Source: Escherichia coli (lineage in GTDB: Bacteria; Pseudomonadota; Gammaproteobacteria; Enterobacterales; Enterobacteriaceae). Taken from it: a stretch of 64,000 bases of DNA. Under the pieces are notes generated by a model. The model worked only from the letters and a program-made list of their open reading frames with translations, searched no databases and was not told the DNA's origin. Made by a program: the position numbers and the translations under genes. Positions 1-64,000 of the stretch are shown here, piece after piece. Location of the stretch: assembly GCF_030013595.1 (NCBI RefSeq), contig NZ_CP122768.1, one strand, 5' to 3'. Positions within the stretch are counted from its first letter, which is position 1; each line of letters starts with the position of its first letter.

Positions 1-1520
1 CTATTTTGTGTGTTATCGTCAAAACTCAACACACCTCGTTTGTTTTCGGTGTTGAAAAGAGTAATGATGCGCCCATCAATAACACCAACAGAAGGTTTAA
101 TTAACGTGGCTTCCGGTGTATCGTGAACAGTCAGATTAACATAAACACTTTTACCAAATTCAACAATAACGTTATCAGTGTAACGCTGATATTTCACATA
201 AATGTCATAGTTATCACCGGATGTATTGACGGCAAATACATCAAAATCTTTGACGGTATTTCGACGATATGCAACTACGTTAAGTCCTTTAGGTCTATCG
301 TTACCACTACGGAGAAGAATTTCTACTACATCAACTTGGTCATATGCCGTAACGTTGTAACCATTACCACCATGAATACGGAAAAACACACTACGCCCGT
401 TTTGTGGAATTGTTGCGGTTGCCAATTTGAAATATGCAGATACGTTTTCGCTAGAATTGGGAACAGACATAACGACGTTTTTAACAAACATCTTATCAAC
501 TTCGGCTTTGGTGTATGCACCAATCTCGCCAGGAGTCGGCTTATCACCTTCGTGATACATCTTATAGCTAAAGTTCTTCTGTCCTTCTCTATCAAAACCA
601 TAGGTTTCAACACGAGATCCACCAGACGCATAACGGAAAGTAAATCCGCGACCGTGAGCTTTACCGGCAGAGTGAGGAACGTTAAGAGTTAGATCCATGA
701 GTCCATCTTGACCATTGGTACGGAAAGCACCAAAGTAGTTAAGATCTCTCGCTGTCTGGTCTTCCAAATAGTTAGCTGTTTTGGTTAACAGATACCCGCC
801 ATGCTTAGTGTTGGTATTCTTCTTGATGTAAAGAGCATCGTTACTACCTTCAATACCATCAATTCGACGGTTAGCGGCTGCGATCGCTGAATCAGTATCA
901 GTTTTGTTTTTGTCAACCTTTGCGTTAATAGCGGTATGGTTGCTATTCACCGTCCCTGTAAGGTTACTGATTTTAGTATCAACATCTTTCTTGTTGTCGG
1001 AAACGACCTTTTCAATCGCTGTTTTGTTAGCTGCAACCGTGCTAGTTAAGCTAGAAATTTTGTTATCTGCATCGGTTTTATTTGCAGTAACAGTTTTAGT
1101 CAAGTTGCTAACGTTGGTGTTAGTGGTATTAACTTTGTTGTTAATCGCGGTGTTATTGTCATTAACCGTCGTGGTTAAAGCTGCGATTTTATTGTCCGCA
1201 TCTCGTTTATTATTTGCTACAGTAGTTTCTATAGCTGATTTGTTAGATGCAACTGTCCCCGTAAGGTTATTGATCTTAGTATCAGCATCGGTTTTATTTG
1301 CCGCGATAGTCGCATCAGTAGTTTTCTTGTTATTGTCTACTTTTGTGTTTAAAGCATTATGACTTTCAGGAGAAACACTTACTTGAACTACTGCGTTATT
1401 TTTATCTTTGGTATAAATTACATGGTCTGCCATCTGAATAGCGATTTCACCGACCTGTAATTGTTCCGGCGTTGGCTTTTTACCAGCCGTCTGTGTGCGT
1501 TTAAATTGGATCGACTGCAT
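1..1520 (-). CDS. Tail fibre / tailspike-like protein, partial (3' end beyond window start); >500 aa in window
   Basis: Hand translation of minus strand from ATG at ~1518-1520 (SD GAGGTG upstream) is open to position 1: MQSIQFKRTQTAGKKPTPEQLQVGEIAIQ..., then ~29-aa periodic repeats (..NKTDADTKI.NLTGTV..), then Gly/aromatic-rich distal region. Not in ORF track because no stop in window. Confidence 0.6.
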   Translation of the reverse strand, partial: MQSIQFKRTQTAGKKPTPEQLQVGEIAIQMADHVIYTKDKNNAVVQVSVSPESHNALNTKVDNNKKTTDATIAANKTDADTKINNLTGTVASNKSAIETTVANNKRDADNKIAALTTTVNDNNTAINNKVNTTNTNVSNLTKTVTANKTDADNKISSLTSTVAANKTAIEKVVSDNKKDVDTKISNLTGTVNSNHTAINAKVDKNKTDTDSAIAAANRRIDGIEGSNDALYIKKNTNTKHGGYLLTKTANYLEDQTARDLNYFGAFRTNGQDGLMDLTLNVPHSAGKAHGRGFTFRYASGGSRVETYGFDREGQKNFSYKMYHEGDKPTPGEIGAYTKAEVDKMFVKNVVMSVPNSSENVSAYFKLATATIPQNGRSVFFRIHGGNGYNVTAYDQVDVVEILLRSGNDRPKGLNVVAYRRNTVKDFDVFAVNTSGDNYDIYVKYQRYTDNVIVEFGKSVYVNLTVHDTPEATLIKPSVGVIDGRIITLFNTENKRGVLSFDDNTQN

Positions 1521-1597
1521 CGAATCACCTCACTATAAAACAGGAATAAGGGAGGCGTTAACCTCCCAACGTTCATGTTTTATTTAGGTACGCAATC

Positions 1598-2431
1598 TTA
1601 ATACTCACCGAAATCGATCCGGTCCGTCTTAGCCACTGCGCCAATTTCGGCTGGCGTAGGCTTCTCGTTTGTTGTATAGACTTTAATCCATTCCGATTTT
1701 CCGTTGTCCTGAATATTTCGTACCCGCAAACGTGGAGCACCGGAAGTATTACACGTTAATTGCCATGCGCCATGCTCATTAGCTTGAAGATGAATTAACG
1801 ATGTATCAGCACCATAAGGGTTAGTGCTAGCCGTTCCTTTGTAGGTTACAAAGCGGTTTCCTGTCAGAGATTCACTATCAATAGGTCCGGTGAATGGGCT
1901 AACGCCTGAGCCTACGCCAAAATCCCCTTGTCGGATGAGTTTTCCCTCGGTCGCTATACCCCTTGCTAGAATCCCGCCATCTGGTTCAAGTTTAAATTCC
2001 AGTGTTACAGCTTTGTTATCACTACCACGGGTTTTATGTGATGTGACGTAAGCATCGAATATACAAAAGTACCCTGTGTTAGCAGCACTATAGCCAGAGT
2101 TCACAACATAGAACATACGGAAGCGTAAAGGTGTTTTATCCTCTACCGCTTTCATCAACATTGCTTGATGTTCGTCATCCAGAACACGGTTTAACGTGAG
2201 TGTCGTCGGTTCCAGTCTACGATAACCAGCAAGTTTCCCCGTAGCGTCCTGATCGTACTCTTCCAGAGTTTCAATCTCTGTGGATTCTGTTAGCGTAGGG
2301 AATGCTGCGACGTTCTCAATAGAACTAAAGCTAGGATCGAAAAAGTCGACCTGATTGTCTAGCTGGTTAGAGATCGACACTTCAACATGCGATCCCGTAA
2401 AAATATCTAAGTTATCTTGTGTAATATTCAT
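1598..2431 (-). CDS. Virion structural protein, 277 aa (putative tail protein)
   Basis: ORF track; ATG with AAGGGG SD; terminator-like hairpin downstream; C-terminal motif KPTPAEIGA echoes KPTPGEIGA in the tail-fibre ORF. Confidence 0.45.
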   Translation of the reverse strand: MNITQDNLDIFTGSHVEVSISNQLDNQVDFFDPSFSSIENVAAFPTLTESTEIETLEEYDQDATGKLAGYRRLEPTTLTLNRVLDDEHQAMLMKAVEDKTPLRFRMFYVVNSGYSAANTGYFCIFDAYVTSHKTRGSDNKAVTLEFKLEPDGGILARGIATEGKLIRQGDFGVGSGVSPFTGPIDSESLTGNRFVTYKGTASTNPYGADTSLIHLQANEHGAWQLTCNTSGAPRLRVRNIQDNGKSEWIKVYTTNEKPTPAEIGAVAKTDRIDFGEY

Positions 2432-2440
2432 TATTACCCC

Positions 2441-2911
2441 TTAAAAACGCGCTAGATAAGAAAATTTAAGGCTAAGTGTCCCAACGATACCCCCATCACT
2501 AGAATCATCGTCATAATCGGTATTAGAAGCTACTGGAGTGATATCTGAAATTGAGAAGCCCAAATCTTTAAAACGTGGGTTATCCGGCTGAATCTGGATT
2601 ATCTGGCAAATACCCTCATGAATTTTGGTTTCATGAATCTGAGAATACAATTGCATTTCGATAACGCATTCAGCTTGCATTGCATTACCGCCACGGACCC
2701 TATTGTAAGTCTCATTCATTCCGGTGATCCAACAAACCACGTCATCACTAAAGCCTTGCTGAGTTTGTTCTACGTTTAAAGCCAGACCTAAATCTTGTTC
2801 GATAATATCCTGCAAGGCGCGTTTGATTTTCAGTCTAGGCATATTATTAACGGTAGCGAGCATGTGTACCCCCTGCCAGAGTGATAAAGCAATCAGTTGT
2901 ATTGTCACCAT
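2441..2911 (-). CDS. Hypothetical virion morphogenesis/neck protein (156 aa as tracked; more likely ~140 aa from ATG at 2863)
   Basis: ORF track; internal ATG at 2861-2863 has a GGGGG SD, first ATG has none; sits in the head-tail module. Confidence 0.4.
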   Translation of the reverse strand: MVTIQLIALSLWQGVHMLATVNNMPRLKIKRALQDIIEQDLGLALNVEQTQQGFSDDVVCWITGMNETYNRVRGGNAMQAECVIEMQLYSQIHETKIHEGICQIIQIQPDNPRFKDLGFSISDITPVASNTDYDDDSSDGGIVGTLSLKFSYLARF

Positions 2912-3137
2912 TGCGCTTAACGTATTGAACTTTGAAACGCTGATTTTCTACAGTGACAATATCACCCTGCTTTAAGTCTCCCTCACGACAAAATAGAAAT
3001 TCTGTCTCTGTCATTACCCCTGATTCGTCGGTAGTAGTAATTTCATGATAAGCACGAATTGATTTACCACCTTCCACCGAAAATACAGGAGCACTTCGGA
3101 ACATTCTTGATAATTGTGATTCTGATAATTTGAACAT
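2847..3137 (-). CDS. Putative head-tail adaptor/joining protein, 96 aa
   Basis: ORF track; AAGGGGG SD; size and position immediately after capsid gene. Confidence 0.35.
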   Translation of the reverse strand: MFKLSESQLSRMFRSAPVFSVEGGKSIRAYHEITTTDESGVMTETEFLFCREGDLKQGDIVTVENQRFKVQYVKRNGDNTTDCFITLAGGTHARYR

Positions 3138-3165
3138 AGTTACCCCCTTTATGGAGTATTTACAT

Positions 3166-3194
3166 ACAAAAAAGCCCCACCGTTAGGCAGGGCT
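3166..3194 (-). terminator. Rho-independent terminator/attenuator after capsid gene
   Basis: Minus-sense hairpin AGCCCTGCCTAACGGTGGGGCT followed by T-run; same hairpin family recurs at 9845-9872 and 16351-16380. Confidence 0.5.
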
Positions 3195-3212
3195 AATTAT
3201 TATTTTGCTTTC

Positions 3213-3232
3213 GGTGGACGTCCCACCTTTTT
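3213..3232 (+). terminator. Plus-strand hairpin plus T-run (antisense terminator)
   Basis: GGTGGACGTCCCACC followed by TTTTT inside a minus-strand operon. Confidence 0.35.
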
Positions 3233-3286
3233 AGCTGTGGCTTTCGCCGTAACTACCGGAATTTCTTCCGGCAATTCTTCGTTATT

Positions 3287-5293
3287 TCACTCTTCGCCAA
3301 TTTTCAGAACTTTCAGAGCTTCCGGCTGTGCTACAACGTAGTCCAAATCTACAAAGATACGAGGCACTACCGCACCACGGTCACGGTATGTAGTTAGATC
3401 CATATCCAGTTCCAGACCGCCCCACTCACCGATGGTAATACCGGAGAAGTCACCCAGAACGATGTGGTCTGCCGGAATAACGCCAGAAGTAACTACTTCG
3501 TAACCAGCCAGTTTGCCGTTTTCGATGATATAACCGGAAACGCCGTTATCTTTCAGGGTAGATTCCAGTTCGGCAGCAGTTGCACCGCTCATTGCAAACT
3601 TGATCGCCTGAGCAGGAACGCCAGCGTCGGTCAGTGCTGCAATTTCTTTCAGGAAGTCTTTATAAGAGAAAGCAGCTTTCTTGGTAACGCGGCTAGCGTC
3701 TACCAGTTGCTTAACCAGACCAGCCGGACCACGAGCATTTTCTTTATCAGACAGAATCAGTTGTTCCAGTTTGATACGAACAGCTTTGTTAATGTGATCA
3801 GTGATCAGGGTAGCGATGCCCGGAACGGTTTTCAGCGACTGACGGCTGATCGGGTTGCCACCAGCAAAAGTTTTCGGAGACAGTTTCACGTTCGCAAATT
3901 CAGCTTTGCTTTCCGGTGCAGCACCGTTTTCATCAACGAAGCCGAAAGCGTCAACGCTGGAAGCGGTCATTTTTGGAATAGCGGTCGGGGAGTTCAAGCC
4001 ACTGTAAACAGTCACACCCAGACGACCCAGACACGAAGCAGGAAGCAGCATTTCGATGTAGGATTCAGTCATCAGTTTTTCGTCAGTGATAGCGGTCAGG
4101 TCGGCTTTGGTGTTACCAGCAGAAGCAGCACGCAGAGCAGCAGCCGGAACGAATACAGAGCCACCACGAGCAGCACGACCACGCTGCATAGTTGCAGTAG
4201 CAGCCATTGCGGAATATTCAGCTTCGTTAGCGCCGAGCACGTCGCCATCTACCAGGGAGCGGATTACGTTATTAAGATCGAAAGTTTTTTCCATGATTTG
4301 TTCCTTATTAATTTGTTCGTTATTACGTTGAGCATTGGTAATGTTATTTAGTGCCTTAGTGCGGAATGCTTCCGGCGTCATGTCTTTAATTGCCAATGCG
4401 CGTGCTAATTCAGAGTCATCAATATTTAGTTCGCGTGCAATTTCGCGAATTTCTAATTCGTCTTCTTCGGAACGTTCAGCCACTTCCTCGGTTTTTTCTT
4501 CTTCAACCGGAGCGGCTTCACGTTCTTCTTTTACTTCTTCTGTTTCCCGAACAGTTGAACTATCATCATCAACACTTTCAGGATGTTCAGCGTCTTTTCC
4601 GTCTTCGAGATTTTCATCTTCTTTATTCTCTTCAACTTGGCGCTCTTGAGTTTCTTCAACTTCCGGTTCTTTATTTTCTTCTACCGGAGTTTCTTCAACC
4701 TGAGCGGCTTCTTGTTCTTCTTTGATTTCTTCGATTTGTTCTTTAGTCATATCGCGTTTAGCCCCCAAATTAACTGTGATAGTATTTAGAGAGCGATTTA
4801 AACCGACCGTATCGTCTGCGGGCACCGACACCCATGAAATCTCGTGAGGAATCCATTTAGAAACAATGAGTTGCGATTTAGCGTAGTCGATGTGATATTC
4901 TTTAATGTCATAACCGACAGAAATTTTTTCCATCGTACCTTCAATGACTTTATTGCGAATATCATTAGCCAAAGTGCCATGCTTAGAGAATCTAACGGTC
5001 GCACGGCCTACGTTATCCGCATCGATTCGAGCGTTACAAACGACACCAATGTGATTATCGAAATTGTGATTGAACAGCAACGGAGCGTTATTATTCAGAC
5101 GAGACAGATCAACCGCTTCCGGTGTATGTACCAGAATTTCATCTAATACCACCATTTCTTGATTTTGCTCATCCCAAAATTGGCGCTGATAAGGCTGTGT
5201 ACTTGAGAAAGCAATTTCAAATTCGTATTGATCGTTATGCCCTTCATTAATAACTCCACCGTAACCGTTAAGATCGCGGCGAAATTTAAGCAT
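3287..5293 (-). CDS. Prohead protease / scaffold-like acidic linker / major capsid protein fusion (HK97-like), 668 aa
   Basis: ORF track; N-terminal ~170 aa protease-like (LLFNHNFDNHIGVV), central Glu/Lys-rich repeat segment, C-terminal ~370 aa capsid-like; SD AAAGGTGA. Confidence 0.7.
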   Translation of the reverse strand: MLKFRRDLNGYGGVINEGHNDQYEFEIAFSSTQPYQRQFWDEQNQEMVVLDEILVHTPEAVDLSRLNNNAPLLFNHNFDNHIGVVCNARIDADNVGRATVRFSKHGTLANDIRNKVIEGTMEKISVGYDIKEYHIDYAKSQLIVSKWIPHEISWVSVPADDTVGLNRSLNTITVNLGAKRDMTKEQIEEIKEEQEAAQVEETPVEENKEPEVEETQERQVEENKEDENLEDGKDAEHPESVDDDSSTVRETEEVKEEREAAPVEEEKTEEVAERSEEDELEIREIARELNIDDSELARALAIKDMTPEAFRTKALNNITNAQRNNEQINKEQIMEKTFDLNNVIRSLVDGDVLGANEAEYSAMAATATMQRGRAARGGSVFVPAAALRAASAGNTKADLTAITDEKLMTESYIEMLLPASCLGRLGVTVYSGLNSPTAIPKMTASSVDAFGFVDENGAAPESKAEFANVKLSPKTFAGGNPISRQSLKTVPGIATLITDHINKAVRIKLEQLILSDKENARGPAGLVKQLVDASRVTKKAAFSYKDFLKEIAALTDAGVPAQAIKFAMSGATAAELESTLKDNGVSGYIIENGKLAGYEVVTSGVIPADHIVLGDFSGITIGEWGGLELDMDLTTYRDRGAVVPRIFVDLDYVVAQPEALKVLKIGEE

Positions 5294-5338
5294 TTAATCA
5301 CCTTTAATTAATTGGGGGCATTGCGCCCCCGTTGGTTA

Positions 5339-6850
5339 TTAGGGATCGGCTGGGGAATTTTTTTCTTCACCCTCGCCATCAACGATAATATTTAGTGCGC
5401 TCTTTTCGGCTTGAATCTCTGAGAATACTTTTTCAGGATCATCACCACGTTCAAGAATAACGGCAGTACGTGATTTAAGTCCTTTATCAATTAAAGCAAT
5501 CTCGGCGCTTACGTCTTTAAATGGATCGACGGATTCAAAACGAGGACGAATAATAGTAGTGTTGTCGATAATATGCGGAATTGCAGTAATACGAATCGGA
5601 ACAATACCACGCGCGGAATAATGGCGTAGATATGCTTCGAAAATTGGCAATACCACTGTTTCAATCAATTTGTTTTGCAGTGCTTTAACTCGTGTGCGCT
5701 GGGTTAATTCACCGAAACGTGCGGCTGAGTAGTTGATCTGGCTAGTATCACCAGTCAAGCCCTGTTTAAACACGCCTAAGCCCATTGATACGCTAGTAAA
5801 CATCGCATCATTGAAGCTGTTAAAGTCATCACCGCTTTGCGTCGCCTGGATGCTCTTGATCGTTGCCCCTTCCGGCAATTCCTGAATAGTACCCGGTGCA
5901 AAATCCTGTACTACTTCCGGCGCTTGATATTGTTCATCCTCTTCACCAGTATCAAAATCGTCACCAGAATCTTTCGGACGTTCGATAAAGCCCATAGAAC
6001 TAGCCGCAATACGTTTCTGGACGATCGCAGTTTCGCGGAATGCGTCTTGATGTGCGATATCCTTAATCACTGGCAGGAAATCAGTCACACCACGCAGGGA
6101 TTCAGACGCAAGTGGTTGATAATAATGGAATACTTGCGAAGCATCGACGCGATAGTTATCACCTGTGTAAGTCTGAGTCAGTAGGTTGATTTTACGAAAC
6201 CAATATGCAACAGGGCGCATTGTTTCTACGTCATACTCGATCCCCTGATAGATAGCACGTTCTTTGCTTATTTCACGGTTTAGCGACCAGTCGCACTTAT
6301 CAGCAGACAGGATGGAAACATTTAACTCATTGTTTTCTTTGGTTAAAACGATGAAGCACTCACCACCCATAACGCGCTCACGTTCAGCCATTACCAGCAG
6401 TTCACGGAAGTTAAAGCGACCGTTACGAGAGAAGCGTTTAGCGTTCTGCGCCCACTTCCAGAAAGCATTCTCGATCTGCTTATTCAGTGCGCTATCAAGT
6501 TTGCCATTTGATTTAACGATTGACGGCTTCGGATCTAGGCCAGTACCTACCACCATATCGGTGATGTATTGCGTGTAGCGACTGCCAACGGAAGTGTTTA
6601 AGGCCAGAGTACGACCCTGATCATAAAGGCGCTCACCGTTCGATTTGAGAGCCTTATTGAAGGTTCCTGTAATGGTGTCTTGTTGAAGTGATCCATCAAT
6701 ACGATCACCAACCAGTCCTAAACTACGAGTCGCCAGAGATTTCTGGTATCTTTCTATAGATTTGTCGATGAAAATTTTTGGTTGTTGCTGGCGGTGATTA
6801 GTTTTAACTGGAGTTTCTACCGCCTTTTTGCGTCGAAAAAGATTAAACAT
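5339..6850 (-). CDS. Portal protein, 503 aa (family not determined)
   Basis: ORF track; size and position between terminase and protease-capsid gene; acidic C-terminus; AAGGGG SD. Confidence 0.6.
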   Translation of the reverse strand: MFNLFRRKKAVETPVKTNHRQQQPKIFIDKSIERYQKSLATRSLGLVGDRIDGSLQQDTITGTFNKALKSNGERLYDQGRTLALNTSVGSRYTQYITDMVVGTGLDPKPSIVKSNGKLDSALNKQIENAFWKWAQNAKRFSRNGRFNFRELLVMAERERVMGGECFIVLTKENNELNVSILSADKCDWSLNREISKERAIYQGIEYDVETMRPVAYWFRKINLLTQTYTGDNYRVDASQVFHYYQPLASESLRGVTDFLPVIKDIAHQDAFRETAIVQKRIAASSMGFIERPKDSGDDFDTGEEDEQYQAPEVVQDFAPGTIQELPEGATIKSIQATQSGDDFNSFNDAMFTSVSMGLGVFKQGLTGDTSQINYSAARFGELTQRTRVKALQNKLIETVVLPIFEAYLRHYSARGIVPIRITAIPHIIDNTTIIRPRFESVDPFKDVSAEIALIDKGLKSRTAVILERGDDPEKVFSEIQAEKSALNIIVDGEGEEKNSPADP

Positions 6851-6860
6851 GATTTACCCC

Positions 6861-7355
6861 TTATCGCGTAAGACGTAATTTGATATTTTTAATCGGACTA
6901 ATTCCCTGTTTACGTCGTTCGGCTTGAATTAATTTAGATAACTGACGTTCATAATCAGTCTTCAATTGCTGGAGAACACCCAATGACTCATAGGCGAAAG
7001 TATTCCCTTTCACGGTCATTTGAGATAATGCGGCTTCGTCCCCAGATAGCCTGGCGAAAATAACTTGCTCGATTACAGAAATCGTTTCGCGCAGATGTTC
7101 TTTTTTGGATTGTTTGGCGAATACTGGCAAAACAGTTAATTCCTGCATTGATACCAGTTCTTCATCAAGAGTAATAACAATGGTCATCTTCCCTTCTGGA
7201 AAGTCTAACGTTTTAATCTCGTGATTTTCCGGTGCATCATCGACCTGATAGACAATGCCTTTGCTATTACCTACCTGAATTGTTACACCCTCTTCATTCG
7301 CAAGCGTGACTTTTTCGCCTTTACGAATTACTAAGGGAATTAGTTCTAAACTCAT
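6861..7355 (-). CDS. Hypothetical head protein, 164 aa (occupies the gpW-like position between terL and portal)
   Basis: ORF track; AAGGGG SD; tightly spaced with neighbours. Confidence 0.35.
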   Translation of the reverse strand: MSLELIPLVIRKGEKVTLANEEGVTIQVGNSKGIVYQVDDAPENHEIKTLDFPEGKMTIVITLDEELVSMQELTVLPVFAKQSKKEHLRETISVIEQVIFARLSGDEAALSQMTVKGNTFAYESLGVLQQLKTDYERQLSKLIQAERRKQGISPIKNIKLRLTR

Positions 7356-7427
7356 AATTACCCCTTATTTAATTGTTATTGGATTAACAATATTTAGGAG
7401 TAAGCCGCCCCGAAGGACGGCGAGTTA

Positions 7428-9332
7428 TTAGAACGATGTTACCCAGCTACGGCCTCTATTTGGGCGTCTGACGATGTTTTGACGTTGTGGTCGTGTGATT
7501 GGCTTAGTTTCTTCGATTTGCTCGTCAGATTGCGATTTAGGAGCTTCTACAGGTTCTTCTGGTTCACGGTTCAAACTATCTTTGATGGCTTCGAGTTTTT
7601 CCCATGACATTTTATTGAGTACATGACGAGAAGCAGCATAGGAATAAGCCAGGCAGTCCAACGCTTCGTTTCGTGTTTGTCCAACTTTTACCCAACGTGT
7701 GGTATTACCCTGCCGTTTCAACTGTTCAGAAAGCAATTGCTCGCAATAGTCATCAGGAACGTCACCAATCTGGAAGACAGTGTGAGGATCGCCATCTCTC
7801 AAGTTCCGGTTAATCATTTCACGGATCATCGTTTTAAGGTTGTTTACGCCCAGAATTTTAAGGGTAAAACCACCCGTTCTTGTGTCTTTTACCGGAAGGA
7901 TTGGTGCATCAACATTGCTTGCGCCTTTAATGGCGGTTAGATTTTGCCACCGACTACAGAATCGATAGATCACGTTTGTAGCTCGTCCGTTCGATGAGTC
8001 CACGAAAGCAGATAACATCGGGATTCGTTCACCGGATCGGGTATAGAATTTAGCTTTCAGGAAGTTGTAAAGCTGGTTATATGCTGGTGATTCGTGGCGT
8101 TCGCAGTTCACATCATAGAATGATCGGTGATCAACTACGCATAGCCCTTTACGAGAAATACCCAGCAAGGTAGATTCCAGACGGTCTTTTTGCTGGTCAA
8201 CTCCACCTACCAGAGCCAGTACATCATCAGGAATATTGTCTAGGCTAATATCAGTTTTCAGCGTTTCTAATTCGTCGGCTGTGCGGTCTTCGTTAAGATC
8301 ATCGAAGGTTTCACCGAGGACTGTATTGTAGAACGTTGCCAGGGACATATTCGCGTAGCTATCAGCAAAGTCCACCACACACGCACGGATAGAACTAAAC
8401 GGAGACATAAGGCGGTTAGCATGAAAACCGATTACTTCCGCGTTTGGTTCGGTGGCGACCCATTCTCCCTGTCCAACAGCACGTAGGCGATCACCCTCGG
8501 TCCAATCGGTTTCACATTCAGGGCAACGGTAAACGGCTGTATCTGGGTTGGGTAATGATTTACCGTTAATCGTATGCCAATCGAAATGTACGTTACTCCA
8601 TTCCATTACGTGCTTGTGTCCGCAATGCTGGCAAACGACATGATATTTTCTCTTATCCGAGAGTTCCCATTGTTGGTTAATCGCCCCATCACGAGCGGTT
8701 GGAGTGGAAGCAATTACGATCCTTGCATCTTCCCCGAAAGTGGTTGCGCGTTGTTCCGCTAGTTGGATCGGGTTCCCTTCGTCTGACTCATCAGCCGCAT
8801 CAACTTCATCAAGAATAATCAAAGGGAGTGTTTTACCGCGAAGATGTGACGGACTATTCAACGACATGAAATACATAAACGATCCGTTACGAAGCTGAAT
8901 AATCGATGAGTTGTTAACGGCATTGCGATCTGATTTGTCGGTGATCATCGCCTTTAATTCTGGTGTTGCCTCTAATACTGGCTTCACCTTACCAGCGATC
9001 CAAGAATTTAGTTCTCTAACGTTACTTTGCAACACCCCAATATTAGTAGGGTTACTCGCGATCCGATGGAAGATAATTCCGTTAAGAATCATGGTCTTAC
9101 CCAACTGTGCCGAACATTTAAACACAATTTTTCTACGGTCTTCGGTGATCGCGTCCATCATTCCACGTTGGAAGGGATGCAATTTAATTAGCGATCCGGC
9201 TTTAACACCATCGGTTGCAACTACATTAGCCTCTACCCATTCGCTAGGTTTCATCGTTTTAGGTGGGCGAATTGCCGCAGAGATATTTTTAAGAATCTTT
9301 TTTAATTTTGCCTTGTTCGAAATCAGTTTCAT
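7428..9332 (-). CDS. Terminase large subunit, lambda GpA family, 634 aa
   Basis: ORF track; recalled lambda gpA similarity: ..HPFQRGMMDAI.. near N-terminus, Walker-A-like KCSAQLGKT, C-terminal RNEALDCLAYSYAA matching gpA RNEALDCFVYALAA. Confidence 0.85.
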   Translation of the reverse strand: MKLISNKAKLKKILKNISAAIRPPKTMKPSEWVEANVVATDGVKAGSLIKLHPFQRGMMDAITEDRRKIVFKCSAQLGKTMILNGIIFHRIASNPTNIGVLQSNVRELNSWIAGKVKPVLEATPELKAMITDKSDRNAVNNSSIIQLRNGSFMYFMSLNSPSHLRGKTLPLIILDEVDAADESDEGNPIQLAEQRATTFGEDARIVIASTPTARDGAINQQWELSDKRKYHVVCQHCGHKHVMEWSNVHFDWHTINGKSLPNPDTAVYRCPECETDWTEGDRLRAVGQGEWVATEPNAEVIGFHANRLMSPFSSIRACVVDFADSYANMSLATFYNTVLGETFDDLNEDRTADELETLKTDISLDNIPDDVLALVGGVDQQKDRLESTLLGISRKGLCVVDHRSFYDVNCERHESPAYNQLYNFLKAKFYTRSGERIPMLSAFVDSSNGRATNVIYRFCSRWQNLTAIKGASNVDAPILPVKDTRTGGFTLKILGVNNLKTMIREMINRNLRDGDPHTVFQIGDVPDDYCEQLLSEQLKRQGNTTRWVKVGQTRNEALDCLAYSYAASRHVLNKMSWEKLEAIKDSLNREPEEPVEAPKSQSDEQIEETKPITRPQRQNIVRRPNRGRSWVTSF

Positions 9333-9423
9333 GTAATTACCCTCATTACGAAATATGAAGGTATTTATTAAATTGTTGATATTTTGATAAATATGGGTAT
9401 TAAGGCAGAGTTCTTTATGTCGG

Positions 9424-9453
9424 TTGACGATGGAGAACTTTTTCCGATAAAAT
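9424..9453 (+). promoter_or_regulatory. Candidate sigma70 promoter for the 77-aa gene
   Basis: TTGACG, ~17 bp spacer, ATAAAA/TAAAAT about 45 bp upstream of the start codon. Confidence 0.4.
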
Positions 9454-9498
9454 GTAAGTCCTCTAAATAAAGGTGAACATTCACTTTAATTTGGAGAA

Positions 9499-9732
9499 AT
9501 GACTATGACTACTAAAGCTACTCGCGGTCGCCCTGCCCGTTATACTCGTGAACAGATGGCTGATATTGCCTACGCTTACTATACAGCGGATCGCGGGAAG
9601 GAAGCGAAAGAACAGATTCTTAGTGAACATGGGATTTCAGTAGCCCAATTCTATAAGAATATGAAGAAGTTAGACATTAAATTCTATGTTCAGATCGATG
9701 ACGGTCAGATCGTAGAAGCAACAGGTTTTTGA
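9499..9732 (+). CDS. Small putative DNA-binding protein, 77 aa (paralog of 13446..13628)
   Basis: ORF track; N-terminal RGRPARYTRE motif shared with the second small protein (ARPVKFTRE); own promoter and terminator. Confidence 0.45.
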   Translation: MTMTTKATRGRPARYTREQMADIAYAYYTADRGKEAKEQILSEHGISVAQFYKNMKKLDIKFYVQIDDGQIVEATGF

Positions 9733-9740
9733 TTCTCTTT

Positions 9741-9764
9741 GCCACTCTTCGGAGTGGCTTTTTT
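9741..9764 (+). terminator. Rho-independent terminator of the 77-aa gene
   Basis: GCCACTCTTCGGAGTGGC followed by TTTTTT. Confidence 0.6.
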
Positions 9765-9792
9765 GTATCTAAGTTATTGATTTTCTCGAACT

Positions 9793-9835
9793 TCACAATT
9801 TGTGGGAGTCGGGAAACATCCACAATTTGTGGGAG
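9793..9835. repeat. Two direct copies of CACAATTTGTGGGAGT (27-bp period), each with an 11-bp palindromic core CACAA-T-TTGTG
   Basis: Read directly; lies between two convergent terminators. Confidence 0.6.
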
Positions 9836-9844
9836 TTGGATAGT

Positions 9845-9872
9845 AAAAAGCCCCACCATTACGGCAGGGCTT
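9845..9872 (-). terminator. Rho-independent terminator of the 183-aa gene
   Basis: Minus-sense AGCCCTGCCGTAATGGTGGGGCT followed by TTTTT. Confidence 0.55.
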
Positions 9873-9876
9873 CTAA

Positions 9877-10428
9877 TCAGATTCCGAAGATGTCACATAG
9901 GTCGGCTGTGTGGCGTTCTTGTTTTGAATAGTAAATCCGTTCAGCTTCATATAACGTGATAGAATCATCATTAACGACGGTTTCAAACTCCCCTTCTATT
10001 ACCCTTTCTGTGTGCGCTTTACTGCGTAATTCGGCCTCTTCCATGCGATATAAGCCAATACAGATACTACCATATACACCATATTTTTTCTCGTCGAGAT
10101 GGCGACGACCTTTGCGTTGTTCGAACGGAAGATCGTAAGCGGTTATCTTTTTGCGGCGAACTCGATCATATCCACTCTCTTTGGCATCAATCATCATACT
10201 AATCAACATCCCACATTTAACAAGGGATTCAAGGCACTGACGAATAGAATTAGTTCTTGATTGTTTTAATTCTGGGTTAGGATCGTAATATGGATTATCT
10301 ATCCATGATTCATGAATAAGGAAATGTACGTCATCAGCCGTTAAAGGCCAACCACCAACACTTTCAACATCGGTCTTAGTACAATCAAACAGATCCAGAA
10401 TGAATTTCTTTTTGTGCGTCATTTTCAT
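9877..10428 (-). CDS. Hypothetical protein, 183 aa
   Basis: ORF track; last gene of a four-gene minus-strand operon; no family recognised. Confidence 0.45.
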   Translation of the reverse strand: MKMTHKKKFILDLFDCTKTDVESVGGWPLTADDVHFLIHESWIDNPYYDPNPELKQSRTNSIRQCLESLVKCGMLISMMIDAKESGYDRVRRKKITAYDLPFEQRKGRRHLDEKKYGVYGSICIGLYRMEEAELRSKAHTERVIEGEFETVVNDDSITLYEAERIYYSKQERHTADLCDIFGI

Positions 10429-10523
10429 AATGTTCTATCCTCAAAATACTTAAAAAGTACCATGCCGATTTTCGCGGCATGGTCAAAAAATCACCATACA
10501 CCCAATGGGCGTTTGGTTAAAAA

Positions 10524-11363
10524 TTAGATACCAAAGACAGCAAGTGATCCGGCGTTCTTACGAATCAATGCGGCGGTATTATTAACGATTGCACGAGCAT
10601 TGTTAGGCTGCGGTAATTTCAAAGTTGCTATCGTCTCTTCCTCAATCAAGCCCAATTCAACCAGCACTGGTAAACAGTCAGTTGTGAACTCAAGCTGACC
10701 ATGTGCTGATTGTCGGGCATACATGTAAGCAGGAGGAAGAACATCATAGCCACAAGGCTTACCAGAAGCATCCAGACGGCGCTCAATGTGTTTAGCCTCA
10801 CACAATCCCTTAAGAATACGTTGTACCTTCGTAGAGCCTCGTTTTTCGCCCAATAAGCGGGTTAAGCTGTGCCCGTCAATGGCACGGCGAACATGAAGAT
10901 CAATTAATTGTTCTTTTTCTTCCGCTAAAGTCAGAGCCTTACGAATCCAATCAACTTCGGTCATCTTGCTTGCGTCTGGGAAAGCGTTATTCTTTAATTC
11001 TTCATTTTCTTTCTTCAAACGCTGCCATTCATCAACCAGCATTGCGGTATAAACCGGATCGGTCTGTGCGATAACAATGTAGCTATCACGTTCAGTCAGA
11101 AGATAAACTTCAATTGGTTTGCCTTTACGGCCTAAACGGTCAGTTTTTGACCAAAACGCCACTGGCGGTTTGGTTACAATTTGAGCTTCAACCAGACGAT
11201 CAACCGTTCTCATAATATCGGTGTGACGGTTTTCACGCCCCATTAGTTCAGCAATACGCCAGGTAGAAATTGATAATTCTTTCTCTACAGAGTCATTTGC
11301 AGCAGTCAGGTCAACAGAAGAAGCAGTTTTAACAGCAGTATTCATAGTAGTAACAGTATTCAT
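10524..11363 (-). CDS. Rha-family phage regulatory protein (antirepressor-like), 279 aa
   Basis: ORF track; N-terminal ..STWRIAELMGRENRHTDIMRTVDRL.. resembles the Rha-domain pattern (recalled); C-terminal domain unrecognised. Confidence 0.5.
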   Translation of the reverse strand: MNTVTTMNTAVKTASSVDLTAANDSVEKELSISTWRIAELMGRENRHTDIMRTVDRLVEAQIVTKPPVAFWSKTDRLGRKGKPIEVYLLTERDSYIVIAQTDPVYTAMLVDEWQRLKKENEELKNNAFPDASKMTEVDWIRKALTLAEEKEQLIDLHVRRAIDGHSLTRLLGEKRGSTKVQRILKGLCEAKHIERRLDASGKPCGYDVLPPAYMYARQSAHGQLEFTTDCLPVLVELGLIEEETIATLKLPQPNNARAIVNNTAALIRKNAGSLAVFGI

Positions 11364-11451
11364 AGTAGTAATTCCCCTTTCGGTTTAGTGATATTGATCC
11401 TCCTAGTTCCGGCATCACCACCGGAACATTTTTATTTATGATAGAAATTTA

Positions 11452-11784
11452 TTACCAATCGATTTCTACTTGGTCTTCTTCATAATAAGGAATCGCATAT
11501 TCATAACGCCAATTTTCGATGATTTCACGTTCTTCATTAGTAAGAAGGTGATTGTTAACTGGAGTCGCATTGTGATTACCAGCTTCGAATTGCTCGCGAA
11601 CTTCCAGCATTGCATGAATACCAGTTAAGGACATCAGATCAAACGGAACATGCATACTACGGGAGATTGTTTCACGGGATACGCCCCAATCATTTTCTAC
11701 ATGGCTAGGGGTTACAGAAACGGTTTTGCCGGAGATTTTAACAGTCCAGTCATACAGGGATTTAGTGATGGTAAATTCTTTCAT
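11452..11784 (-). CDS. Hypothetical protein, 110 aa
   Basis: ORF track; directly downstream of a consensus promoter. Confidence 0.4.
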   Translation of the reverse strand: MKEFTITKSLYDWTVKISGKTVSVTPSHVENDWGVSRETISRSMHVPFDLMSLTGIHAMLEVREQFEAGNHNATPVNNHLLTNEEREIIENWRYEYAIPYYEEDQVEIDW

Positions 11785-11825
11785 GTTACATCCTCTTTAC
11801 AAATCTAGGTCAAATAGGTTCAAAG

Positions 11826-11883
11826 TTGTCAAGTGCGATAATCATAAAAAAGTTTGAAGATATTGTCAAATACCACTTGACAA
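11826..11883 (-). promoter_or_regulatory. Consensus sigma70 promoter (TTGACA-17-TATGAT, minus strand) bracketed by a 10-bp inverted repeat TTGTCAAGTG / CACTTGACAA
   Basis: -35 at plus 11864-11869, -10 at plus 11841-11846; inverted-repeat arms at 11826-11835 and 11874-11883. Confidence 0.5.
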
Positions 11884-11905
11884 GACACCAAAGGGTTGAC
11901 CTAAC

Positions 11906-12094
11906 TTACAGCATATCTAAGCCTTCATCGTAACCGTAGAAGCCATTCTGAGAAGAGAAGCAGATTGGTGCGTAGTCGTCGTCATCTTCGTCTTGTTCAT
12001 CTTGTTCTGGGGCTTCCTGAGCGGTTTCTTTGCCGTAGTTAAACATGGCTTCATCCAGTTCATAGTGGAAATCCTCTAAAAGAAAGTGAATCAA
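11906..12094 (-). CDS. Small strongly acidic protein (62 aa from TTG; 46 aa from internal ATG); frame uncertain
   Basis: ORF track (TTG start); acidic run EAPEQDEQDEDDDDY; an alternative overlapping frame has the better SD. Confidence 0.25.
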   Translation of the reverse strand: MIHFLLEDFHYELDEAMFNYGKETAQEAPEQDEQDEDDDDYAPICFSSQNGFYGYDEGLDML

Positions 12095-12700
12095 TCTAAT
12101 ATTATTTATAAAGAGAAAATTCTTGTTATTATGAAAGGAGTGATCTGGTAGAGTCCAAAACTGGTCTGTACTTGAAAGGTGATTGGATTCAGTCGGGCAA
12201 AGCCCTCCTTCATGTTTTGATTAAATCATCATCAAAACGAAGAAGTATCTTTAGAATATAAGATCTTTCTTTTGGAGAAATAATAATCAGGAAGCAATTT
12301 GGCAACCGAAGGTTGCAATCCCGAAGGGATAACCAATACCTTTCTAGAAAGTGATTGTTACTCACTTCGTTCGTTTACTAGAATCAGTTATCATCTGGTA
12401 TTAAATCCCTTTCTAAGAAAATCCTTTCAAAAGTGATTCTCGATGCCACGCAGTGGCGTCGCAGACGTTTGGGAGTGAGCGAAGCGAGCGAGCAAACTAG
12501 TTAATTCCTTCTAAGACCATCTAGTATCATCTAGTTTAAATTAGTTGTTACTAGAAGCAATTGGTTGGCGCTTCGCGCAGTCGGGCTAAAGCCCTCCTAA
12601 TTATCTTTTTGGTTATTTGTTGTTTTTAGTTTTACACATGAGCGTAGCGAATGTGTTATATAATATCTATGCACGCCCAATCCCCCGCTTTTTCCCCTCA
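12095..12700. other. ~600 bp hairpin-dense non-coding region (candidate structured RNA or DNA-level origin/packaging signals)
   Basis: No ORF; many short-loop hairpins (GCAACC-GAA-GGTTGC, ATCCC-GAA-GGGAT, GCCAC-GCA-GTGGC, GCGC-TTC-GCGC); CTAG-rich; ~20-bp direct repeats CAGTCGGGC(T)AAAGCCCTCCT at ~12190-12209 and ~12578-12598. Confidence 0.5.
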
Positions 12701-12743
12701 CTAAGTTAATGTTTTATAAAGAGTTTTTCTCACCAATCCTTTT

Positions 12744-12931
12744 CGGGGGCAAATTTCAGGGGCAAAAATTAGATTTTCAGGGGCAAAAATAGTGGGTTTC
12801 AGGGGCAAAAATGAGGGGCAAAATCACTGTTTCCCAGAATTTCAGGGGCAAAAATAGTGGGTTTCAGGGGCAAAAATGGGATGTGGAATCTAGGGGATTT
12901 TGGTTCAGGGGCAAAATTCAGGGGCAATTTT
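12744..12931 (+). repeat. Iteron array: 9 copies of (TTCA)GGGGCAAAAAT, including an exact 38-bp duplication
   Basis: Read directly; copies at ~12746, 12759, 12780, 12802, 12815, 12845, 12867, 12908, 12921; 38-mer TTCAGGGGCAAAAATAGTGGGTTTCAGGGGCAAAAATG at 12777 and 12841. Confidence 0.85.
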
Positions 12932-12968
12932 CATAGTGTAGGGCTAGTGTAGGTTTGAAAATCCTTTG

Positions 12969-13025
12969 TTGACACTGTGTAGGATCGGTGGTATACTTGA
13001 AAATTCGAGATAAATATGTTATAAT
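12969..13025 (+). promoter_or_regulatory. Tandem near-consensus sigma70 promoters next to the iterons
   Basis: P1 TTGACA (12969-12974), 17 bp, TATACT (12992-12997); P2 TTGAAA (12997-13002), 17 bp, TGtTATAAT (13017-13025). Confidence 0.55.
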
Positions 13026-13171
13026 ATTTGTATTGAAAGTGAAAATTTACCGATTTTCCTTCCTATTGTTATCACCGTGTTAAATTGTTATATGTCTGTG
13101 AAGATTTGGATCTGAGAGAAAATCTTGTAACAAATCTTTACAATTCATAGCTCAATTAATGCTCACCGCTT

Positions 13172-13310
13172 TAGCAAAAAGTGCTATGCCTTTTTCTAAA
13201 TTGATTGAATATACATCAATTTGGTTAAATCGTGTTCTTCGCTTTAGCAATTCGTGCTGTGGTTTAACACATTTAACACGTCTGATAACATCTGAATAAC
13301 ATTTTAACAT
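13172..13310 (+). promoter_or_regulatory. Operator-like palindromes and phased TAACAY repeats upstream of the 60-aa gene
   Basis: TAGCAaaaagTGCTA (13172-13186) and TAGCAattcgTGCTg (13245-13259); five TAACAC/TAACAT copies at ~10-11 bp spacing in 13264-13310. Confidence 0.45.
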
Positions 13311-13445
13311 ATCTCTGTTATAAATACATATATAAGAGATAAATGTGAGGGGTTGAAAAATAAAATACAATCCCATATAAATAATAGTGAGCGGTTAACG
13401 CTCTTTTTTAAGAAATCATTAATCCACATTGTAGGAGGATTCGAG

Positions 13446-13628
13446 ATGGCACGACCTGTTAAGTTCACTCGCGAAATCATCTTAGAAATGGCTAAACGCT
13501 ACTTTGAGTTAACGCCGGGTGTGAGAATTGAAGAGTGGTTTAAAAATGAGGGCATCGATAAATCAACCTTTCATAAACTGCTAAAACGATATGACATTAA
13601 AGTGAAGATTGAAGCTACCGTTTGGTAA
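13446..13628 (+). CDS. Small putative DNA-binding protein, 60 aa (paralog of 9499..9732)
   Basis: ATG with AGGAGGA SD inside tracked ORF 13353..13628 (which begins at TTG); MARPVKFTRE motif. Confidence 0.5.
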   Translation: MARPVKFTREIILEMAKRYFELTPGVRIEEWFKNEGIDKSTFHKLLKRYDIKVKIEATVW

Positions 13629-13742
13629 TCAACTTTGACTGAGAATTATATGATGGCTTTAAAAAAGAAAAAGCCTCCTTTGCTGCAACAAGGGAGGCTT
13701 GAAATGAACAATTAAAACTAACTTTCCATAGGAGTATTTATA

Positions 13743-14684
13743 ATGTTATTTTCCGCTAACTTTTTCACTAACGAAGTAACCAACGCTAAAGCAGTTATCA
13801 AATTTGGCACCGAAGCAAACAAGAAGATTCAGCCGAAAGTTGTTGCTCATGTTTCCTTTGCGCAGCAGAAATCCGCTTTCGCTGGCTTTAAAGCACATCG
13901 TGAAGCACTGATCGCGGCTGGCTTTGGTGTTGACGGTAAACTGCCTAACGGCATTCGTAAAGCAATCGACCGCGTTAAACCAGTTAAAGACGTTGCAGTA
14001 GACCACATCGTTACTTTTACCGTTAAGAACTCTTCTGAACTGTTCCACCTGGTTATTGCTGGTGATACTGCTATCGTTTCCGCTCCTAACATGGATTTTC
14101 AGGATACCGCTGATTGCCAGATCACCTTCGGTCGTCGTAAAGAAGTTACCGGAAAAGCTAAACTGAACTTCACTAAATCCGGCAATCCTTACTTTGCTGT
14201 ATTCTTTAACAGCCACGCTACCGAAAAAGAAGTTGTAGAACTGGTTGCTTATGAAGGTGAAGAGAAAGAACGTATTGAATCTTGCGAAGCATTTCTGGAA
14301 CTGGAAGCACAGGTGAATGCTGTTTCTCCGGTTGTTGAAGATCGCTTTGCTGCACTGGAAGCACAGATCGCAGAACTGAAAGCTGCACTGGAAGAAAAAG
14401 ACCAGATTATCGAAGCACAGAAAGCTGAGATTGAAGAACTGAAAGCTAAAGAAGTTGCTCCGGTGGCAGTAGTTGAAAACGCGGCTGATGAGGCCGCAAA
14501 TGATGAAGTAGAAGTGAAAATCGATGTGATGCGTGATCCGATGGCTGCACTGCAATTACTTCGTTCTTTTAAGGGCAAATCTCATTTTTCTAGTGATGTA
14601 GAAGATGAGGAAGAAGAACAGAAACGCAATGCTGCAATGCTTCATGATGAAATGTACGGTACTAACTTTTCTTACTGCCAATAA
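13743..14684 (+). CDS. Hypothetical protein, 313 aa: unrecognised N-terminal domain, coiled-coil, acidic C-terminal tail
   Basis: ORF track; AGGAG SD; heptad-like ALEAQIAELKAALEEKDQIIEAQKAEIEELKAKE; no NTPase or nuclease motif seen. Confidence 0.5.
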   Translation: MLFSANFFTNEVTNAKAVIKFGTEANKKIQPKVVAHVSFAQQKSAFAGFKAHREALIAAGFGVDGKLPNGIRKAIDRVKPVKDVAVDHIVTFTVKNSSELFHLVIAGDTAIVSAPNMDFQDTADCQITFGRRKEVTGKAKLNFTKSGNPYFAVFFNSHATEKEVVELVAYEGEEKERIESCEAFLELEAQVNAVSPVVEDRFAALEAQIAELKAALEEKDQIIEAQKAEIEELKAKEVAPVAVVENAADEAANDEVEVKIDVMRDPMAALQLLRSFKGKSHFSSDVEDEEEEQKRNAAMLHDEMYGTNFSYCQ

Positions 14685-14707
14685 AAAAAGGGACTCCGAA
14701 GAGTCCC
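14684..14707. terminator. Terminator hairpin (A-run/hairpin; works for minus-sense transcripts, possibly bidirectional)
   Basis: AAAAAA then GGGACTCCGAAGAGTCCC immediately after the 313-aa stop. Confidence 0.5.
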
Positions 14708-14780
14708 TAGTAAGTTTAGGTTAGGTTTGCACAACAAAGATGAGGTTATAATGAATATAATGCTACATTATTCTTTAAAG

Positions 14781-14811
14781 CCAGAAAAATAACCGCCCCC
14801 TTCGGGGCGGG
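14781..14811 (-). terminator. Second minus-sense terminator hairpin
   Basis: CCGCCCCCTTCGGGGCGG with T-rich tract on the minus sense; ~100 bp from the previous hairpin. Confidence 0.4.
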
Positions 14812-14968
14812 AGGATTAATACTCAATCTATACTTGTTATGTTTTTATGTTGTATAGTCACTGACTATGAAAACACTGTACTGAATGTGTTTTATGGCTT
14901 TTAATCGGGAACTCTCTTTCGAAAATTCCCTGTTAAAACCACATAAGGAGAAAAGGCAGATTACAATA

Positions 14969-15253
14969 TTATTTAGTCTGTTTGAAAACGAACGTTAAAA
15001 ATTCGATTAAGCAATATACCCAAAGTACGGTCAGCATCAAATGCATAGCAATAGTTGGATGGAAGTTAAAAAGTGTCATACTAACTAGGCCAACAATATA
15101 AGAAATTCCTTCGACAATTAACGCAAGGCTAGCAAATGCAACAAACGCACCTAAGAATAATTCGCCTCGTTCTTTCGGTTCGGTTCCGAGTTTATAAGCA
15201 GAGATAGCAGCCAGAATAGTAATGATGACAGCATAGGTAATAAAAGTAGCCAT
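14969..15253 (-). CDS. Small membrane protein, 94 aa (three predicted TM helices)
   Basis: ORF track; AAGAGGA SD; hydrophobic segments separated by charged loops. Confidence 0.5.
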   Translation of the reverse strand: MATFITYAVIITILAAISAYKLGTEPKERGELFLGAFVAFASLALIVEGISYIVGLVSMTLFNFHPTIAMHLMLTVLWVYCLIEFLTFVFKQTK

Positions 15254-15269
15254 AGTTTTATATCCTCTT

Positions 15270-15298
15270 AAAAGTTAAGCGGGGGATGTTCTCCCCCG
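15270..15298 (-). terminator. Terminator after the terS-like gene
   Basis: Hairpin CGGGGGATGTTCTCCCCCG with T-rich minus-sense tail. Confidence 0.45.
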
Positions 15299-15345
15299 TA
15301 GACGTTGACCATCAACATCTTTCATACATTTATTTATAACGCGTT

Positions 15346-15903
15346 TTAAGACACATCAAATTCATCGTCTTCTTCTGGTTCTTGTTCTTCCGGTTCATCC
15401 ATTAATGGTAATTCTTCTTCCTCGTCTTCTCCCAAATCTGCATTTTCGAACAAGTCCCCTACTTCATTTAAACGACGCTCGATGATCTCCCTTAGCTTAT
15501 TCTTTAATGTTTTCTGGTCATTGGCAGATTCGAGAATTTCTAGGGCATCGATCGTACAAATCTGCAAAATAGTCTGCTTCACTTTCCCGCAATATTCCGC
15601 TAGTTGCTGTTCTACATAACCGACAGGAATCAGGAGGTTCATTTTTTCCTGATTCTCTCGTTCGGCTGCATCTGCCATTGCTCTTTCTCTGCGGAGACGT
15701 TCTTGATCAATCGCTTCTTTGATTGAAGTTTGTTTAAGTGGGTTAATTACGTTCTTTAGCACCCAATCGCAACCTTCCTTTGCCGGAACACGCCTCTTAT
15801 TGGTATTGTAAGGTAGTCCCCTTTCTAACCATCGCTTACCGCCACCATTCAATGTATAGCCATATAAACGGGAAATTTCTGTAAGGGTTAATTCTTCTTT
15901 CAT
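15346..15903 (-). CDS. Nu1-like small terminase subunit candidate (winged-HTH protein with acidic C-terminus), 185 aa
   Basis: ORF track; strong GGAGGA SD; GGGK and W.ERGLP motifs loosely like lambda Nu1 (recalled); first gene inside the element boundary. Confidence 0.4.
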   Translation of the reverse strand: MKEELTLTEISRLYGYTLNGGGKRWLERGLPYNTNKRRVPAKEGCDWVLKNVINPLKQTSIKEAIDQERLRRERAMADAAERENQEKMNLLIPVGYVEQQLAEYCGKVKQTILQICTIDALEILESANDQKTLKNKLREIIERRLNEVGDLFENADLGEDEEEELPLMDEPEEQEPEEDDEFDVS

Positions 15904-16350
15904 TGGTTATCCTCCATTAAATTTGCGTAATTTTATTTATTGGTTTTACGCAAAATCTAAGCGCCTAAATCGCATTCTAACGAAGGGAAAGATCCAGTAA
16001 TGGTAAGGGCTAGGAAGTGGGTTAATAGTCGCGTAGCGACCGCGCTAGGACTGCACTGATCACGTTTTAAAATCTCACACGCACATCAAAAACCGGGGTG
16101 CCGAAAACTCGCTTTATCTGACCCCGATCCAGAACCTAAATCATTTGTCAAGTCTTTCCGATTCAGTAAAGGGGAACATGCATCTAAGCTAGAGAAGCTC
16201 ATAAAGACTAAGTATGAATGCGGTGTTGTTAGTCGGGATGATATGCGAGACGGTTACACTGAAACGCTACCATTTGAAGCATTGCCGGAGATCATCACTA
16301 TCACCAACAAAATGATAAGCGAAAGCATCCTCGTAAGTAATTGATTCCTA

Positions 16351-16380
16351 AGCCCTGTCCTTGTGATGGGGCTTTTTTAT
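16351..16380 (+). terminator. Hairpin plus T-run at the element edge (third member of the AGCCCTG...GGGGCTTTTT family)
   Basis: AGCCCTGTCCTTGTGATGGGGCT followed by TTTTTT. Confidence 0.45.
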
Positions 16381-16394
16381 TGGAAAAATTTTAG

Positions 16395-16724
16395 TTATTG
16401 GGGTTTACAACATTTAGGTTTGCCAATTCGTCTGGCTAACTCTTGCTGAGTGATTTCTGACTGTAAAAAAGCATTTAACAGCAATACCTTAGAGGCGACA
16501 CTCAAAGGCACTTCAATAAAGTGATCGTGACTATTTAATGGCGAAGGTAACGGGATAAGCTCGTTATCTTCAAAATAAAAATCAAATGCGGTCAGTAAAG
16601 CATCTTTTGCCGCTTCCATCGCTTCAGCAACTGTTTCGCCCTGGGTCAACGCTTCAGGGATATCCACAAAAGAAACCATATAACCGCCTTCCGGCGCGGG
16701 TGTAAGAGTGACGGGATAACGCAT
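16395..16724 (-). CDS. hicB: HicB antitoxin, C-terminally truncated at the element junction
   Basis: Matches recalled K-12 HicB from MRYPVTLTPAPEGGYMV.. through ..ARRIGKPK, then 5 non-native codons (CCKPQ) and a stop; C-terminal DNA-binding domain missing. Confidence 0.7.
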   Translation of the reverse strand: MRYPVTLTPAPEGGYMVSFVDIPEALTQGETVAEAMEAAKDALLTAFDFYFEDNELIPLPSPLNSHDHFIEVPLSVASKVLLLNAFLQSEITQQELARRIGKPKCCKPQ

Positions 16725-16769
16725 AATTTCGACTGTCTCTCGCATGTCATTAACCTTTTTAATTGGCGA

Positions 16770-16946
16770 TTAACTCAAACCGAGTTGCTTCAGGATTGCT
16801 TTACGCAATGGTTCTTTAATCTCATCGCAGGGGTGACGCGGCATGACACTGCGCCTCCCGTGAAACCTGAGTTTTAAATGGTTGCTGCCATTCGCTACAT
16901 CGACGCCCTGAGATTCGAGCCAACGTCTGAACTCGCTTTGTTTCAC
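16770..16946 (-). CDS. hicA: HicA mRNA-interferase toxin, 58 aa, GTG start
   Basis: Hand translation VKQSEFRRWLESQGVDVANGSNHLKLRFHGRRSVMPRHPCDEIKEPLRKAILKQLGLS; below the ORF-track size cut-off. Confidence 0.7.
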   Translation of the reverse strand: MKQSEFRRWLESQGVDVANGSNHLKLRFHGRRSVMPRHPCDEIKEPLRKAILKQLGLS

Positions 16947-17167
16947 ATCGCCTCCCTGCCGCTGAGTATATCAACAAAGTAAACATTAGTGTTTACCTCC
17001 GTGTGTAATTTGCTCGAAAATAGCACTAAATCGCCGCAACGGCAGAATGCAATGCAAAATCAGGAAGGAAGATTCCAGAATTTCTTTGCGCTAATTTGCA
17101 AAACTGAATAATAACCTCAAGAAACTATCGGCATCATAGCGGCAAAAGGTGAGAAAAAGGTGGCGGG

Positions 17168-17398
17168 ATGTTTACGAAGGCGTTATCGGTTGTCTTATTA
17201 ACGTGTGCGCTGTTCTCAGGACAACTCATGGCAGGGCACAAAGGACATGAATTTATGTGGGTAAAGAATGTGGATCATCAGCTACGTCATGAAGCGGACA
17301 GCGATGAATTGCGTGCCGTGGCGGAAGAGTCGGCGGAAGGTTTGCGCGAGCATTTTTACTGGCAAAAATCGCGCAAACCAGAAGCGGGACAACGTTGA
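17168..17398 (+). CDS. yncJ: Small secreted protein YncJ, 76 aa
   Basis: ORF track; signal peptide; K-12 position between hicA and ydcP. Confidence 0.6.
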   Translation: MFTKALSVVLLTCALFSGQLMAGHKGHEFMWVKNVDHQLRHEADSDELRAVAEESAEGLREHFYWQKSRKPEAGQR

Positions 17399-17404
17399 GT
17401 CATT

Positions 17405-17445
17405 TATTGCCGGATGCGGCGTGACGCCTTACCCGGCCAACAATA
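17405..17445. repeat. REP element
   Basis: GCCGGATGCGGCGTGACGCCTTACCCGGCC palindromic unit in an intergenic region. Confidence 0.5.
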
Positions 17446-17489
17446 TCATGCAGATTCAATAAGTTGTGAGTAACCAGAAAACTGGCGTT

Positions 17490-19493
17490 TTACCCTTTTC
17501 GCTTCGGCAATGTTTTCAGCAGCTCATCCGGACTTACGGAGGCGACAACACTTCCCGGTAACGGCATTTTCAGAATGTGATTTTTAATTTTGCCGATGAC
17601 GTGCATCTCGCATGGGCGGCAATCAAACTTTAGCGTTAATACTTCATCGCCGTTAACCAGTTGCATTGGCGTCGCCTTCCAGCTTTTGATATTGCCTTTC
17701 GCCTGTTTCGGGCACAGATTGAAGGCAAAGCGCAGACAATGCTTAGTGATCATCACCGGGACTTCGCCCTTCTCTTCATGTGCCTCATACGCCGCGTCAA
17801 TCAGCTGCACACCGTAGCGATGATAAAATTCACGCGCTTTCTGGTTGTATACGTTCGCGAGGAAACTCAGATGCGTTTGCGGATAAACCGGCGCAGGATC
17901 AGCAACCGGTTTACGGCTGCCCCGCTGGTAACCGGCAAGACGTGCAGCATCCAGCATGTCGGCGGCTTCACGGCGGAACTGGTTTAACAGACTGTTTGGT
18001 ACAAACAGCGCACCCGGCAAATTAATTTGCACATCGCGGGCGTAATAGATGGTTTGCCCCAGTTTTGCCAGACCATCCTTTAGATTGTTCATTGCTTTTT
18101 CGGCGTTATTGGCTTCGTCGAACTGCCCGTCCAGCGTATGCATGATGCTGACACCCTCTTCACTGGTGAGGGTCAGAATCAGTTGTTCCTGCCAGCCGCC
18201 CAGTTCAATGTCTACCGCCACCCGACGTTCGCTGGATGTTTTGGTCAGTGCCTGCTGCCAGTTATGATCAAGATTACGGTTTAGTGGGTGATGCGGGCGA
18301 ATTTTGTGCAACTCTGCTGGCATTTCATTGGGCCAGACGCGGTACTGATTTTCTCCGGTTTTCTCGACCGTATTGGCACGAAAGCCGACGACTTCACGTT
18401 TAATCATCACGTTCAGGCCATCGCCATTTGCCAGTGGTTCGGAAACGGCAACATCGAGATGATCTTTCGCCACTTTCAATACTTCACCCACCGGCAGGCC
18501 GATAAATTTCGGCGAATCGAACGCGCCAATATCGCCTTTACGGGCATTCACAAAATAATCTGTGCTACCACGGTGGAAAGTCTTTTCCGTCGATGGAACA
18601 AAGAAATGTTCAGTACGACCTGATGAAGCACGCGTCAGATCGACACGTTCTTCAATAATGGCATCCAGCATCTGGCGATAATGGGCGGTGATATTCTTCA
18701 CGTAGCTCATATCTTTGTAACGCCCTTCAATCTTGAAGGAGCGTACGCCAGCATCAATCAGCGCGCCGAGGTTGGCAGTCTGATCGTTATCTTTCATCGA
18801 CAGCAGATGTTTTTCATAGGAAACCACCCGCCCCTGATCGTCTTTCAATGTGTATGGCAAACGGCACGCCTGCGAGCAATCGCCACGGTTGGCGCTACGC
18901 CCTGTTTGCGCATGAGAAATGTAGCACTGACCCGAATAGGCCACGCACAGTGCGCCATGAATAAAGAATTCAATGGTCGCGTCCGTGGCCTGGTGAATCG
19001 CGCGGATCTGCTCAAGATTCAGTTCTCGCGCCAGCACAATCTGCGTGAAGCCAACATCAGAGAGGAACTTCGCTTTTTCTACTGTACGAATGTCGCACTG
19101 CGTACTGGCGTGCAGTTCAATCGGCGGAATATCAAGTTCCAGAATCCCCATATCCTGAACAATCAGCGCATCGACGCCGGTCTGGTAGAGGTCAGTAATC
19201 AGCCGTTGCGCGGGTTCCAGCTCATCATCATGCAAAATTGTGTTAAGCGTGACGAAAATTTTTGCACCATAACGATGGGCAAACGGCACCAGCTCGGCAA
19301 TATCTTTCAGGCTATTACTGGCATTATGACGGGCACCAAAACCAGGGCCGCCGATATAAACAGCATCGGCACCGTGCAAAATAGCTTCGCGGGCAATGGC
19401 GGCATCGCGTGCCGGACTTAACAGTTCAAGACGATGAGAAGATACAGTCACTTTCTTATCCAGTAGCTGAAAAATGGCGGCTATTTTAGCCAC
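17490..19493 (-). CDS. ydcP: U32-family peptidase-like protein
   Basis: ORF track (667 aa); U32-type motifs; K-12 synteny. Confidence 0.7.
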   Translation of the reverse strand: MAKIAAIFQLLDKKVTVSSHRLELLSPARDAAIAREAILHGADAVYIGGPGFGARHNASNSLKDIAELVPFAHRYGAKIFVTLNTILHDDELEPAQRLITDLYQTGVDALIVQDMGILELDIPPIELHASTQCDIRTVEKAKFLSDVGFTQIVLARELNLEQIRAIHQATDATIEFFIHGALCVAYSGQCYISHAQTGRSANRGDCSQACRLPYTLKDDQGRVVSYEKHLLSMKDNDQTANLGALIDAGVRSFKIEGRYKDMSYVKNITAHYRQMLDAIIEERVDLTRASSGRTEHFFVPSTEKTFHRGSTDYFVNARKGDIGAFDSPKFIGLPVGEVLKVAKDHLDVAVSEPLANGDGLNVMIKREVVGFRANTVEKTGENQYRVWPNEMPAELHKIRPHHPLNRNLDHNWQQALTKTSSERRVAVDIELGGWQEQLILTLTSEEGVSIMHTLDGQFDEANNAEKAMNNLKDGLAKLGQTIYYARDVQINLPGALFVPNSLLNQFRREAADMLDAARLAGYQRGSRKPVADPAPVYPQTHLSFLANVYNQKAREFYHRYGVQLIDAAYEAHEEKGEVPVMITKHCLRFAFNLCPKQAKGNIKSWKATPMQLVNGDEVLTLKFDCRPCEMHVIGKIKNHILKMPLPGSVVASVSPDELLKTLPKRKG

Positions 19494-19523
19494 AAGCGCG
19501 ACGTTGCGAAATAGTTTTCCCGC

Positions 19524-20060
19524 TTAACTGCGCGGGTAATGGATGAGGGAATGAAAATGTACGGTTTGCTCCCCTCCATTACGATAGACATGCGTGACGT
19601 CTGCAGCAAATCGAGCGCCTTCCCCACAATTAAGGCTCTGCCATTCACCATCAACGCACAGATCAAGTTGTCCATCAATGACGACGACATGTTCGATTAC
19701 CCCCTTCTCATGGGGCGTCGATTCGCTTATTGCACCGGGTGCCATCTGAATCGAGAAGTGTTCAAAGCAGAGTTGTGGATCATAAGGAAACAGCGAAGTG
19801 ATCACCATCGCCTGCCGTTGTGGATCATAAACTGAAGGCGTAGCGGACTGCGGCGGAGAAATAAATGTTGAAAATGGCACGTTCAACCCGGTGGCAATTT
19901 TCCATAATGTCGCGACCGTCGGGCTGGATTCATTACGCTCAATCTGCCCTAACATCGCTTTAGAAACGCCCGTCGCTTCTGCCAGTCGCGAAAGACTCCA
20001 GCCGCGCTGCTGACGTAGTTGTTTAAGTGTGGTGGATAAAAAGCGAGCGAGATTTTCCAT
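19524..20060 (-). CDS. ydcN: HTH (XRE) plus cupin transcriptional regulator, 178 aa
   Basis: ORF track; synteny. Confidence 0.7.
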   Translation of the reverse strand: MENLARFLSTTLKQLRQQRGWSLSRLAEATGVSKAMLGQIERNESSPTVATLWKIATGLNVPFSTFISPPQSATPSVYDPQRQAMVITSLFPYDPQLCFEHFSIQMAPGAISESTPHEKGVIEHVVVIDGQLDLCVDGEWQSLNCGEGARFAADVTHVYRNGGEQTVHFHSLIHYPRS

Positions 20061-20151
20061 GCGACTCCTCCGGCAAAACGGAAGTTTATCACTTGTGCGT
20101 TATAACGGACAAATGCTACGGTACCTGTACGTTATAACGCACGAGGTGACT

Positions 20152-21324
20152 ATGCGTCTGTTTTCTATTCCTCCACCCACGCTACTGGCGGGGTTTCTGG
20201 CGGTATTAATTGGCTACGCCAGTTCAGCGGCAATAATCTGGCAAGCAGCGATTGTCGCCGGAGCCACCACTGCACAAATCTCTGGCTGGATGACGGCGCT
20301 GGGGCTGGCAATGGGCGTCAGTACGCTGACTCTGACATTATGGTATCGCGTACCTGTTCTCACCGCATGGTCAACGCCTGGCGCGGCTTTGTTGGTCACC
20401 GGATTACAGGGACTAACACTTAACGAAGCCATCGGCGTTTTTATTGTCACCAACGCGTTAATAGTCCTCTGCGGCATAACGGGACTCTTTGCTCGTCTGA
20501 TGCGCATTATTCCGCACTCGCTTGCGGCGGCAATGCTTGCCGGGATTTTATTACGCTTTGGTTTACAGGCGTTTGCCAGTCTGGATGGTCAATCTACGTT
20601 GTGTGGAAGTATGTTGCTGGTATGGCTGGCAACCAAGGCCGTTGCGCCGCGCTATGCGGTAATTGCCGCGATGATTATTGGGGTCGTGATCGTTATCGCG
20701 CAAGGTGACGTTGTCACAACTGATGTTGTCTTTAAACCCGTTCTCCCCACTTATATTAGCCCTGATTTTTCGTTTGCTCACAGCCTGAGCGTTGCACTCC
20801 CCCTTTTTCTGGTGACGATGGCATCGCAAAACGCACCGGGTATCGCAGCAATGAAAGCCGCCGGATATTCAGCTCCTGTTTCGCCATTAATTGTATTTAC
20901 TGGATTGCTGGCACTGGTTTTTTCCCCTTTCGGCGTTTATTCCGTCGGTATTGCGGCAATCACCGCGGCTATTTGCCAAAGCCCGGAAGCGCATCCGGAT
21001 AAAGATCAACGTTGGCTGGCAGCTGCCGTTGCCGGCATTTTCTATTTGCTCGCAGGTTTGTTTGGTAGTGCCATTACCGGGATGATGGCTGCCCTGCCCG
21101 TAAGTTGGATCCAGATGCTGGCAGGTCTGGCGCTGTTAAGTACCATTGGCGGCAGTTTGTATCAGGCGCTGCATAATGAGCGTGAGCGAGACGCGGCGGT
21201 GGTGGCATTTCTGGTAACGGCAAGTGGATTGACGCTGGTCGGGATTGGTTCTGCGTTCTGGGGATTAATTGCCGGAGGCGTTTGTTACGTGGTGTTGAAT
21301 TTAATCGCTCACAGAAACCGATAA
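20152..21324 (+). CDS. ydcO: BenE-family inner-membrane transporter, 390 aa
   Basis: ATG at 20152 (MRLFSIPPP..) inside tracked ORF 20029..21324; polytopic membrane protein. Confidence 0.7.
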   Translation: MRLFSIPPPTLLAGFLAVLIGYASSAAIIWQAAIVAGATTAQISGWMTALGLAMGVSTLTLTLWYRVPVLTAWSTPGAALLVTGLQGLTLNEAIGVFIVTNALIVLCGITGLFARLMRIIPHSLAAAMLAGILLRFGLQAFASLDGQSTLCGSMLLVWLATKAVAPRYAVIAAMIIGVVIVIAQGDVVTTDVVFKPVLPTYISPDFSFAHSLSVALPLFLVTMASQNAPGIAAMKAAGYSAPVSPLIVFTGLLALVFSPFGVYSVGIAAITAAICQSPEAHPDKDQRWLAAAVAGIFYLLAGLFGSAITGMMAALPVSWIQMLAGLALLSTIGGSLYQALHNERERDAAVVAFLVTASGLTLVGIGSAFWGLIAGGVCYVVLNLIAHRNR

Positions 21325-21325
21325 T

Positions 21326-21350
21326 AAAAAGCGCCATCTTACGATGGCGC
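21326..21350. terminator. Bidirectional terminator between convergent ydcO and ydcL
   Basis: AAAAAGCGCCATCTTACGATGGCGC hairpin. Confidence 0.5.
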
Positions 21351-21358
21351 GGCTGGAA

Positions 21359-22027
21359 TTACTTTTTGTTAACGTCAAACATAGTGGCATCGGTCGCCAT
21401 GTCATCAATAACTTGTTTAATATTTTCGAAAGCCATTGGCGTACTTTCGTTATTCAGGTCTTTACCTTCGCCCTGACGAACGACTTTGATAACCGGTTTA
21501 TTAGTCGCTGCATCAATCAGCTCACCTTCAAAATAGAGGCGAGTATCCATGGTACGGTGGCCCGTCGCCATTTGCGTCCCCGCGACCACTAATGCGACAG
21601 GAACCACTTCATAGAATTGCAGCCCTTCTTTGCTGGTATCAACACCGGTAATGGCCCCACGGAAAATCAGACTACGCGGCCCAGCGGTGGTAACCAGTGG
21701 TTTACGCTGCGCTATCGCTTCTTTCATTTCGGTGTTGGTATAGTTCAAAATTTTATCCAGAACTTTCTGCCCTACCTGGGTTGAAGGTTTCGGTACCGGA
21801 TAATAAGTGATTGGGTTCCAGACGATGCTGTCATATTTGCTTTGATCAAAACTCGGGTCTACCCAACGTAAAACAGGTTTACCTGTTGCTGAGGTTGTTT
21901 CTTTTAAATCAGAGTAATTGTTTAAAAAACCAGAATATTTATCTGGCTGGGTGATTTTAGAGGCACAACCAGACAGAGCCAACAAGCCGCATAAAGCTGC
22001 AACTTTCGCAAATGATGTGGTACGCAT
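21359..22027 (-). CDS. ydcL: Lipoprotein YdcL, 222 aa
   Basis: ORF track; lipobox LSGCAS. Confidence 0.65.
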   Translation of the reverse strand: MRTTSFAKVAALCGLLALSGCASKITQPDKYSGFLNNYSDLKETTSATGKPVLRWVDPSFDQSKYDSIVWNPITYYPVPKPSTQVGQKVLDKILNYTNTEMKEAIAQRKPLVTTAGPRSLIFRGAITGVDTSKEGLQFYEVVPVALVVAGTQMATGHRTMDTRLYFEGELIDAATNKPVIKVVRQGEGKDLNNESTPMAFENIKQVIDDMATDATMFDVNKK

Positions 22028-22329
22028 GAATAGTTTCCTGAGATGATTATATTACTTTCTAAGTTATAGCAAAAAGCGCCGCTTCGTGTTGTGGCAAAAA
22101 AAGTGTTGGTGAAAATAAATTTTTTAGCCCCTTTTCAGACGACATAGTCAATGCCGAAAAAGGGGCTAAGTCAATCATCAGTAGTTAAATTTCAGTAAGT
22201 TAAGCGGCTAAAAAACTTCGACTACTGTGATTAATTTCACATCCCTTCGATAAAAAATATGCTTACCGAAAAGAAGAACAGTAAACCATCTCAGCGTGGG
22301 GAATTTTCACGCGCTTTGTTCTTACCGGA

Positions 22330-22923
22330 TCATTTTTTACGTGCCAGCATCGTGGCGAAACGCAGTTTAATACGATTACCGTTGGCGTCGGTACGGTGCA
22401 GCTCGCCGACGTCTTCATTGTATTTCACCCTCTCCCAGCCTTCGTAATATCGACGTAATTCTCCCTCTTTGAATGCAAACGGGAAGCCGACGGTACATGG
22501 ATAATCAGCGGTATCCATCGCCGCCACAATCAGGTTGTAACCGCCAGGTTTAGTGCAACGTTGCATATTGGCAATCAGCCCTGGGATGGTTTTAGCCTCA
22601 AGGAACATCAGCACCACAGTCGAAATAATAAAATCGTACTGTCCATCAAATGTGAGGTTATTCAGATCAACGACCCGGGTGTGTAAATTATCCAGATTTT
22701 CAATGGACTTAATGCGCTCGACGTTGGCGATACTCATGGCATTTTTATCCCATGCGTCAACATCATAACCATTGGCTGCCAGGTAAAGACTGTTACGACC
22801 ATTGCCACAGCCCAGATCCAGCGTTTTGCCCGGTTTAACCACTTTCACCGCTTCCAGCACTTCAGAGTGTGTGCGGGTTAATTCATATTTATCAGTAAAA
22901 TAGTTTTCATCACGAATGATCAT
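22330..22923 (-). CDS. tehB: Tellurite resistance methyltransferase TehB, 197 aa
   Basis: ORF track; SAM-MTase motif [10 protein letters not shown]; overlaps tehA by 4 bp. Confidence 0.85.
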
Positions 22924-23912
22924 TCTTTGTCCTCTGCTTTCATTAAAACGGCGCGCTCGGTTCTGACTAACAATTTTCCCTGCATCAGAAGCGCAAAAGT
23001 ACGGATGAGCAGTATTGCAATAATAAAATTGGTAAAGATAAACAGCGGCACCGCCAGCGTATGAAAAAATCCATTATCGCTGCCACTCCCCATATGCAAA
23101 CCGGTGGTTGCCAGTGCAGATACGCCGAACGAGAAACTCCAGAATGAAGCATTAAATGGCTGGGAGAGATACCATGGCATCAGACGTAGCATAAACAGCA
23201 GTTGCAGCAGCCCATAACCGAAAAGCATTTTCGCCAGCGTGTCACCCTCGCCGCCGTTGACGCTTAGCCAGGCACTACAGGCCACCAGCGCAGGAGCGAG
23301 CTGAATGCCGAGTGATGTCCGCAGTGCCGTGGGTAATTCTCCCGAACTGCGCAGACGCTGCAAGATCACCGGTTCAAGGCTTAGCCATGAGAAAACGCCT
23401 GCGCCTAAAAACACCAGACCGGCGTCGGTGTAGCCCAACGCACCACAGGCCATTGCGCTGATAAAGTTGTTGGCAACTGTCGGCAGATACAGTCCAGGCG
23501 TGGTAGCTTCTTCAGGGTGAGATCCGCGCCATAATCCCGCAGTTTGCCATGCGGCATAAGCCAGTTGCACCACGACACCAAAACTGAACAGGCACACCGC
23601 CAGTGGGCGAAACCACGGAACAAAACCAATCGCCACCAGCATCGTCGTTGCCGGAAACAAACTCACAAAACTGCTCAGCACTGGATGGCGCACTTCCGCC
23701 AGCACGCTATGCGGAAAGCGTATGAGTCGGGTAATAAATGCGCTAGTTAATAATCCCCAGATGATCATCGCCAGAATCACCAGCCCATCCCCTAACCAGT
23801 GGCTGACCTGCCAAACCTGGCTGGCATAGCGCCAGGCAAATCCCATCCCTATCGTCCCCAACACAATACCAAAGTAGCCTGCCGGCAAATTGAGCACTTT
23901 ATCGCTCTGCAT
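22920..23912 (-). CDS. tehA: Tellurite resistance protein TehA, 330 aa
   Basis: ATG ([15 protein letters not shown]..) inside tracked ORF 22920..24020. Confidence 0.85.
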
Positions 23913-24035
23913 CTTCTTACTCATTTTGTTTAATTTATAAAGTATATTTGAAATGCATTTTATGGAATTTTCTCGAGCATAGCCAGAGCCGCAGAATTTG
24001 CTACGGTTATAGTAAGTCACCTGTGGGAAAACGCT

Positions 24036-25016
24036 ATGCGCAAATATCGTCTAAGTGAAGAACAGCGAGCCTTTAGTTATCAGGAAGATGGCACTAAAAA
24101 AAGTGTGTTATTACGGCAGATTATCGCCATTAGCGATTTTAACGATGTGATAGCAGGAACCGCTGGCGGCTGGATCGATCGCGAAACGGTGTTAGCACAG
24201 GAAGGAAATTGCTGGATTTACGACCAGAATGCTATTGCGTTCGGCGGAGCGGTGATTTCCGGTAATACGCGTATCACCGGCACCAGCGTGCTGTGGGGAG
24301 AGGTTTACGCAACGGATAACGTCTGGATCGATAATAGTGAAATCAGCCAGGGTGCATATATAAGTGACAGCGTCACCATTCATGACTCATTAGTTTACGG
24401 GCAATGTAGAATATTTGGTCACGCCTTAATTGATCAACATTCTATGATCGTCGCCGCACAAGGCTTAACGCCCGACCATCAACTCCTGCTCCAAATTTAT
24501 GATCGCGCAAGGGTTAGCGCCTCGCGTATTGTCCACCAGGCACAAATTTATGGCGATGCCGTCGTCCGGTATGCTTTTATTGAACATCGCGCCGAAGTTT
24601 TTGATTTTGCCAGCGTTGAAGGTAATGAAGAGAACAACGTCTGGCTATGCGATTGCGCTAAAGTCTACGGTCACGCGCAGGTGAAAGCTGGCATAGAAGA
24701 AGATGCCATTCCGACGATTCATTACAGTTCGCAGGTGGCGGAATATGCCATTGTGGAAGGTAATTGTGTGTTAAAACATCATGTCTTGATTGGCGGAAAT
24801 GCCGTGGTATGTGGCGGACCGATTCTGCTCGACGAGCACGTTGTCATACAAGGTGAGAGCCGTATTACAGGTGCGGTGATAATTGAAAACCATGTGGAGT
24901 TAACCGACCACGCCGTCGTTGAAGCCTTTGATGGCGACACGGTTCATGTCCGTGGTCCAAAAGTCATTAACGGCGAGGAACGCATTACTCGAACGCCACT
25001 GGCAGGGTTATTGTGA
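24036..25016 (+). CDS. ydcK: Uncharacterised protein YdcK, 326 aa
   Basis: ORF track; synteny. Confidence 0.6.
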
Positions 25017-25547
25017 ATCGATAATAAGCGCGTATAAGTTCACATCATCATAGGCATCATTCAGGAACTCAGCCTGTTTCAGGCAACCTTCAAGGATAAA
25101 ACCATTGCGCAAAGCGACCTGGTTGCTTTGCGCATTGTCCACCCGACATTTGATCACGAAGCGTCTAAGTTCACCAGACTGAGCGTAATGATGAATCAAT
25201 GCCTGCAGCGCCTGAGAAATGATCCCCTGCCCCTGATGAGATTCGTCCAGCCAGTAGCCGATTTCAGCGGTTTTATTCAGTGGTTCAATACGATTAAACG
25301 AGATAACGCCGATAAGTTCATCTTCTTTGAAAATCATGAACATTTTGGCATAGCCGCGTTGATGCAACATCACATTACCCTGCACCGTTTTTCGCGTGTC
25401 CTCTTCACTCTGAACAAACTGCGGCCAGTTTAGCGACTGCTGTAACCAGGTTTTATTTTTACAGATTAACTGATAAAGAGGTATGACATGACTTTCTGCA
25501 ACAGCATGTAATTCAAGTGATTCACTTACTTTTATCGTTTCAGTCAT
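25008..25547 (-). CDS. rimL: Ribosomal-protein L7/L12 serine acetyltransferase RimL
   Basis: Start MTETIKV.. inside tracked ORF 25008..25562; GNAT fold. Confidence 0.8.
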
Positions 25548-25609
25548 CTTATCTCCAGTCAATCCATGCAGTTGTTAAAAAAGCCGCCTGGCTGGCGGCT
25601 TAGGAAAGT

Positions 25610-25834
25610 TTACACCTCTTTGACGCTCTCCTGCTGCAGGATTTTGAGCATCTCATCTTTTAACTGTAACTTTTGTTTTTTCATGCGGACCACTTCCGCA
25701 TTGTACCCTCGACCGTCGGAACCTTCCTTTCTGGCAATTTCATGATCAAGTTTATTGTGTTTATCGAACAAGGACATAAAGCGAGGATTTTCGTTTTTCA
25801 GACGGGATATTAAATCTCGGTATTCTGGAAACAT
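25610..25834 (-). CDS. ydcH: Small protein YdcH, 74 aa
   Basis: Start MFPEYRD.. inside tracked ORF 25610..25840. Confidence 0.6.
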   Translation of the reverse strand: MFPEYRDLISRLKNENPRFMSLFDKHNKLDHEIARKEGSDGRGYNAEVVRMKKQKLQLKDEMLKILQQESVKEV

Positions 25835-25973
25835 ACGCACTCCCTGTTAGTGGCTGACAAGGTGTATCTGAAATACACACTATCAGATTACTCATTTAAC
25901 TTAGGGAAAAATGCGAGCGGGATCGTGTTTAACCAGACGGCACCTCCCGAAGAAGGTGCCGAAGAAAAAACGA

Positions 25974-27629
25974 TTAACTCATCACGCGGTCGTCAACATA
26001 CTGACGTTTATCCGGCGCTGGCGGGAAATACTGATACAGCCATGTTTCACTGATAGCGTCGCCCTGACAACGCAGATACATCCGCATATCGACCGGATCA
26101 GTGGAGTCCGAAGTCGGATACCAGTCAAACTGAATACGATAACCATCAATGGGTTCAATATAGAGAATTTCGATTTGCTTCGCTTCCCCACTGGAAAGCG
26201 TAATCACCGGCTCAATGCCTTTTGGTGCGGCAGCTTTCAGATCACCACCAACGAAATCGACGGCAAAACGACGCGCCCATTTTTCGGGATAGTGTTCACC
26301 TGGCGCCCAACCTTCCGGGAAACCGCCCATGCCGGTACGCGTCGCCATAACGCGCGCTAATGGGCAATGAACAGGCGGTTGCGCACTCCAGTACAGACGA
26401 TACTGGAATGCAAACTCATCACCCGCTTTTACAGCTTTTTCTGGCTGCCAGAAGCAGACAATGTTATCCAGCGTTTCACCCGTAGTTGGGATTTCCATCA
26501 GGCCGATGGTGCCCTTACCCCACTTGTTACGCGGTTCCACCCACAGACTTGGGCGTTTGTTATACCAGCCCATAATGTCCTGATAATGAGAGAAATCACG
26601 ATCCAGTTGCAATAAACCAAACCCTTTCGGGTTGTTGTCGGTGTAAGCATTGAACTGCAATTTTTGCGGATTGCTCAGCGGACGGCAAATCCACTCGCCG
26701 TTGCCCCGCCACATGGACAGACGATCAGAGTCATGGATTTGCGGATGAATGGTGTCGCACATCCGACGTTCATTAGTACCGCAGCTGAACATGCTGGTCA
26801 TCGGCGCAATGCCCAGCTGTTTAATGTCTTTGCGCGCATACAGGTGATTTTCCACATCCATAATCACCTGACTTTTCTCACAATGGATAGTGAACTTATA
26901 GGCACCAGTAATGCTGGTGCTATCGAGCAACGCATAAACGGTAAAGGTGGTTGCCCCCGGTTTTACCGTATCAAACCAGAAGGCGGTAAAGTCGGGGAAC
27001 TCTTCTTTACTGTCGGTGTAAGTGTCGATCGCCAGGCCGCGAGCCGATAGACCGTATTGATATGTGTCGTCAACGGCGCGGAAATAACTCGCACCGAGGA
27101 ATGATACTACATCACGGCGCGCCAGTTCGGGGGCTTTAAACACGCGAAAACCGGCAAAACCGAGATCGCTTTGCCCTTCTAATTGTTTGGTATCAACACC
27201 CGCATCGTTGTATTTGAACAACTCCGGGCGAAAGTGAATTTCACGCGCCAGATGTGTTGCGGGATCAACAGAAAACATACGAACGCGGCGACGGAAACCC
27301 ATTCCCATATGGAAGAACTGAGCGTCCAGTTGACGGTTCTCAACGTTATGCCAGAGCGATTTTTCGGCGTCGTATTGAATACTGTTATAAGCCTGCGGCG
27401 TCATTGTCGCCAGAGTGTCAGGTAACGGACGCGGCGCACCACGCCACGCGGTTTGCGCTAAGTCGTGCGCCATTGACTGTAGAATGGAGAAGTCAAAACG
27501 CTGGGTTTGCCCGTCGGCAATATCAGAATCTGCCGCGAATGCCGCCTGAGAAAAAAGAGAAGCAATGCCGCTGGTACCGCACACGGCGGCCATAGCCATT
27601 GAACCTTTAATAAATCGTCTACGATCCAT
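25974..27629 (-). CDS. opgD: Glucans biosynthesis protein D (OpgD/MdoD), 551 aa, Tat signal
   Basis: ORF track; [10 protein letters not shown] twin-arginine leader. Confidence 0.85.
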
Positions 27630-27853
27630 ACCTGAAAGTGAGTCCTTCTGGTGTTGTGAATGGTCCCGCGCTGGTCGTTTTCAGCGGCAAGAAAGTGCTT
27701 ATTTATGACCGCTCACTCTAGACAATATTTATTAATAATCCAATTGTTGAACTCAGAGAATATGCATTAATCGGCAATTTTTTTATGTCGATGGGATGAG
27801 CCTGATTCGTTTGTAAAATCAGGCAAATTTTTGCAAAGGCGGATGGTCAGAAT

Positions 27854-29197
27854 TTAAAGCAAACCACAGCGACGTTTACTGCGATCTTCCGCTTCCTGAT
27901 AAAGCTGGAACTCATCCAAAACCGGGCAGCCCAACGCCTGCTCAAATGTTTCGCGACTGGCATTACCGTGACTGCGTGCCTGCGTTTCATTACCCAGATT
28001 TGACTGGAAGATCCCCGCCGCGCTAACGGGCAAGAAATCTTCATAGGTAATGGGTTGCGCCACTACCCAACCACGTTCAATTAAGGGCTGTGGATCGTCT
28101 CCGGGATGAATCGCCTGACGATGCGCCTCACCCGAAGGCGTCAGACGGTACCGGAACCATGCCAGCCCTTGCTGACGCATTAAAAACTCACTGTCAGGAA
28201 AAGCGCGGAAGGTTTCCTGTAAATGCATTTGGTGAGTGAGATTATCCTGCCCGGTTCCAGCGTTCCGCAGTAGATCATCATACAGTTGTCGTCCTTTCGG
28301 CGTTAATGCCACGCCACGCTGCTCTATTTCACCAAAGCGCGCGGTATGCGTGCCCTGTTTCTGCCCTGCAAACAACACCGTCTCTTCCAGTGCTTTAAAG
28401 CTGGTCTGGCGTAGTAAAATAGGTACCTCGCGGCGCGGCGGCCCTTCGATCAGAATTTTGGGTTCAATCCCGCATTCAGGCATCATCGACTGCACCCGGT
28501 CAATATCCAGCGTGCGTGGCGTCAGGTGGTTGATATGGCATCCAGGAAAACAGACCACATCAGCAATCAGCCGATGTTCGTTATGCAAGGCGCGATAGGT
28601 TACTTCATCCACCGTTGCTGACTGGTGCCAGCGAAACGTTTCCAGGGCTTCCTGCACAAACTCCTGTGCCTGTGTTTCGTTAAAACCGCCCCGCTGCTCA
28701 TATTCCTCTAACAGTTGTCGACAACGTGGGGTGAAGATATCGCGCTGACGCAGAATCTCCGCTGCTTTCTGGCGCAAAAATTCGTTCTCGATAAGCTCAA
28801 GGCGGAGTAATGAGGTAAAAATGCGGAAGGGATTACGCGCCAGAGAAGCATCATCAATGGGCCGAAATGCTGTGGAATGTACCGGCACTCCCGCCTGCGA
28901 GAGATCGTAATAGCTCACCGGGTACATCCCCATAATGGCAAACATCCGCCGAAGAGTAGCAAGCTCTTGTGCAGTCCCAACGCGAATCGCCCCATGACGT
29001 TCAACATTCAGTCGCGCCAGCTCGTCTGCATTTACCATTTTTTCGTGCAGTTGAGGATTGTTTTCCAGCACAGCCAGATTCACATCAGCTACCAGTTCCA
29101 GCAGCGTGCCGTACTGCGGAACTTCTTGCTGGTACATGGCTGACATTGCCTGCGAAAACTGTTCCCGAATCTCATCCGCCGTGATGCTGTTCGCCAT
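27854..29197 (-). CDS. ydcJ: Uncharacterised protein YdcJ, 447 aa
   Basis: ORF track; size and synteny. Confidence 0.7.
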   Translation of the reverse strand: MANSITADEIREQFSQAMSAMYQQEVPQYGTLLELVADVNLAVLENNPQLHEKMVNADELARLNVERHGAIRVGTAQELATLRRMFAIMGMYPVSYYDLSQAGVPVHSTAFRPIDDASLARNPFRIFTSLLRLELIENEFLRQKAAEILRQRDIFTPRCRQLLEEYEQRGGFNETQAQEFVQEALETFRWHQSATVDEVTYRALHNEHRLIADVVCFPGCHINHLTPRTLDIDRVQSMMPECGIEPKILIEGPPRREVPILLRQTSFKALEETVLFAGQKQGTHTARFGEIEQRGVALTPKGRQLYDDLLRNAGTGQDNLTHQMHLQETFRAFPDSEFLMRQQGLAWFRYRLTPSGEAHRQAIHPGDDPQPLIERGWVVAQPITYEDFLPVSAAGIFQSNLGNETQARSHGNASRETFEQALGCPVLDEFQLYQEAEDRSKRRCGLL

Positions 29198-29413
29198 AAT
29201 GTCTGCCTCCAGTGGTCAGTAATCTGGAGTGTAGGTAACCGCATTCACTCTGGCGGGAAGAATTTGCAAACTGTGATCTCGCCGCGAAAACATTAATATT
29301 ATCCATTTTGATGTAATACAATTGCTTTAATTGTTAATAATATTTTGCAATCAAGTTATCATAATCAAACAACTTCACTTGTCAGCGACACCGCTTCGTT
29401 TTTAACATCGCTT

Positions 29414-30337
29414 ATGGAAAAAAATAGTCTGTTTAGTCAGCGCATCCGTTTGCGCCACCTTCATACATTCGTAGCTGTCGCACAACAAGGAACTTTGGGG
29501 CGCGCGGCTGAAACCCTTAATTTGAGTCAACCTGCGCTCTCTAAGACATTGAATGAACTGGAGCAACTGACGGGCGCTCGCTTGTTTGAGCGTGGTCGTC
29601 AGGGGGCGCAACTTACCTTACCCGGCGAACAATTTTTAACGCATGCAGTCAGAGTTCTTGACGCCATCAACACTGCCGGACAGTCGCTTCATCGTAAAGA
29701 AGGTCTTAATAATGATGTCGTCAGGGTTGGTGCACTACCTACTGCGGCACTGGGGATATTACCTTCGGTTATAGGTCAGTTTCATCAGCAACAAAAAGAG
29801 ACGACCTTGCAAGTTGCGACAATGAGTAACCCTATGATTCTGGCGGGTTTGAAAACCGGGGAAATCGATATCGGCATTGGTCGGATGTCAGATCCTGAAC
29901 TGATGACCGGGCTTAATTACGAACTGCTGTTTCTTGAATCGCTGAAGCTGGTTGTCCGCCCTAATCATCCGCTACTTCAGGAGAACGTAACGCTAAGCCG
30001 GGTGCTGGAATGGCCGGTCGTTGTATCACCAGAAGGCACTGCGCCACGCCAGCATTCAGATGCATTAGTGCAGAGCCAGGGATGTAAAATTCCTTCGGGT
30101 TGTATCGAAACGCTGTCTGCTTCGCTATCTCGTCAACTTACGGTTGAATACGATTACGTGTGGTTTGTCCCTTCTGGCGCTGTAAAAGACGACCTGCGTC
30201 AAGCCACGCTGGTGGCCCTGCCTGTTCCTGGACATGGTGCAGGCGAACCGATTGGAATACTGACCCGCGTAGATGCAACGTTCTCTTCTGGTTGCCAGTT
30301 GATGATTAACGCTATTCGAAAATCAATGCCGTTCTGA
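29414..30337 (+). CDS. ydcI: LysR-family transcriptional regulator, 307 aa
   Basis: Start MEKNSLFSQRIRLRHLHTF.. inside tracked ORF 29345..30337; LysR HTH. Confidence 0.75.
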   Translation: MEKNSLFSQRIRLRHLHTFVAVAQQGTLGRAAETLNLSQPALSKTLNELEQLTGARLFERGRQGAQLTLPGEQFLTHAVRVLDAINTAGQSLHRKEGLNNDVVRVGALPTAALGILPSVIGQFHQQQKETTLQVATMSNPMILAGLKTGEIDIGIGRMSDPELMTGLNYELLFLESLKLVVRPNHPLLQENVTLSRVLEWPVVVSPEGTAPRQHSDALVQSQGCKIPSGCIETLSASLSRQLTVEYDYVWFVPSGAVKDDLRQATLVALPVPGHGAGEPIGILTRVDATFSSGCQLMINAIRKSMPF

Positions 30338-30374
30338 AAGGTGAAGGGATCTGTCGATCCCTCCTTTAACATTT

Positions 30375-32015
30375 TCACACCGTAGCGAAACTAACTGGTT
30401 TACCAACTCCGCGAGGTTCTGCCGACACAGAATGTTTGTTCAGACGGAATACGTCCACCGCCTCAGTTAATCGTGCAGCCTGTTCTTCAAGGGACACCGC
30501 CGCCGCTGAGGCCTCTTCTACCAGAGAAGCATTCTGTTGCGTCACCTTATCCATTTCAGAAATCGCCTGGCTAACCTGAGTTATGCCTCTACTTTGTTCA
30601 TCCGAGGCGGCGGCGATTTCCTGCATGATATGTGTGACACTCGCGACGGCATCAACAATAGTGCTCATGGTTTTCCCTGCCGTTGCCACCTCATCCGACC
30701 CCAGGTCAATTAACCTGACTGATTCACTGATCAAGCCTTCAATCTCTTTCGCCGCCTGAGCGCTGCGGCTTGCGAGTGTCCGTACTTCGCTGGCGACAAC
30801 GGCAAATCCACGCCCTTGCTCACCCGCTCGCGCGGCTTCAACGGCAGCATTCAGTGCCAGAATATTCGTCTGGAAAGCAATACTGTTGATGACGGCGGTG
30901 ATCTCAGAAATTTTCTTCGAACTCGTGGAGATAGCGCCCATCGTTTTTACTACACCGGAAACCGTCTGCCCGCCATCGCTGGCTTTAATAGAAGCCTCTT
31001 GCGCCAGTTTGCTGGCATGATGCGCGTTATCCGCATTCTGTTTCACCGTCGCAGTAAGTTGCTCCATGCTGGCGGCAGTTTGTTCGATAGCCGCCGCTTG
31101 TTCTTCGGTGCGAGATGACAGGTCCGCATTGCCAGCTGAAATTTCGCTGGTGCCACGATAAATCTCTTCCGCACCCTGTCGAACAGTCCCTACTGTCATC
31201 CCCAGTGAATGCTGCATTTGCTGTAAATGACGACTTAAGCGACCGATTTCATTACGACCCGCCGGTTCATCATTCATCGTCAGATCGCCACTGGCGATTT
31301 TTTCAATCCGTTGTGCGGCATGTTGCAGTGGACGAATGACGATCCGACGTAGCACTATAAATGTTATCAGCGTCATGACCAGGGCAAGCACAAACGCGCC
31401 AATCATGAACATCCCACCCAGGCGGGTGCGCTGATGGGCCAGTTCCGCCAGTTGGTTGGCTCTGGCGCTACGTATCTTAACGGCTTTGCTCAAAATATCG
31501 GTATAAGCATTATCCAGCGGTCGGATCTGCTCACTTTCATGATTGATAATCGCTTCAAACATGCCATTTTTGGCATATTTCAACATCGGTTGCATACCCG
31601 TGATATAAGCCTGGAAGCGTTGATTTAATTCAGTGTCGAGGGCTTCATCAGCAGGTGTTTTCACCGACCGATTCTGATAAGCACGATAACCTTGCTGCGA
31701 CTGTTTAATCTCCGATTCGGCTTGCGCAATATTTCGCTTCATTGCTTCCAATTCCGCAATACGACTCGCAGCACCGGCCTGAATCATATTGATCCGGGCT
31801 GAACGCAAAAAATCTGAACTGTTCGCTAACCCGGTCCGAATCTCAATCTCCGCAGTAACATCCCGCTGATCGCGATCGGCCTGCCAAAGGAAATAGCCGG
31901 CCAGGGCTGAACTTAATGCGAATAGAACTAAGATACCGCCAAGAATGCAGGCAAATAACGGAACCAGCCTGATGTGATGCAAAAAACCTAATCGCTGTGA
32001 GGGAGTTGTATTCAT
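30375..32015 (-). CDS. trg: Methyl-accepting chemotaxis protein III (ribose/galactose sensor), 546 aa
   Basis: ORF track; MCP signalling domain. Confidence 0.9.
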
Positions 32016-32355
32016 TACCGTTGTCTCTCGTCCAGGTTTACTCCTGATAGAAAGTCATCGGCACTTGACGGTAATTACTTATGACCAAAAACCTCTTTGC
32101 GTCACATTTTTACAACAATTATGGCAGAGAAAATTAATGCTATTGGAATGAAGAGAGTAACGAATGGCTAAACTGGCTAACCCGAATGACGAAAAATTCT
32201 GGAAAACAGCACGCAATTTCGTCAGGTGATTATTTTCGTCCCTAAGGAAACCACATAGGATGCTCACGGGTGCCTGAGACTTTCTGTTTTCAGGCTAACC
32301 GGGAATCAGAAAGACGAAGGCCCCGACCGATATTTCTATCAACCGAGGCCAACGA

Positions 32356-32563
<208 letters not shown>

Positions 32564-32634
32564 GGGCAAGCGCGGGGATTTTCCCCGCGCATCTGACTAG
32601 CAGATTCATTTTCTCATGGCACCCCTTTTACACT

Positions 32635-32787
32635 TCAGTTAGTGCATGTTTTTTTCGATGCACTAATAGAACCATCATTACAGACAAATTTGCCGCCTGC
32701 CGTACAGTGTGAGATCCCCCCTTTCGAACCAGAACAGGGTTTGCGCCCGGCATCGGCAAAAAAGGAAACAAGCGCTCCTATAACCAA
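32635..32787 (-). pseudogene. ydcA: ydcA-like small Cys-rich protein ORF with disrupted 5' end
   Basis: Minus frame encodes ..[43 protein letters not shown]; the only ATG (at ~32798) is in another frame and hits a stop after 6 codons. Confidence 0.3.
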
Positions 32788-33042
32788 GATGTTTTCATAT
32801 AACCTCCATGGTTTATCGAATCTTATGTTCGATTTGAACGTTATACGCTGGTTTATTTTGATACCGTTGATGAGATCAAAGATCGGGTGAATTGATTAAA
32901 GATAAGCCAGATGGACGTATGGATAAGGATTATGGTTTTATTTGTCATACAAATAAATATAATAGGCGCTTCCGATGTAGACCCGTATTCTTCGCCTGTA
33001 CCACGGGTCGGTTTTAGTACAGGCGTTTTCTTTAAATATCCT

Positions 33043-33573
33043 TCAGGAACGTTTACGCGGCATCATGCGTAGAAGTGTGTTGTCCTTCCAGAAATAGTGG
33101 TGTGCCAGTGCAGCCGCAGCGTGCAACCCGATGACAAAATATCCCAGATTCGCCAGCATTTCATGCCACGACTTTAAGCTATCAACCCGTTCGAAATTGG
33201 CCTCTGATGCATAAGGCATCGTCAAACCAAACGCAAACCACGGGTTGCCTCGGTTATACATCATCACCAAACCAATCACTGGCAGCGCAATAAACAGGAG
33301 ATAAATCACCAAATGTCCCAAATGCGCCAGTCCCGTCATCATCGGTTTTGGCTTAGGTATAATCGGCGGGGTTGGGTATTTCAGCCTTAACAAAAGACGA
33401 ACGACCATCAGCACGAGAATTGATATGCCACAGGAAACATGAATCATGTTGATGAGTGGCCGATCGCTACGTGGGAAGAAACCCCGAAACTCCATTGCGC
33501 AATACGCTGCGATAACCAGCATAAAGACCAGCCAGTGAATGCTGATTTGTAACCTTGAGTATTTATTTCCCAT
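33043..33573 (-). CDS. cybB: Cytochrome b561, 176 aa
   Basis: Start MGNKYSRLQISIHW.. inside tracked ORF 33043..33609. Confidence 0.85.
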   Translation of the reverse strand: MGNKYSRLQISIHWLVFMLVIAAYCAMEFRGFFPRSDRPLINMIHVSCGISILVLMVVRLLLRLKYPTPPIIPKPKPMMTGLAHLGHLVIYLLFIALPVIGLVMMYNRGNPWFAFGLTMPYASEANFERVDSLKSWHEMLANLGYFVIGLHAAAALAHHYFWKDNTLLRMMPRKRS

Positions 33574-33761
33574 AACATTTCCTGCTTTAACATAATTTTC
33601 CGTTAACATAACGGGCTTTTCTTAAAATTTCATTAAATATTGTTCACCCGTTTTCAGTACGTTACGTTTCACGGCAAGAATGTAGATTGCCCATCCCGCC
33701 ATCCTGGTCTAAGCCTGGAAAGGATCAATTTTCATCCGAACGTTCCTGACAGGAGAAGACC

Positions 33762-34763
33762 ATGAGTAAAGTTGGTATTAACGGTTTTGGTCGTATCGGT
33801 CGACTGGTGTTGCGTCGATTACTTGAAGTCAAAAGCAACATAGACATTGTCGCTATTAATGATCTCACTTCCCCAAAAATTCTCGCCTACCTGCTGAAAC
33901 ATGATTCAAACTACGGACCATTCCCCTGGAGCGTTGATTTTACGGAAGATTCACTTATCGTTGATGGAAAAAGTATCGCGGTTTACGCCGAAAAAGAGGC
34001 TAAAAATATTCCATGGAAAGCGAAAGGCGCAGAAATCATTGTCGAATGTACTGGCTTTTATACCTCCGCCGATAAATCGCAGGCGCACCTTGATGCTGGT
34101 GCGAAGAAGGTGTTGATTTCCGCCCCTGCCGGTGAAATGAAAACCATCGTTTATAACGTCAATGACGACACACTGGATGGCAACGACACCATTGTTTCCG
34201 TGGCGTCATGCACCACTAATTGTCTTGCACCGATGGCCAAAGCCTTGCACGACAGTTTCGGAATAGAAGTCGGCACGATGACGACCATTCATGCCTATAC
34301 CGGCACTCAGTCACTGGTGGATGGCCCGCGTGGTAAAGATTTACGTGCTTCACGCGCAGCGGCAGAAAATATCATTCCCCACACTACGGGGGCGGCAAAA
34401 GCCATTGGTCTGGTGATCCCGGAACTGAGCGGCAAACTGAAAGGTCATGCGCAACGCGTACCCGTGAAAACAGGTTCGGTGACTGAACTGGTGTCTATTC
34501 TTGGAAAAAAAGTGACTGCCGAAGAGGTGAACAACGCGCTTAAAAAGGCGACAAACAATAATGAGTCATTTGGTTATACCGATGAAGAAATAGTCTCTTC
34601 CGATATCATTGGCAGCCATTTCGGTTCGGTGTTTGATGCCACGCAAACGGAAATTACCGCCGTGGGCGATTTACAGCTGGTGAAAACGGTCGCCTGGTAC
34701 GATAACGAATATGGCTTCGTCACACAGCTCATTCGCACCCTCGAAAAATTCGCTAAACTCTGA
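33762..34763 (+). CDS. gapC: Glyceraldehyde-3-phosphate dehydrogenase C, intact 333 aa
   Basis: ORF track; NAD-binding [10 protein letters not shown] and active site [10 protein letters not shown]. Confidence 0.85.
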
Positions 34764-34803
34764 CGCACACAGGCGGAGGAAAAACCTCCGCCTCTTCCAC
34801 TCA

Positions 34804-36243
34804 TTAAGACTGTAAATAAACCACCTGGGTCTGCAGATATTCATGCAGGCCATGTTTACCATCTGCGCCGCCAATACCGGATTTACGCCATCCGGCGTGG
34901 AAGCCTTGCATAGCTTCGAAGTTTTCACGGTTGATGTAAGTTTCACCAAACTTCAGCCCTTTAATGGCTTTCATCGCGACGTTCAGATTTTGGGTATAGA
35001 TTGATGAGGTCAGGCCGTAATCACTGTCATTCGCCATTGCGATAGCATCTTCCAGCGTGTCAAATGCGACCACCGGCAGAACCGGGCCAAAGGTTTCCTC
35101 ATGCATAATCGACATTTCCTGGCGAACATCCAGCAGCAATGTCGGCGGATAATAATATCCTTTCCCCTCTACCGCTTTGCCACCCAACGCCACTCTCGCC
35201 CCTTCTTCTACTGCGCGCGCCACTTTTTGCTCGACCCTTTCCAGCGCCGCGGCGTTAATCAACGGCCCCATCGCAATGTCGTTGCGTTCTGCGGGGTTAC
35301 CAAATTGAACCGCCTGCAACGCTTCACCCAGCCGATTGACGAACTGATCATAAATGCCTTTCTGTACATAAACACGTTCTGCACAGTTACACACTTGCCC
35401 ACTATTAATGACGCGTGAATCAACGATGGCTTTGACTGCCAGTTCAAGATCGGCATCGTCCATTACGATAGCTGGTGCTTTACCCCCCAATTCCAGGCAC
35501 ACTTTGGTGATGTTTTTCGCCGCAGTCGCCATGATCTTTTCACCTGCAGAGACGCTGCCTGTCATACTGACCATTGCGACCTTTGGGTTACCCGCCAGTT
35601 CTTGCCCAACGGTTTCACCACGCCCCAGAACAAGGTTAAACACGCCGCGCGGAAGGCCTATTTCATCGACGATTTTGGCGAATGCAATCGCATTGTTTGG
35701 CGTAAATTCACTGGGTTTAATGACAATGGTATTACCAGTCAAAAGAGCGGGAGCCATTTTGCGGGCAATGAGGAAGAACGGGAAGTTCCACGGCAGAATG
35801 CCGGTAGTCACACCAAGCGCACGTTTAAACAGAAGAATATTTTCTCCTGGACGATCGCTTTGAATAATCTCGCCCTCGTAACGCCGTGCCCACTCCGCCA
35901 TGTAATCGATATAGTCCGCAGTAAAAGCCACTTCGACTTCAGCCAGCTGCTGGATCTTGCCCCCTTCTTCAACAATCAGCGCACTGATTTCACTGGCGCG
36001 TTCGCGGATCCCGGCGGAGATTTTGCGCAACCAACTGGCGCGTTCAATGGCAGGCAACGCTTCCCATTCTGGTTGTGCACGTTCTGCTGCATCGATTGCC
36101 TTACGGGCATCCTCGGCCTGACCATCGGGAATGCGGGAAATGACAACCTCAGTAGCAGGGTTTACCACATCAATCCATGCGTCTCCACGCCAGGTAACAA
36201 ACTGTCCATCGATATACATAGGATGTTGAACGGGTACTGACAT
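34804..36243 (-). CDS. aldA: Lactaldehyde/aldehyde dehydrogenase A, 479 aa
   Basis: ORF track; ALDH motifs. Confidence 0.9.
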   Translation of the reverse strand: MSVPVQHPMYIDGQFVTWRGDAWIDVVNPATEVVISRIPDGQAEDARKAIDAAERAQPEWEALPAIERASWLRKISAGIRERASEISALIVEEGGKIQQLAEVEVAFTADYIDYMAEWARRYEGEIIQSDRPGENILLFKRALGVTTGILPWNFPFFLIARKMAPALLTGNTIVIKPSEFTPNNAIAFAKIVDEIGLPRGVFNLVLGRGETVGQELAGNPKVAMVSMTGSVSAGEKIMATAAKNITKVCLELGGKAPAIVMDDADLELAVKAIVDSRVINSGQVCNCAERVYVQKGIYDQFVNRLGEALQAVQFGNPAERNDIAMGPLINAAALERVEQKVARAVEEGARVALGGKAVEGKGYYYPPTLLLDVRQEMSIMHEETFGPVLPVVAFDTLEDAIAMANDSDYGLTSSIYTQNLNVAMKAIKGLKFGETYINRENFEAMQGFHAGWRKSGIGGADGKHGLHEYLQTQVVYLQS

Positions 36244-36439
36244 GGGCGACTCCTGTGATTTATATGTTTGTTTTCGGTGAATACATTGTTAATTAACATC
36301 AATCATCAAAGAGACGGCATCGTGAAAGGACAATTCTGTGAAGGGCTTCATAAAAACAAGTGTAAAAGGAATAAAAGGCAGAAATAAACGTCAGGAGTCA
36401 TGCCCGTTTGCAAACAAGTGGTTCACAAACGGGCAATTT

Positions 36440-37240
36440 TTAACGTAACGAGCGACTTTCCATCGCCTCGATGAGCACCGCATCGTGTTTCAGCGTTTGC
36501 CATGCATGGATGACTTCTGCCGGAAAATCAACGTGAACGATAAAATCTCGCCCGCGGGGACCGTAGCCATCGCTATCATCGCGTAAACGCGGCAGCTCGC
36601 CAGTGAGTAGTGAGAGATAACGCTCAACCGGCCATAATCCTTGCAACGGATTAACAAAGATTACACTGTCTGCGTTGTTTCCTAGCTGAGGAACGAATCC
36701 GGGATAACTTAACCAGCGTGGTGCATCGGGATTGTCCCCAGTCATACGGCGGAACGTCGCCATCGTGCGCCGCTGCATGGTGGGGTCCTGAACAACGATA
36801 GCCGTATGAACTCGTTCTACGGCCTGATTCAATAGCGCGATGCTAAAGCGTGCGTTTTCACCGCAGTTTGTTGACTGGTCTTCAATCCAGATTTTTTCAT
36901 GCGGAATGTGCCAGAACTGATGAGCGATATCCGCCAGGATGGTAGCTTCTGCTCTGCCAGTGGTGCGGATAGTGTTGTAGTGCGGATGCTGTGCGATGGC
37001 ACTATACAAAAAAGTTGTCGAGTGACCGATACCACCACTAATCAGTAGAGGAATTTGCTGATCGCGGGCAATCTTGCATGCCGCATCGATAGTTGGCATA
37101 ACCGCATTGCCTGCAAGGATCACGCAATCGGCCTGATACGGCATCTCACCGGAGAAATCATCCTGCGCCAGCCACTGACCGATAACATTTATGGCATCTA
37201 TGGTTGCCGGCGAAAGCGTCGGAAACGGGGTAATGTTCAT
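36440..37240 (-). CDS. ydcF: DUF218-family protein YdcF, 266 aa
   Basis: ORF track; synteny. Confidence 0.7.
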
Positions 37241-37454
37241 GGTTCCTCCTTATCGTTTCCTTAAGAATACTGCGTGAGATAATAATGAGAAGCGGAGCAC
37301 TCTGAAAGGAGGAAGTCGTATTTCCTTAACCGCTACTCCGCAAGCCTGACATATCTTTTAAGGAAATGCTGTAGATAAACATTATTCATCTTGCAGCAGA
37401 GAATTGTATTTTTCTGAATTCCTGAATTTTTGCCCTTACCGTTTTAGAATTAAT

Positions 37455-37487
37455 AAAAAACCCGGCGCTAAATGCTTACCGGGTTTT
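37455..37487 (-). terminator. Rho-independent terminator downstream of hrpA
   Basis: AAAAAACCCGGCGCTAAATGCTTACCGGGTTTT. Confidence 0.55.
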
Positions 37488-37511
37488 AGATTTATCAGGC
37501 AAATAGCAGTG

Positions 37512-40500
37512 TTAACCGCTAATCTGCTCCATCGCCTGCAAAATACGCTTATCTGAAATCGGATAAGGCGTACCAAGTTGTTGAGCGAAGTAACTAACGC
37601 GCAGCTCTTCTATCATCCAGCGGATCTCTTTCACGTCTTCATCCTCACGACGTGCGGGCGGCAGTTTGTTGATCCATTGCTGCCACGCCTGCTGGACGTT
37701 TTCGACTTTCAGCATCTGAGCACGGTCACGATGCGGATCAACCGCCAGTTTTTCCAGTCGTTTTTCAATCGCCTGCAAATAACGCAGCGTGTCGCCCAGC
37801 CGTTTAAAACCGTTGCCAGTGACAAAACCGCGATACACCAACCCGCCCATCTGCGCTTTGATGTCAGAAAGCCCCAGCGCCATAGTCATATCCACCCGCC
37901 CTTTCAGGCGTTTGTTGATATTGAAGACTGCAGTAAGGATTTGCTCGACCTGCTTCGCAATATCCACCACCGTGTCGTTCAGTTCAGCGCGGACTTTTTC
38001 ATGCAGCGCAGCAAAGCCTTCTTCCGTCCAGACCGGGCCACCATTGGCGTCGATCAGTTGATCCACACCGCAGGAGATACAGTCGTCGATCAGCTCCAGC
38101 ACTTTGCCATACGGGTTAAAGTACAGCCCCAGCTTGGCTTTGTTTGGCAACTTCTCATGCAAATATTTGATTGGCGAGGGAATATTCAGCAGCAGTAGAC
38201 GGCGAAGACCGTTCCACATTGCCTGCTTTTGTTCCAGCGGATTATCAAACAGTTTGATCGCCACGCTGTCGCGTTCATCCACTAGCGCTGGCCACGCCTT
38301 CACTTTATAGTTGCCACGCTTCTGTTCGTAGCTTTCCGGCAGCTGACCAAAACTCCAGATATGTAAGCCGCTCTGCTCGATACCGTCATCCGCCACCGCA
38401 GACAGCGTTTCCTGCACTTTGCCTTTCAGCGCATCTTTCAGATCTTGTAGAGAGCGCCCTTCTTTTAGCTTCTTGTTTTTGTCATCCACCACGCGGAAGG
38501 TGATTTTCAGGTGATCAGGCACCTGATCCCAGTGCCAGTCTTCGCGGTCAACGGTAACGCCGGTCATCCGCCGTAACTCGCGCTCAAGGCTGTCGAGCAA
38601 CGGTAACTCCAGCGGTGTGACGCGGCCTAAAAACGCTTCGGCGTAGTTTGGCGCGGGCACAAAATTACGGCGTACCGGTTTCGGCAACGATTTAATCAAT
38701 GCGATGATCAGTTCACGACGCAGGCCGGGGATTTGCCATTCAAACCCGCTCTCTTCTACCTGATCAAGCAGCGGCAGCGGAATATGCACGGTCACACCGT
38801 CCGCGTCCGCGCCTGGCTCAAACTGATAGCTCAAACGCAGCTTGAGATTGCCCTGATGCCAGAAGTTCGGATAATCCAGCTTGCTGATTTTTTCCGCCCC
38901 TTCTTTGATCAACATGCTCTTTTCAAAGTTGAGCAAATCAGGCGTTTCGCGGCTGACTTTTTTCCACCAGCTGTCGAAGTGACGTGCGGAGATTACATCG
39001 TGGCTGATGCGCTGGTCGTAGAACTCAAACAACGTTTCGTCATCAACCAGAATATCGCGGCGACGTGATTTGTGTTCCAGCTCTTCCACTTCGGCCCGCA
39101 GTTTCAGGTTTTCACGGAAGAATGCGTGACGCGTCTGCCAGTCACCTTCCACCAGCGCGTGGCGAATAAAGAGTTCACGACATAACGCCGGATCGATCTG
39201 GCTGTAGTTGACCTTACGCGCAGCAACAATCGGCAAACCATAAACAGTGACTTTTTCCGTTGCCATCACCGCGCCCTGCGCCCGTTCCCAGTGCGGTTCG
39301 CTGTAGGTGCGTTTAATCAAATGCTGAGCAACGGGTTCTACCCATTCAGGGTCGATACGTGCCGCAATGCGCCCCCACAGGCGGCTGGTTTCTACCAGTT
39401 CCGCCACCATTACCCATTTCGGCGGCTTTTTAAATAAGCCGGAACCGGGGAAAATGGAGAAACGCGCGTTACGTGCGCCGGTATATTCTTGTTTATCGGC
39501 ATCTTTCATGCCGATATGGGAAAGCAAACCGGTCAGTAAGGCGATGTGAATTTCGCGATACTCCGCCGGTTCGCTGTTAACCGGAATGCCAAGTTCTTTC
39601 ACTACCTGACGCAACTGGGTGTAGATATCCTGCCATTCGCGCACGCGCAGATAGTTGAGATAATCGGTACGACACAGGCGACGGAAGGCGTTAGAAGAAA
39701 GCGCCTTTTGCTGCTCGCCGAGATAATTCCACAGATTTACAAACGCGAGGAAGTCGGATTCTTTGTCGTGGAAGCGGCGATGTTTTTCGTCCGATGCCTG
39801 CTGTCTATCCATCGGACGCTCGCGCGGATCCTGAATGGAGAGCGCGGACGTGATAATCATCGCCTCACGCACGCAGCCATGTTTTTGCGCTTCCAGCACC
39901 ATACGCGCCAGACGTGGGTCGACAGGCAACTGCGAGAGCTGGCGACCGAGCGGCGTCAGTTTATAGGCGCTGGCCTGTTCATCCGTGGTGATCGCGCCCA
40001 GTTCTTCGAGCAGACGCACGCCATCCTGGATATTGCGTTTATCCGGTGCTTCTACAAACGGGAATGCGGCGATATCGCCCAACCCCAGCGCGGTCATCTG
40101 TAAAATAACCGAGGCCAGGTTGGTACGCAGAATCTCCGGATCGGTAAACTCCGGGCGCGAGAGGAAATCGTCTTCGGAATAGAGACGAATACAGATCCCT
40201 TCGGACACACGACCACAGCGGCCTTTACGCTGATTGGCAGACGCCTGCGAAATGGGCTCAATCGGCAAACGCTGCACTTTAGTGCGATAGCTGTAGCGGC
40301 TGATACGCGCCGTACCTGGGTCGATAACGTATTTAATCCCCGGTACGGTCAGCGACGTTTCCGCGACGTTGGTCGCCAGCACAATGCGCCGTCCACTGTG
40401 CGACTGGAACACGCGGTTCTGTTCGCTGTTCGAAAGCCGCGCATAAAGCGGCAAGATTTCGGTATGGCGTAAGTTCAGCTTGTTCAGCGCATCGGCGGTA

Positions 40501-41414
40501 TCGCGAATTTCCCGCTCACCACTCATAAAGATCAGAATGTCGCCAGGGCTTTCCTGACTCAGTTCGTCTACGGCGTCAAAAATCGCCTGCAACTGATCGC
40601 GCTCGGTGTCATCGGCTTCTTCAACAATCGGGCGATAGCGCACTTCCACCGGATAGGTCCGACCGGAGACTTCGATAATCGGCGCATTATTAAAGTGGCG
40701 CGAAAAGCGTTCCGGGTCGATAGTCGCGGAAGTGATAATGATTTTTAGGTCAGGACGCCGCGGCAGCAACTCTTTCAAATAGCCGAGCAGAAAATCGATA
40801 TTCAGGCTACGTTCGTGCGCTTCGTCAATAATGATAGTGTCGTACTGCATCAGCAGGCGGTCTTGCTGGATCTCCGCCAGCAGGATACCGTCGGTCATCA
40901 GCTTGACCATCGTGTTATCACTTACGTGATCGCTGAAACGCACTTTGTAACCGATGCAACCGCCCGGCTCCGTTTTCAGCTCTTCCGCAATACGGTTCGC
41001 CACCGTTCGTGCCGCCAGGCGACGCGGTTGGGTATGACCGATCAGCCCTTTAATCCCGCGCCCCAGCTCCATACAGATTTTCGGTAGCTGAGTCGTTTTA
41101 CCGGAACCGGTTTCCCCGGCGACGATCACCACCTGGTGATCACGAATCGCGTCGAGAATGTCCTGCTTTTTCTGACTAACCGGCAAATTGTCGGGATAAG
41201 TGATTTCCGGTCGTGCCGCTTCACGCAGCAGTACTTTCCCTGCCGCCTGGTCAATCTCTTTCGCCATCTCCTGGAAAATGGCCTGTTGTGCATCAGGATT
41301 TTTAACCTTCTTAACACCGTGCAGACGGCGAGAAAAACGCTGTCTGTCGCGCAGCATCAGCGAATCCAGCCGCTGCTGCAAGGCCGTAAAGGTCAATTTT
41401 TGTTGTTCTGTCAT
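37512..41414 (-). CDS. hrpA: ATP-dependent RNA helicase HrpA, 1300 aa
   Basis: ORF track; DEAH-box motifs (GETGSGKT, DEAHER). Confidence 0.9.
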   Translation of the reverse strand: MTEQQKLTFTALQQRLDSLMLRDRQRFSRRLHGVKKVKNPDAQQAIFQEMAKEIDQAAGKVLLREAARPEITYPDNLPVSQKKQDILDAIRDHQVVIVAGETGSGKTTQLPKICMELGRGIKGLIGHTQPRRLAARTVANRIAEELKTEPGGCIGYKVRFSDHVSDNTMVKLMTDGILLAEIQQDRLLMQYDTIIIDEAHERSLNIDFLLGYLKELLPRRPDLKIIITSATIDPERFSRHFNNAPIIEVSGRTYPVEVRYRPIVEEADDTERDQLQAIFDAVDELSQESPGDILIFMSGEREIRDTADALNKLNLRHTEILPLYARLSNSEQNRVFQSHSGRRIVLATNVAETSLTVPGIKYVIDPGTARISRYSYRTKVQRLPIEPISQASANQRKGRCGRVSEGICIRLYSEDDFLSRPEFTDPEILRTNLASVILQMTALGLGDIAAFPFVEAPDKRNIQDGVRLLEELGAITTDEQASAYKLTPLGRQLSQLPVDPRLARMVLEAQKHGCVREAMIITSALSIQDPRERPMDRQQASDEKHRRFHDKESDFLAFVNLWNYLGEQQKALSSNAFRRLCRTDYLNYLRVREWQDIYTQLRQVVKELGIPVNSEPAEYREIHIALLTGLLSHIGMKDADKQEYTGARNARFSIFPGSGLFKKPPKWVMVAELVETSRLWGRIAARIDPEWVEPVAQHLIKRTYSEPHWERAQGAVMATEKVTVYGLPIVAARKVNYSQIDPALCRELFIRHALVEGDWQTRHAFFRENLKLRAEVEELEHKSRRRDILVDDETLFEFYDQRISHDVISARHFDSWWKKVSRETPDLLNFEKSMLIKEGAEKISKLDYPNFWHQGNLKLRLSYQFEPGADADGVTVHIPLPLLDQVEESGFEWQIPGLRRELIIALIKSLPKPVRRNFVPAPNYAEAFLGRVTPLELPLLDSLERELRRMTGVTVDREDWHWDQVPDHLKITFRVVDDKNKKLKEGRSLQDLKDALKGKVQETLSAVADDGIEQSGLHIWSFGQLPESYEQKRGNYKVKAWPALVDERDSVAIKLFDNPLEQKQAMWNGLRRLLLLNIPSPIKYLHEKLPNKAKLGLYFNPYGKVLELIDDCISCGVDQLIDANGGPVWTEEGFAALHEKVRAELNDTVVDIAKQVEQILTAVFNINKRLKGRVDMTMALGLSDIKAQMGGLVYRGFVTGNGFKRLGDTLRYLQAIEKRLEKLAVDPHRDRAQMLKVENVQQAWQQWINKLPPARREDEDVKEIRWMIEELRVSYFAQQLGTPYPISDKRILQAMEQISG

Positions 41415-41605
41415 AACGTTAGTGGGCAGTAGGCTGCCTGATTAATTTTCTTTTAAATGATAGATATAGAGTACCACATCGCGGCTTTCTATGCGTTGTT
41501 CAATAAATTCGAACATAGGCTTCGATTTATTGCGCTATCTCTGTGGCAGGATTGTGAATAAAGTGTCAGCAAGCAACGGGGCATCGCCCATTCAAACATC
41601 TATAA

Positions 41606-42220
<615 letters not shown>

Positions 42221-42234
42221 CCGGACACGATCTT

Positions 42235-42264
42235 GATGTGGACTGTAGATATTCAGTCCACATC
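42235..42264. terminator. Bidirectional terminator hairpin between azoR and ynbD
   Basis: GATGTGGACTGTAGATATTCAGTCCACATC. Confidence 0.45.
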
Positions 42265-42273
42265 TCAATCCGC

Positions 42274-45280
<3,007 letters not shown>

Positions 45281-45352
45281 CGCTGTATTATCACTGGTGG
45301 TAAAAAAATGTTCCCCAGGGATGCGTGAATTTTACATTTTCTCTATTTTCCT

Positions 45353-46249
45353 TCAGTAACAGCAGTAGCGAATAAAATAAAAAAATACCGGAGCGGTGAA
45401 AATTAATGAGTCAATCCTGTCAAGGAGTCCGCCATGTCCTGGTAATAGTTTTCCACTATCTTTAACACCAATATCTCGTTTGATGGCTGACATCACTACA
45501 TCGCCGCAAAAACCACTAATACCAATTAACAAACCCGCTAATAATGCCTGTAATGTATCTAGCGGTGTCAGCAACGGTCCAATAATCAGTGACGCAATCA
45601 TGGTGGTGATTACGCCGCCCATCAGACCTTCCAATGTTTTTCCCGGGCTGACTTTAGGGACCACTTTTCTTCTGCCGCAGGATTTTCCCCATAAATACTG
45701 TGCAATATCGTTTGACTCGGTTAATGCCAAAAGAAATAACACCAGTAACGCCCCGCCCTGGATATTTGTGGTTGGCAACATTAATAACCAGGCGGCATGA
45801 CTCAAGGCGAAAACGGTCATTATCCAGCCACAAAAAATGGCGCTCACGGTATGCAGAAAACCGGAGGGGTCACCCACTAAAACTCGCCAGGTGGCTAATA
45901 TCAGAAACCCAGCCAAAGGTATAAATAACAGAAACAGCTCAAAGCAATTAAAACCGATAAGCAAATAGTTAAGAGGAATACCCCAATATAACCAACGCGG
46001 AAAATGTACAGATATAAGCGTACAATATTCTTTCAATGCCAGAAAACTTATCAGCGCAAAAAACGTCAACGTCATCCAGCGTGGACCTGAAATCACCATT
46101 GAAAAACAAATGACGATGCCCCACCAGGTACGAATACGTAATGTAACTTCATCCCCTTTTCTCTCCGGTAACCGCCATACCAGAAAACGGTTTATCAGCG
46201 TTGCTAAAATTAACAACGCGAAAAGTGTTGCCAGAGATTTTTCCAGCAT
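45353..46249 (-). CDS. ynbB: CDP-diglyceride synthetase-like protein, 298 aa
   Basis: ORF track; CdsA-like C-terminal motif. Confidence 0.7.
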   Translation of the reverse strand: MLEKSLATLFALLILATLINRFLVWRLPERKGDEVTLRIRTWWGIVICFSMVISGPRWMTLTFFALISFLALKEYCTLISVHFPRWLYWGIPLNYLLIGFNCFELFLLFIPLAGFLILATWRVLVGDPSGFLHTVSAIFCGWIMTVFALSHAAWLLMLPTTNIQGGALLVLFLLALTESNDIAQYLWGKSCGRRKVVPKVSPGKTLEGLMGGVITTMIASLIIGPLLTPLDTLQALLAGLLIGISGFCGDVVMSAIKRDIGVKDSGKLLPGHGGLLDRIDSLIFTAPVFFYFIRYCCY

Positions 46250-46860
46250 TATCTTTCAGCGCTCATAAGAAGCACACTCCGACAACGATTAATCGCAGTC
46301 CAGAGAAGCAGAATTGAAGTAATGCTCCATAAAAGATTATTCCATTGCATCCATTGTGGATAAATGGCAATGGCCAGCCCCCACAAACCAAATATTAACG
46401 CGCGATCGCTTTTGCCAAATGGACCGACATAACTACGAATACCGTTAATCGTCTGCGCGAGTAAACCGCAAAACTCGGTCAATATGGTGCAAAATAACAT
46501 GAGTATCACGAGTGATGCATTACTTTCAGGTAAAAATAAAAACGGTAAATAGAGCGCAATATCGGAAATAACATCGCCAGTCTCATTCAAAATCGCCCCA
46601 AGACGTGTTTGCTGATTGCACTCACGCGCCAACATGCCATCCAGCGCATTGAGTGCCATACGAATAAAAAGCACGATGGGCAATAGCAGAAACATGCCAG
46701 GATATGGCACCAACGCCAACAACAAACCGGTGAGAAGAGAAAGTGCCAAAGCGGCAAGTGTGATCTGATTTGCAGACACTTGCAGCTTATGAAGCCAAAA
46801 CATCGTCGGCCTTAACAGCGACTGAAAGAGCGGTTTTATCTGGTAGAGCGTCATTATCAA
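46249..46860 (-). CDS. ynbA: CDP-alcohol phosphatidyltransferase-like membrane protein, 203 aa
   Basis: ORF track; D..DG motif. Confidence 0.7.
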   Translation of the reverse strand: MIMTLYQIKPLFQSLLRPTMFWLHKLQVSANQITLAALALSLLTGLLLALVPYPGMFLLLPIVLFIRMALNALDGMLARECNQQTRLGAILNETGDVISDIALYLPFLFLPESNASLVILMLFCTILTEFCGLLAQTINGIRSYVGPFGKSDRALIFGLWGLAIAIYPQWMQWNNLLWSITSILLLWTAINRCRSVLLMSAER

Positions 46861-47024
46861 TCCTTGATAATTCTGTTTGCGCTATGGTGCATCAATTCCC
46901 CTGACGGAGATATCGCAACACGCCGCTTCATTAAAAATTCAGAATATATCAAGGTATTGGGGACTCACCGTCAGGAATGATTATCCCCAATAAATCAAGT
47001 GGTTAAAAATTATTACGCTGTTAT

Positions 47025-49337
47025 TCAATACAACTCATCAAGTTTTCTCATCGCTTGTTCCCGTATTGCGCGCGTCTTACCGTTAAGCGCCAGCTGCCGA
47101 ACTAAATCCAGTTCAGGGTTAACAAGCTCTAACGCCAGCAAAGGATCACGTTTCAGCCTCGCCTTTAATACATCAACTGGAAAACGGGGATTATTCATCG
47201 CCACAATCCACCACTCGGGATCAATTTCTGCCGCCAGTACTGCAGGCGGTGTGTGGCGGTTGCTAAGTGCGCCGAACTTGAAAAATGTGAGATTGCTTTT
47301 CGCCAGTGTACTCCACCATATACGATCCGGTTGTTTTGCCAGTACATCCAGTTGTGCTAACGCATCGGGGTCTAGTGCATAATATACACGTAACGCTTCG
47401 TTAACCTGCGCACGGGAACTGTTTTCCTGCCTCAGAAAAAACTTCGCCAAAATATCATTGCGTGGCGTGTTTTGCTGTAATTCCTTGAGAACAACAGCGG
47501 GTAAATTATCCCAACTAATTAATGCACTCTCTAAAAAGTCCCAGCCTTCCGAACGTATCAGAGAGGTGGCATTTAATAGCATCTGGTCATCAACTTCACC
47601 GTGGCTAATCAGCTCAGACAAAATCATATCAGCGCTGGTTTCATATGCTGCAGAATCTGCTTTCGGATTATTTTTTCGATGCGATAAAGCGCGATGCCAA
47701 ATTTTTTGTTTCATCGCCGTACTCAGATACTGATTTTTCGCCAGATTACTCCACCCCGCAGGATCGTTGAAACGTGTCAATAACCGTTGTAAAGCGGCGT
47801 CAGAGTGAATTACCTGCATATCCTGACAGCAAAAATAGGCAGGAAATTTTTTCTCCATCTTTTTAACAAAATTAAACTGTAAGTTATCTGGCAATGCTAA
47901 AAATAACACACGTATTAGATCATCGTCATTCTCGAATTTTTGGTGTAAATATACTGCTATTTTGTCACTCTCTTGTGGCGTCATCCGCAACAATTGACCA
48001 TGGTGTTTCATCTCTGCCAGCTTTGACGCTAAGCTTGTGACAACATCGTTTGATGAATCGTTCGCCAACTGCATTGCCTGATTGTAGGTGAGTTGTCCTC
48101 CAGCACCGACCTGACGAATAGAGAAATCATCACTGCGGATATAGCCATCAATAATGGATTCGGGCAATAACCACGCATCTTTATAAAGCTCCTGAATGAT
48201 CATATCCCAATCTCTTTTCGCCAGAGTCATGACGATATCCAGAGGGAGATTTTCACGTAGCGCAAGATTCAACGGACCGACACCATCAGGTAGATGACTC
48301 ATTCGCGTCATTATTTCGACAGAGAGCGGTTCACGGTCGAGCAACCCCAGAACAACAGGCTGGTAACCCAATTGCTGATCGGTCAACTCCAGAATCTCAT
48401 TGTCAGGCATATATCTCGCCATACTTGCAATCGTTTGTCCATCATTGCTATTAATAAGTTGTTTGCGTAGGTTAGCTGAAATTCCTTTAAGCCTTGGGAG
48501 AGTTCGCATTACGGCAAGATCAAATGTCGCAATGTCTCGTCCTTCAAATGCAGCAACTTTGCCTTCATCCAGCATTTGCAATTCCTGCACTAACTCAGGA
48601 GAAGGCTTAGGGCGAAACAGCGCTTCTTTTTTCATCTGATTACAGACATTCCCTGCCATGCGAATATTGCTTCGCTTAAAAATTTCTTTCAGAGCATCTT
48701 CATCATTTATTAGGCCCCAATAATATGCATCAGGATTTATTATCGCCAGCGCTTTTTTGACATTTTCAGTGTCATTTTTGTCACTCGCACGGACCATGAA
48801 TTCACTATTTGTCGAAGACGCAACAACAGGTGCAATTATGTCATTGATAAATATCCCACGCGCATTAATACTCCCCTTAATCGTAGACGGATTATCGTAA
48901 TATGAGTCGATAAATACCAGTCCACTTGCATTTATCGAACCGGTAATTAACAGTGGTGAATCCGTAACTATATTCGTTGCCGTCACATCACCGAGAATAA
49001 CCCATGGATTAGAAAGAGAGAAAGTGGAAATATTACCTTTGACTGTCAAATTGCCAAGAACAATCAATTTTTGATTACTCTCTATATTACCTTCTACCAC
49101 TAAATCGCCACGATGCACTTTCCAGTCCGATGCAGATAAACCGAAGGGGACAAGATTCACGCTACTGTTGATAGCTTGTTCAACTTGTTGTTTATCTTCA
49201 GCGGTAGCCGCAGAAAAAAATGGTTCAATATCAACTGCATTTGCAACACATCGAAGTTCCGCCTGTACTGGAAGACTCAGCATAAACAGGGGAAGTAAAC
49301 CTATCCAGCTGCAAATCCTGGGCTTAAACATATGCAC
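47025..49337 (-). CDS. ydbD: Uncharacterised protein YdbD (770 aa tracked from GTG; 768 aa from ATG at 49331)
   Basis: ORF track; signal peptide. Confidence 0.7.
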   Translation of the reverse strand: MHMFKPRICSWIGLLPLFMLSLPVQAELRCVANAVDIEPFFSAATAEDKQQVEQAINSSVNLVPFGLSASDWKVHRGDLVVEGNIESNQKLIVLGNLTVKGNISTFSLSNPWVILGDVTATNIVTDSPLLITGSINASGLVFIDSYYDNPSTIKGSINARGIFINDIIAPVVASSTNSEFMVRASDKNDTENVKKALAIINPDAYYWGLINDEDALKEIFKRSNIRMAGNVCNQMKKEALFRPKPSPELVQELQMLDEGKVAAFEGRDIATFDLAVMRTLPRLKGISANLRKQLINSNDGQTIASMARYMPDNEILELTDQQLGYQPVVLGLLDREPLSVEIMTRMSHLPDGVGPLNLALRENLPLDIVMTLAKRDWDMIIQELYKDAWLLPESIIDGYIRSDDFSIRQVGAGGQLTYNQAMQLANDSSNDVVTSLASKLAEMKHHGQLLRMTPQESDKIAVYLHQKFENDDDLIRVLFLALPDNLQFNFVKKMEKKFPAYFCCQDMQVIHSDAALQRLLTRFNDPAGWSNLAKNQYLSTAMKQKIWHRALSHRKNNPKADSAAYETSADMILSELISHGEVDDQMLLNATSLIRSEGWDFLESALISWDNLPAVVLKELQQNTPRNDILAKFFLRQENSSRAQVNEALRVYYALDPDALAQLDVLAKQPDRIWWSTLAKSNLTFFKFGALSNRHTPPAVLAAEIDPEWWIVAMNNPRFPVDVLKARLKRDPLLALELVNPELDLVRQLALNGKTRAIREQAMRKLDELY

Positions 49338-49353
49338 TCCATGCCATTAAAAA

Positions 49354-50062
49354 AGAATAAATATCCTCCGGCATAGCCGGAGGTTTTTCAAATGCGCCTG
49401 TAAGGCTCTGTTACCAGCCGCGCCCTAACAGGCGCATACGATCTGACATTTGCATTCAACTTCGTTACTTACGGCCCGTAAACGGGCTGCCCGGATATGG
49501 AATCGATAACTGCTCCCCCATTTTATCCTCTTCAAGCTGGTGCTTTATGTAGTCCTGTATCTTCGCCGTGTTCTTACCCACCGTATCGACATAGTACCCT
49601 CGGCACCAGAACTCCCTGTTTCTGTATTTGAATTTCAAATCCCCAAACTGCTCGTAAAGCATCAGACTGCTTTTCCCTTTCAGATATCCCATAAAGCCGG
49701 ATACGCTCATTTTGGGTGGGATTTCCACAAGCATATGGATATGATCTGCGCAGCACTCTGCTTCCAGAATCCGTACGCTTTTCCACTCACACAGCTTTCT
49801 CAAAATACTGCCTATCGCCCTACGCTTCTCTCCGTAAAACGCCAGTCTTCGGTATTTCGGCGCAAAAACTATGTGATATTTACAGTTCCAGCGGGTGTGC
49901 GCTAAGCTCTTTTCGTCCCCCATTGGGACCCCCTTTTGATTTCTTGTTTGACACTTGCAGTTGCCAGACCGCAAGGTGTTTTAACAAATCAAAAGGGGTT
50001 TTAATAACTGGCTCAAAGCTGAAAGCTTTCCGGAACCCCCAGCCTAGCTGGGGGTTTTCTGT
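49354..50062 (-). mobile_element. IS200 (IS200/IS605 family), ~709 bp; boundaries approximate
   Basis: Contains tnpA; LE perfect hairpin AACCCCCAGC-CTA-GCTGGGGGTT at 50034-50056; RE hairpin CCTCCGGCATAGCCGGAGG at ~49365-49383. Confidence 0.8.
49465..49923 (-). CDS. tnpA: IS200 transposase TnpA (Y1/HUH), 152 aa
   Basis: MGDEKSLAHTRWNCKYHIVFAPKYRR.. with HxH motif (ADHIHMLVEIPP); inside tracked ORF 49465..49974. Confidence 0.85.
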   Translation of the reverse strand: MGDEKSLAHTRWNCKYHIVFAPKYRRLAFYGEKRRAIGSILRKLCEWKSVRILEAECCADHIHMLVEIPPKMSVSGFMGYLKGKSSLMLYEQFGDLKFKYRNREFWCRGYYVDTVGKNTAKIQDYIKHQLEEDKMGEQLSIPYPGSPFTGRK

Positions 50063-50145
50063 GCACAAATAAAAAACCGCAACCTGTATCAGCGTTGCGG
50101 TTTGTGTATCACATGCTAAAAATTAGAACGTCCAGCATCAGGACG

Positions 50146-50736
50146 TTACTGTTTCGGTCGCAGATTCTCATCAAATACCAGGCGCTGCCTGCCAGGTTCA
50201 ACTTCCCGCAATGGCTCGACTTGATGTAACGTCTGCTTACAGCGTGTCACCAGCACCTGGTACTCATGCGCACCCTGCTTTTTCCATGCCAACTCCTGCT
50301 CACTGAGTTCACGAATCGCTTTCGCCGGGCTGCCGACAATCAGGTAATTAGCTGGCATTTCTGCTTTGGCTTTCACAAATGCGGATGCGCCAACAATGCT
50401 GTTCTCGCCAATCACCGCACCGTCTATCACTACCGCGTTCATTCCCACTAATGCATTGCGGCGGATAATGCAGCCGTGAAGGATAGCGCTATGACCAATA
50501 TGTCCATCTTCTTCCACGACAGTATCCTGCTCGGGAAAACCGTGCATAACGCAATTATCCTGAATGTTCGCGCCATCTTTCACCACGATACGACCAAAAT
50601 CGCCACGCAGGCTGGCATTTGGCCCAACGTAAACACCCTTGCCGAGAATAACATCGCCGATCAATACCGCTGTCGGATGAACAAAACTCTCTTCTGGCAC
50701 AACCGGAGTCAGACCGTCTATCTGATAAATTGGCAT
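50146..50736 (-). CDS. paaY: Phenylacetic acid degradation protein PaaY (hexapeptide-repeat), 196 aa
   Basis: ORF track; left-handed beta-helix repeats. Confidence 0.8.
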
Positions 50737-50850
50737 AACGCGTCCTGTTCAATATTCAAGCCGCCAAAACGTTGAAAATACAGGCTTCCCGGCGCAGGCA
50801 GTTCACCGACCGAGGTTTCACCTTTTTCACTAACGAACGCTAAAGCAGCA
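50737..50850 (-). pseudogene. paaX: Probable 3' remnant of paaX
   Basis: Minus-frame coding potential immediately upstream of and overlapping paaY start; inferred from K-12 paaXY arrangement only. Confidence 0.3.
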
Positions 50851-50852
50851 GG

Positions 50853-51077
50853 CGCTACGCGCTGATAAAGTTTGCCGATAAAGGTTTGGTGGTCGCGCAA
50901 TATATTCGTAACCGTCGTCTCGATTTTTGTGCTGATGCGATTCGCCATGCCGCAGATGATGAAAAACTGGCAGGTATTGGCTTTCATTGGGGATTTTCCG
51001 ATCAGAGTCATTTTTCAACGGTATTTAAGCAACGCTTTGGGATGACGCCAGGCGAGTATCGACGTAAATTCCGCTAA
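50853..51077 (+). pseudogene. feaR: 3' remnant of AraC-family regulator gene feaR
   Basis: Plus frame encodes only the AraC-type C-terminal HTH (..IGFHWGFSDQSHFSTVFKQRFGMTPGEYRRKFR), open from a stop at ~50850, no plausible N-terminus. Confidence 0.5.
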
Positions 51078-51248
51078 CTAATTCGCGTTGCATGTACAGC
51101 AACGCGAATTAGTTAAAACAGATATTTGACTATGCATTTTTCAGGGCGAAAGGCAATTTGACAGGAATTTTTGAATATTCACCTTGTTTCCGGAAAATAG
51201 AATAATCGCCTTCTCCTGTAGCGTTATCCCGATATTGCGGTTTTGCTA

Positions 51249-51575
51249 TTAAAATTTTCGCACCCATTTACCGTTTATCCCTTGTACATATTCCCCCGGT
51301 TTAGCCCGAGCTACGAGCTTTTGCCCGGCGAGTTTCGCGATATCATCTACCGAGACATTATTTTGCTTTGCCAGTTGTTGGTAACTCGCTTTACGTTCGG
51401 CATTAATGTCGTTTACTAATTTCTCTGTTTCAGCATCTGTTTTCAGCGCAACCAGATAACCATAAAATGTTTCCCCTACCCGCCCCTGAGTTCTGGCTTC
51501 ATCCAGAGTCAATGCCATTACATTGCTGCTTACAAGCCCAACAAGAAACGCACAAAGAAGTAATGTTTTCTTCAT
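51249..51575 (-). CDS. ydbL: DUF1318 periplasmic protein YdbL, 108 aa
   Basis: Start MMKKTLLLCAF.. inside tracked ORF 51249..51656. Confidence 0.7.
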   Translation of the reverse strand: MKKTLLLCAFLVGLVSSNVMALTLDEARTQGRVGETFYGYLVALKTDAETEKLVNDINAERKASYQQLAKQNNVSVDDIAKLAGQKLVARAKPGEYVQGINGKWVRKF

Positions 51576-51582
51576 CATCGCC

Positions 51583-51768
51583 TCAGAAAAGATCGCTACG
51601 AGTCTCAAGCAGCTCTTCGACATCTTTGTCTGCCTTGATGATGATCTCATGCTCAATTTTAACGTTCATATTGATAGTGATCGGTTCCTTAGGTGCAGCG
51701 ACTTCAATGCGAGGCGTACAGCCAACCAGCATAAAAGATGACGTCAACGCAGCCAGTAAAATTTTCAT
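51583..51768 (-). CDS. ynbE: Lipoprotein YnbE, 61 aa
   Basis: ORF track; lipobox LVGC. Confidence 0.7.
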   Translation of the reverse strand: MKILLAALTSSFMLVGCTPRIEVAAPKEPITINMNVKIEHEIIIKADKDVEELLETRSDLF

Positions 51769-54404
51769 TGTTTTTCCTCACACTCTTTTCCTTGCGGACA
51801 GTCATTTCCCGGCAGACGTGCGTTCTGCTCCAACCATGCCTGGAGATTATCGCCAAAGCGTAAACTGCGCCACAGCGTAAAAATATTCTCTTCATGATGG
51901 TAATTAAGGTTTACCGTACCGCTTTTACCATCAACGCGACTGGTACCTGTAATGTTGGCCTGCATGGTTAATAAACCGAGATTATCTAAGTTAATTTTTG
52001 TCGATGAACGGCTAATTTCCATATAGCGCAACCAGTTAATTGCTGAACCCGCAGTCATATTATCTTTTACCACCGCATCAGCAGTGTCTTTATCCAGCCG
52101 CAAGGTCATTGGCCCACTATTTGCCAGCCAGCCATCTTTCACTATCCATTTTTCATTGTTTAGCCATAACGGCAATGCACCACTAAATGCCCCGGACATG
52201 GCGAATTGTTTCGGATTGACGGCGCTAACCAGTTCGCTGGATGAGAGATTATTCAGCCGCAACAGCGCCGGGTCATGTTGCGGCATGCGTAATTGTTTCA
52301 TCAGCACGTTACCGCCTAACACATCGACGCTAACATCAGTCAACAGCAATGGTTCTTCTTCTGTCCACGGATAGCGCCCTTGCAAATCAGCCGTAATATT
52401 TTTCGCTGTCACCAGATTAATCACTTCGGCAATTCGCAACGTAACGGGGCCGCGAGTCCCCAGATGCCAGGCTCCATCGGCAAAACGGAAAGGCAGGACA
52501 AAATCGACACCGTTAACCTGATTATCTGGCATCCAGGCACTACCGCCTTTCAACACGCCGTGCCCTCCCGCGCGGAATCCTTGTTCAGGCGCAGCAGAAA
52601 ATGCAACCTGAGCATACAGTTCACCATCGCGTAAGTTCATCTTCCAGTCGGGTGGCACCAGCGGCTGGAATACAGTCAGTGATTGTTTAGGCCACCAGGC
52701 GTTACCGCGCAGACGAATACCGTCCCAGCGACCATTTACCCGAACCGGGCCAATCTCACCAGCATGTAAATCGCCTTTAAAGAGGAAATACGTCGGATCG
52801 CGTCCATCGACGCTAAATTTTAAGGTTGATGGCGGTAACACACTGCCGCCAGTGAACAGCGTTTGCCCGGCGTCCAGTGACAGCGCGCCGCTAAAGGAGG
52901 GATGCTGTGCGTCACGTACCCAGACGACGGGCTTGTCGAGAATTAGTCGCGGCTTTTCTACCGTCATCGTACCGTATTGTAACTGGTCGAAACCGGTGGA
53001 GAGATCGGTCAGCGTAATCGTGCTGTCATGCCACTCACCCTTTCCTGCGACATCCCAGGTGGCATTCATCGGTGTAAAACTGCCTTTTCCCCAGTAGCGC
53101 CACTGCCAGCGGCCAGCGTCAGGGAGAAAATCATTCGCCAGTCCATCCATATGCAGCACGAAATCGCCCAGTTCATTTTCATGCGCCTGCAAAATGGCCT
53201 GCAAACGTCCGTCAACACCACGTTGGGTGACTTTTACACCCGCTAAAGGCCAGCGGATTTCATCGATGTCCAGCGAATCAATGACTCTTCCCTTTGAACG
53301 AAGTAACGCGCCAGGCTCAAAGGCCAGCGTTGGGTCAGTCAGACTTCCGCTTAGCTTCGCAGGTAAACGGGCATATAAAATGAGGTCCGCCTGTTTCGCT
53401 TCACCGGTCAGCTGCAGAGGCAGCTGGCTGTTATCCATGCTTAATTTTCCTGGGCCAAAATTAAGCACCGCGTTGCCTTTACCCGCTTGCCCCTGGGTCA
53501 GCACACTCAGTCGTCCGCTGACCAGAGCGTTCTCGAGCCCTGCCTGCCAGTTGTCGACTTTGACACCCAGTCTGCCACTCAAAGGAAAACCTGCATACGG
53601 CCAGCTCCAGCGACCATCGCTTACAGTCAATTGTTGGCGAGTAATTTGCCACGGCAAATCGAGCAACGGATCGCCATTATCCCGTGCCAGCACAATCAAT
53701 TGCCCGCTATTTTCCTGCCAGTCCAGCTCGGCATCCACCAGTGAAGGCTCCTGCGGCAAGTTTAACGTCGCAGTAGCATGACCACTTACCGGAAGTCCAT
53801 CCGGCACGAGCGGCATAGTAAATTCCCCCACCAGTTTTATCGGTGGCTGATTTTCAAACGCGGCGACATTCAGTTCGCTGACTGTAAGTTGTTGCCCTTT
53901 AAGCTGGCCTTGAAATTTAACTTTTTCGCCCTGATAACGCAGTTGCTGGATATCAGAGGTTAACGCGAGAGAGAGTTTTCCCTGCCACTCCTGCCAGGGA
54001 GAAAAAATCAGTTTATCGATATTGATCCAGGTGTTAGGCAACATGGCCTGCCACTGCGCGAGGGTTTTTGGAGCGGCAGGCGATTGCTCCGTCTGCGGCA
54101 ATTTCGCCAGACAAGCAGAATCAAGTTCTACCGTGCCGACGTTCAATAACCAGCGGCTCGGATGTGAAAGGCTGGCGTTGGTGATATGCGCAAGCTGACA
54201 ATCTCCCACCAGATAACGGAGATCGGGAATGATTAAACCTTTACGCGTAATGCGTGGGCTTTCATCTAATGCAATACGTGTCCCGAGCGGTAGCCAGATG
54301 CCCGCCAGCGTGGGAACCCACAAGCCGAGCGTCATCAGCAGCGTCAACGGCACAAGAATAATCAGTAATAACAGCGCGAGAACGGCTTTATATTTACCCA
54401 GCAT
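51765..54404 (-). CDS. ydbH: AsmA-like protein YdbH, 879 aa
   Basis: ORF track; N-terminal TM anchor. Confidence 0.8.
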   Translation of the reverse strand: MLGKYKAVLALLLLIILVPLTLLMTLGLWVPTLAGIWLPLGTRIALDESPRITRKGLIIPDLRYLVGDCQLAHITNASLSHPSRWLLNVGTVELDSACLAKLPQTEQSPAAPKTLAQWQAMLPNTWINIDKLIFSPWQEWQGKLSLALTSDIQQLRYQGEKVKFQGQLKGQQLTVSELNVAAFENQPPIKLVGEFTMPLVPDGLPVSGHATATLNLPQEPSLVDAELDWQENSGQLIVLARDNGDPLLDLPWQITRQQLTVSDGRWSWPYAGFPLSGRLGVKVDNWQAGLENALVSGRLSVLTQGQAGKGNAVLNFGPGKLSMDNSQLPLQLTGEAKQADLILYARLPAKLSGSLTDPTLAFEPGALLRSKGRVIDSLDIDEIRWPLAGVKVTQRGVDGRLQAILQAHENELGDFVLHMDGLANDFLPDAGRWQWRYWGKGSFTPMNATWDVAGKGEWHDSTITLTDLSTGFDQLQYGTMTVEKPRLILDKPVVWVRDAQHPSFSGALSLDAGQTLFTGGSVLPPSTLKFSVDGRDPTYFLFKGDLHAGEIGPVRVNGRWDGIRLRGNAWWPKQSLTVFQPLVPPDWKMNLRDGELYAQVAFSAAPEQGFRAGGHGVLKGGSAWMPDNQVNGVDFVLPFRFADGAWHLGTRGPVTLRIAEVINLVTAKNITADLQGRYPWTEEEPLLLTDVSVDVLGGNVLMKQLRMPQHDPALLRLNNLSSSELVSAVNPKQFAMSGAFSGALPLWLNNEKWIVKDGWLANSGPMTLRLDKDTADAVVKDNMTAGSAINWLRYMEISRSSTKINLDNLGLLTMQANITGTSRVDGKSGTVNLNYHHEENIFTLWRSLRFGDNLQAWLEQNARLPGNDCPQGKECEEKQ

Positions 54405-54611
54405 GGGTAGTTAATATCCTGATTTAGCGAAAAATTAAGCATTCAATACGGGTATTGTGGCATGTTTAACCGTTCAGTTGAAGGTTGCGCCTACACTAAG
54501 CATAGTTGTTGATGAATTTTTCAATATCGCCATAGCTTTCAATTATATTTGAAATTTTGTAAAATATTTTTAGTAGCTTAAATGTGATTCAACATCACTG
54601 GAGAAAGTCTT

Positions 54612-55601
54612 ATGAAACTCGCCGTTTATAGCACAAAACAGTACGACAAGAAGTACCTGCAACAGGTGAACGAGTCCTTTGGCTTTGAGCTGGAATTTTT
54701 TGACTTTCTGCTGACGGAAAAAACCGCTAAAACTGCCAATGGCTGCGAAGCGGTATGTATTTTCGTAAACGATGACGGCAGCCGCCCGGTGCTGGAAGAG
54801 CTGAAAAAGCACGGCGTTAAATATATCGCCCTGCGCTGTGCCGGTTTCAATAACGTCGACCTTGACGCGGCAAAAGAACTGGGGCTGAAAGTAGTCCGTG
54901 TTCCAGCCTATGATCCAGAAGCCGTTGCTGAACACGCCATCGGTATGATGATGACGCTGAACCGCCGTATTCATCGCGCGTATCAGCGTACTCGTGACGC
55001 CAACTTCTCTCTGGAAGGTCTGACCGGCTTTACTATGTATGGCAAAACGGCAGGCGTTATCGGTACCGGTAAAATCGGTGTGGCGATGCTGCGCATTCTG
55101 AAAGGTTTTGGTATGCGTCTGCTGGCGTTCGATCCGTATCCAAGTGCGGCGGCACTGGAACTCGGTGTGGAGTATGTCGATCTGCCAACCCTGTTCTCTG
55201 AATCAGACGTTATCTCTCTGCACTGCCCGCTGACACCGGAAAACTACCATCTGTTGAACGAAGCCGCCTTCGATCAGATGAAAAATGGCGTGATGATCGT
55301 CAATACCAGTCGCGGTGCATTGATTGATTCTCAGGCGGCAATTGAAGCGCTGAAAAATCAGAAAATTGGTTCGTTGGGTATGGACGTGTATGAGAACGAA
55401 CGCGATCTGTTCTTTGAAGACAAATCCAACGACGTGATCCAGGATGACGTGTTCCGTCGTCTGTCTGCCTGCCACAACGTGCTGTTTACCGGGCACCAGG
55501 CATTCCTGACAGCAGAAGCACTGACCAGTATTTCTCAGACTACGCTGCAAAACTTAAGCAATCTGGAAAAAGGCGAAACCTGCCCGAACGAACTGGTTTA
55601 A
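54612..55601 (+). CDS. ldhA: D-lactate dehydrogenase, 329 aa
   Basis: ORF track; 2-hydroxyacid dehydrogenase motifs. Confidence 0.9.
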   Translation: MKLAVYSTKQYDKKYLQQVNESFGFELEFFDFLLTEKTAKTANGCEAVCIFVNDDGSRPVLEELKKHGVKYIALRCAGFNNVDLDAAKELGLKVVRVPAYDPEAVAEHAIGMMMTLNRRIHRAYQRTRDANFSLEGLTGFTMYGKTAGVIGTGKIGVAMLRILKGFGMRLLAFDPYPSAAALELGVEYVDLPTLFSESDVISLHCPLTPENYHLLNEAAFDQMKNGVMIVNTSRGALIDSQAAIEALKNQKIGSLGMDVYENERDLFFEDKSNDVIQDDVFRRLSACHNVLFTGHQAFLTAEALTSISQTTLQNLSNLEKGETCPNELV

Positions 55602-55699
55602 TCTTGCCGCTCCCCTGCATTCCAGGGGAGCTGATTCAGATAATCCCCAATGACCTTTCATCCTCTATTCTTAAAATAGTCCTGAGTCAGAAACTGTAA

Positions 55700-56134
55700 T
55701 TGAGAACCACAATGAAGAAAGTAGCCGCGTTTGTTGCGCTAAGCCTGCTGATAGCGGGATGTGTAAGTAATGACAAAATTGCTGTAACCCCAGAACAGCT
55801 ACAGCATCATCGCTTTGTGCTGGAAAGCGTAAACGGTAAGCCCGTGACCAGCGATAAAAATCCGCCAGAAATCAGCTTTGGTGAAAAGATGATGATTTCC
55901 GGCAGCATGTGTAACCGCTTTAGCGGTGAAGGCAAACTGTCTAATGGTGAACTGACAGCCAAAGGGCTGGCAATGACCCGTATGATGTGCGCTAACCCGC
56001 AGCTTAATGAACTCGATAACACCATTAGCGAAATGCTGAAAGAAGGTGCACAAGTGGATCTGACCGCGAACCAGTTAACGCTGGCGACCGCGAAACAGAC
56101 ATTAACTTATAAGCTGGCGGATTTAATGAATTAA
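55700..56134 (+). CDS. hslJ: Heat-shock lipoprotein HslJ
   Basis: ORF track; lipobox IAGC. Confidence 0.8.
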   Translation: MRTTMKKVAAFVALSLLIAGCVSNDKIAVTPEQLQHHRFVLESVNGKPVTSDKNPPEISFGEKMMISGSMCNRFSGEGKLSNGELTAKGLAMTRMMCANPQLNELDNTISEMLKEGAQVDLTANQLTLATAKQTLTYKLADLMN

Positions 56135-56397
56135 TAGCTGCCACAGCTCCCGGCGGCAAGTGACTGTTCGCTACAGCGTTTGCCGTTGGGTAATGCACAC
56201 ATCCCAATCGCCGTACCATCCAGTTGACGGGCAACAGAAAGCGAACCGCCGATCATTGCACAACTTGCTTCTCCACTACTGGACATCGACGCTTTTAAAC
56301 CTGGCGCTACGTGCGCCGCAGTCGCCTGCTGAACAGGTTCACTACTACACGCCGACAATAATAAAGCGGCACACCCTACCCAAAACGCTGCTCGCAT
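56131..56397 (-). CDS. ydbJ: Lipoprotein YdbJ, 88 aa
   Basis: ORF track. Confidence 0.65.
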   Translation of the reverse strand: MRAAFWVGCAALLLSACSSEPVQQATAAHVAPGLKASMSSSGEASCAMIGGSLSVARQLDGTAIGMCALPNGKRCSEQSLAAGSCGSY

Positions 56398-56670
56398 CTT
56401 TTCTTCCTCTGATCTTCAAGCCAAACGACACCGCCATAAATAATAGGCAGCACAGAGGGCGACGTCGAGAGCTGTCCTGCGCGTTGCCCCGCATTTTTAC
56501 TTTTTTATGGCTATTTTTTTGCCCTCTGTTTGATCAAAACATTCATTACGCTGATGTGGGGGACACAAAAGCGAAAATGCAGAAGAAAGCCATTTGCTAA
56601 AATTGAAGGATTACTACTGGGCGCGCAGCAATTTCGTGCGCCCCTCATTTGCGCAATGTAAGGGTGTCAT

Positions 56671-59600
56671 ATGATTACTATTGACGGTAATGGCGCGGTT
56701 GCTTCGGTGGCGTTTCGCACCAGTGAAGTTATCGCCATCTACCCTATTACCCCCAGTTCCACAATGGCAGAACAGGCTGATGCCTGGGCCGGAAACGGCT
56801 TGAAGAACGTTTGGGGAGACACACCACGCGTGGTTGAAATGCAGTCGGAAGCGGGTGCTATCGCTACCGTGCATGGCGCTTTGCAGACGGGTGCCCTTTC
56901 AACATCGTTTACGTCATCGCAGGGTTTGCTGCTGATGATCCCGACGCTGTACAAACTGGCAGGCGAACTGACGCCATTTGTCCTGCATGTAGCGGCACGT
57001 ACCGTTGCCACACATGCACTCTCTATTTTTGGCGATCATTCCGACGTTATGGCGGTGCGCCAGACGGGTTGCGCGATGTTGTGTGCGGCTAACGTCCAGG
57101 AAGCGCAAGACTTTGCTCTCATTTCGCACATCGCAACGCTGAAGAGCCGCGTGCCATTTATTCATTTCTTTGATGGTTTCCGCACGTCCCACGAAATCAA
57201 TAAAATTGTCCCGCTGGCCGATGACACTATTCTTGATCTCATGCCGCAGGCCGAAATTGATGCTCATCGCGCCCGGGCGCTCAACCCGGAACATCCGGTG
57301 ATCCGCGGTACGTCCGCCAATCCTGACACTTATTTCCAGTCTCGCGAAGCCACCAACCCGTGGTACAACGCAGTTTACGACCATGTTGAACAGGCGATGA
57401 ATGATTTCGCTGCCGCGACAGGTCGTCAGTATCAGCCGTTTGAGTATTACGGGCATCCGCAAGCGGAACGGGTGATTATCCTGATGGACTCTGCCATTGG
57501 CACCTGTGAAGAAGTCGTTGATGAATTGCTAACCCGTGGCGAAAAAGTCGGCGTGCTGAAAGTTCGCCTGTACCGTCCCTTCTCCGCCAAACACTTGCTA
57601 CAAGCTCTGCCGGGATCCGTACGCAGCGTGGCGGTACTGGACAGAACCAAAGAACCCGGTGCCCAGGCTGAACCGCTCTATCTGGATGTGATGACCGCAC
57701 TGGCAGAAGCCTTTAATAATGGCGAGCGCGAAACCCTGCCCCGTGTCATTGGTGGGCGCTATGGTCTTTCATCCAAAGAATTTGGCCCGGACTGTGTACT
57801 GGCGGTATTTGCCGAGCTCAACGCGGCTAAACCGAAAGCGCGCTTTACGGTTGGTATTTACGATGATGTGACCAATCTGTCACTGCCGTTGCCGGAAAAC
57901 ACCCTGCCAAACTCGGCGAAACTTGAAGCCTTGTTTTATGGCCTTGGTAGTGATGGCAGCGTTTCCGCGACCAAAAACAATATCAAGATTATCGGTAATT
58001 CCACGCCGTGGTACGCACAGGGCTATTTTGTTTACGACTCCAAAAAGGCGGGCGGCCTGACGGTTTCTCACCTTCGCGTGAGCGAGCAGCCGATTCGTTC
58101 CGCTTATCTGATTTCCCAGGCTGATTTTGTTGGCTGCCACCAGTTGCAGTTTATTGATAAATATCAGATGGCTGAACGTTTAAAACCTGGCGGCATTTTC
58201 CTGCTCAACACACCGTACAGCGCAGATGAAGTATGGTCGCGCTTGCCGCAGGAAGTTCAGGCCGTGTTAAACCAGAAAAAGGCGCGCTTCTATGTGATTA
58301 ACGCGGCGAAAATCGCCCGCGAATGTGGCCTGGCGGCCCGTATTAATACCGTCATGCAGATGGCTTTTTTCCATCTGACGCAAATTCTGCCTGGCGATAG
58401 CGCCCTCGCAGAATTGCAGGGTGCGATTGCCAAAAGTTACAGTAGCAAAGGTCAGGATCTGGTGGAGCGCAACTGGCAGGCTCTGGCGCTGGCGCGTGAA
58501 TCCGTAGAAGAAGTTCCGTTGCAGCCGGTTAATCCGCACAGCGCCAATCGACCGCCTGTGGTTTCCGATGCCGCTCCTGATTTCGTGAAAACCGTTACCG
58601 CGGCGATGCTCGCCGGGCTTGGTGATGCCCTCCCCGTTTCGGCGCTGCCGCCAGACGGCACCTGGCCGATGGGCACCACGCGCTGGGAAAAACGCAATAT
58701 CGCCGAAGAGATCCCCATCTGGAAAGAGGAACTCTGTACCCAATGTAACCACTGCGTCGCCGCTTGCCCACACTCAGCTATTCGCGCAAAAGTGGTACCG
58801 CCTGAAGCGATGGAAAACGCCCCTGCCAGCCTGCATTCGCTGGATGTGAAATCGCGTGATATGCGCGGGCAGAAATATGTCTTGCAGGTGGCACCGGAAG
58901 ATTGCACCGGTTGTAACCTGTGCGTCGAAGTTTGCCCGGCGAAAGACCGTCAGAATCCAGAGATTAAAGCCATCAATATGATGTCGCGGCTGGAACATGT
59001 CGAAGAAGAGAAAATCAATTACGATTTCTTCCTCAACCTGCCAGAAATCGACCGTAGCAAACTGGAACGTATTGATATTCGTACATCGCAGCTGATTACA
59101 CCGCTGTTTGAATATTCCGGTGCTTGCTCCGGTTGTGGCGAGACGCCGTATATTAAATTGCTGACTCAGCTCTATGGCGACCGGATGTTGATCGCTAACG
59201 CCACCGGCTGTTCTTCAATTTATGGCGGTAACCTGCCCTCTACACCGTATACCACCGATACCAACGGTCGTGGACCGGCATGGGCGAACTCGCTGTTTGA
59301 AGATAACGCCGAATTTGGCCTTGGTTTCCGCCTGACGGTCGATCAACACCGTGTCCGCGTGCTGCGTCTGCTGGATCAATTTGCCGATAAAATCCCGGCG
59401 GAATTACTAACTGCGTTGAAATCAGACGCCAAGCCAGAGGTTCGTCGTGAACAGGTTGCAGCTTTACGCCAGCAACTCAACGATGTTGCCGAAGCACATG
59501 AACTGCTACGTGACGCAGATGCACTGGTAGAAAAATCAATCTGGCTGATTGGTGGCGACGGCTGGGCTTACGATATCGGCTTTGGCGGTCTGGATCATGT

Positions 59601-60195
59601 ATTGAGTTTGACCGAAAACGTCAACATTCTGGTGCTGGATACGCAATGCTATTCCAATACCGGTGGTCAGGCGTCGAAAGCGACACCGCTGGGTGCAGTA
59701 ACTAAGTTTGGCGAGCATGGCAAACGTAAAGCGCGTAAAGATCTTGGCGTCAGTATGATGATGTACGGTCATGTTTATGTGGCGCAGATTTCTCTCGGCG
59801 CGCAGCTCAACCAGACGGTGAAAGCGATTCAGGAAGCGGAAGCGTATCCGGGGCCATCGCTGATCATCGCTTATAGCCCGTGTGAAGAGCATGGTTACGA
59901 TCTGGCACTCAGCCACGATCAGATGCGCCAACTCACTGCCACCGGCTTCTGGCCGCTATATCGCTTCGATCCACGTCGAGCCGATGAAGGCAAACTGCCG
60001 CTGGCACTGGATTCACGCCCGCCGTCAGAAGCACTGGAAGAAACGTTACTTCATGAGCAACGTTTCCGTCGTCTGAATTCGCAGCAGCCAGAAGTGGCAG
60101 AACAGTTATGGAAAGATGCTGCAGCTGATTTGCAAAAACGCTATGACTTCCTGGCACAAATGGCCGGAAAAGCGGAAAAAAGCAACACCGATTAA
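56671..60195 (+). CDS. ydbK: Pyruvate:flavodoxin oxidoreductase, 1174 aa
   Basis: ORF track; two 4Fe-4S ferredoxin CxxCxxCxxxCP motifs and TPP-binding region. Confidence 0.9.
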   Translation: MITIDGNGAVASVAFRTSEVIAIYPITPSSTMAEQADAWAGNGLKNVWGDTPRVVEMQSEAGAIATVHGALQTGALSTSFTSSQGLLLMIPTLYKLAGELTPFVLHVAARTVATHALSIFGDHSDVMAVRQTGCAMLCAANVQEAQDFALISHIATLKSRVPFIHFFDGFRTSHEINKIVPLADDTILDLMPQAEIDAHRARALNPEHPVIRGTSANPDTYFQSREATNPWYNAVYDHVEQAMNDFAAATGRQYQPFEYYGHPQAERVIILMDSAIGTCEEVVDELLTRGEKVGVLKVRLYRPFSAKHLLQALPGSVRSVAVLDRTKEPGAQAEPLYLDVMTALAEAFNNGERETLPRVIGGRYGLSSKEFGPDCVLAVFAELNAAKPKARFTVGIYDDVTNLSLPLPENTLPNSAKLEALFYGLGSDGSVSATKNNIKIIGNSTPWYAQGYFVYDSKKAGGLTVSHLRVSEQPIRSAYLISQADFVGCHQLQFIDKYQMAERLKPGGIFLLNTPYSADEVWSRLPQEVQAVLNQKKARFYVINAAKIARECGLAARINTVMQMAFFHLTQILPGDSALAELQGAIAKSYSSKGQDLVERNWQALALARESVEEVPLQPVNPHSANRPPVVSDAAPDFVKTVTAAMLAGLGDALPVSALPPDGTWPMGTTRWEKRNIAEEIPIWKEELCTQCNHCVAACPHSAIRAKVVPPEAMENAPASLHSLDVKSRDMRGQKYVLQVAPEDCTGCNLCVEVCPAKDRQNPEIKAINMMSRLEHVEEEKINYDFFLNLPEIDRSKLERIDIRTSQLITPLFEYSGACSGCGETPYIKLLTQLYGDRMLIANATGCSSIYGGNLPSTPYTTDTNGRGPAWANSLFEDNAEFGLGFRLTVDQHRVRVLRLLDQFADKIPAELLTALKSDAKPEVRREQVAALRQQLNDVAEAHELLRDADALVEKSIWLIGGDGWAYDIGFGGLDHVLSLTENVNILVLDTQCYSNTGGQASKATPLGAVTKFGEHGKRKARKDLGVSMMMYGHVYVAQISLGAQLNQTVKAIQEAEAYPGPSLIIAYSPCEEHGYDLALSHDQMRQLTATGFWPLYRFDPRRADEGKLPLALDSRPPSEALEETLLHEQRFRRLNSQQPEVAEQLWKDAAADLQKRYDFLAQMAGKAEKSNTD

Positions 60196-60223
60196 ATGCT
60201 CTGGATAAGAATTATCCAATTCT

Positions 60224-60328
60224 AAAAAAAAGCCCGAACGACTGTTCGGGCTTGTCTCATTATTTGTTGGATAAACAGTAACAAGGGTCCAACAGAAAAT
60301 AATCTTTGTGACAATAAAGGCATATAAC
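60224..60328 (-). ncRNA. micC: MicC small RNA
   Basis: Minus-sense GTTATATGCCTTTATTGTCACA.. 5' end and hairpin plus U-tract terminator; between ydbK and ompN as in K-12. Confidence 0.7.
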
Positions 60329-60555
60329 CCGCGAAGAATAACGTATAGCAAATTAAAAGTATAATTTTTATTTTGTATGTATTATCTTCGATACATTCAC
60401 CAGACTTATTATCATTTCAGAAGAATTATTTGATTAAGGTTTTACTTAAGGCGTAACAAATGATATTTATCGGCTAACTGAACTTCTCCTTTAGGATGTT
60501 TTCACTCCCCGAAATGGGGATAAAAGGCAAATAAAATAACTAAAGGATTTATTCA

Positions 60556-61689
60556 ATGAAAAGCAAAGTACTGGCACTTTTAATTCCTGCCCTGCTCGCC
60601 GCAGGTGCTGCACATGCAGCCGAAGTTTATAATAAAGACGGCAACAAATTAGATCTGTATGGCAAAGTTGATGGCCTGCATTATTTTTCTGATAATTCAG
60701 CGAAAGATGGTGACCAGAGCTATGCGCGTCTGGGTTTTAAAGGCGAAACCCAAATTAACGATCAACTCACTGGCTACGGTCAATGGGAATACAATATTCA
60801 GGCAAACAACACTGAATCCTCAAAAAACCAGTCATGGACCCGTCTGGCATTTGCCGGATTGAAATTTGCAGATTACGGTTCTTTCGATTACGGACGTAAT
60901 TATGGCGTAATGTACGACATCGAAGGCTGGACCGATATGCTGCCTGAATTTGGCGGTGACTCTTATACCAATGCAGACAACTTTATGACTGGTCGTGCCA
61001 ATGGCGTCGCGACTTATCGTAATACTGATTTCTTCGGTCTGGTAAATGGTCTGAACTTCGCGGTGCAGTATCAAGGTAACAACGAAGGTGCCAGTAATGG
61101 TCAGGAAGGCACCAACAACGGACGTGATGTTCGCCATGAAAACGGTGACGGCTGGGGTCTTTCCACAACATATGATTTAGGCATGGGCTTTAGCGCTGGT
61201 GCGGCATACACCTCTTCTGACCGCACCAATGACCAGGTTAACCATACTGCGGCGGGTGGTGATAAAGCAGACGCGTGGACTGCTGGGCTAAAATACGATG
61301 CTAACAATATTTACCTGGCAACCATGTATTCAGAAACGCGTAATATGACCCCGTTTGGCGACAGCGATTATGCTGTTGCTAACAAAACCCAGAACTTTGA
61401 AGTTACTGCACAGTACCAGTTTGATTTTGGTCTGCGTCCGGCAGTCTCTTTCCTGATGTCTAAAGGCCGTGACCTGCACGCTGCCGGTGGTGCAGACAAC
61501 CCGGCAGGTGTTGATGATAAAGATCTGGTTAAATACGCCGATGTTGGCGCGACTTACTATTTCAACAAAAATATGTCCACCTACGTTGACTATAAAATCA
61601 ACCTGTTGGATGAAGATGACAGCTTCTACGCTGCCAACGGCATCTCTACCGATGATATTGTCGCTTTAGGTCTGGTTTATCAGTTCTAA
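60556..61689 (+). CDS. ompN: Outer-membrane porin OmpN, 377 aa
   Basis: ORF track; signal peptide; C-terminal ..GLVYQF. Confidence 0.85.
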
Positions 61690-61697
61690 ATCCTCCT

Positions 61698-61721
61698 GCC
61701 CGCTGTTATGGCGGGCTTTTT
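61698..61721 (+). terminator. ompN terminator
   Basis: GCCCGCTGTTATGGCGGGCTTTTT. Confidence 0.6.
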
Positions 61722-61748
61722 CTGCTTATTCTTCCTCCTTTGATCTAA

Positions 61749-62264
<516 letters not shown>

Positions 62265-62270
62265 CACTAA

Positions 62271-62296
62271 CGCCCGCACATTGCTGCGGGCTTTTT
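62271..62296 (+). terminator. uspF terminator
   Basis: CGCCCGCACATTGCTGCGGGCTTTTT. Confidence 0.6.
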
Positions 62297-62487
62297 GATT
62301 CATTTCGCAAATGTGCTGACATTTTCCCCTCTAATCCGTACCATACACGCCACAGTTTTTATATCAGATTTCTTATGCTGGGCGTTCCGGCATGACGCAT
62401 ACTCTTCTGATGCCATATAACGAATTGAGTCGCTTTTAAATGTCGCAAAATCAAGAAATTAGTAAGAAAGAACAATACAACCTGAAC

Positions 62488-62643
62488 AAGTAAGGGCAAA
62501 AATCACAACTATCTGACGCATAATAATTTTATTTATTTTTCAATACGTTAAGCAACATCAACAACTACAATAAGCTACGATAACCCACTCTTTTTTTGCC
62601 CCATTTTTGCCCCTTTTGCGGCTTTTTGCCCCATTTTTGCCAC
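62488..62643. repeat. Second GGGGCAAAAA(T) motif cluster (one forward copy, four to five inverted copies)
   Basis: TAAGGGCAAAAATCAC at ~62491; TTTTTTTGCCCCATTTTTGCCCC..TTTTTGCCCCATTTTTGCCAC at 62592-62643; same core as the 12744-12931 iterons. Confidence 0.7.
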
Positions 62644-62803
62644 TAAAAAAATCCTAAAACACCCAATCCGTGAACTGCAATTGGCACCCATGAATACTTT
62701 CCAATAGAATCTGTATCGGCTGGAAATCATTCAATACTCGCACTATCGAAAGTTATCCAGCCAGCCGCGGTACGTTCTTGCATACGACGTGCCGCGGCTT
62801 CTG

Positions 62804-63370
62804 TTATTCCACTACAAAATTCCTAACCGACCTCAAATCCTCCAGACTGCTCAGTTCCTCTTTCATCTCCCGCTGACGCCGATAAATCTCATCGTTGCGA
62901 TCGACCTGTGCCTGCACCATTGCAGTAAGCAGCTCATCCAGTTTCTGCATCGACAGTTTCACCTGTTGATTATCGGCATCACCCCACGCAAGGGTGGTTC
63001 GTGCCGTATCGGATTTCGCCGCCATTACTACCGGATAAAGACGGGCCATTGAGTCGGGGCCAGCATTCCAGGTACGACCGTTCCATTCGAACGTGAACGG
63101 CTGCGCTTCCTGTTCTGCACGCCAGGCGTTGATTTCCTGGCGTTTAGCGGCTTTTGCCGCTGCGATAAGTTCCGGCGTGACGGTGAACGGGGCGATTTCG
63201 CCCCATTTGCCGCTTTGTAACTCTTCCCAGATACGCTGACCTGTTGTTGCCGTGTCTTCTGGTGTGGCGGTGTACGGAACGGGGGCTTCCATACCCTCAA
63301 ACAGAACATCGCAGTCAATCGCACCGGATTCGGTATAACGGGGACTGGTAATCTCTTTTATCTGCATCAT
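62804..63370 (-). CDS. Tail fibre assembly (chaperone) protein, 188 aa
   Basis: ORF track; directly downstream of and overlapping a tail-fibre ORF. Confidence 0.55.
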   Translation of the reverse strand: MMQIKEITSPRYTESGAIDCDVLFEGMEAPVPYTATPEDTATTGQRIWEELQSGKWGEIAPFTVTPELIAAAKAAKRQEINAWRAEQEAQPFTFEWNGRTWNAGPDSMARLYPVVMAAKSDTARTTLAWGDADNQQVKLSMQKLDELLTAMVQAQVDRNDEIYRRQREMKEELSSLEDLRSVRNFVVE

Positions 63371-64000
63371 GCAATCCTCACAAACAAAGAAACTAAGCCC
63401 CGGTTATAAAACTTAACATCCGGGCCGCCAGATAAAGCGACATATGTACCAGGCAGGGTACCCCCGTAGACAAATGACCTCGCAGCAGCACTAAATCCTG
63501 ACGTGCGATACTCCGCTTCAAAGACCACCTGCCGGAGTCTTGAGCCTGACACGCCTTGTGCACGAAGTAACGTAACCTCACTGCTGCCATCGTCCGGTAG
63601 GTATGCAGCAAGAACCAGGCCTCCGGGGAACGGAGGACGCTTTGATGTATTTTCTGTTGCATACAACAGTTGCATCAGGCTATTACGTGACCAGAACAAC
63701 CGCGACCATGCTTTTGGTAGGTCTGGCGGACGCATGGATTTTTTAACCAGTACCTGATATTTCGCAGGACCTTCACCGAATCCCCCATCGTATTCTGCAT
63801 CACCATGAAACGTTATCCACCGACGCGCTTCTGCTTCAATACCGGCAGAGTCAATTCCGTATCGTATGTCTATATCCACAAGTCCACGGAAATAAGGTTG
63901 CCCCATGTCATACGCAATGATGGGGTTATACGAAGTGTTAGTCCCTCCATATTGTGTTACCGCGTAACGCCCGGGGGTGACTTCGAACACCCATTTCAGA
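63367..64000 (-). CDS. Tail fibre protein, C-terminal part (5' end beyond window)
   Basis: Tracked ORF 63367..63990 begins at a GTG 10 nt from the window edge and the frame stays open to position 64000. Confidence 0.5.
   Translation of the reverse strand, partial: LKWVFEVTPGRYAVTQYGGTNTSYNPIIAYDMGQPYFRGLVDIDIRYGIDSAGIEAEARRWITFHGDAEYDGGFGEGPAKYQVLVKKSMRPPDLPKAWSRLFWSRNSLMQLLYATENTSKRPPFPGGLVLAAYLPDDGSSEVTLLRAQGVSGSRLRQVVFEAEYRTSGFSAAARSFVYGGTLPGTYVALSGGPDVKFYNRGLVSLFVRIA

Follow-up and report, generated by a model that had tools for sequence, protein, structure and literature searches.

We identified at the left end of the window (the whole 64-kb stretch of DNA analyzed here) a phage tail fiber gene on the minus strand that starts with an ATG at 1520, has the sequence GAGGTGA just before it and stays open past the window's left edge, with 506 codons visible (Table 1). 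The prophage that carries the gene fills the left ~16-17 kb of the window and also encodes a lambda-family portal, a gpA-type terminase, a fused S78 protease and capsid protein, and an FII-like connector. The host DNA is an E. coli chromosome, matched at 99.9% in the hrpA-azoR region. The right boundary of the prophage was placed at ~16000-17500, with chromosomal ORFs from 17490 onward for a U32 peptidase, an HTH-cupin regulator, a DUF3313 protein and, further on, hrpA/azoR. Fiber regions of related type were present in 54 of 5,426 complete E. coli genomes, at a top identity of 93.6%. Sequenced phages and plasmids gave no DNA match to the left part of the window, save for the gp37-like half of the fiber, and a nucleotide search of sequenced phages with the rod DNA returned just a 69-nt chance-level match to Klebsiella phage J genes.

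Table 1. Domains, repeat units and short direct repeats of the fiber gene, in window positions.
Feature	Position	Strand	Remarks
N-terminal anchor domain, residues 1-50	1371..1520	-	three short beta-strands; gp37 N-terminus homology
Alpha-helical rod, residues 51-225	846..1370	-	AlphaFold2 helix; 48 predicted core layers; ~26 nm if extended
Repeat array	858-1334	-	four 29-residue units as two pairs, with a 14-residue unit between the pairs
11-residue unit, residues 63-73	1302-1334	-	
18-residue unit, residues 74-91	1248-1301	-	
11-residue unit, residues 92-102	1215-1247	-	
18-residue unit, residues 103-120	1161-1214	-	
11-residue unit, residues 121-131	1128-1160	-	
14-residue unit TTNTNVSNLTKTVT, residues 132-145	1086-1127	-	breaks the 29-residue periodicity
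18-residue unit, residues 146-163	1032-1085	-	
11-residue unit, residues 164-174	999-1031	-	
18-residue unit, residues 175-192	945-998	-	
11-residue unit, residues 193-203	912-944	-	
18-residue unit, degenerate, residues 204-221	858-911	-	
gp37-type distal part, residues 243-506	3..794	-	ELT4 gp37 identity; extends past the left window edge
Deletion junction, sole surviving copy of 16-nt repeat CGGCAAATAAAACCGA	1288..1303	-	comparison with L023
17-nt direct repeat GCAAATAAAACCGATGC, first copy	1285..1301	-	partner 216 nt downstream in the gene
17-nt direct repeat GCAAATAAAACCGATGC, second copy	1069..1085	-	exact match to the first copy

The fiber gene of the relatives has 1091-1203 codons and is followed on its 3' side by genes for a lambda-like tail tube, a Gp38-type adhesin, assembly chaperones, an 809-residue tape measure, Dit and hub. 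Judged from the tail tube, tape measure, Dit and hub genes downstream in these relatives, the element is a siphovirus-type prophage bearing a T-even-type distal fiber on a coiled-coil stalk. IS2 truncates the fiber gene in strain E275a (L011:5451-6679), and ISKpn26 sits in the connector gene upstream of the fiber in PRO_A-1412-6M-A (L004:1458-2438). Just upstream of the fiber in the window, a 277-aa ORF (1598-2431, minus strand) combines an N-terminal tail-tube-like domain (phrog_158, residues 9-154) with ~70 C-terminal residues that are tail-fiber-protein-like and include a KPTPAEIGA motif that the fiber also has; a second tail tube gene (157 aa) lies directly 3' of the fiber in the relatives. 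The extended tail-tube paralogue might act as a docking ring for the fiber. The protease-capsid gene (3287-5293, minus strand) encodes a 668-aa fusion of a Peptidase_S78 prohead protease (residues 40-162) and a major capsid protein (440-665), the two domains being linked by a long, very acidic Glu/Lys-rich stretch. On the plus strand, a Leu/Val-rich ORF of 152 aa (904-1362) was rejected as an antisense shadow, given that the minus frame runs into a gp37 homologue at 96% identity. We are almost certain that this ORF is no gene and arises only from the Asn/Thr/Lys-rich sense repeat.

The first-pass annotation had called the gene a tail fiber, and homology searches bore this out. PHROG long-tail-fiber families matched the protein (phrog_1699, E=9e-31), and BLASTP against gp37 of the T4-like phage ELT4 (Krischvirus/RB49-like) aligned residues 1-51 to 4-54 (37% identity, E=2e-10) and residues 243-506 to 71-334 (96% amino-acid identity). 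The connector between the two blocks in ELT4 gp37 is only 16 residues long (VYDRDVTMAGKVKGNN), whereas ~190 residues, mostly rod, replace it in the fiber studied here. These alignments indicate that the rod is an insertion in a gp37-type fiber. Homology to gp37 covers the N-terminal domain and the shaft, and the Gp38-type adhesin downstream in the relatives is a further likeness. The contiguous gp37 architecture of a T4-like myovirus with gp34-36 is absent, however: the rod intervenes and the neighboring genes are of siphovirus type. The distal part is 78-94% identical at the nucleotide level to RB49-like gp37 genes. Positions 3-794 (minus strand) and gp37 of the virulent phage ELT4 (L028:3279-6047) share 94% nucleotide and 96% amino-acid identity. 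Such identity between a temperate siphovirus-type prophage and a virulent T4-like phage points to a recent horizontal exchange of the distal fiber module between very different phage types.

The rod sequence is built from short units whose lengths, read in order from residue 63 to residue 221, are 11, 18, 11, 18, 11, 14, 18, 11, 18, 11 and 18. Self-comparison of the protein peaked at an offset of 29 residues (35.7% identity, mean BLOSUM z=9.7), against a 95th percentile of 3.3 for the maximum z in shuffled controls. Thus, the periodic 29-residue repeats proposed earlier are real at the protein level and number four, but they do not form a simple run: two pairs are separated by a 14-residue unit, and the array spans about 858-1334, somewhat beyond the 920-1345 first assigned to it. 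The 14-residue unit (TTNTNVSNLTKTVT) looks, from its sequence, like an 18-mer minus its first four residues. The arrangement of two pairs around this unit explains why the best DNA copies are spaced at 87 and 216 nt and not at 174 nt.

At the DNA level the periodicity is faint. Self-identity at an offset of 87 nt was 45.7% compared to 35% in codon shuffles (z=4.9), so the proposal of ~87-bp tandem DNA repeats is weakly true, but Tandem Repeats Finder, run on window positions 1-4000 at its lowest threshold (score 30), reported no array in the repeat region. The four 87-nt copies are 51-68% identical in pairwise comparisons, and identical residues shared codons 22 times compared to 23.9 expected from codon usage, with no excess at any offset. 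A recent duplication of a 72-residue higher-order block was ruled out on the same grounds, synonymous-codon sharing being without excess at any offset. No exact in-frame direct repeat is longer than 17 nt (GCAAATAAAACCGATGC), two more than the 15-nt maximum in codon shuffles, and another in-frame deletion, of 216 nt (72 residues), could occur between its two copies. The hallmarks of a minisatellite-like tandem array were not found. The diverged 87-nt copies, the negative Tandem Repeats Finder result and the lack of a codon-sharing excess indicate instead that the periodicity is ancient and maintained by protein-level selection, and that the DNA is not a recently amplified array. We also agree that the locus is not a diversity-generating retroelement as far as it is visible: no prophage ORF of at least 150 aa has a reverse-transcriptase domain (the C-terminal tip of the fiber lies beyond the window), and the rod DNA has no second copy, hence no template repeat, anywhere in the 64-kb window.

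To compare rod lengths across homologues, we read fourteen chromosomal and six metagenomic alleles, out of about 27 related alleles in all, and measured each from Met1 to a conserved RIDxIEG motif. The lengths varied as the first-pass annotation had anticipated, in three classes: 268 residues (14 alleles), 240 residues (6 alleles, with another module set, NKxEAAxxLAxAKxELNQTITSTRD) and 221 residues, the shortest, represented by the window allele only. The search of the 5,426 genomes gave span differences that fit the two longer classes, and no other genome was contiguous across the window's junction. The about 26 other alleles have just two lengths, each common to diverged alleles, and a simple 29-residue length step was found nowhere among the about 27. 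Other fibers keep the N-terminal anchor and carry other rods: L017 and L018 have 22-residue (11+11) units, L016 has a short rod with a pyocin-knob end, and the rod of L015 is longer and repeats 47 nt exactly at an offset of 86 residues. RefSeq calls the L015 fiber (L015:3564-5678) a partial pseudogene without an N-terminus, yet a 704-codon ORF is intact from the ATG at 3564 and encodes the same N-terminal anchor followed by the longer rod, which differs in composition. The fibers vary in length and module content in a few discrete, register-preserving forms and are not a hypervariable minisatellite.

The origin of the shortest form is visible in a comparison with the metagenome allele L023, an allele of the parental type, which has 2 mismatches to the window in the first ~715 nt (~99.7% identity in the flanks) save for a precise in-frame gap of 141 nt. 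The 141 nt missing from the window are flanked in L023 by a 16-nt direct repeat (CGGCAAATAAAACCGA) that encodes A-N-K-T-D/E. The comparison indicates that the window allele, seen in a single assembly, arose recently by deletion between these two short repeats. With only 16 nt of identity, short-homology slippage would be a more plausible route for the 141-nt loss than RecA-dependent recombination. The length variation suggested earlier is borne out by the three length classes and by a repeat-mediated deletion in the window itself, but 'hotspot' overstates it for copies that are old and diverged. The one documented event took out 141 nt between 16-nt repeats and not an 87-bp unit.

These data allowed us to weigh the reading of the region as a fast-evolving contingency locus, in which 87-bp DNA repeats recombine often and switch the length of the fiber within populations. 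The documented deletion, the three length classes among relatives, the 47-nt exact internal duplication in L015 and the true 87-bp tandem arrays that a distant T4-like phage has for the rod's unit are all consistent with it. We nonetheless regard it as unlikely for copies only 51-68% identical and without an excess of synonymous codons, for exact repeats of at most 17 nt, and with Tandem Repeats Finder negative for the parental allele as well as the window; furthermore, the about 26 other alleles in two lengths include none that differs by a simple 29-residue step. It is very unlikely that the 141-nt difference is an assembly or sequencing artifact or that the region is a decaying segment of a pseudogene. 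The deletion allele occurs in the window alone, being absent from the 5,426 complete E. coli genomes and from the species-representative genomes (which lack its junction-specific 32-nt word), and IS-disrupted fibers exist among the relatives (L011, L004). However, repeat collapse needs long, near-identical repeats and the identity here extends over 16 nt only, the gap preserves both frame and register exactly and has its ends at unit boundaries, and the ORF is open over all 506 visible codons with flanks ~99.7% identical to L023.

We examined the structure of the rod in a single-chain (monomer) AlphaFold2 model built from a 23-sequence alignment and read as secondary structure and pLDDT. The model placed beta-strands at 26-29, 34-38 and 44-46 in the small domain (residues 1-50), followed by one unbroken helix from residue 51 to residue 225 (pLDDT 92-99), and its confidence collapsed after residue 226. 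This continuous helix agrees with the suggestion that the repeats form a shaft, whose type had been left unstated; the model favors an alpha-helical coiled coil over a beta-structure. When the sequence is written in rows of 29 residues, columns 2, 6, 10, 13, 17, 20, 24 and 28 are occupied by Asn, Ala, Ile, Leu, Val, Asn, Ile and Val. These core columns are spaced 4,4,3,4,3,4,4,3, so that 8 turns take up 7+11+11 residues; the resulting 3.625 residues per turn lie near the value for an unstrained helix, 3.63 (framework in PMC4786415). When core positions were assigned by dynamic programming, the path ran through the rod with 48 layers at a mean period of 3.617, and its score exceeded that of 1000 out of 1000 shuffles (z=5.6; z=2.8 with Asn penalized as an ordinary polar residue). 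Both a continuous helix and an uninterrupted 3/4 core spacing beyond chance, as expected of an alpha-helical coiled coil, were thus present. Compared to L023, the deletion removes 47 codons (18+11+18 residues), equivalent to 13 core layers or about 7 nm, and leaves the core with 48 of its 61 layers, the register and the mean core period (3.617) being unchanged.

Asparagine occupies 12 of the 48 assigned core positions, each 3 residues after V/I/L/T and 4 before A/I/T in the heuristic register. Among the units harvested, 66 and 72 in number, it was invariant at 29-mer columns 2 and 20. Core layers of the N@d type have been described, as have 18/5 or 11/3 periodicities (PMC4786415), and in the modeled register the Asn layers of the rod may be of the N@d type. 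The rod as a whole is rich in N (17%), T (17%), A (13%), K (11%) and D (9%); at an E+K+R content of 15%, a charged single alpha-helix domain is a poor fit. Searches of the PDB by sequence and profile yielded no real homologue. The best sequence match was the stalk of the NadA autotransporter (4CJD, E=0.012), followed by coronavirus spike HR1, keratin, PspA and fibritin (fibritin E=0.96), all of them alpha-helical coiled coils, although matches this weak could reflect composition alone. The Pfam scan of the visible protein (E<=0.1) returned just a sub-threshold 'Filament' match and no coiled-stalk family. Tail fibers are generally trimeric, and the full-length parental allele contains Gp34_trimer and Peptidase_S74 domains, the latter a trimer-folding chaperone. 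Based on both, the modeled rod is probably a parallel homotrimeric three-helix coiled coil. A beta-structured shaft (a triple beta-helix or a beta-spiral as in the adenovirus fiber or the T4 gp12/gp37 shafts) would suit the abundance of Asn, Thr, Val and Ile, the gp37-like remainder of the protein, gp37 being mostly beta, and a hydrophobicity harmonic that is stronger at 2.245 residues than near 3.6 (power 92, barely above the 99th percentile of shuffles, 88), but is highly improbable in view of the unbroken high-confidence helix, the continuous 3/4 core spacing, PDB matches that are all alpha coiled coils, and only 5 Gly+Pro in 175 rod residues.

How far the repeat unit has spread was assessed with an exhaustive HMMER search, with the rod alone, of 1.84 billion cluster representatives, which retrieved only 45 proteins at E<=1e-3. 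Several of these matches carry the 18-mer N-x-x-D-A-D-x-x-I-x-x-L-x-x-x-V at periods of 18, 29 or 36 residues. One protein (P0016), on a T4-like myovirus contig, adjoins sheath and baseplate genes and has 16 copies at the 29-residue period. Its DNA (L029) holds true 87-bp tandem arrays, one with 4.5 copies at 88% and one with 10.9 copies at 75%. Another (P0018), on a phage contig, lies upstream of XkdX and holin genes. From the sequences retrieved, the 18+11 unit is a small, unnamed phage fiber-rod repeat family outside Pfam, of which the window holds an old and diverged version; the 18+11 unit with the N-x-x-D-A-D-x-x-I motif is specific to these few phage proteins.

In structure, the nearest precedent is the proximal part of the lateral tail fiber LtfA (pb1) of phages T5 and DT57C. 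In DT57C, the N-terminal strands are docked in a collar, and the long helix that starts at residue 40 builds a three-helix coiled coil projecting from the siphovirus tail (PMC10713586). Both proteins begin with ~40-50 residues that include short beta-strands and continue as a long alpha-helix, and the N-terminus of T5 Ltf is likewise repetitive and rich in Ala, Asn, Thr and Lys. T5 Ltf was rejected as a homologue of the anchor and rod because it has no detectable sequence similarity to them (BLASTP E=30), and the precedent is therefore one of analogy and not of membership. Furthermore, the anchor of the prophage fiber is homologous to the gp37 N-terminus, unlike that of LtfA, and an LtfC-like collar gene was not identified. 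T5 ltf (L027:10157-11056, minus strand) has its own series of A-A-K-T-S-E-T-N-A motifs after a ~40-residue anchor. The comparison suggests that repeat-built helical stalks evolved independently in lateral fibers.

Stalks with N@d layers are known from the trimeric autotransporters NadA, SadA and UpaG (Hartmann et al., 2009, as cited in PMC4786415). Like the rod, these stalks are rich in Asn, Lys, Ala, Asp and Ile, have an aliphatic core residue three positions before each such Asn and another four positions after it, mix heptads with hendecads and vary in length. The prophage protein is, however, a phage fiber in a tail module: it has no YadA-type or other autotransporter anchor, head or neck domains and no match to the Pfam stalk families, and its weak likeness to NadA (E=0.012) may be convergent. 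Coiled coils are represented among phage fibers by the RBPseg classes TC3/4/9/16 (PMC12143355). T4 fibritin and the P22 gp26 needle are trimeric alpha-helical spacer shafts of variable length, as proposed for the rod, but the sequence likeness is limited to coiled-coil texture (fibritin E=0.96). A 29-residue super-period in an alpha-helical coiled coil is known from SF-assemblin and beta-giardin, segmented coiled coils with 29-residue repeats (PMC2119799). Their repeat consists of four heptads and one skip residue, arithmetically 7+11+11. SF-assemblin is a eukaryotic cytoskeletal protein of unrelated sequence and no phage fiber.

The periodicity, the predicted helix, the architecture of an insertion, the classes of alleles and the junction of the deletion were observed directly, and we favor as their probable explanation a coiled-coil spacer shaft in the long tail fiber of a siphovirus-type prophage, with the window allele as a 47-residue deletion form. 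Each chain would contribute a single alpha-helix of ~175 residues, packed as a nearly straight, parallel three-helix coiled coil in a presumed homotrimer. The 29-residue period would be the coiled-coil register itself (7+11+11, with 8 core positions at 3.62 residues per turn), including two asparagine core layers per unit (V-x-x-N-x-x-x-A/I) that would resemble the N@d layers in the stalks of trimeric autotransporters. With a gp37-type attachment domain on its N-terminal side and a distal, receptor-binding part of gp37 type on the other, the rod may serve as a spacer that contributes reach and stiffness, not specificity. Its length would change only in blocks that preserve the register, as when the window allele presumably derived from a 268-class allele by losing 47 residues between the two 16-nt direct repeats at unit boundaries, with short-homology slippage as the most likely route.

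Coiled-coil shafts and mosaic fibers are well known, and an ordinary kind of fiber shaft such as this changes no general view. The description of the rod helps annotate 'tail fiber domain-containing' prophage genes and, now that block sizes that keep the helix register are known, could guide fiber-length engineering in phage therapy or tailocin work. We consider it quite a long shot that rod length is a selected, quantized, block-wise adjustable parameter of host range. If so, the short conserved DNA words (GCAAATAAAACCGA, encoding A-N-K-T-D) at unit boundaries would be built-in sites for in-frame deletion and duplication, a prophage population would resize its fiber by whole coiled-coil blocks (of 47 or 72 residues, for example) to fit the thickness of the O-antigen or capsule, and the 18+11 N-x-x-D-A-D-x-x-I unit would be a dedicated fiber-rod module common to very different phages. 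On the explanation we favor, a coiled-coil spacer shaft, a T4-type distal fiber would have been adapted to a temperate siphovirus by a register-perfect coiled-coil spacer, of which the window provides a natural allele 13 layers (about 7 nm) shorter.

Follow-up and report, generated by a model that had tools for sequence, protein, structure and literature searches.

In the window, by which we mean the whole 64,000-nucleotide stretch of Escherichia coli contig NZ_CP122768.1, three hairpins of one family are very probably Rho-independent terminators of a single temperate siphovirus-like prophage, resembling one another as copies and not through a special shared function; it is part of the same reading that the first of them (copy 1) and a further copy found in close relatives (copy 4) were probably duplicated within a larger module of TGA, in-frame extension, TAA and hairpin. 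We also lean towards the view that this module is a portable cassette (leaky TGA-A, short acidic-then-basic extension, TAA and terminator) that was copied between capsid and major tail protein genes, so that a small fraction of both proteins would carry the same C-terminal tail by programmed UGA readthrough. The prophage, about 36 kb long and encoding a serine recombinase, has inserted into the 3′ end of hicB, and the three hairpins lie in its right 16.4 kb. The element is present in 53 E. coli genomes.

The original prediction had described one hairpin family with a T-run occurring three times, and an exact scan with the pattern AGCCCTG-N(9-14)-GGGGCT indeed returned exactly three matches in the 64 kb of the window, namely AGCCCTGCC-TAAC-GGTGGGGCT at 3173-3194 on the minus strand (copy 1), AGCCCTGCC-GTAAT-GGTGGGGCT at 9849-9871 on the minus strand (copy 2) and AGCCCTGTC-CTTGT-GATGGGGCT at 16351-16373 on the plus strand (copy 3). 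Hairpin and T-run together span 3166-3194, 9845-9872 and about 16350-16380, respectively, with the U-tracts at 3166-3172, 9845-9848 and 16374-16379. The spacing between AGCCCTG and GGGGCT, previously given as N11/12, has to be corrected to 9, 10 and 10 nt (N9/N10). No match to the pattern occurred in 100 dinucleotide-preserving shuffles of the window. The family consensus is AGCCCTG(C/T)C-loop-G(G/A)TGGGGCT, followed in all three copies by 5-6 T on the hairpin strand directly 3′ of the stem. The stem consists of nine base pairs (A-U, G-C, C-G, C-G, C-G, U.G, G.U, C-G or U-A, and C-G). A covariance model scored family members at 44-53 bits versus at most 23 bits for other terminators in the window and six related loci, and identified exactly three members in the window, all in its prophage part. 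Neither this model nor the pattern scan found a family copy in the 47.6 kb of chromosomal DNA, and the chromosomal flanks of relatives contained no hairpin copy either. A host interspersed repeat (REP/BIME, ERIC or MITE-like) was rejected on account of this confinement to the prophage.

The earlier reading of these elements as terminators fits their G+C-rich stem, short loop, U-tract and placement after stop codons on the same strand. Stems of 9-10 bp with loops of 4-5 nt lie within the stem of 5-14 bp and short loop of Rho-independent terminators, and the hairpins are located in non-coding DNA, 2-6 nt 3′ of the stop codons. In the RNA of the T-run strand all 90 of 90 examined cells were paired (100%), although these represent few independent events. 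Stem substitutions were all pairing-preserving, either on both sides (C-G to U-A) or one-sided (C-G to U.G, G.U to A-U and G.U to G-C), while six different loops occurred among the family copies of the window and its relatives. Predicted folding energies for copies 1, 2 and 3 were -15.5, -17.9 and -13.7 kcal/mol on the T-run strand versus -11.6, -11.3 and -9.9 kcal/mol on the opposite strand. From this anatomy the 9-bp G+C-rich stem would be expected to fold in the nascent transcript of the strand with the T-run and, together with the weak rU:dA hybrid, to release RNA polymerase; the same hairpin would shield the 3′ end of the upstream mRNA. The tandem U.G/G.U would weaken the hairpin on the opposite strand, and one-directional action is therefore expected. 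Termination at the hairpins, as well as its efficiency, is inferred here from sequence.

Copy 1 is located inside the late operon, 2 nt 3′ of the TAA TAA stop of the capsid extension described below and about 30 nt 5′ of the start of the next late gene. The gene upstream of it (3287..5293, minus strand, ending with TGA at 3287-3289) encodes a prohead protease-major capsid fusion protein of 668 aa (phrog_617, 7.6e-90; PF05065 and PF04586), and the downstream gene (2847..3137, minus strand) has a weak head-tail attachment-like match. We found no promoter-like site in the gap between copy 1 and the downstream gene, the expression of which consequently requires read-through of copy 1. Copy 4, located in close relatives just beyond the limits of the window, is found 3′ of a major tail protein gene (phrog_158, 1.9e-21) that is followed by adhesin, chaperone and tape measure genes. 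For the genes 3′ of both copies the arrangement requires leaky termination or an antiterminator. Lying 20-30 nt before the next gene with a promoterless gap, copies 1 and 4 would have to act as leaky attenuators or 3′ stabilisers, boosting output of the two most abundant virion proteins over that of the downstream genes.

Copy 2 follows, after 5 nt, the stop of an ORF for 183 aa of unassigned function (9877..10428, minus strand), which belongs to a variable segment (9773-10520) absent from most relatives. It is convergent with another terminator at 9741-9764 on the plus strand, opposite which it would close a leftward accessory operon. Only the window and the relative MEI003 carry copy 2; other relatives have different hairpins there. 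Copy 3 is located about 40 bp inside the junction of prophage and hicB, 6 nt after the stop (16342-16344) of an open frame without start codon (16111..16344, plus strand). A near-identical relative annotates a GIY-YIG nuclease gene at this place, and the frame looks like a truncated cargo-gene remnant. In different relatives copy 3 is preceded by different cargo genes (LprI-family, GIY-YIG or other), and its variants keep the pairing. At the end of the prophage it would shut off a variable cargo (moron) slot and insulate the att/hicB region. The hicB gene itself (16395..16745, minus strand) has its final codons supplied by the prophage; chromosomal homology begins at about 16413, which is taken as the right end of the prophage. 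A role of copy 3 as native hicB terminator was rejected, since it lies in prophage DNA and on the hicB strand shows C.A mismatches and no T-run. Copy 3 may also be considered as an arm of a serine-recombinase attP, which should lie no more than about 25 bp from the crossover and keep its dyad symmetry in the DNA. Measured to the first base of chromosomal DNA, and not to the crossover, the distance of its hairpin is 40-60 bp; its substitutions preserve RNA wobble pairing and not a DNA palindrome, and copy 3 is missing from a sister prophage that has ycdX as its integration site.

The breaks in homology at these places bear on a role at the DNA level, in which the hairpins would be short shared linkers between modules, favouring homologous recombination and mosaicism among related phages, termination being secondary. 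Homology to relatives is interrupted beside the hairpins (positions 9772 and 9891 for copy 2, 16158/16334 for copy 3), copy 4 lies where a gp38 adhesin module of T-even type is joined on, and a second hairpin family is reused likewise. We nevertheless consider a primary linker role improbable, because intergenic DNA is where mosaic joints would be expected in any case, the common stretches are short (22-33 bp), and the observed changes (C to U opposite G, G to A opposite U) keep an RNA hairpin on one strand and not DNA identity. Read as terminators, the hairpins show that those of this prophage lineage were probably copied and swapped as small cassettes, which helps in annotating where operons end and mosaic segments join.

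A shared processing or protein-binding role had been offered as an alternative, in which the stem would be a specific recognition site for a phage factor (an antiterminator, RNA-binding regulator or endoribonuclease) coordinating all copies. The need of the late genes behind copies 1 and 4 for a means to pass the terminator would agree with such a factor, as would the stem of copy 1, which among more than 30 distinct relatives is invariant including the tandem wobble, bar one G.U to G-C change, while its loop changes often. This invariance may conceal a further constraint specific to the sequence; at copy 1, though, everything between the end of the extension and the next gene is likewise highly conserved. 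Conservation in related elements, which had been suggested as a check, held for copy 1, present in every relative examined, and failed for the positions of copies 2 and 4. Sister prophages with the same late genes carry unrelated terminators at the position of copy 2 (GCCCGGCGC...GCGCTGGGC and GCCCCTGA...TCAGGGGC) as well as at that of copy 4 (AGCCATCC-TTCG-GGGTGGCT), and the number of family copies varies from one to four per sister prophage. The same sequence at orthologous positions with a conserved loop or bulge, as in nut/put-like or nuclease sites, was not found in the sister prophages; the loops are hypervariable and the substitutions obey pairing rules, not sequence identity. A scan of positions 1-17500 against Rfam 15 at E<=1 gave no match at any of the three hairpins. 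In view of these replacements, the free loops and a control stem that recurs equally (see below), a common recognition site appears very unlikely, and we retain the reading as terminators related by copying.

That the likeness goes back to duplication, as originally proposed, is supported by homology of the flanks and, for copies 1 and 4, by a common coding module. Copies 1 and 4 have in common both the hairpin and the coding module next to it, in which 24 nt are identical and the TGA-ACT/AAT-AAC start recurs. Copies 2 and 3 show 82-96% identity to copies 1/4 over 27-51 nt (copy 2 versus copy 4, 94% over 33 nt; copy 3 versus copy 4, 82-86% over 36-51 nt). The possibility that the similarity is no better than expected for GC-rich terminators was put to the test: among non-family terminator-like hairpins with 8-bp stems none of 4851 pairs was identical at 8/8 stem pairs and 0.16% were at 7/8, and a position-specific model gave a probability of about 3e-6 for the family stem. 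The same stem with T-runs occurs in at least 120 unrelated viral contigs with G+C of 0.32-0.66 among the IMG/VR matches listed; a control stem in which the tandem wobble had been moved by one position likewise had at least 120, such stems thus arising repeatedly. Since the control recurs in the same way, the recurrence is generic, and the idea of a special widespread viral family was rejected. Chance convergence of three unrelated GC-rich terminators on one stem, which this recurrence might favour, is scarcely credible within one 16 kb stretch given the above probabilities, and appears largely refuted by a likeness that continues beyond the hairpins into flanking DNA and, where copies 1 and 4 are concerned, through about 100 nt of neighbouring coding sequence.

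Two known arrangements resemble those described here. In phage T7 the intrinsic terminator T-phi follows the capsid gene 10A/10B, likewise a G+C-rich hairpin with U-tract that immediately follows the major capsid gene and belongs to a late transcription unit, where partial read-through is needed; unlike in T7, the hairpin of the prophage is reused three to four times per genome. Lambdoid prophage morons are promoter-gene-terminator cassettes at prophage ends, reportedly described by Juhala et al. (2000). Copy 3 similarly follows a variable cargo gene at the prophage end beside the attachment site; it differs in being fixed with the integration module while the cargo changes, and in being a paralogue of late-operon terminators.

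The capsid and tail-tube genes both end with TGA-A, followed by homologous open in-frame extensions that stop just before the hairpin. At the capsid gene this candidate C-terminal extension by UGA readthrough comprises 28 codons (NNEELPEEIPVVTAKATAKKVGRPPKAK, 3203-3286, minus strand) and is followed by TAA TAA at 3197-3202; its product would span the stop as ...IGEE-W-NNEELPEEIPVVTAK, and that of the tail tube as ...FTAG-W-TNEELPE.... The extensions of 28-44 codons occur in five or more length classes, each of which stays in register with the upstream gene, and the other two frames of the region are full of stops. TGA was followed by A in 35 of 35 distinct variants examined, and tail-tube alleles without the extension have TAA as stop. 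A conserved UGA with fixed 3′ context and a downstream frame kept open despite divergence and indels, both seen here, are what is expected of UGA readthrough, and suggest that the capsid and tail-tube genes undergo programmed readthrough. Values of pN/pS for the extension were 0.16-0.86, a weak signal for which the comparison set of upstream codons is unreliable through misalignment. A search of the 42-aa extension in a collection of 5.8 billion protein sequences yielded no protein with the extension, no allele with a sense codon for the TGA and no annotation. The scan for a suppressor tRNA gave a single 91-nt 'tRNA-Gln' call within an ORF, which is probably spurious. The capsid of the closest sequenced phage, DCP80 (43% identity), ends with TAA and has no in-frame extension, which is consequently not general to this capsid family.

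In structural genes of tailed dsDNA phages frameshifting is the known recoding route, and our search of a literature library for readthrough in such genes found no report. If translated, the extensions would set a dsDNA-phage counterpart beside Q-beta A1 and beside the capsid and tail extensions that T7, T3 and Listeria phages make by frameshifting, and would give E. coli a further instance of programmed readthrough that can be tested; these unannotated extensions matter more than the hairpins themselves. The T7 capsid proteins 10A/10B are made by frameshift (PMC5009743). The prophage capsid gene would resemble them in its candidate minor C-terminally extended form, and differs in that the extension lies in frame behind a UGA instead of being reached by a -1 frameshift. 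In the Listeria phages PSA, A118 and A500 the capsid and major tail genes are both recoded by +1 or -1 frameshifting (PMC5009743). Here, too, both genes would have a second, C-terminally extended product from recoding at the 3′ end; unlike in the Listeria phages, both candidates have an in-frame UGA, the two extensions are homologous, and they are known from sequence alone. A likeness in mechanism is offered by the A1 protein of Q-beta, which arises when the UGA of the coat protein is naturally read through (Weiner and Weber 1971, as cited in PMC4207609): the leaky UGA that ends the coat gene is passed at low frequency, yielding an extended capsid subunit as a minor product. In Q-beta, an RNA phage, the extension has about 200 aa, whereas the prophage is that of a dsDNA tailed phage, with short, disordered, acidic-then-basic candidate tails on two virion proteins.

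The motif AGCCCTG-N-GGGGCT is present at all three places put forward by the original prediction, namely 3173-3194 (minus strand, copy 1), 9849-9871 (minus strand, copy 2) and 16351-16373 (plus strand, copy 3), and each hairpin is followed by five to six T. A short gap does separate the two halves, with lengths of 9, 10 and 10 nt rather than the proposed 11/12 nt. A comparable motif was absent from 100 shuffles of the sequence. The stem comprises 9 bp with tandem U.G/G.U at positions 6-7, and at position 8 copy 3 shows a two-sided change from C-G to U-A relative to copies 1 and 2. Folding energies on the T-run strand are -15.5, -17.9 and -13.7 kcal/mol for copies 1, 2 and 3, compared with only -11.6, -11.3 and -9.9 kcal/mol on the opposite strand (ViennaRNA), on which C.A mismatches replace the wobble pairs. 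With a covariance model trained on ten family sequences, family members scored 44-53 bits and all other terminators 23 bits or less; exactly three members were recovered in the window.

All three hairpins, including the one adjacent to hicB, are prophage DNA, because chromosomal homology starts at window position ~16413 in most genomes. Positions 1 to ~16412 represent the right-hand part of the prophage, and the remainder is E. coli chromosome (hicA, yncJ, rlhA, sutR onward). In strain MEI003 the complete element spans ~36 kb between two fragments of hicB, with a gene for a large serine recombinase at its far end. No close sequenced phage was found, the best capsid match having 43% identity. 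Integration is in the 3′ end of hicB (16395-16412, junction at ~16413), with prophage DNA replacing the C-terminal codons of the antitoxin; a sister prophage whose structural genes are the same lies in ycdX instead (L125 6724-7128) and is without copy 3.

Upstream of copy 1 is a fusion of prohead protease and major capsid protein (668 aa; phrog_617, PF05065, PF04586); the next late gene follows ~30 nt downstream of the hairpin, and no promoter-like site was found between hairpin and gene. Copy 2 is located 5 nt past the stop of a 183-aa ORF and opposes a convergent terminator at 9741-9764. A truncated cargo ORF has its stop 6 nt before copy 3, which is ~40 bp inside the prophage junction. A fourth member, AGCCCTGCC-TTAAT-GGTGGGGCT (copy 4), is carried by the related prophages of strains MEI003, PSJ-22 and 14EC007, the last with 99.6% identity to the window in the region of copy 1. 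Copy 4 lies 3′ of the gene for the major tail protein (phrog_158, 1.9e-21) and is followed by genes for a gp38-type adhesin, a tail chaperone and a tape measure; in the window's own genome this position is just left of base 1. The adhesin 3′ of copy 4 is of the T-even type, and the distal tail fibre gene at window 1-794 shares 94% identity with the gp37 region of the T4-like phage ELT4. These gp37-like and gp38-type parts point to an exchange of host-range modules between the temperate prophage and virulent T-even phages.

The suggestion that the copies arose by duplication holds, as homology between copies 1 and 4 reaches beyond the hairpin: the ~90-125 nt from the annotated stop to the hairpin are homologous, with a common start TGA-A[A/C]T-AAC-G[A/T]A-GAA and, towards the end of the stretch, a run of 24 identical nt (GTTACGGCGAAAGCCACAGCTAAA). 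The match to copy 4 is 94% over 33 nt for copy 2 and 82-86% over 36-51 nt for copy 3. Within the element, the similarity exceeds what GC-rich terminators share by chance. The terminator-like hairpins in ~1.3 Mb of fetched loci included 99 non-family members with 8-bp stems; none of their pairs shared 8/8 base pairs and 0.16% shared 7/8, and a position-specific pair model gave the family stem a probability of ~3e-6. The family stem was also found in at least 120 IMG/VR contigs (G+C 0.32-0.66), in most cases with a T-run behind it; moving the wobble pair by one position gave a control stem that likewise had at least 120 matches, so that recurrence across phages is generic and tells nothing special about the family stem.

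Pairing is kept in 100% of 90 cells overall. The 5′ arm of copy 3 reads AGCCTTGTC or AGCCTTATC in relatives, and its substitutions (U for C opposite G, A for G opposite U) keep pairing only in RNA of the T-run strand; in one relative copy 1 reads GGCGGGGCT, turning G.U into G-C. The loops vary freely (TAAC, TTAAC, TTAAT, TTAT, TTTATC, GTTATT). A shared protein-binding or processing role, also proposed originally, finds no support: sister prophages with the same late genes have unrelated terminators at two of the positions (GCCCGGCGC-ATAATT-GCGCTGGGC or GCCCCTGA-ATT-TCAGGGGC for copy 2, AGCCATCC-TTCG-GGGTGGCT for copy 4), and the hairpins have no family match in Rfam. Individual prophages have one to four members of the family. 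Structure, strand, position, conservation and interchangeability of the hairpins are directly observed; termination itself, its leakiness and the order of duplication are inferred. The motif is genuine yet unremarkable, one terminator hairpin used several times with copies related by duplication. All copies would act as intrinsic terminators of the ordinary kind: copies 1 and 4 may be leaky attenuators or 3′-end stabilisers behind the two virion genes whose products are needed most, copy 2 would terminate at an operon end, and copy 3 would end the cargo slot and insulate the att/hicB region.

A second terminator family with a UUCG loop is found at window 9741-9764 (plus) and 14684-14708 (minus), with stems GCCACTC-TTCG-GAGTGGC and AGGGACTC-TTCG-GAGTCCCT that are 90% complementary over 21 nt. 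Its relative AGCCATCC-TTCG-GGGTGGCT lies 3′ of the tail protein gene in prophages without copy 4 (positions in relatives' loci: L123 26523-26552, L124 26118-26147, L126 18906-18935). Since this family is reused as well, terminator reuse is a general habit of the prophage lineage.

The part that merits follow-up is a cassette of TGA, extension and terminator. The capsid gene ends in ...KIGEE-TGA and continues in frame with NNEELPEEIPVVTAKATAKKVGRPPKAK-TAA-TAA, leaving a gap of two bases to copy 1 (TGA and extension at window 3197-3289, minus). In relatives the tail protein gene ends in ...FTAG-TGA followed by TNEELPEPEPQPEHEAVVIPEVEEVTAKATAKRSRKAKD-TAA, and the gap to copy 4 is five bases (L002 5366-5488 and L125 26191-26313, both plus). 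Capsid and tail extensions are homologous, with an acidic/proline-rich part, VTAKATAK and then a basic tail. Scanning IMG/VR with the conserved core and adding the previously collected relatives gave 35 distinct variants. In all 35 the TGA is followed by A, the extension shares its frame with a capsid ORF of 647-691 aa (shorter at locus cuts) or a tail ORF of 162-166 aa, it stays open for 28-44 codons in several length classes, and it ends in TAA followed by the hairpin. Tail protein alleles without the extension have a TAA stop and a different terminator. The extensions are annotated nowhere, and no predicted protein containing one was found in a collection of 5.8 billion sequences; their pN/pS of 0.16-0.86 is weak as evidence. 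The pattern fits a candidate programmed UGA readthrough, which would give minor extended forms of the capsid and tail protein. UGA followed by A is reportedly a leaky context in E. coli, a finding ascribed to Engelberg-Kulka in 1981. A known parallel to the proposed readthrough is Q-beta A1 (as cited in PMC4207609); another is the production of capsid and tail extensions by frameshift in T7, T3, A2, PSA, A118 and A500 (PMC5009743). Our literature search found no report of readthrough in structural genes of tailed phages. Perfect small hairpins also occur inside the extensions, CCGGAA-GAAA-TTCCGG at window 3256-3271 (minus), starting 16 nt after the TGA, and CTTCCCCC-GATTT-GGGGGAAG in long-type extensions (e.g. 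L123 ~20340-20362), starting 22 nt after it; at these distances from the TGA they probably cannot stimulate readthrough.

Further features were observed in the window. Between two convergent terminators, two direct repeats CACAATTTGTGGGAGT(C/T)GG lie 27 bp apart (9794-9812 and 9821-9839), each containing the palindrome CCACAA-A-TTGTGG; more copies occur in relatives (L001 14876-14925, L123 12362-12387), and they look like operators or binding sites. An array of about nine TTTCAGGGGCAAAAAT-like units with 11-22 bp spacing (12742-12940) adjoins two sigma-70 promoter-like sites with 11/12 matches (12969-13025); its resemblance to iterons suggests a possible replication origin or control region. 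ARAGORN places a 91-nt tRNA-Gln(ttg) at 2586-2676 (plus), within ORF 2441-2911 and on the opposite strand, which is probably a spurious call. Between yncJ and rlhA, at 17399-17438 (minus), a weak Rfam match to naRNA4 stays below threshold (30.9 bits; gathering score 59.5) and probably reflects a REP-type element.

Follow-up and report, generated by a model that had tools for sequence, protein, structure and literature searches.

In phage HK97, the prohead protease (gp4) and the major capsid protein (gp5) are encoded by two genes that lie 3 nt apart, and the scaffold is a delta domain fused to the capsid protein. Nested protease and scaffold genes occur in lambda (C/Nu3), in herpesviruses (UL26/UL26.5) and in Mu (I/Z). 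The Salmonella phage Gifsy-2 reportedly has a tripartite gene for a ClpP-type protease, a scaffold and the capsid protein. Pseudomonas phage MD8 gp5 is a protease-scaffold-capsid gene with a ClpP-type protease, and the same paper cites the C/Nu3 overlap of lambda (PMC8508860). Fusions of an S78 protease to an HK97-fold capsid protein are found in cultured phages (PHROG 617 and 4523), including Dinoroseobacter vB_DshS-R4C (gp6), Rhodobacter RcCronus, Vibrio VP882, Halomonas phiHAP-1, Xanthomonas FoX/Murka, Enterobacter Arya and Escherichia Bas97. In addition, ‘capsid and protease fusion’ is a standard annotation in actinobacteriophages (Arthrobacter clusters AN, AU and AW; Microbacterium cluster EE); the architecture is the same, the hosts and sequences are distant, and the likeness is one of annotation. 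Long fused relatives are also held in BFVD, for example from Lactobacillus phage SA-C12.

We examined a gene of this kind in a 64,000-nt stretch of Escherichia coli DNA (GCF_030013595.1, NZ_CP122768.1; hereafter the window). ORF listing and translation show a 668-aa frame running from ATG to TGA without an internal stop at 3287..5293 on the minus strand, encoding in order a protease, an acidic spacer, a helical scaffold-like module and an HK97-fold major capsid protein. The first-pass annotation had described this single uninterrupted frame correctly and had given no strand; the plus-strand translation of the same interval is full of stops. The full chain has a predicted mass of 73.5 kDa and a pI of 4.6. 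Its start codon (ATG, 5293..5291) has a good ribosome binding site as read from the sequence, with the Shine-Dalgarno (SD) motif AAGGTG at 5299..5304 (minus strand), 5 nt upstream, and a strong intrinsic terminator (a 9-bp stem followed by a T-run; 3173..3194, minus strand) lies about 90 nt past the stop codon. As a separate observation, the sequence beyond the TGA stays open in frame, a possible read-through extension that is kept in all eight E. coli alleles compared; nothing comparable was seen in distant relatives. We consider it very likely that the gene encodes the head shell of an E. coli prophage and joins in one self-processing frame the functions that HK97 divides between two genes, with an additional translation start at Met182 as a sub-claim of this reading.

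The surroundings are those of a prophage head-gene row. Pfam, PHROGs and NCBIfam profiles identify, all on the minus strand, a gpA-type large terminase (7428..9332), a small gpW-like head-tail joining protein (6861..7355) and a lambda-family portal (5339..6850) ahead of the fused gene, and a gpW/attachment-like protein (2847..3137) downstream of it. NCBI has an entry for the identical protein, named ‘phage major capsid protein [Escherichia coli]’, and the protein occurs on 13 contigs; at 94% identity or above there are about 120 clusters, whose sources are E. coli, Shigella and E. albertii. Among 5,426 complete E. coli genomes, 48 contain the gene at 87-96% DNA identity, chromosomal every time, and near-identical full-length ORFs, with most of the gene in one frame, occur in 43 complete E. 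coli genomes. In strain FDAARGOS_946 the prophage adjoins hicAB/yncJ/rlhA and carries a serine recombinase and RcGTA/R4C-type tail genes; the same flank is found in the window, with rlhA at 17490..19493.

Protease and capsid genes are separate in most well-studied phages, HK97 among them, and a joined frame could therefore reflect a sequencing or assembly frameshift, or a decaying prophage. The comparative data leave this a negligible probability. The identical protein on 13 contigs and the intact frames in 43 complete genomes are hard to reconcile with an error in one sequence, and the fusion extends far beyond E. coli. We searched 1.84 billion cluster representatives exhaustively with HMMER and obtained 6,301 matches at E≤0.001, of which 2,989 reached E≤1e-10 and 423 reached E≤1e-30. 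When the 150 best of the 2,989 relatives were taken as representatives at 50% identity, 149 were fused, with both domains in 565-893 aa, the one exception being a 297-aa fragment. Cultured phages carry the same single ORF directly after the portal gene, specifically R4C, RcCronus, VP882, phiHAP-1, CRP-811, Alexa, Murka (where it is annotated ‘major capsid protein and protease’), MQ-4, Persinger, Alux-21, Bas97 and Arya. Genomes, relatives and cultured phages together exclude a sequencing artefact. One E. coli genome does have a divided gene: an IS1 element splits it within the spacer, and PGAP annotates the two parts separately, one as ‘HK97 family phage prohead protease’ and the other as ‘phage major capsid protein’.

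The gene is an ordinary member of a class that is large and has been annotated before. It matches PHROG 617 (‘major head protein’) end to end (E=7.6e-90; aa 23-664 against profile positions 26-622 of 626), and there is a further match to PHROG 4523 (‘major head and protease protein’). The NCBIfam model NF045541 (scaf_prot_MCP2, ‘prohead protease/major capsid protein fusion protein’) reaches 126.7 bits against a cutoff of 525 and aligns with aa 22-341 only (positions 5-263 of 634); because the match covers the N-terminal half and falls far below the cutoff, we place the gene outside the NF045541 clade, its architecture being nonetheless alike. With the fusions of cultured phages it shares the domain order, the position as one ORF after a lambda-type portal, an invariant His/Ser/Glu set and a spacer of variable length, but it is only 27-31% identical to them and is here a prophage copy rather than part of an isolated phage; identity to a gene in the Escherichia phage DCP80 record is 43%. 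The overall interpretation in the first-pass annotation, a fused protease-scaffold-capsid protein that processes itself, is thus supported but not new, since fusions of this kind are already on record in PHROGs, NCBIfam, phage annotations and papers. A CBASS preprint considered as a further precedent was set aside, as it concerns a protease-scaffold fusion, a different architecture.

Residues 21-170 (4784..5233, minus strand) form a prohead serine protease domain of the HK97 gp4 type (Peptidase_S78, assemblin fold), identified by Pfam, fold and conservation. Pfam PF04586 matches aa 40-162 at 39.1 bits (cutoff 21), whereas the narrower equivalog TIGR01543 stays below its cutoff (32.4 bits against 59). 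The predicted fold is of the assemblin/T4 gp21 type, a relationship to T4 gp21 that is visible at the level of fold only; a profile of the domain run against PDB sequences returned only noise (eL19 and WDHD1, E>0.01). In alignments of 151 and 142 sequences, His76 (codon 5068..5066), Ser125 (4921..4919) and Glu151 (4843..4841; all minus strand) are the sole fully invariant columns in the whole protein. Ser125 aligns with Ser114 of HK97 gp4 in a pairwise comparison, and the His-Ser-acid order of the three agrees with the His-Ser-Asp order of the triad in gp21-type prohead proteases (PMC5694885). The candidate catalytic set therefore appears intact, and the protease residues expected of the N-terminal domain proposed in the first-pass annotation are in place.

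The modest S78 scores could also fit a protein in which the N-terminal fold is kept only as a scaffold or as internal cargo, and maturation depends on another protease or does not occur. We regard this as very improbable. It offers no account of why three putative catalytic residues should be the only columns of a 668-aa alignment that never change, and no other protease gene was found by Pfam, PHROGs or NCBIfam among the neighbouring head genes examined. Self-processing, by contrast, would be the expected consequence of a one-frame fusion with an intact candidate catalytic set.

The protease type also separates this gene from other tripartite fusions. Gifsy-2 and MD8 gp5 follow the same plan, with the three functions joined in a gene of about 690 residues within a lambdoid head module; their protease, however, resembles ClpP and lambda gpC, whereas here it is S78/assemblin-like. 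Because the only protease match in the N-terminal part in the Pfam search was S78, with none to ClpP or S49, the fusion is best viewed as analogous to theirs but independent.

The region that follows the protease was expected, from the first-pass annotation, to be a scaffold-like linker of Glu/Lys-rich repeats whose DNA is prone to length variation. Parts of this description hold. Both quoted peptides are present, EEIKEEQEAA at aa 188-197 and EEVKEEREAA at aa 252-261, but with 51 Asp+Glu against 14 Lys+Arg in aa 181-300 (net charge -37; Lys 6%) the region is acidic rather than Glu/Lys-rich. Self-comparison of the DNA shows two dispersed 47-nt copies together with short low-complexity tandem runs, and no regular array. 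The first copy (4691..4737, encoding ..EEIKEEQEAAQVEE..) and the second (4499..4545, encoding ..EEVKEEREAAPVEE..; both minus strand) are 85% identical and lie 192 nt apart. Across 151 sequences, conservation is high in aa 21-170 and from about residue 281 onward and collapses in 171-280. Because conservation collapses and length varies across the family, the acidic stretch (aa 171-275; 4469..4783, minus strand; pLDDT mostly <50) is best described as a poorly conserved spacer, disordered in the predicted model, rather than as the scaffold itself.

The linker-length comparison among homologues that the first-pass annotation had proposed places this spacer in the upper tail of its family: in the 150 best representatives the distance between conserved blocks is 15-152 aa (median 56) and the acidic fraction has a median of 0.24, as against about 105-110 aa and 41% acidic here, in which respect the gene differs from most of the family. 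Length is thus variable across the family, but not at the level of alleles, since the 120 close relatives compared (E. coli, Shigella, E. albertii) are 665-670 aa long, with no differences in length beyond single-codon indels. The commonest indel, at Asn329, lies outside the acidic repeats. We therefore reject a repeat that varies in length among alleles; the variation holds over deep time.

A better scaffold candidate lies immediately downstream. The AlphaFold2 full-length model, built from 142 homologues (mean pLDDT 82.8), has a confident beta-rich domain at aa 21-168 and disorder over 169-275; then come six confident helices (276-391), a loop of low confidence (394-404) and an HK97-type fold that extends to the C-terminus. 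The helical module (aa 276-393; 4115..4468, minus strand) is conserved, with a pLDDT of about 85-97, and is probably the scaffolding part, in the position that the delta domain occupies in HK97. What the comparison covers is position: in the model, helices over aa 276-391 lead into a flexible loop, and the R4C capsid chain has no part equivalent to the helices. The identity of the C-terminal domain (core aa 405-668; 3290..4081, minus strand) is clear. Pfam Phage_capsid (PF05065) matches aa 440-665 at 90.8 bits (cutoff 24.2), and the R4C capsid, PDB 8gta_A, matches aa 409-661 at E=4e-24. Foldseek ranks the R4C, phiXacJX1, RcGTA, SaPI1, HK97 and D3 capsids at the top, with E=7e-19 to 8gta and target-normalised TM-scores of 0.6-0.76 to the HK97, GTA and D3 capsids. 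Residues from about 399 to 668 are thus an HK97-fold capsid protein, in line with the capsid-like domain of the first-pass annotation.

Together these features resemble those of HK97 in the protease family, in the capsid fold, in a helical region of about 100-120 aa directly N-terminal of the mature shell domain and in a terminator after the capsid gene. They differ in that there is one frame in place of two genes and an additional acidic spacer; pairwise BLASTP similarity to gp4 and gp5 is marginal.

The R4C structure gives the best available indication of what the mature shell contains. An icosahedral virion shell has been shown for this 26-30% identical homologue (PDB 8GTA; PMC10276861). 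The 8gta_A chain comprises 268 residues, which are the last 268 of the 629-aa fused R4C ORF, and its first residue maps to about residue 399 of the present protein, a position within the loop at aa 394-404 (4082..4114, minus strand), which we accordingly predict to be the region of maturation cleavage. By analogy, the shell would keep only the C-terminal HK97-fold part, as a mature protein that is predicted to start near residue 399 and to measure about 270 aa and 28.6 kDa. This position is extrapolated from the start of a deposited model of a distant homologue; the R4C paper makes no mention of a protease or of cleavage (PMC10276861), so that the deposited chain may begin at the first ordered residue and not at the true N-terminus.

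The fusion itself is real, but the 668-aa chain may not be its sole product. Just beyond the protease domain, the first in-frame ATG (Met182; 4748..4750, minus strand) is preceded by TTTGGGGGCTAAACGCGAT, in which an SD-like GGGGG (4762..4766, minus strand; GGAGG in most E. coli alleles) lies 11 nt upstream of the Met182 codon. The predicted pairing with the 3′ end of 16S rRNA is -8.4 kcal/mol, the strongest of all codon positions in the ORF (0.5th percentile) and stronger than that at the other 27 of its 28 ATG triplets. In E. coli alleles the motif is either GGGGG or GGAGG (Gly/Glu177), each of which pairs with the anti-SD sequence. About 64 nt around Met182 contain one variable site among eight E. 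coli alleles; this conservation is not discriminating, because the whole spacer is equally invariant among them.

Using a conserved protease motif (E-x-S-...-P-A-D-...-G-R) as the reference point in 23 related genes with available DNA, we found the first in-frame ATG 7-36 codons past the motif in 20. The SD pairing at this ATG was ranked against three backgrounds in each of the 23 genes: against its own ORF it reaches the best 10% in 14 genes (binomial p=3e-9), against the other ATGs in 15 (p=2e-10), and against linker positions in 17 (p=6e-13); all these values are for lineages that are related to one another. At the protein level, a Met lies within 40 residues of the motif in 120 of 151 representatives, again related lineages, where 57% would be expected from the overall Met frequency (p=7e-9) and 34% from the linker frequency (p=9e-31). 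The site is not universal: the P0127 gene has no candidate, the P0160 gene has an ATG without an SD, and Murka, MQ-4 and P0125 have weak ones. On these sequence signals, we give about even odds that ribosomes also start at Met182, which would yield a protease-less spacer-scaffold-capsid chain of 487 aa and 52.9 kDa.

Such a start would make the gene a nested pair, with a minority 73.5-kDa protease chain and a majority 52.9-kDa chain, the ratio of the two starts setting the number of proteases per procapsid, and the arrangement would be conserved across S78-capsid lineages; this too could as readily be right as wrong. The parallel is with lambda C/Nu3, UL26/UL26.5 and Mu I/Z, where a long protease product and a shorter in-frame product share a C-terminus. 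An arrangement of the C/Nu3 type would set the ratio of protease to scaffold, and sequence signals for it are present here. The difference is that the shared part is scaffold only in those systems, whereas here it would include the capsid protein.

Alternatively, the 668-aa chain could be the sole product, with a protease on every shell subunit, and the SD and ATG at Met182 could be a non-functional relic of once-adjacent genes; to this reading we assign a somewhat less than even chance. A relic start near this point is to be expected after a fusion, because the capsid gene of HK97 begins 3 nt past the end of its protease gene. The 11-nt spacing from SD to ATG at Met182 is longer than optimal, the ribosome binding site of the main start is good, and some relatives have no usable internal start. 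For tripartite capsid genes such as that of Gifsy-2, a protease on every shell subunit has also been proposed. However, a relic should decay, yet an ATG with above-background SD pairing persists in lineages that are about 30% identical, and the pairing at Met182 is the best in the whole ORF. A protease on every subunit would also mean 44.9 kDa of internal cargo for each, a load that by our own estimate is heavy.

A model that includes the internal start can be outlined as follows. The chain would co-assemble into a procapsid on the lambda-type portal, with all parts N-terminal of the shell domain facing inward; because of this orientation, the protease would be delivered by covalent attachment and would need no targeting tail. 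With starts at Met182, only a minority of subunits would carry it, as in lambda C/Nu3 or herpesvirus UL26/UL26.5. After the protease has become concentrated in the interior, its His76/Ser125/Glu151 site would cut the flexible loop near residues 394-404, and probably also within the spacer and scaffold. The fragments would then exit, leaving a shell protein of about 270 aa (29 kDa) that expands and fills with DNA.

The biological importance of the gene itself is small, as it is a recognisable member of a widespread and annotated class. Its value for annotation is more immediate: the name ‘phage major capsid protein’ is incomplete and hides a protease, and the predicted mature capsid protein has about 270 aa, not 668. 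The conserved candidate start at Met182 is the only addition to the known picture. If true, it would explain how fused genes avoid placing a protease on each of several hundred shell subunits, and the nested-gene control of protease dosage known from lambda and the herpesviruses would gain a third gene layout.

We compared the window copy (3287..5293, minus strand) with the alleles of L003 and L026-L031, giving eight E. coli alleles in all. Despite variable DNA in the capsid domain, where 36-46% of columns vary over most of its length (aa 391-540 and 631-668), the eight encoded proteins are at least 94% identical. The acidic spacer is the least conserved part of the protein across the wider family, yet only 4-12% of its DNA columns (aa 181-270) vary among these same alleles. 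This uneven distribution may reflect recombination mosaicism, the limit of two codons each for Glu and Lys, or a constraint at the nucleotide level; we regard each of the three as possible. In E. coli FXCREC043 (NZ_CP195866.1; L032, 201..2981), the homologous gene is split by an IS1A element inserted within its spacer, leaving two pseudogene halves; their PGAP product names are ‘HK97 family phage prohead protease’ and ‘phage major capsid protein’.

In the prophage of the relative E. coli FDAARGOS_946 (L003, 1..34800), the terminase and portal are of lambda type but the tail genes resemble those of RcGTA/R4C (DUF2163, DUF6950 and a tail-tip domain protein), and among these a NUMOD3 protein is encoded; it also carries a serine recombinase, and its insertion site adjoins hicAB/yncJ/rlhA. 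The window (1..~16800) covers no more of the element than its head-side end.

Among phage-database entries, the closest relative of the fused protein (43% identity) is found in the 141-kb record of Escherichia phage DCP80 (PQ671644.1; L002), which is listed as a T4-like Gaprivervirus. Within the first ~14 kb (1..13765), where most annotations read ‘hypothetical’, the fused capsid gene is accompanied by genes for a gpA terminase and a probable portal. This stretch seems out of place in a T4-like genome and may stem from a chimeric assembly. In the clade of phages Alexa, Murka, MQ-4, Persinger, Alux-21, Bas97 and Arya (L009-L015), the fused proteins are annotated at 656-684 aa. These proteins share a conserved additional segment after the internal Met, M-x-K-I-L-R-D-A-S-G-N-L-V-R-A-x-V-D-E..., which is absent from the E. 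coli prophage protein.

Upstream of the capsid gene, a GC-rich hairpin (5313..5331; minus-strand sequence GGGGGCGCAATGCCCCC) separates the stop codon of the portal gene from the capsid gene RBS. The coding strand has no T-run after this hairpin, which makes a terminator function unlikely; a role in mRNA stability or translational coupling is possible.

Beyond the capsid gene TGA, the frame stays open for 28 further codons (3197..3289, minus strand; NNEELPEEIPVVTAKATAKKVGRPPKAK) and closes with TAA TAA, with the terminator (3173..3194, minus strand) immediately next. All eight E. coli alleles have a TGA followed by A and an open downstream frame. This frame is either 28 or 42 codons long, the two forms differing by 42 nt, and both forms contain the motif V-T/V-AKAT-x-KK as well as a tail rich in basic character. 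Distant relatives mostly use a TAA stop, and no comparable post-stop extension was seen in them. The open frame could be due to chance; alternatively, it could be a UGA read-through extension carried by a minority of capsid subunits.

Follow-up and report, generated by a model that had tools for sequence, protein, structure and literature searches.

The terminase genes described below are best compared with the cos packaging system of lambda (Nu1 and gpA, with a Phage_portal_2 portal). Separation of the two terminase subunit genes is itself known from other phages: in P2, gpM and gpP are split by the scaffold and capsid genes, and in T7, gp18 and gp19 are split by 18.5 and 18.7. Both gaps are short and are filled by late genes (structural or lysis). 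For repeat arrays, the pertinent precedents are the lambdoid replication modules, which combine the N-terminal domain of the O protein with the ori iterons, and the iteron plasmid origins of the RepA/Pi type. Immunity regions offer a further comparison: P1 immC has the order Op99 operators, coi and c1, with several one-sided C1 operators preceding coi and c1, while P22 immI comprises arc and ant.

Here, we analyzed a 64 kb stretch of DNA from Escherichia coli (the window), which harbors a ~36 kb temperate serine-integrase prophage inserted in hicB. It codes for a lambda-type portal and terminase, a fused protease–capsid gene and a large serine integrase. As in lambda, the large terminase subunit has GpA ATPase and nuclease domains, and the ~180-aa small subunit displays an N-terminal wHTH-like segment and a helical acidic C-terminus. 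In contrast to lambda, 6 kb separates terS from terL, each belongs to a separately terminated unit, and the DNA between them carries genes on both strands; moreover, terS adjoins att and its product is too diverged for a Pfam match. While the non-contiguity recalls P2 and T7, the gap here is the whole early/regulatory region. This phage is uncharacterised and represents a lineage in which terS became separated from terL. We put at about 0.7 the probability that the intervening block is a conserved control region native to the prophage and includes a specificity cassette, rather than being foreign cargo. The block is interesting, yet not a new kind of system; as we read them, the repeats of the cassette and the matching 313-aa protein constitute a swappable specificity pair.

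Separation of the Terminase Genes

The terminase genes and the right end of the prophage are arranged as follows (positions are those of the window):

7428-9332 (-): terL, GpA-type large terminase, 634 aa; opens the head/tail late block
15346-15903 (-): terS, small terminase, 185 aa, phrog_57 family; att-proximal prophage end
15904-16160: conserved region 5' of terS (6 aligned loci, among them the divergent L007)
16395-16745 (-): ORF, hicB truncated by the prophage; junction at ~16405-16415, prophage right end

TerL matches phrog_15 (E 1.9e-142), its gene is annotated as 'terminase gpA endonuclease subunit' in RefSeq relatives, and the L007 homologue matches Pfam GpA_ATPase and GpA_nuclease. 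The 185-aa protein retrieves phrog_57, 'terminase small subunit' (E 2.7e-11), as does a 73%-identical homologue over its full length (E 2e-15). In relatives, hicB is annotated as 'hicB incomplete, missing C-terminus'.

The preliminary description rightly noted that terS and terL are abnormally far apart; its estimate of ~5.4 kb has to be replaced by 6,013 bp (terS stop to terL start, 9333-15345). Across 35 related loci whose TerL shares at least 51% identity, the gap spans 4,342-8,478 bp (median 6,194), whereas terS abuts or overlaps terL in 10 outgroup loci with TerL 39-43% identical. On sequence grounds, these comparisons show adjacency to be ancestral and separation to be derived, the split being fixed in every relative at or above the 51% TerL threshold. 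Since the outgroup homologues of the 185-aa protein (E 1e-13 to 1e-24) are encoded directly beside terL and in its orientation, we regard its identity as terS as settled. The alternative that it is a regulator, with the true terS elsewhere, draws on the absence of Pfam matches to the protein, its weakly colinear similarity to lambda Nu1 (BLASTP E 0.014) and its adjacency to att, next to which recombination directionality factors are often located. However, homologues from all three clades match phrog_57, and no other terS-like ORF adjoins terL in the window; with the terL-abutting homologues in all 10 outgroup loci, this reading is close to refuted and the least probable of those considered. 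The terS gene would form a transcription unit apart from terL, with its own upstream palindromes. Among them are an inverted repeat at 15923-15953, TTGCGTAA...TTACGCAA, and, at 16028-16040, the GC-rich GTCGCGTAGCGAC, a palindrome that could be an operator or a cos site.

A Conserved Regulatory Block

From terS to terL, the order is terS, a membrane-protein slot, the large protein with HTH60, the iterons, ~0.6 kb of non-coding DNA continuing to the 150-aa gene, that gene, a small-gene slot, Rha, another slot, HTH77 with the 200-aa gene, and terL. This backbone was found in 29 of the 29 relatives first examined and in further IMG/VR loci. The loci compared show it to be conserved across the lineage, with single slots swapped mosaically. 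The block is conserved core, as had been entertained, though not core with known functions.

Almost all regulator-like genes of the prophage sit in this block. Outside it, the 36 kb element carries just the integrase, an SF2 helicase, and lysis and structural genes (a fused primase-helicase is present in the outgroup phages instead), and no CI/S24-type repressor was found anywhere in the 36 kb. The regulatory character first proposed is supported by the Ant/Rha-like gene, the HTH paralogues, the iterons, and the block's own promoters and terminators. Regarding the latter, terminator-like sites are enriched (14 vs 6.6 +/- 2.7 expected), whereas promoter-like sites overall are not (14 vs 19.6 expected); nevertheless, three of them match 11 of the 12 consensus positions, at 11869-11841(-), 12969-12997(+) and 12997-13025(+). 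The first belongs to the leftward operon:

10524-11363 (-): Rha/Ant-like regulator, 279 aa; variable N-terminal Rha domain, conserved C-terminal half
11452-11784 (-): 110-aa protein, leading gene of the leftward operon; alternative-allele slot
within 11841-11883 (-): near-consensus sigma-70 promoter, TTGACA-17-TATGAT, of the 110aa-Rha operon
11906-12094 (-): what remains (62 codons, 3' end) of a conserved acidic-tailed gene of 150-155 aa

The 279-aa protein, correctly placed in the Rha family at the outset, matches phrog_63 'anti-repressor Ant' (E 7e-15) and, marginally, Pfam Phage_pRha (E 0.0018); its alleles are 39-57% identical across relatives. The 110-aa gene occurs in 12 of 29 relatives, independent of cassette type, the others having a 48-51-aa gene; family searches, PHROG and PADLOC among them, returned no match for its product. 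The promoter of this operon, also found in L013, is overlapped at its -35 by the palindrome TTGTCAA-N7-TTGACAA (11863-11883). At the position of the acidic-tailed gene, relatives have an intact 149-158-aa gene, of which the window copy has suffered an internal deletion of ~300 bp (mapped by blastn).

The part next to terL contains the following:

9333-9498 (+): remnant of a deleted 200-aa double-HTH gene (by comparison with relatives)
9424-9453 (+): promoter-like site (promoter scan)
9499-9732 (+): HTH77, small GRPxxYT-type helix-turn-helix protein, 77 aa; HTH60 paralogue
9741-9758: terminator 3' of HTH77
9794-9836: two copies of CACAATTTGTGGGAGT, 27 bp apart, each including the palindrome CACAATTTGTG (read from the sequence)
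9845-9872 and 10459-10483: terminators flanking the 183-aa ORFan
9877-10428 (-): 183-aa ORFan, variable slot

At the remnant site, relatives have ~540 bp extra encoding a 197-200-aa (+) gene, an HTH77 paralogue (E 5e-5), of which the last codons ...VDDGELFPIKCKSSK alone survive in the window (~9424-9471). HTH77 itself is kept in the 28 clade I relatives retaining that part of the block and is, as suspected early on, paralogous to HTH60 (32% identity, BLASTP E 2e-9). The CACAATTTGTGGGAGT pair is probably operator-like. The 183-aa ORFan is missing from five RefSeq relatives and 23 IMG/VR loci, while L007 has just a 39%-identical stretch; it belongs to only 2 protein clusters among 5.8 billion and has no match in Pfam, PHROG, NCBIfam or PADLOC. 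Judged by this pattern, it is the block's only clearly moron-like gene, and the cargo-like look appears limited to it and the small membrane protein.

The Central Cassette

The center of the block is occupied by the following features:

12100-12740: hairpin-rich non-coding region, conserved (93% mean column identity, 6 loci)
12743-12927 (+): array of nine TTCAGGGGCAAAAAT direct repeats, type A
12934-12957 (+): two TAGTGTAGG motifs (type B repeat), between array and promoters
12969-13025 (+): tandem near-consensus promoters, TTGACA-17-TATACT and TTGAAA-17-TATAAT; extended -10 (TG present)
13026-13445 (+): AT-rich type-specific leader or origin-flank, 420 nt
13446-13628 (+): HTH60, small HTH protein, 60 aa
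13743-14684 (+): 313-aa coiled-coil protein
14689-14810: convergent terminators, at which the rightward operon and the terS-membrane protein unit both end
14969-15253 (-): 94-aa protein with three hydrophobic segments, variable slot

The ORFs and their coordinates are as originally described, except that the 91-aa ORF, corresponding to HTH60, had been started too early. The small membrane protein is the 94-aa protein, whose slot houses two small membrane ORFs in other relatives. The iteron array is likewise real: with up to 1 mismatch tolerated, TCAGGGGCAA occurs nine times, always on the + strand, compared to an expectation of 3.3 +/- 1.5 for the entire 64 kb; 0 of 100 shuffles attained the observed number. 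Successive spacings are 13, 21, 22, 13, 30, 22, 41 and 13 bp, the phasing is 21-22 bp, and the array ends 42 bp upstream of the -35 without overlapping a promoter. A complete type A prophage has only one further copy outside the array. The adjoining non-coding region (12100-12740) has fold z-scores of -3.3 and -3.5 on the two strands and zero matches in an Rfam search. On the other side, the tandem promoters read into HTH60 and the 313-aa gene through a leader whose RNA has a fold z of -5.5 in sense vs -3.3 in antisense (-3.7 vs -2.1 for the type B counterpart). The leader is unalignable between cassette types, and AT content reaches 84% at 13000-13049.

The 313-aa protein comprises an N-terminal alpha+beta domain (~1-170, type-specific), a coiled coil, an acidic linker and a C-terminal tail. 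AF2 modeling bears out the coiled coil first noted (helix 178-236, pLDDT 82-88), and models the N-domain with moderate confidence (pLDDT 64); a fold search with the model gave no informative match. The family is tiny, with 11 representatives among 1.84 billion proteins and no match in plasmids or isolated phages. The cassette proteins matched no Rep/initiator or other family, HTH60 retrieving Pfam HTH_Tnp_1 only at E 0.0038. In the relative P0131, however, an ORF6N N-domain (Pfam E 1.8e-20) is fused to the coiled coil and C-terminal domain of the 313-aa family. This recalls the variable N-terminal domain, coiled coil and shuffled C-terminal domain of the ORF6N/Bro-N/KilA-N/Rha regulators, though neither sequence nor fold links the N-domain of the 313-aa protein to any of these.

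Comparison of loci shows at least three types of this cassette, each with a repeat array, promoter(s), a long type-specific leader, HTH60 and a ~313-340-aa protein; cassettes are exchanged for non-homologous alleles inside backbones >90% identical. In 30 of 30 loci, the repeat type and the type of N-terminal domain in the 313-aa protein go together: 18 are type A, each with 4-9 AGGGGCAA; 11 are type B, with 6-9 copies of its iteron GTGTAGG and no type A repeat; and one is type C, with 13 CGGGGA. In contrast, repeat type does not covary with HTH60, although its gene lies between the two: HTH60 alleles are identical or near-identical across all three types, one identical allele being paired with both A and B cassettes, with variable DNA on both sides of the conserved gene. 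Over ~1 kb, the covariation could partly reflect linkage, and independent exchange events are few.

Function of the Cassette and Competing Explanations

Tentatively, and with chances somewhat short of even, we infer that the cassette is the replication origin of the phage together with its origin-binding initiator. The 313-aa protein would bind the repeats via its N-terminal domain and oligomerise via the coiled coil, transcription from the strong promoters would cross the AT-rich flank at the putative origin, and the C-terminal tail might bring in host replication proteins or the SF2 helicase of the phage. The promoter palindromes would be operators of the small HTH proteins, which, jointly with the Rha/Ant-like protein, would make the lysis-lysogeny decision. 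The origin is favored because the array is phased, free of promoter overlap and beside an AT-rich flank, and because operator-like palindromes occupy the promoters instead of the array. Lambdoid O/ori modules and iteron plasmids share the ~21-22 bp-phased direct repeats beside an AT-rich stretch, a DNA-binding N-domain (here predicted) covarying with the repeat sequence, an acidic linker, a separate C-terminal module and exchange between related phages. Unlike in O/ori, the repeats here lie upstream of a promoter rather than within a gene, with a small HTH gene interposed, and the cassette resembles neither O nor Rep_3 nor any other initiator in sequence or fold. Against an origin also speak the want of Rep/initiator family matches, the moderate N-domain model without an informative fold match, the single, relaxed DnaA box found, the modules shared with an ORF6N antirepressor-type protein and the swapping of non-homologous cassettes in >90% identical backbones, which is a signature of immunity regions too.

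The last two points, along with the missing CI/S24-type repressor and the Ant-like gene in the divergent operon, also lend weight to an immunity cassette, in which the 313-aa protein would be the master repressor acting on asymmetric operators, HTH60 a co-transcribed modulator and the Rha/Ant-like protein the antirepressor. Near-consensus promoters could hold such an operon on in lysogens. The DNA-binding domain, coiled coil and tail would parallel the architecture of the Mu repressor, and the layout is reminiscent of P1 immC in having several one-sided sites, a small gene and then a ~300-aa DNA-binding (here predicted) protein; P22 immI similarly has an Ant-like gene second in a strong-promoter operon. 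Unlike in P1 and P22, the sites form one array rather than being scattered, the block has no homology to C1, Coi, Arc or Mnt, and no antisense RNA family was detected. Further, the repeats overlap no predicted promoter, the lone extra-array copy would leave only local promoters controllable, and the small HTH proteins with promoter-overlapping palindromes are better repressor/operator candidates. Strain BS74R-D harbors two members of the prophage family whose HTH60 and 313-aa proteins are identical while their Rha, HTH77, terS and terL alleles differ, which is easier to accommodate with an origin than with an immunity determinant. We accordingly consider immunity unlikely, though not negligible. 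The order of short-repeat array, promoter, small DNA-binding protein and larger protein also mimics type II and III partition loci, with their dense direct repeats, and might point to centromere-like segregation (tubC-tubR-tubZ or parC-parR type) in an extrachromosomal phase. However, no NTPase motif or family match was found in the 313-aa protein, the phage has an integrase, and every cassette copy detected in E. coli genomes lies on the chromosome and none on a plasmid, making this very improbable. Only slightly less so is the earlier proposal of accessory cargo between terS and terL, be it a moron, a defence/anti-defence island or a second, P22-immI-like immunity region. The sister clade's gap houses a type I-C retron RT-Toprim (E 7e-216) and homing endonucleases, and is therefore able to host cargo; in the window, the att-proximal slot varies, as do the 183-aa ORFan and the 94-aa membrane protein, and an Ant-like protein is present. 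Against this stand the backbone kept in every close relative examined, zero PADLOC matches for the block and the concentration of regulators within it. As for the likeness to P22 immI, the Ant-like gene upholds it, but searches for an Arc/Mnt-like protein and for a sar-like or known antisense RNA found neither.

Relative to the control region of its relatives, that of the window prophage has two deletions identified by blastn, in the 200-aa and 150-aa genes, and this copy may be defective.

Separation of the terminase genes

The product of terL (7428-9332, - strand) matches phrog_15 (E 1.9e-142) and has both the GpA ATPase and the nuclease of a lambda-type terminase, and its 83%-identical homologue on a divergent Logan contig (L007) carries PF05876 and PF20454. 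The 185-aa product of terS (15346-15903, - strand) hits phrog_57, annotated as 'terminase small subunit' (E 2.7e-11; E 2e-15 for a homologue), matches no Pfam family at E<=10, and is weakly similar to lambda Nu1 by BLASTP (E 0.014, 19% identity). Every ORF listed in the preliminary description was found in the window, and its view that these two genes are abnormally far apart was borne out: 6,013 bp with intervening terminators (9333-15345, hereafter the block) separate the terS stop from the terL start, so that the two are not immediate neighbors on their strand. Thus, the prophage resembles the lambda-type (Nu1/gpA) system in the GpA domains of its large subunit but differs from it in the non-adjacency of terS and terL.

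A TerL alignment was used to scan IMG/VR, and the 75 loci obtained were then searched with an HMM built on the 185-aa family. Where TerL is at least 51% identical (35 loci), a same-strand terS homologue lies 4,342-8,478 bp upstream of terL, with a median of 6,194 bp. At 10 loci with TerL 39-43% identical, whose phages have an integrase and a fused primase-helicase on a single strand upstream of the terminase, the homologue abuts or overlaps terL (E 1e-13 to 1e-24, also phrog_57). Given this outgroup adjacency and the phrog_57 matches, the 185-aa family is, on sequence evidence, a genuine small terminase. As terS abuts terL in the outgroup and is gapped in the closer relatives, adjacency is evidently ancestral and the split derived and common to two sister clades, which makes the separation evolutionarily meaningful and provides a datable example of terminase gene separation. 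A GC-rich palindrome near terS (16028-16040) is a candidate cos.

Organization of the block

The block has the following features (window coordinates):

9499-9732, + strand: HTH77, a 77-aa helix-turn-helix (HTH) protein
9877-10428, - strand: p183, a 183-aa ORFan, beyond a terminator that follows the leftward operon
10524-11363, - strand: Rha/Ant-like gene (279 aa), in the leftward operon
11452-11784, - strand: 110-aa gene, in the leftward operon
11869-11841, - strand: near-consensus promoter of the leftward operon, with a palindrome (TTGTCAA-N7-TTGACAA) overlapping its -35
11906-12094: 62-codon remnant of a 150-aa gene, between the two operons
12100-12740: conserved hairpin-rich non-coding DNA
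12743-12927: repeat array, also between the operons
12969-13025, + strand: two tandem near-consensus promoters of the rightward operon, followed by a 420-nt AT-rich leader
13446-13628, + strand: HTH60, a 60-aa HTH protein, in the rightward operon
13743-14684, + strand: 313-aa gene, in the rightward operon, whose 3' end has convergent terminators
14969-15253, - strand: 94-aa small membrane protein, forming with terS a separate unit preceded by a conserved region containing an inverted repeat as well as a GC-rich palindrome

Terminator-like hairpins are enriched in the block; promoter-like sites are not enriched overall, with three being near-consensus. The two small HTH proteins are paralogous (E 2e-9), and a 200-aa gene of the relatives holds further copies of their module. 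LexA boxes occurred at chance count, with none at any promoter.

In the leader, the sense strand has a stronger predicted fold than shuffled sequences or its own antisense, both in the window's cassette type, A (z -5.5 versus -3.3), and in type B (z -3.7 versus -2.1), which is compatible alike with a regulatory leader RNA and with origin-type inverted repeats. The 640-bp non-coding stretch is dense in short GC hairpins with repeated AAAGTGAT and CTAG motifs. It was considered as a structured RNA and set aside, as its strands fold equally well (z about -3.4 on either) and hence are not told apart; Rfam gave no match at E<=1, this stretch included.

The p183 and Rha-like proteins share a C-terminal tail, ...(V/I)FG(I/L), and most large cassette proteins of the relatives (e.g., L012, L013 and L014) end in -AA (YAYAA, RKAA, DFAA) or -LVA, endings that recall degradation or partner-binding tags.

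A conserved early region

The preliminary description took the block for an accessory and regulatory module, possibly defense cargo or a second immunity region like P22 immI. The relatives retain between terS and terL a single backbone with mosaic, allelic slots. This backbone was present in 28 of the 29 relatives first examined (five RefSeq and 23 IMG/VR loci), and the 29th, the divergent Logan contig, retains the layout; one RefSeq copy, ETEC1717, has a deletion. The window copy itself lacks ~540 bp encoding the 200-aa gene beside terL, is short of ~300 bp inside the conserved 150-aa gene, of which the 62-codon ORF is what remains, and has p183 in addition, which has two clusters only among 5.8 billion proteins. 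PADLOC, NCBIfam and PHROGs gave no defense or anti-defense assignment in the block, the PADLOC defense models finding nothing better than E 0.0028 among the 10 proteins searched. Thus, the regulatory part of the earlier reading stands and the accessory and defense-island parts fall, with the backbone being conserved and these databases giving no assignment. Judged by this comparison, the block is not cargo in the window's own lineage. By elimination, it must hold the regulation of the phage, the rest of the 36 kb having no candidates except a helicase, and probably also the control of its replication.

The equivalent gap of the sister clade, where TerL is 52-55% identical, is filled with unrelated genes, among them a type I-C retron RT-Toprim (PADLOC E 7e-216) and homing endonucleases of GIY/HNH type (L062:3944-5713, IMG/VR UViG_3300045988_152555; also L060:6498-7103 and L065:8377-8883). 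These show that the gap is able to accept cargo, and as a general notion the cargo idea was reasonable. For annotation, the lesson is that a gap between terminase genes is not automatically cargo, though the sister clade houses a retron there.

The likeness to P22 immI held in one respect: the block has an Ant gene as does immI (phrog_63, 'anti-repressor Ant', E 7e-15; Pfam Rha marginal). No counterpart of the Arc/Mnt ribbon-helix-helix repressors that flank ant in P22 was found, no such family or solved structure having matched when the 110-aa protein and alternative 48-58-aa proteins were tried as Arc-like candidates. For a sar-type antisense RNA over the ant start, Rfam gave no match at E<=1. 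The block is a phage early region with a probable repeat/protein specificity module, both of known kinds and made from unannotated families.

A probable repeat-protein specificity cassette

The iteron array proposed earlier was confirmed, with nine same-strand copies of the repeat, a count equaled in none of 100 shuffles. Several of these direct repeats are spaced at 21-22 bp, in roughly two-turn phase. Together with the promoters, leader, HTH60 and the 313-aa gene, the array forms a cassette that we typed at 30 loci, obtaining three types.

Cassette types (type; large-protein N-terminus; repeat sequence; repeat copies at each locus; number of loci)
A; MLFSANFF...; AGGGGCAA; 4-9; 18 (window among them)
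B; MKNSKRITFN...; GTGTAGG; 6-9; 11
C; MKQNNFSITVY...; CGGGGA; 13; 1

Across the 30 loci and three types, the covariation between the repeat and the N-terminus of the large protein is perfect, with no type A repeat in any type B or C locus. All types are built alike: a ~170-aa N-domain leads into a coiled coil, which is followed by an acidic linker and then a tail, this tail being similar between types A and B (LHDxxYxTNxS). The HTH60 gene, although it has the repeats on one side and the large gene on the other, does not covary: one identical allele is paired with both A and B, and its conserved DNA segment is flanked by variable ones (window 12436-13397 and 13743-14680). From these patterns we infer that the large protein recognizes the repeats through its N-domain. 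The three types would constitute a natural specificity-swap experiment and a potential source of orthogonal DNA-binding parts.

A single full-length type A repeat (ATTCAGGGGCAAAAAT) also occurs in the ES2 prophage (L001 ~21129; ES2 prophage 29617), 2.5 kb from the array and immediately downstream of the Rha stop codon. It has no counterpart in the window, as the p183 insertion replaces that spot.

The family of the 313-aa protein is tiny: an exhaustive search of 1.84 billion proteins gave 11 representatives (a spurious repeat protein is counted among these), and a word-indexed search gave only ~99% identical E. coli copies. Its 313-340-aa members combine an unassigned alpha+beta N-domain and a coiled coil with a shuffled tail. 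An AF2 model of the full protein from single sequence had a pLDDT of 45.6, with the coiled coil alone usable, and a moderately confident model of the N-domain matched no known fold. In one relative, an ORF6N domain (Pfam E 1.8e-20) replaces the N-domain, which places the family among modular phage regulators.

Possible replication origin or immunity determinant

We favor, at a probability of about 45%, the reading of the cassette as a replication origin together with the gene for its initiator. Its direct repeats have a 21-22 bp phasing, stand clear of the promoters and lie beside an AT-rich flank (84% AT at 13000-13049). The promoter palindromes and several small HTH proteins can explain transcriptional control. 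Otherwise the phage has only a helicase, whereas outgroup phages have a primase-helicase; further, a complete type A prophage has just one copy of the repeat beyond the array. Strain BS74R-D, with two members of the family, has identical cassette proteins alongside different Rha, HTH77 and terminase alleles. The phased direct repeats are like those of iteron-type origins; unlike iteron initiators, the cassette protein matches no known Rep/O family in PHROG, NCBIfam, Pfam or structure searches. Scans for DnaA and IHF sites were uninformative, with one relaxed DnaA box at 12630 and the array region showing no IHF consensus.

That the cassette is instead the immunity determinant appears rather unlikely, though several features speak for it: alleles are replaced inside near-identical backbones, the prophage has no CI-type repressor, an Ant-like gene lies nearby, and the family is tied to an ORF6N protein. 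The polylysogens available for comparing heteroimmunity amount to just two strains, one with A+A and the other with A+B. Beyond the preferred reading as an origin, we would tentatively entertain a broader proposal, to be taken as a whole and somewhat doubtful as such: that the 313-340-aa proteins form a hitherto unrecognized class of sequence-specific DNA-binding proteins, with three or more specificities that are interchangeable and are each paired with a separate array; that this class is the origin and/or immunity determinant of an undescribed group of E. coli temperate phages; and that the terS-terL split is functional, placing the initiation of packaging under separate early-type control, as opposed to a neutral rearrangement.

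The prophage, its integration sites and distribution

The right-hand 16.4 kb of the prophage occupies the window from 1 to ~16,405. Its right junction cuts the antitoxin gene hicB, with the ORF at 16395-16745 (- strand) ending in '...RRIGKPK' and five foreign codons; hicA, yncJ and rlhA lie beyond. HicB thereby loses the part C-terminal to this motif, and the toxin gene hicA is spared (16395-16946). Between terS and att, relatives have either a gene for an LprI-family lipoprotein resembling lysozyme inhibitors (phrog_14799) or one for a 101-aa protein (e.g., L003:10234-11001, L013:523-1317 and equivalents) in what looks like a moron slot, which is empty in the window (16157-16333).

Among 5,426 complete genomes of E. 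coli, 63 (~1%) have related prophages, inserted in hicB or ycdX; the latter is the site of sister prophages with a different integrase, and BS74R-D has one prophage at each site. On one strand, the complete copy in strain ES2 (36,008 bp) has three small genes along with those for a large serine recombinase (559 aa; phrog_95, E 5e-63) and an SF2 helicase (496 aa; phrog_16, E 8.5e-110). The opposite strand has the lysis, tail and head genes and those for the portal and GpA terminase, beyond which lie the block, the 185-aa gene and att.

We found no close isolated phage, with Megablast matching only a T-even-like fiber tip (window 1-794), and neither terS nor the 313-aa protein had a tblastn match among isolated phages and plasmids. 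The best isolated-phage match of TerL is 44% identical, in a probably chimeric 141 kb record: GenBank PQ671644 ('Escherichia phage DCP80'), classed as Straboviridae, opens with genes for a GpA-type terminase and a lambda-like head and looks like a chimeric assembly. A literature search for serine-recombinase prophages integrated in hicB or ycdX returned nothing relevant. The region records an uncultured group of temperate phages whose early region is made up almost entirely of unannotated protein families.

In the structural region, ARAGORN called a 91-nt tRNA-Gln (anticodon TTG; 2586-2676, + strand) that overlaps an ORF (2441-2911, - strand) and may be a false positive. The fiber tip shows 94% nucleotide identity to the gp37-type distal long tail fiber of the T-even phage ELT4 and 77-83% to many Tequatrovirus-like phages, suggesting that this receptor-binding tip was recently exchanged between a temperate phage with a lambda-like head and virulent T-even phages.

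Follow-up and report, generated by a model that had tools for sequence, protein, structure and literature searches.

Genes and features of the locus

The window analysed here, a 64,000-nucleotide stretch of the Escherichia coli contig NZ_CP122768.1, carries two small genes, P1 and P2, on a serine-recombinase prophage of ~36 kb that lies within hicB. This prophage lineage was detected in 57 of 5,426 complete E. coli genomes (about 1%) and was also found in Salmonella, Shigella and Edwardsiella; its early region holds no recognisable repressor, Cro or initiator gene. The features surrounding P1, beside the terminase gene TerL, and P2, between an iteron array and gene D, are collected in Table 1.

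Table 1. Features of the P1 and P2 regions (positions are those of the window)
Feature	Position	Strand	Remarks
Compact divergent control region	9333..9396	.	Between TerL (minus) and T200-P1 (plus); two ATAAATA(C/T) -10-like elements
3' remnant of deleted T200 gene	9384..9470	+	Matches the C-terminus of ES2 T200 (tblastn, 89% identity, 29 aa)
P1	9505..9732	+	ORF; single-domain HTH protein, 75 aa
Intrinsic terminator of the (T200-)P1 unit	9741..9765	+	GCCACTCTTCGGAGTGGC plus T-run
Two CACAATTTGTGGGAGT repeats	9794..9836	+	In a hypervariable mini-hairpin array between convergent terminators
Iteron array, type A	12742..12930	+	About 9 direct TTCAGGGGCAAAAAT copies; from sequence and 36-locus comparison
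Two tandem near-consensus sigma-70-like promoters	12969..13025	+	Directed toward P2-D, just 3' of the iterons
Two CGCTTTAGCA-N5-TGCT palindromes	13167..13261	+	73 bp apart; candidate operator
Five phased TAACAY direct repeats	13265..13310	+	Spacings 9, 12, 11 and 8
TGTTATAAATACA, -10-like	13315..13327	+	No other block 5' of P2 is invariant across the prophage loci compared
GAGCG-loop-CGCTC hairpin plus TTTTTT	13389..13409	+	Possible attenuator
P2	13446..13628	+	ORF with AGGAGG ribosome-binding site; single-domain HTH protein, 60 aa
Stem-loop AGCCTCC...GGAGGCT	13672..13699	+	Between P2 stop and D start; read from sequence
D	13743..14684	+	313 aa; variable N-terminal domain, coiled coil, acidic tail; candidate iteron binder

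Homology and selection of P1 and P2

P1 and P2 are paralogues under purifying selection. The two proteins align over 56 aa with 32% identity (BLASTP, E=2e-9), and their families were matched by hmmsearch (E 1e-15 to 1e-11, calculated for a single comparison) and by HHalign (probability 97.3%, E=2.7e-11), which bears out the duplication proposed in a sequence-only reading of the region. The N- and C-terminal motifs quoted there were likewise recovered as the conserved columns of the joint alignment (RGRP/ARP..F/YTRE and GI...F.K..K..DIK). Since dN/dS is mostly 0.04-0.35 for both genes (P1, 0.04-0.4 with a single close pair at 0.78; P2, 0.04-0.35), well below 1, we conclude that both are real genes. 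The length first given for P2 (60 aa; homologues 59-60 aa) stood, while that of P1 had to be shortened from 77 to 75 aa: GGAG at 9493-9496 is positioned 8 nt before the ATG at 9505 and 2 nt before that at 9499, and all P1 homologues (74-75 aa), like the RefSeq annotation, begin MTTKATRGRP.

Fold and family

Searches of Pfam, PHROG, NCBIfam and PADLOC returned no family assignment for either protein, no homology to any characterised regulator was detectable, and among 1.84 billion representative proteins the relatives were confined to four small-protein lineages. Below the respective thresholds, P1 matched Pfam HTH_7, the resolvase/Hin HTH (16.3 bits, E=0.011, against a gathering threshold of 23.8 bits), to which P2 had no match, and P2 matched HTH_Tnp_1 of the IS3-type transposase OrfA (18.0 bits, cut-off 24.1 bits). 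Both proteins are free-standing, at 75 and 60 aa, without a serine-recombinase catalytic domain, and neither a transposase gene nor IS ends were seen near them. No match was obtained to HTH_17 in Pfam or to HTH_3/XRE in Pfam, PHROGs and NCBIfam.

The AF2 model of P1 (pLDDT 80) consists of a basic RGRP N-terminal arm, three helices and a beta-hairpin, and its structural neighbours, all of them weak matches, were homeodomain-like DNA-binding domains only, with Tc3, CENP-B and Brinker among the best. The suspected DNA-binding fold is thus predicted to be an HTH. Membership of the Cro/CI-type XRE group was rejected on the basis of the missing sequence match and of neighbours that are homeodomain-like, not lambda-repressor-like. 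P1 and P2 each consist of one domain and belong to a small phage HTH family that lacks annotation; the domain is modelled as a basic arm (RGRP/ARP), a three-helix homeodomain-like/Hin-like core and, at the C-terminus, a short beta-hairpin. Relatives of the prophage typically carry four copies of this domain, namely P2, P1 and two in T200, a 200-aa protein with tandem P1-like domains at residues 38-98 and 133-194 (HHalign probability 94-96% against the P1/P2 profile).

The T200-P1 unit

In relatives, T200 and P1, in that order, form an operon divergent from TerL, with a conserved stretch of 87 nt in between; this arrangement was seen in 31 of the 34 other prophage loci. In the window T200 is reduced to a remnant, the deletion junction being located at a GGG(T)ATTAAG direct repeat. 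The compact control region, in which the two ATAAATA(C/T) elements are about 29 nt apart and ATAAATAC is found on the minus strand at 9368, hardly varies between loci, with either of the two TerL types. The promoter-like TTGACG-18-TAAAAT (9424-9453) formerly assigned to P1 falls inside the remnant of the deleted gene, P1 being second in the operon in relatives. Furthermore, the wider proposal of an individual promoter for each gene is not established; the region contains 12 sigma-70-like sites where shuffled sequences gave an expectation of 12.2. The terminator of the unit is kept in relatives, with a variant stem (GGCCAATCCTTCGGGGTTGGCC) in a second P1 allele class. The CACAATTTGTGGGAGT pair beyond it was dropped as a partner of P1, as relatives with a 93%-identical P1 carry different hairpin units at this position.

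The P2 leader

P2 opens the P2-D operon and is conserved in that position. It was always found directly 5' of D, and all 12 of the type-B D loci found independently in IMG/VR were P2 loci. The two promoter-like sites (TTGACA-17-TATACT and TTGAAA-17-TATAAT) each match at 11 of 12 positions, both with an upstream TG, and are situated 420 nt upstream of the P2 start with a hairpin plus T-run in between. This hairpin, which follows the -10-like element and precedes the P2 ribosome-binding site, has stem variants AGAGCGAAAAGCTCT and GAGCGAAACGCTC in relatives, and the conservation of a terminator-like structure between the promoters and P2 suggests that P2-D may be controlled largely at the RNA level.

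The TAGCA/TGCTA palindromes and the TAACAY repeats noted in the leader, like the CACAATTTGTGGGAGT pair, are indeed present in the sequence. TAGCA-N5-TGCT(A/G) has two matches, the sole ones in 64 kb, of which the proximal one, about 135 nt upstream of P2, is kept in all E. coli and Salmonella loci. The palindrome is absent from the Edwardsiella locus L012 and from L004, a T4-like phage contig, and it therefore cannot be a universal target of P2; the Edwardsiella P2 has a recognition helix identical to that encoded in the window, yet the site is missing from the Edwardsiella loci. The palindrome is also invariant while the helix-3 residues of P2 differ between alleles, and no protein-site co-variation was found for P2 or P1. 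The TAACAY motif, with five copies in 46 bp compared with about one per kb elsewhere, occurs as an array only in 'type II' leaders, type I leaders having CCACTG-N10-CAGTGG instead; both leader types accompany one and the same P2 allele, which argues against the array as the partner of P2.

Iterons co-vary with D

In the comparative set of 36 loci, five iteron sequences correspond to five types of D N-terminal domain, and type A iterons co-occur with the type A domain only. P2 forms a conserved island between these two co-varying segments: the allele pairs L021/L022 and L023/L024 each span iteron types A and B, the first member of each pair carrying TTCAGGGGCAA iterons and the second TAGTGTAGGTTT iterons. 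Because identical P2 alleles pair with both types, P2 is not the iteron reader, and the iteron-binding half of the earlier proposal fell away while that of duplicated small proteins with a predicted DNA-binding fold was retained. The variable N-terminal domain of D would be the part that reads the iterons, and D, for which no family or fold match was found, is on this pattern probably a replication initiator or another origin-type iteron binder. The description of P1 and P2 as flanking the iterons is literally correct, but P1 is located 3 kb away, past four minus-strand genes, and is unlinked to the array in relatives.

A related cassette in a T4-like phage

An iteron, P2-like and D-like cassette is present in the T4-like contig L004 as a 1.75-kb insert between genes 3 and 2, in which hairpin region, iterons and promoter precede the P2-like gene, a hairpin and the D-like gene, as in the prophage; the hairpin between the P2-like and D-like genes occupies the same position as in the window with another sequence. 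No copy of the P2-D module was found in 72,556 plasmids or in 50,697 phage records, and P1, P2 and the D-like protein of L004 had no tblastn match in those phage records, a set assumed to include T4. To the left of the iterons, a 600-nt mini-hairpin region is conserved independently of iteron type, and the stems of its adjacent mini-hairpins GCGC-TTC-GCGC and GGGC-TAAA-GCCC are kept through compensatory changes, the T4-like cassette included. The element TGAGCGNAGCGA, confined to this region, is on the + strand in every case and precedes P2 by 770-990 nt (the P2-like gene of the T4-like cassette by 424 nt); it was not found in L012 or L019.

Proposed role and alternatives

At a probability of roughly 0.45, and on the strength of sequence comparison, we propose that P1 and P2 are sequence-specific transcription regulators, each of its own operon. 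What the comparison demonstrates is the paralogy, the purifying selection, the predicted fold, the synteny and the independence of P2 from iteron type; DNA binding, target sites and the sign of regulation are what we infer for the two proteins. The P2-D operon would be read from the promoters just 3' of the iteron array, and P2, bound to conserved leader DNA, would probably act as its repressor, thereby setting the level of D in the manner of the Cop-type repressors that precede plasmid rep genes. The best candidate site is the CTTTAGCA-N5-TGCT palindrome, at which P2 may bind as at an operator; a role in a switch is also possible. P1, together with T200 where present, would act likewise at the 87-nt region shared with the terminase/late operon. 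Several observations count against the proposal: neither protein resembles a characterised regulator in sequence, the palindrome is missing from L012 and L004 and stays invariant while helix 3 of P2 varies, the terminator-like hairpin may place much of the control at the RNA level, and the initiator role of D, whose module occurs in neither the plasmid nor the phage records searched, is itself tentative.

A second, unlikely explanation is that P2 serves as an architectural or accessory origin factor, acting on the mini-hairpin region or the leader and helping D to open or prime the origin. The constancy of P2 and the hairpin region while iterons and D N-domains are swapped is consistent with this, as are the compensated stems, the strand-specific restriction of TGAGCGNAGCGA and the retention of a P2-like gene in a T4-like phage that, being virulent, has no need of lysogeny control. 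However, P2 has no direct link to the hairpin sequences, the P2-like protein of the T4-like cassette differs in helix 3, HTH domains normally bind duplex DNA rather than hairpins, and the initiator role of D is itself conjectural.

Another reading, which we regard as distinctly unlikely, makes the P1/T200/P2 family the lysis-lysogeny circuitry of the lineage, a suggestion made because no CI-, Cro- or XRE-type gene was found in it. The paralogues would compete at related sites and toggle the late/packaging and P2-D operons, and P2 would be the constant adaptor of a self-contained, horizontally mobile cassette (mini-hairpins, iterons, P2 and D) in which iteron/initiator specificities are swapped around it and which would have been exchanged between a T4-like, virulent phage and temperate prophages of enterobacteria.

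T200 and P1 adjoin TerL and might, at a low probability, be packaging-site recognition factors that work with it in the manner of a small terminase. Small terminases commonly begin with a GRPxxYTxE arm and an HTH behind it, and a 71-aa Edwardsiella paralogue weakly matches PHROG 24579 'terminase small subunit' (E=0.005). Conversely, the prophage encodes a separate Nu1-like TerS at 15346-15903 (phrog_57, E=2.7e-11; faint Phage_Nu1 match), T200-P1 is transcribed away from TerL, proteins of 60-75 aa leave no room for a terminase oligomerisation core, an HTH plus such a core typically taking over 100 aa, and P1 is absent from L009, L010 and L012, all with the same TerL. Membership of the terminase small subunits was rejected for both proteins on the grounds of size, the divergent orientation of P1, where small-subunit genes are co-oriented with TerL and usually its neighbours, and the Nu1-like TerS.

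Two further readings are highly improbable. Binding of the TTCAGGGGCAAAAAT iterons by P1 and/or P2 has the closeness of P2 to the array and its predicted fold in its favour, but is opposed by the sharing of P2 alleles across iteron types, the perfect co-variation of the D N-domain, and the distance of P1, whose alleles do not follow iteron type. An excisionase or recombination directionality factor for the serine integrase would fit a small HTH protein whose hairpin resembles the wing of Xis, Cox and Apl, a distant relative (P0052) that adjoins an HTH_17 gene and a weak match of the Edwardsiella paralogue to an excisionase PHROG (E=0.005), but P2 is 100% identical in the prophages at hicB and ycdX (ES2), the P2-like gene of the T4-like phage has no integrase nearby, and the recombinase gene, at the far end of the prophage, adjoins neither P1 nor P2; such membership was rejected on the absent HTH_17 match, the identity of P2 across integration sites and the P2-like gene of the T4-like phage.

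P1 and P2 extend phage 'dark matter' by a further small HTH family and offer a handle on an uncharacterised prophage lineage. The assignment of the iterons to D, in five matched specificity types with P2 as the invariant partner, is clean and testable, and the architecture shared by P2-D and the T4-like cassette provides a route into the function of a replication/regulation module.

Comparison with known systems

The closest sequence matches, although sub-threshold, and some of the best structural neighbours are the Hin/resolvase HTH_7 and the homeodomain-like HTH domains of IS3/Tc1 transposases (HTH_Tnp_1, Tc3), which the domain predicted for P1 and P2 would resemble in its about 50 residues, basic GRP-type arm and three helices; P1 and P2 differ from these in being free-standing, in their additional C-terminal beta-hairpin and in their phage regulatory/replication context. 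CopR of pIP501 and CopF of pAMbeta1 are small repressors of the Cop type whose genes immediately precede plasmid rep genes, and P2 may be regarded as analogous in being a small, predicted DNA-binding protein that precedes the gene of a candidate iteron/origin protein, with an attenuator-like terminator in the leader. Unlike them, P2 is phage-borne, has no sequence relationship to them, belongs to a module absent from plasmids and is positioned downstream of the attenuator.

In lambdoid O proteins a type-specific N-terminal domain co-varies with the iterons, which in lambda lie inside the O gene, and the C-terminal part is common to the types. D shows the same N-domain/iteron co-variation and a conserved C-terminal part common to the types, but has no homology to O, and its iterons are about 0.8 kb upstream, beyond P2. 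P2 Cox, 186 Apl and lambda Xis are small winged-helix proteins of genetic switches and excision that bind arrays of direct repeats spaced by roughly one helical turn; the small HTH with a predicted beta wing and the five similarly phased TAACAY repeats recall them, whereas there is no sequence match, the array is independent of P2 and P1 alleles, and a link to the integration site is lacking.

T4 oriE combines evenly spaced iterons with the small early proteins RepEA and RepEB, which are implicated in origin function through an undefined mechanism (PMC3016281). The association of T4-type direct repeats with small proteins is reminiscent of the iteron, P2-like and D-like cassette of L004, although that cassette occupies a different site, between genes 3 and 2.

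P1 and P2 form a narrow family of helix-turn-helix paralogues

A sequence-only reading of this DNA had described P1 and P2 as paralogous small DNA-binding regulators, each with its own promoter, and as candidate iteron- or operator-binding proteins of a switch. Their paralogy was confirmed by BLASTP (32% identity over 56 residues, E=2e-9) and by profile comparison (family-versus-family E of 1e-15 to 1e-11; HHalign probability 97.3%), and the protein motifs named in that reading correspond to conserved columns in a 32-sequence alignment. P1, to which 77 aa had been assigned, is a 75-aa protein according to ribosome-binding-site spacing, all homologues and the RefSeq annotation. Both proteins are under purifying selection. 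The AlphaFold model of P1 (mean pLDDT 80) consists of a disordered basic arm, helices at residues 15–27, 32–41 and 46–55, and a beta-hairpin at 59–73, and the Pfam signals, HTH_7 for P1 and HTH_Tnp_1 for P2, are all sub-threshold. Neither protein matched a PHROGs, NCBIfam or PADLOC family, and the latter two collections also gave no match for T200 (an approximately 200-aa gene located 5' of P1 in related prophages), D (the 313-aa protein encoded after P2), U1 or their neighbours. Profile searches of PDB sequences returned no meaningful match, Foldseek against the PDB returned none below E=0.5, and tblastn queries of phages and/or plasmids with P1, P2, the D N-domain or the D-like protein of a T4-like contig (L004) returned none.

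Among 1.84 billion representative proteins, a profile search recovered very few relatives: the P1 and P2 lineages, one protein of 64 aa from a T4-like phage contig and one of 55 aa from short contigs, and some long proteins in which IS3-OrfA-like HTH repeats stand in tandem. Every named homologue is annotated as 'hypothetical', the hosts being E. coli, Shigella, Salmonella and Edwardsiella. This scarcity of relatives, together with the sub-threshold signals, thus defines P1 and P2 as a new, small and narrow family of a familiar protein kind, the homeodomain-like HTH class. It is very probable that they are HTH paralogues; DNA binding is their predicted activity.

The iteron sequence follows D and not P2

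For 36 loci (the window, strain ES2, which carries a related prophage, four Salmonella or Edwardsiella contigs, 30 IMG/VR prophages and the T4-like contig), the P2 allele, the D protein and the dominant upstream repeat were tabulated. Five types of D N-terminal domain were found to pair with five iteron sequences, without exception. In the window, the iteron array occupies 12742-12930.

Pairing of D N-terminal domain types with iteron sequences
D type	N-terminus	Iteron
A	MLFSANFF...	TTCAGGGGCAAAAAT
B	MKNSKRITFN...	TAGTGTAGGTTT
C	MKIESIIY...	TTCAAATGCTAC
E	MKQNNFSI...	about 16 copies of (A/G)CGGGGA
T4-like		TAGCGATTAC

The same P2 alleles occur with both type A and type B (L021 versus L022, and L023 versus L024), and sliding-identity analysis revealed P2 as a 100%-identical island flanked by divergent, co-varying iterons to the left and the D N-domain to the right. 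Iteron specificity thus does not reside in P2, and the proposed iteron binding fails for P2 and is irrelevant for P1. It is very probable that P1 and P2 do not read the iterons, and D is almost certainly the protein that determines iteron specificity.

In D, a variable N-domain precedes a coiled coil and an acidic tail; the tail is conserved, and the C-terminal part is common to the types. No family or fold match was obtained, and the matches listed in a homologue search included only 99%-identical 'hypothetical' proteins. D looks like a modular iteron-binding protein without annotation, and possibly represents the replication initiator, because the direct repeats are mostly spaced 13–22 bp apart (up to ~43 bp), because they sit just 5' of the operon promoters, and because the 36-kb genome holds no other initiator candidate.

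Type-B sequence was also encountered within type-A loci: three copies of GTGTAGG, the type-B iteron core, lie at 12936-12983 between the type-A array and the -35 element of the 12969 promoter. These copies are absent from some type-A relatives and look like a relic of specificity-module exchange. The TAGTGTAGG element near the promoter was considered as a universal P2 site and rejected, as it is absent in several type-A loci and equals the type-B iteron. Additionally, the Rha operon terminator GCCCCTGAAATTCAGGGGCAAAAAT (L002 21146-21175 and many IMG/VR loci) includes a perfect type-A iteron, even where iterons and D are of type B.

The P2-D module, its leader and the hairpin region

P2 is always located immediately 5' of D, and all 12 independently retrieved type-B D loci were P2 loci. 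In the T4-like contig (168 kb), T4 genes 3 and 2 are separated by a 1.75-kb insert that carries the module in the order mini-hairpin region, iterons, sigma-70 promoter, P2-like gene, stem-loop and D-like gene; insert and prophage region have recognisable DNA blocks in common. P2 is thus integral to the module whatever its type, and is retained even in a virulent phage. This cassette is absent from all 50,697 INPHARED records, and DNA near-identical to 9300-13800 was not found in phages or plasmids.

Comparison of the leader 5' of P2 across all E. coli and Salmonella loci identified four common elements: CTTTAGCA-N5-TGCT, about 135 nt 5' of the P2 ATG (two copies in the window, none elsewhere in the 64 kb); two blocks, TTATAAATA(C/G)A and ATCCA(C/G)A; and a hairpin with a T-run just 5' of the ribosome-binding site, at 13389-13409 in the window. 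The stretch that separates the palindrome from the TATAAATA block exists as two alternative leaders, carrying either five TAACAY repeats (as in the window) or CCACTG-N10-CAGTGG, and both are seen with the same P2 allele. Edwardsiella P2 has the same helix 3 as that of the window, yet the palindrome is absent there. Protein-site co-variation is therefore not demonstrated for P2 or P1, and the palindrome counts as no more than a candidate operator. The DNA motifs named in the sequence-only reading are present and locally non-random; the separate promoters it assigned are consensus matches, in which the region is no richer than shuffled sequence.

TATAAATA is identical to the T4 late-promoter consensus, and five copies lie in the 16.4-kb prophage part against one in the other 47.6 kb (related positions: 12110(-), 13319(+), 13376(+), 13742(-), 15338(-); 9368(-)). 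Of the prophage copies, four lie between genes, including three that are correctly oriented and immediately 5' of a gene; the fifth spans the D start on the opposite strand. A role of ATAAATAC/TATAAATA as a phage-specific promoter motif is suggested by this pattern, but the counts are too small for a conclusion.

The 600-nt gene-free stretch at 12100-12740 (also L004 4894-5200) is rich in mini-hairpins with 3- or 4-base loops, such as GCCAC-GCA-GTGGC, GCGC-TTC-GCGC, GGGC-TAAA-GCCC and GAGCGAAGCGAGC, two neighbouring ones of which keep their stems through compensatory changes in the Salmonella loci and the T4-like cassette. The motif TGAGCGNAGCGA is confined to this region, on the plus strand, in 9 of 11 loci checked. 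The stretch has no Rfam match, and a search of 9000-14500 gave a single one at chance level. A role as priming signals on single-stranded DNA, or as an RNA, is conceivable for these hairpins.

The prophage and the surroundings of P1

The prophage end extends from window position 1 to about 16412, the remainder being E. coli chromosome, with homology starting at 16413 within hicB; the junction was matched in 31 complete genomes (at least 80% of the junction query). Insertion cuts the C-terminus of the antitoxin gene hicB and leaves hicA intact (16395-16946). Related prophages are present in 57 of 5,426 complete E. coli genomes. In that of ES2 (about 36 kb, inserted in ycdX), the far end encodes a DEAD-box helicase besides a large serine recombinase, and the genes for lysis, tail, capsid, portal and the gpA-type large terminase share one strand. 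No near match to the prophage was found in INPHARED phages or PLSDB plasmids, and nothing relevant in the literature on a described prophage at ycdX or hicB.

Features of the prophage end and of the T4-like cassette
Feature	Position	Strand	Remarks
TerL	7428-9332	-	
P1	9505-9732	+	
Terminator	9741-9765	+	
183-aa gene	9877-10428	-	
Rha/Ant-like gene	10524-11363	-	
110-aa gene	11452-11784	-	
Strong promoter-like site	11869-11841	-	candidate for the 183-aa, Rha/Ant-like and 110-aa genes
U1	about 12094	-	acidic-tailed gene remnant
Gene-free 1.3 kb	12100-13445		
P2	13446-13628	+	
D	13743-14684	+	
94-aa membrane protein	14969-15253	-	
Nu1-like small terminase	15346-15903	-	phrog_57, E=2.7e-11
T4-like cassette	L004 4894-6650		ERZ27275837 k141_13924; 64-aa P2-like, 204-aa D-like and 80-aa coiled-coil genes; TAGCGATTAC iterons

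The small terminase gene adjoins the attachment site, 6 kb from TerL, and the early/regulatory block from P1 to P2-D lies entirely between the two terminase genes, an unusual split kept in all relatives. An ARAGORN call of a 91-nt tRNA-Gln(ttg) at 2586-2676 (+), within the minus-strand structural gene block, is unusual in length and may be false. In the Edwardsiella relative L012, a reverse transcriptase-TIR gene (11413-13044), probably defence cargo, is situated close to the prophage end.

Of the 34 other prophage loci in the comparison, 31 have P1 as the second member of a two-gene operon divergent from TerL. The first gene, T200, holds two P1/P2-like domains (residues 38–98 and 133–194; HHalign probability 94–96%). 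In the window, T200 was deleted between short direct repeats, GGG(T)ATTAAG, leaving 29 3'-end codons at 9384-9470, and it is within this remnant that the supposed P1 promoter is located. The TerL/T200 intergenic region (87 nt) is almost invariant with either of two TerL types and contains two opposed -10-like elements, ATAAATA(C/T), about 29 nt apart, divergently oriented towards TerL and T200. Two Salmonella loci keep T200 and lack P1, and Edwardsiella loci have neither at this position, carrying three extra paralogues just 5' of P2 instead. No co-variation was found between P1 allele class and TerL type, Rha type, leader type or downstream repeats. The CACAATTTGTGGGAGT repeats are not linked to P1, as the stretch 3' of its terminator differs between prophages with near-identical P1. 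This stretch (9780-9875; L002 21020-21175 and other loci) is a hypervariable mini-hairpin array, in which many units follow stem-AAAACT-stem-(C/G)ATCT, their number and stem sequences varying among near-identical prophages. Besides the loss of T200, an internal deletion in U1 (about 12063), again relative to relatives, puts the start codon out of frame with the 3' part and renders the gene a pseudogene; the window prophage may be regulatorily crippled.

Proposed function and alternatives

We tentatively propose, with a probability of about 0.45 for the whole functional reading, that P1, P2 and T200 act as regulators through sequence-specific DNA binding. The P2-D operon, and hence the supply of the iteron-binding protein, would be under the control of P2, most likely by repression at the leader in combination with the attenuator-like hairpin. 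The compact divergent T200/TerL control region would be the target of T200 and P1, which would thereby influence late/packaging expression.

P2 might instead be an origin accessory factor that binds the conserved hairpin region, which also accompanies the P2-like gene in the T4-like cassette; we regard this as unlikely. Less probable still is a packaging-site role for T200/P1, which neighbour TerL. Binding of the iterons by P1 and/or P2, suggested by their location on either side of the array, is highly improbable given the sharing of P2 alleles between iteron types. An excisionase/RDF role for P1 or P2, as conceivable for small DNA-binding proteins of a prophage, is scarcely to be expected, since P2 is identical in prophages at hicB and ycdX, which argues against an integrase-matched function.

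Overall, the original observation is real, and DNA binding is a reasonable prediction for the two proteins; the iteron assignment is discarded for P2 and has no bearing on P1. Adjacent to P1 and P2 lies the more interesting biology: iteron/D specificity pairs that can be exchanged, and a hairpin region that is conserved.

Comparison with known systems

T4 oriE combines iterons of undefined role with small Rep proteins (PMC3016281). In the present case, no homology to T4 proteins was detected. P1 and P2 resemble the HTH domains of Hin/resolvase and IS3/Tc3 in fold and by a weak sequence signal, but differ from them in falling below membership thresholds and in lacking a catalytic partner. Small Cop-type repressors sit in front of plasmid rep genes, and lambdoid O proteins are modular. 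By arrangement, P2-D may be likened to the former, while D with its iterons would follow the same modular logic as lambdoid O with its ori.
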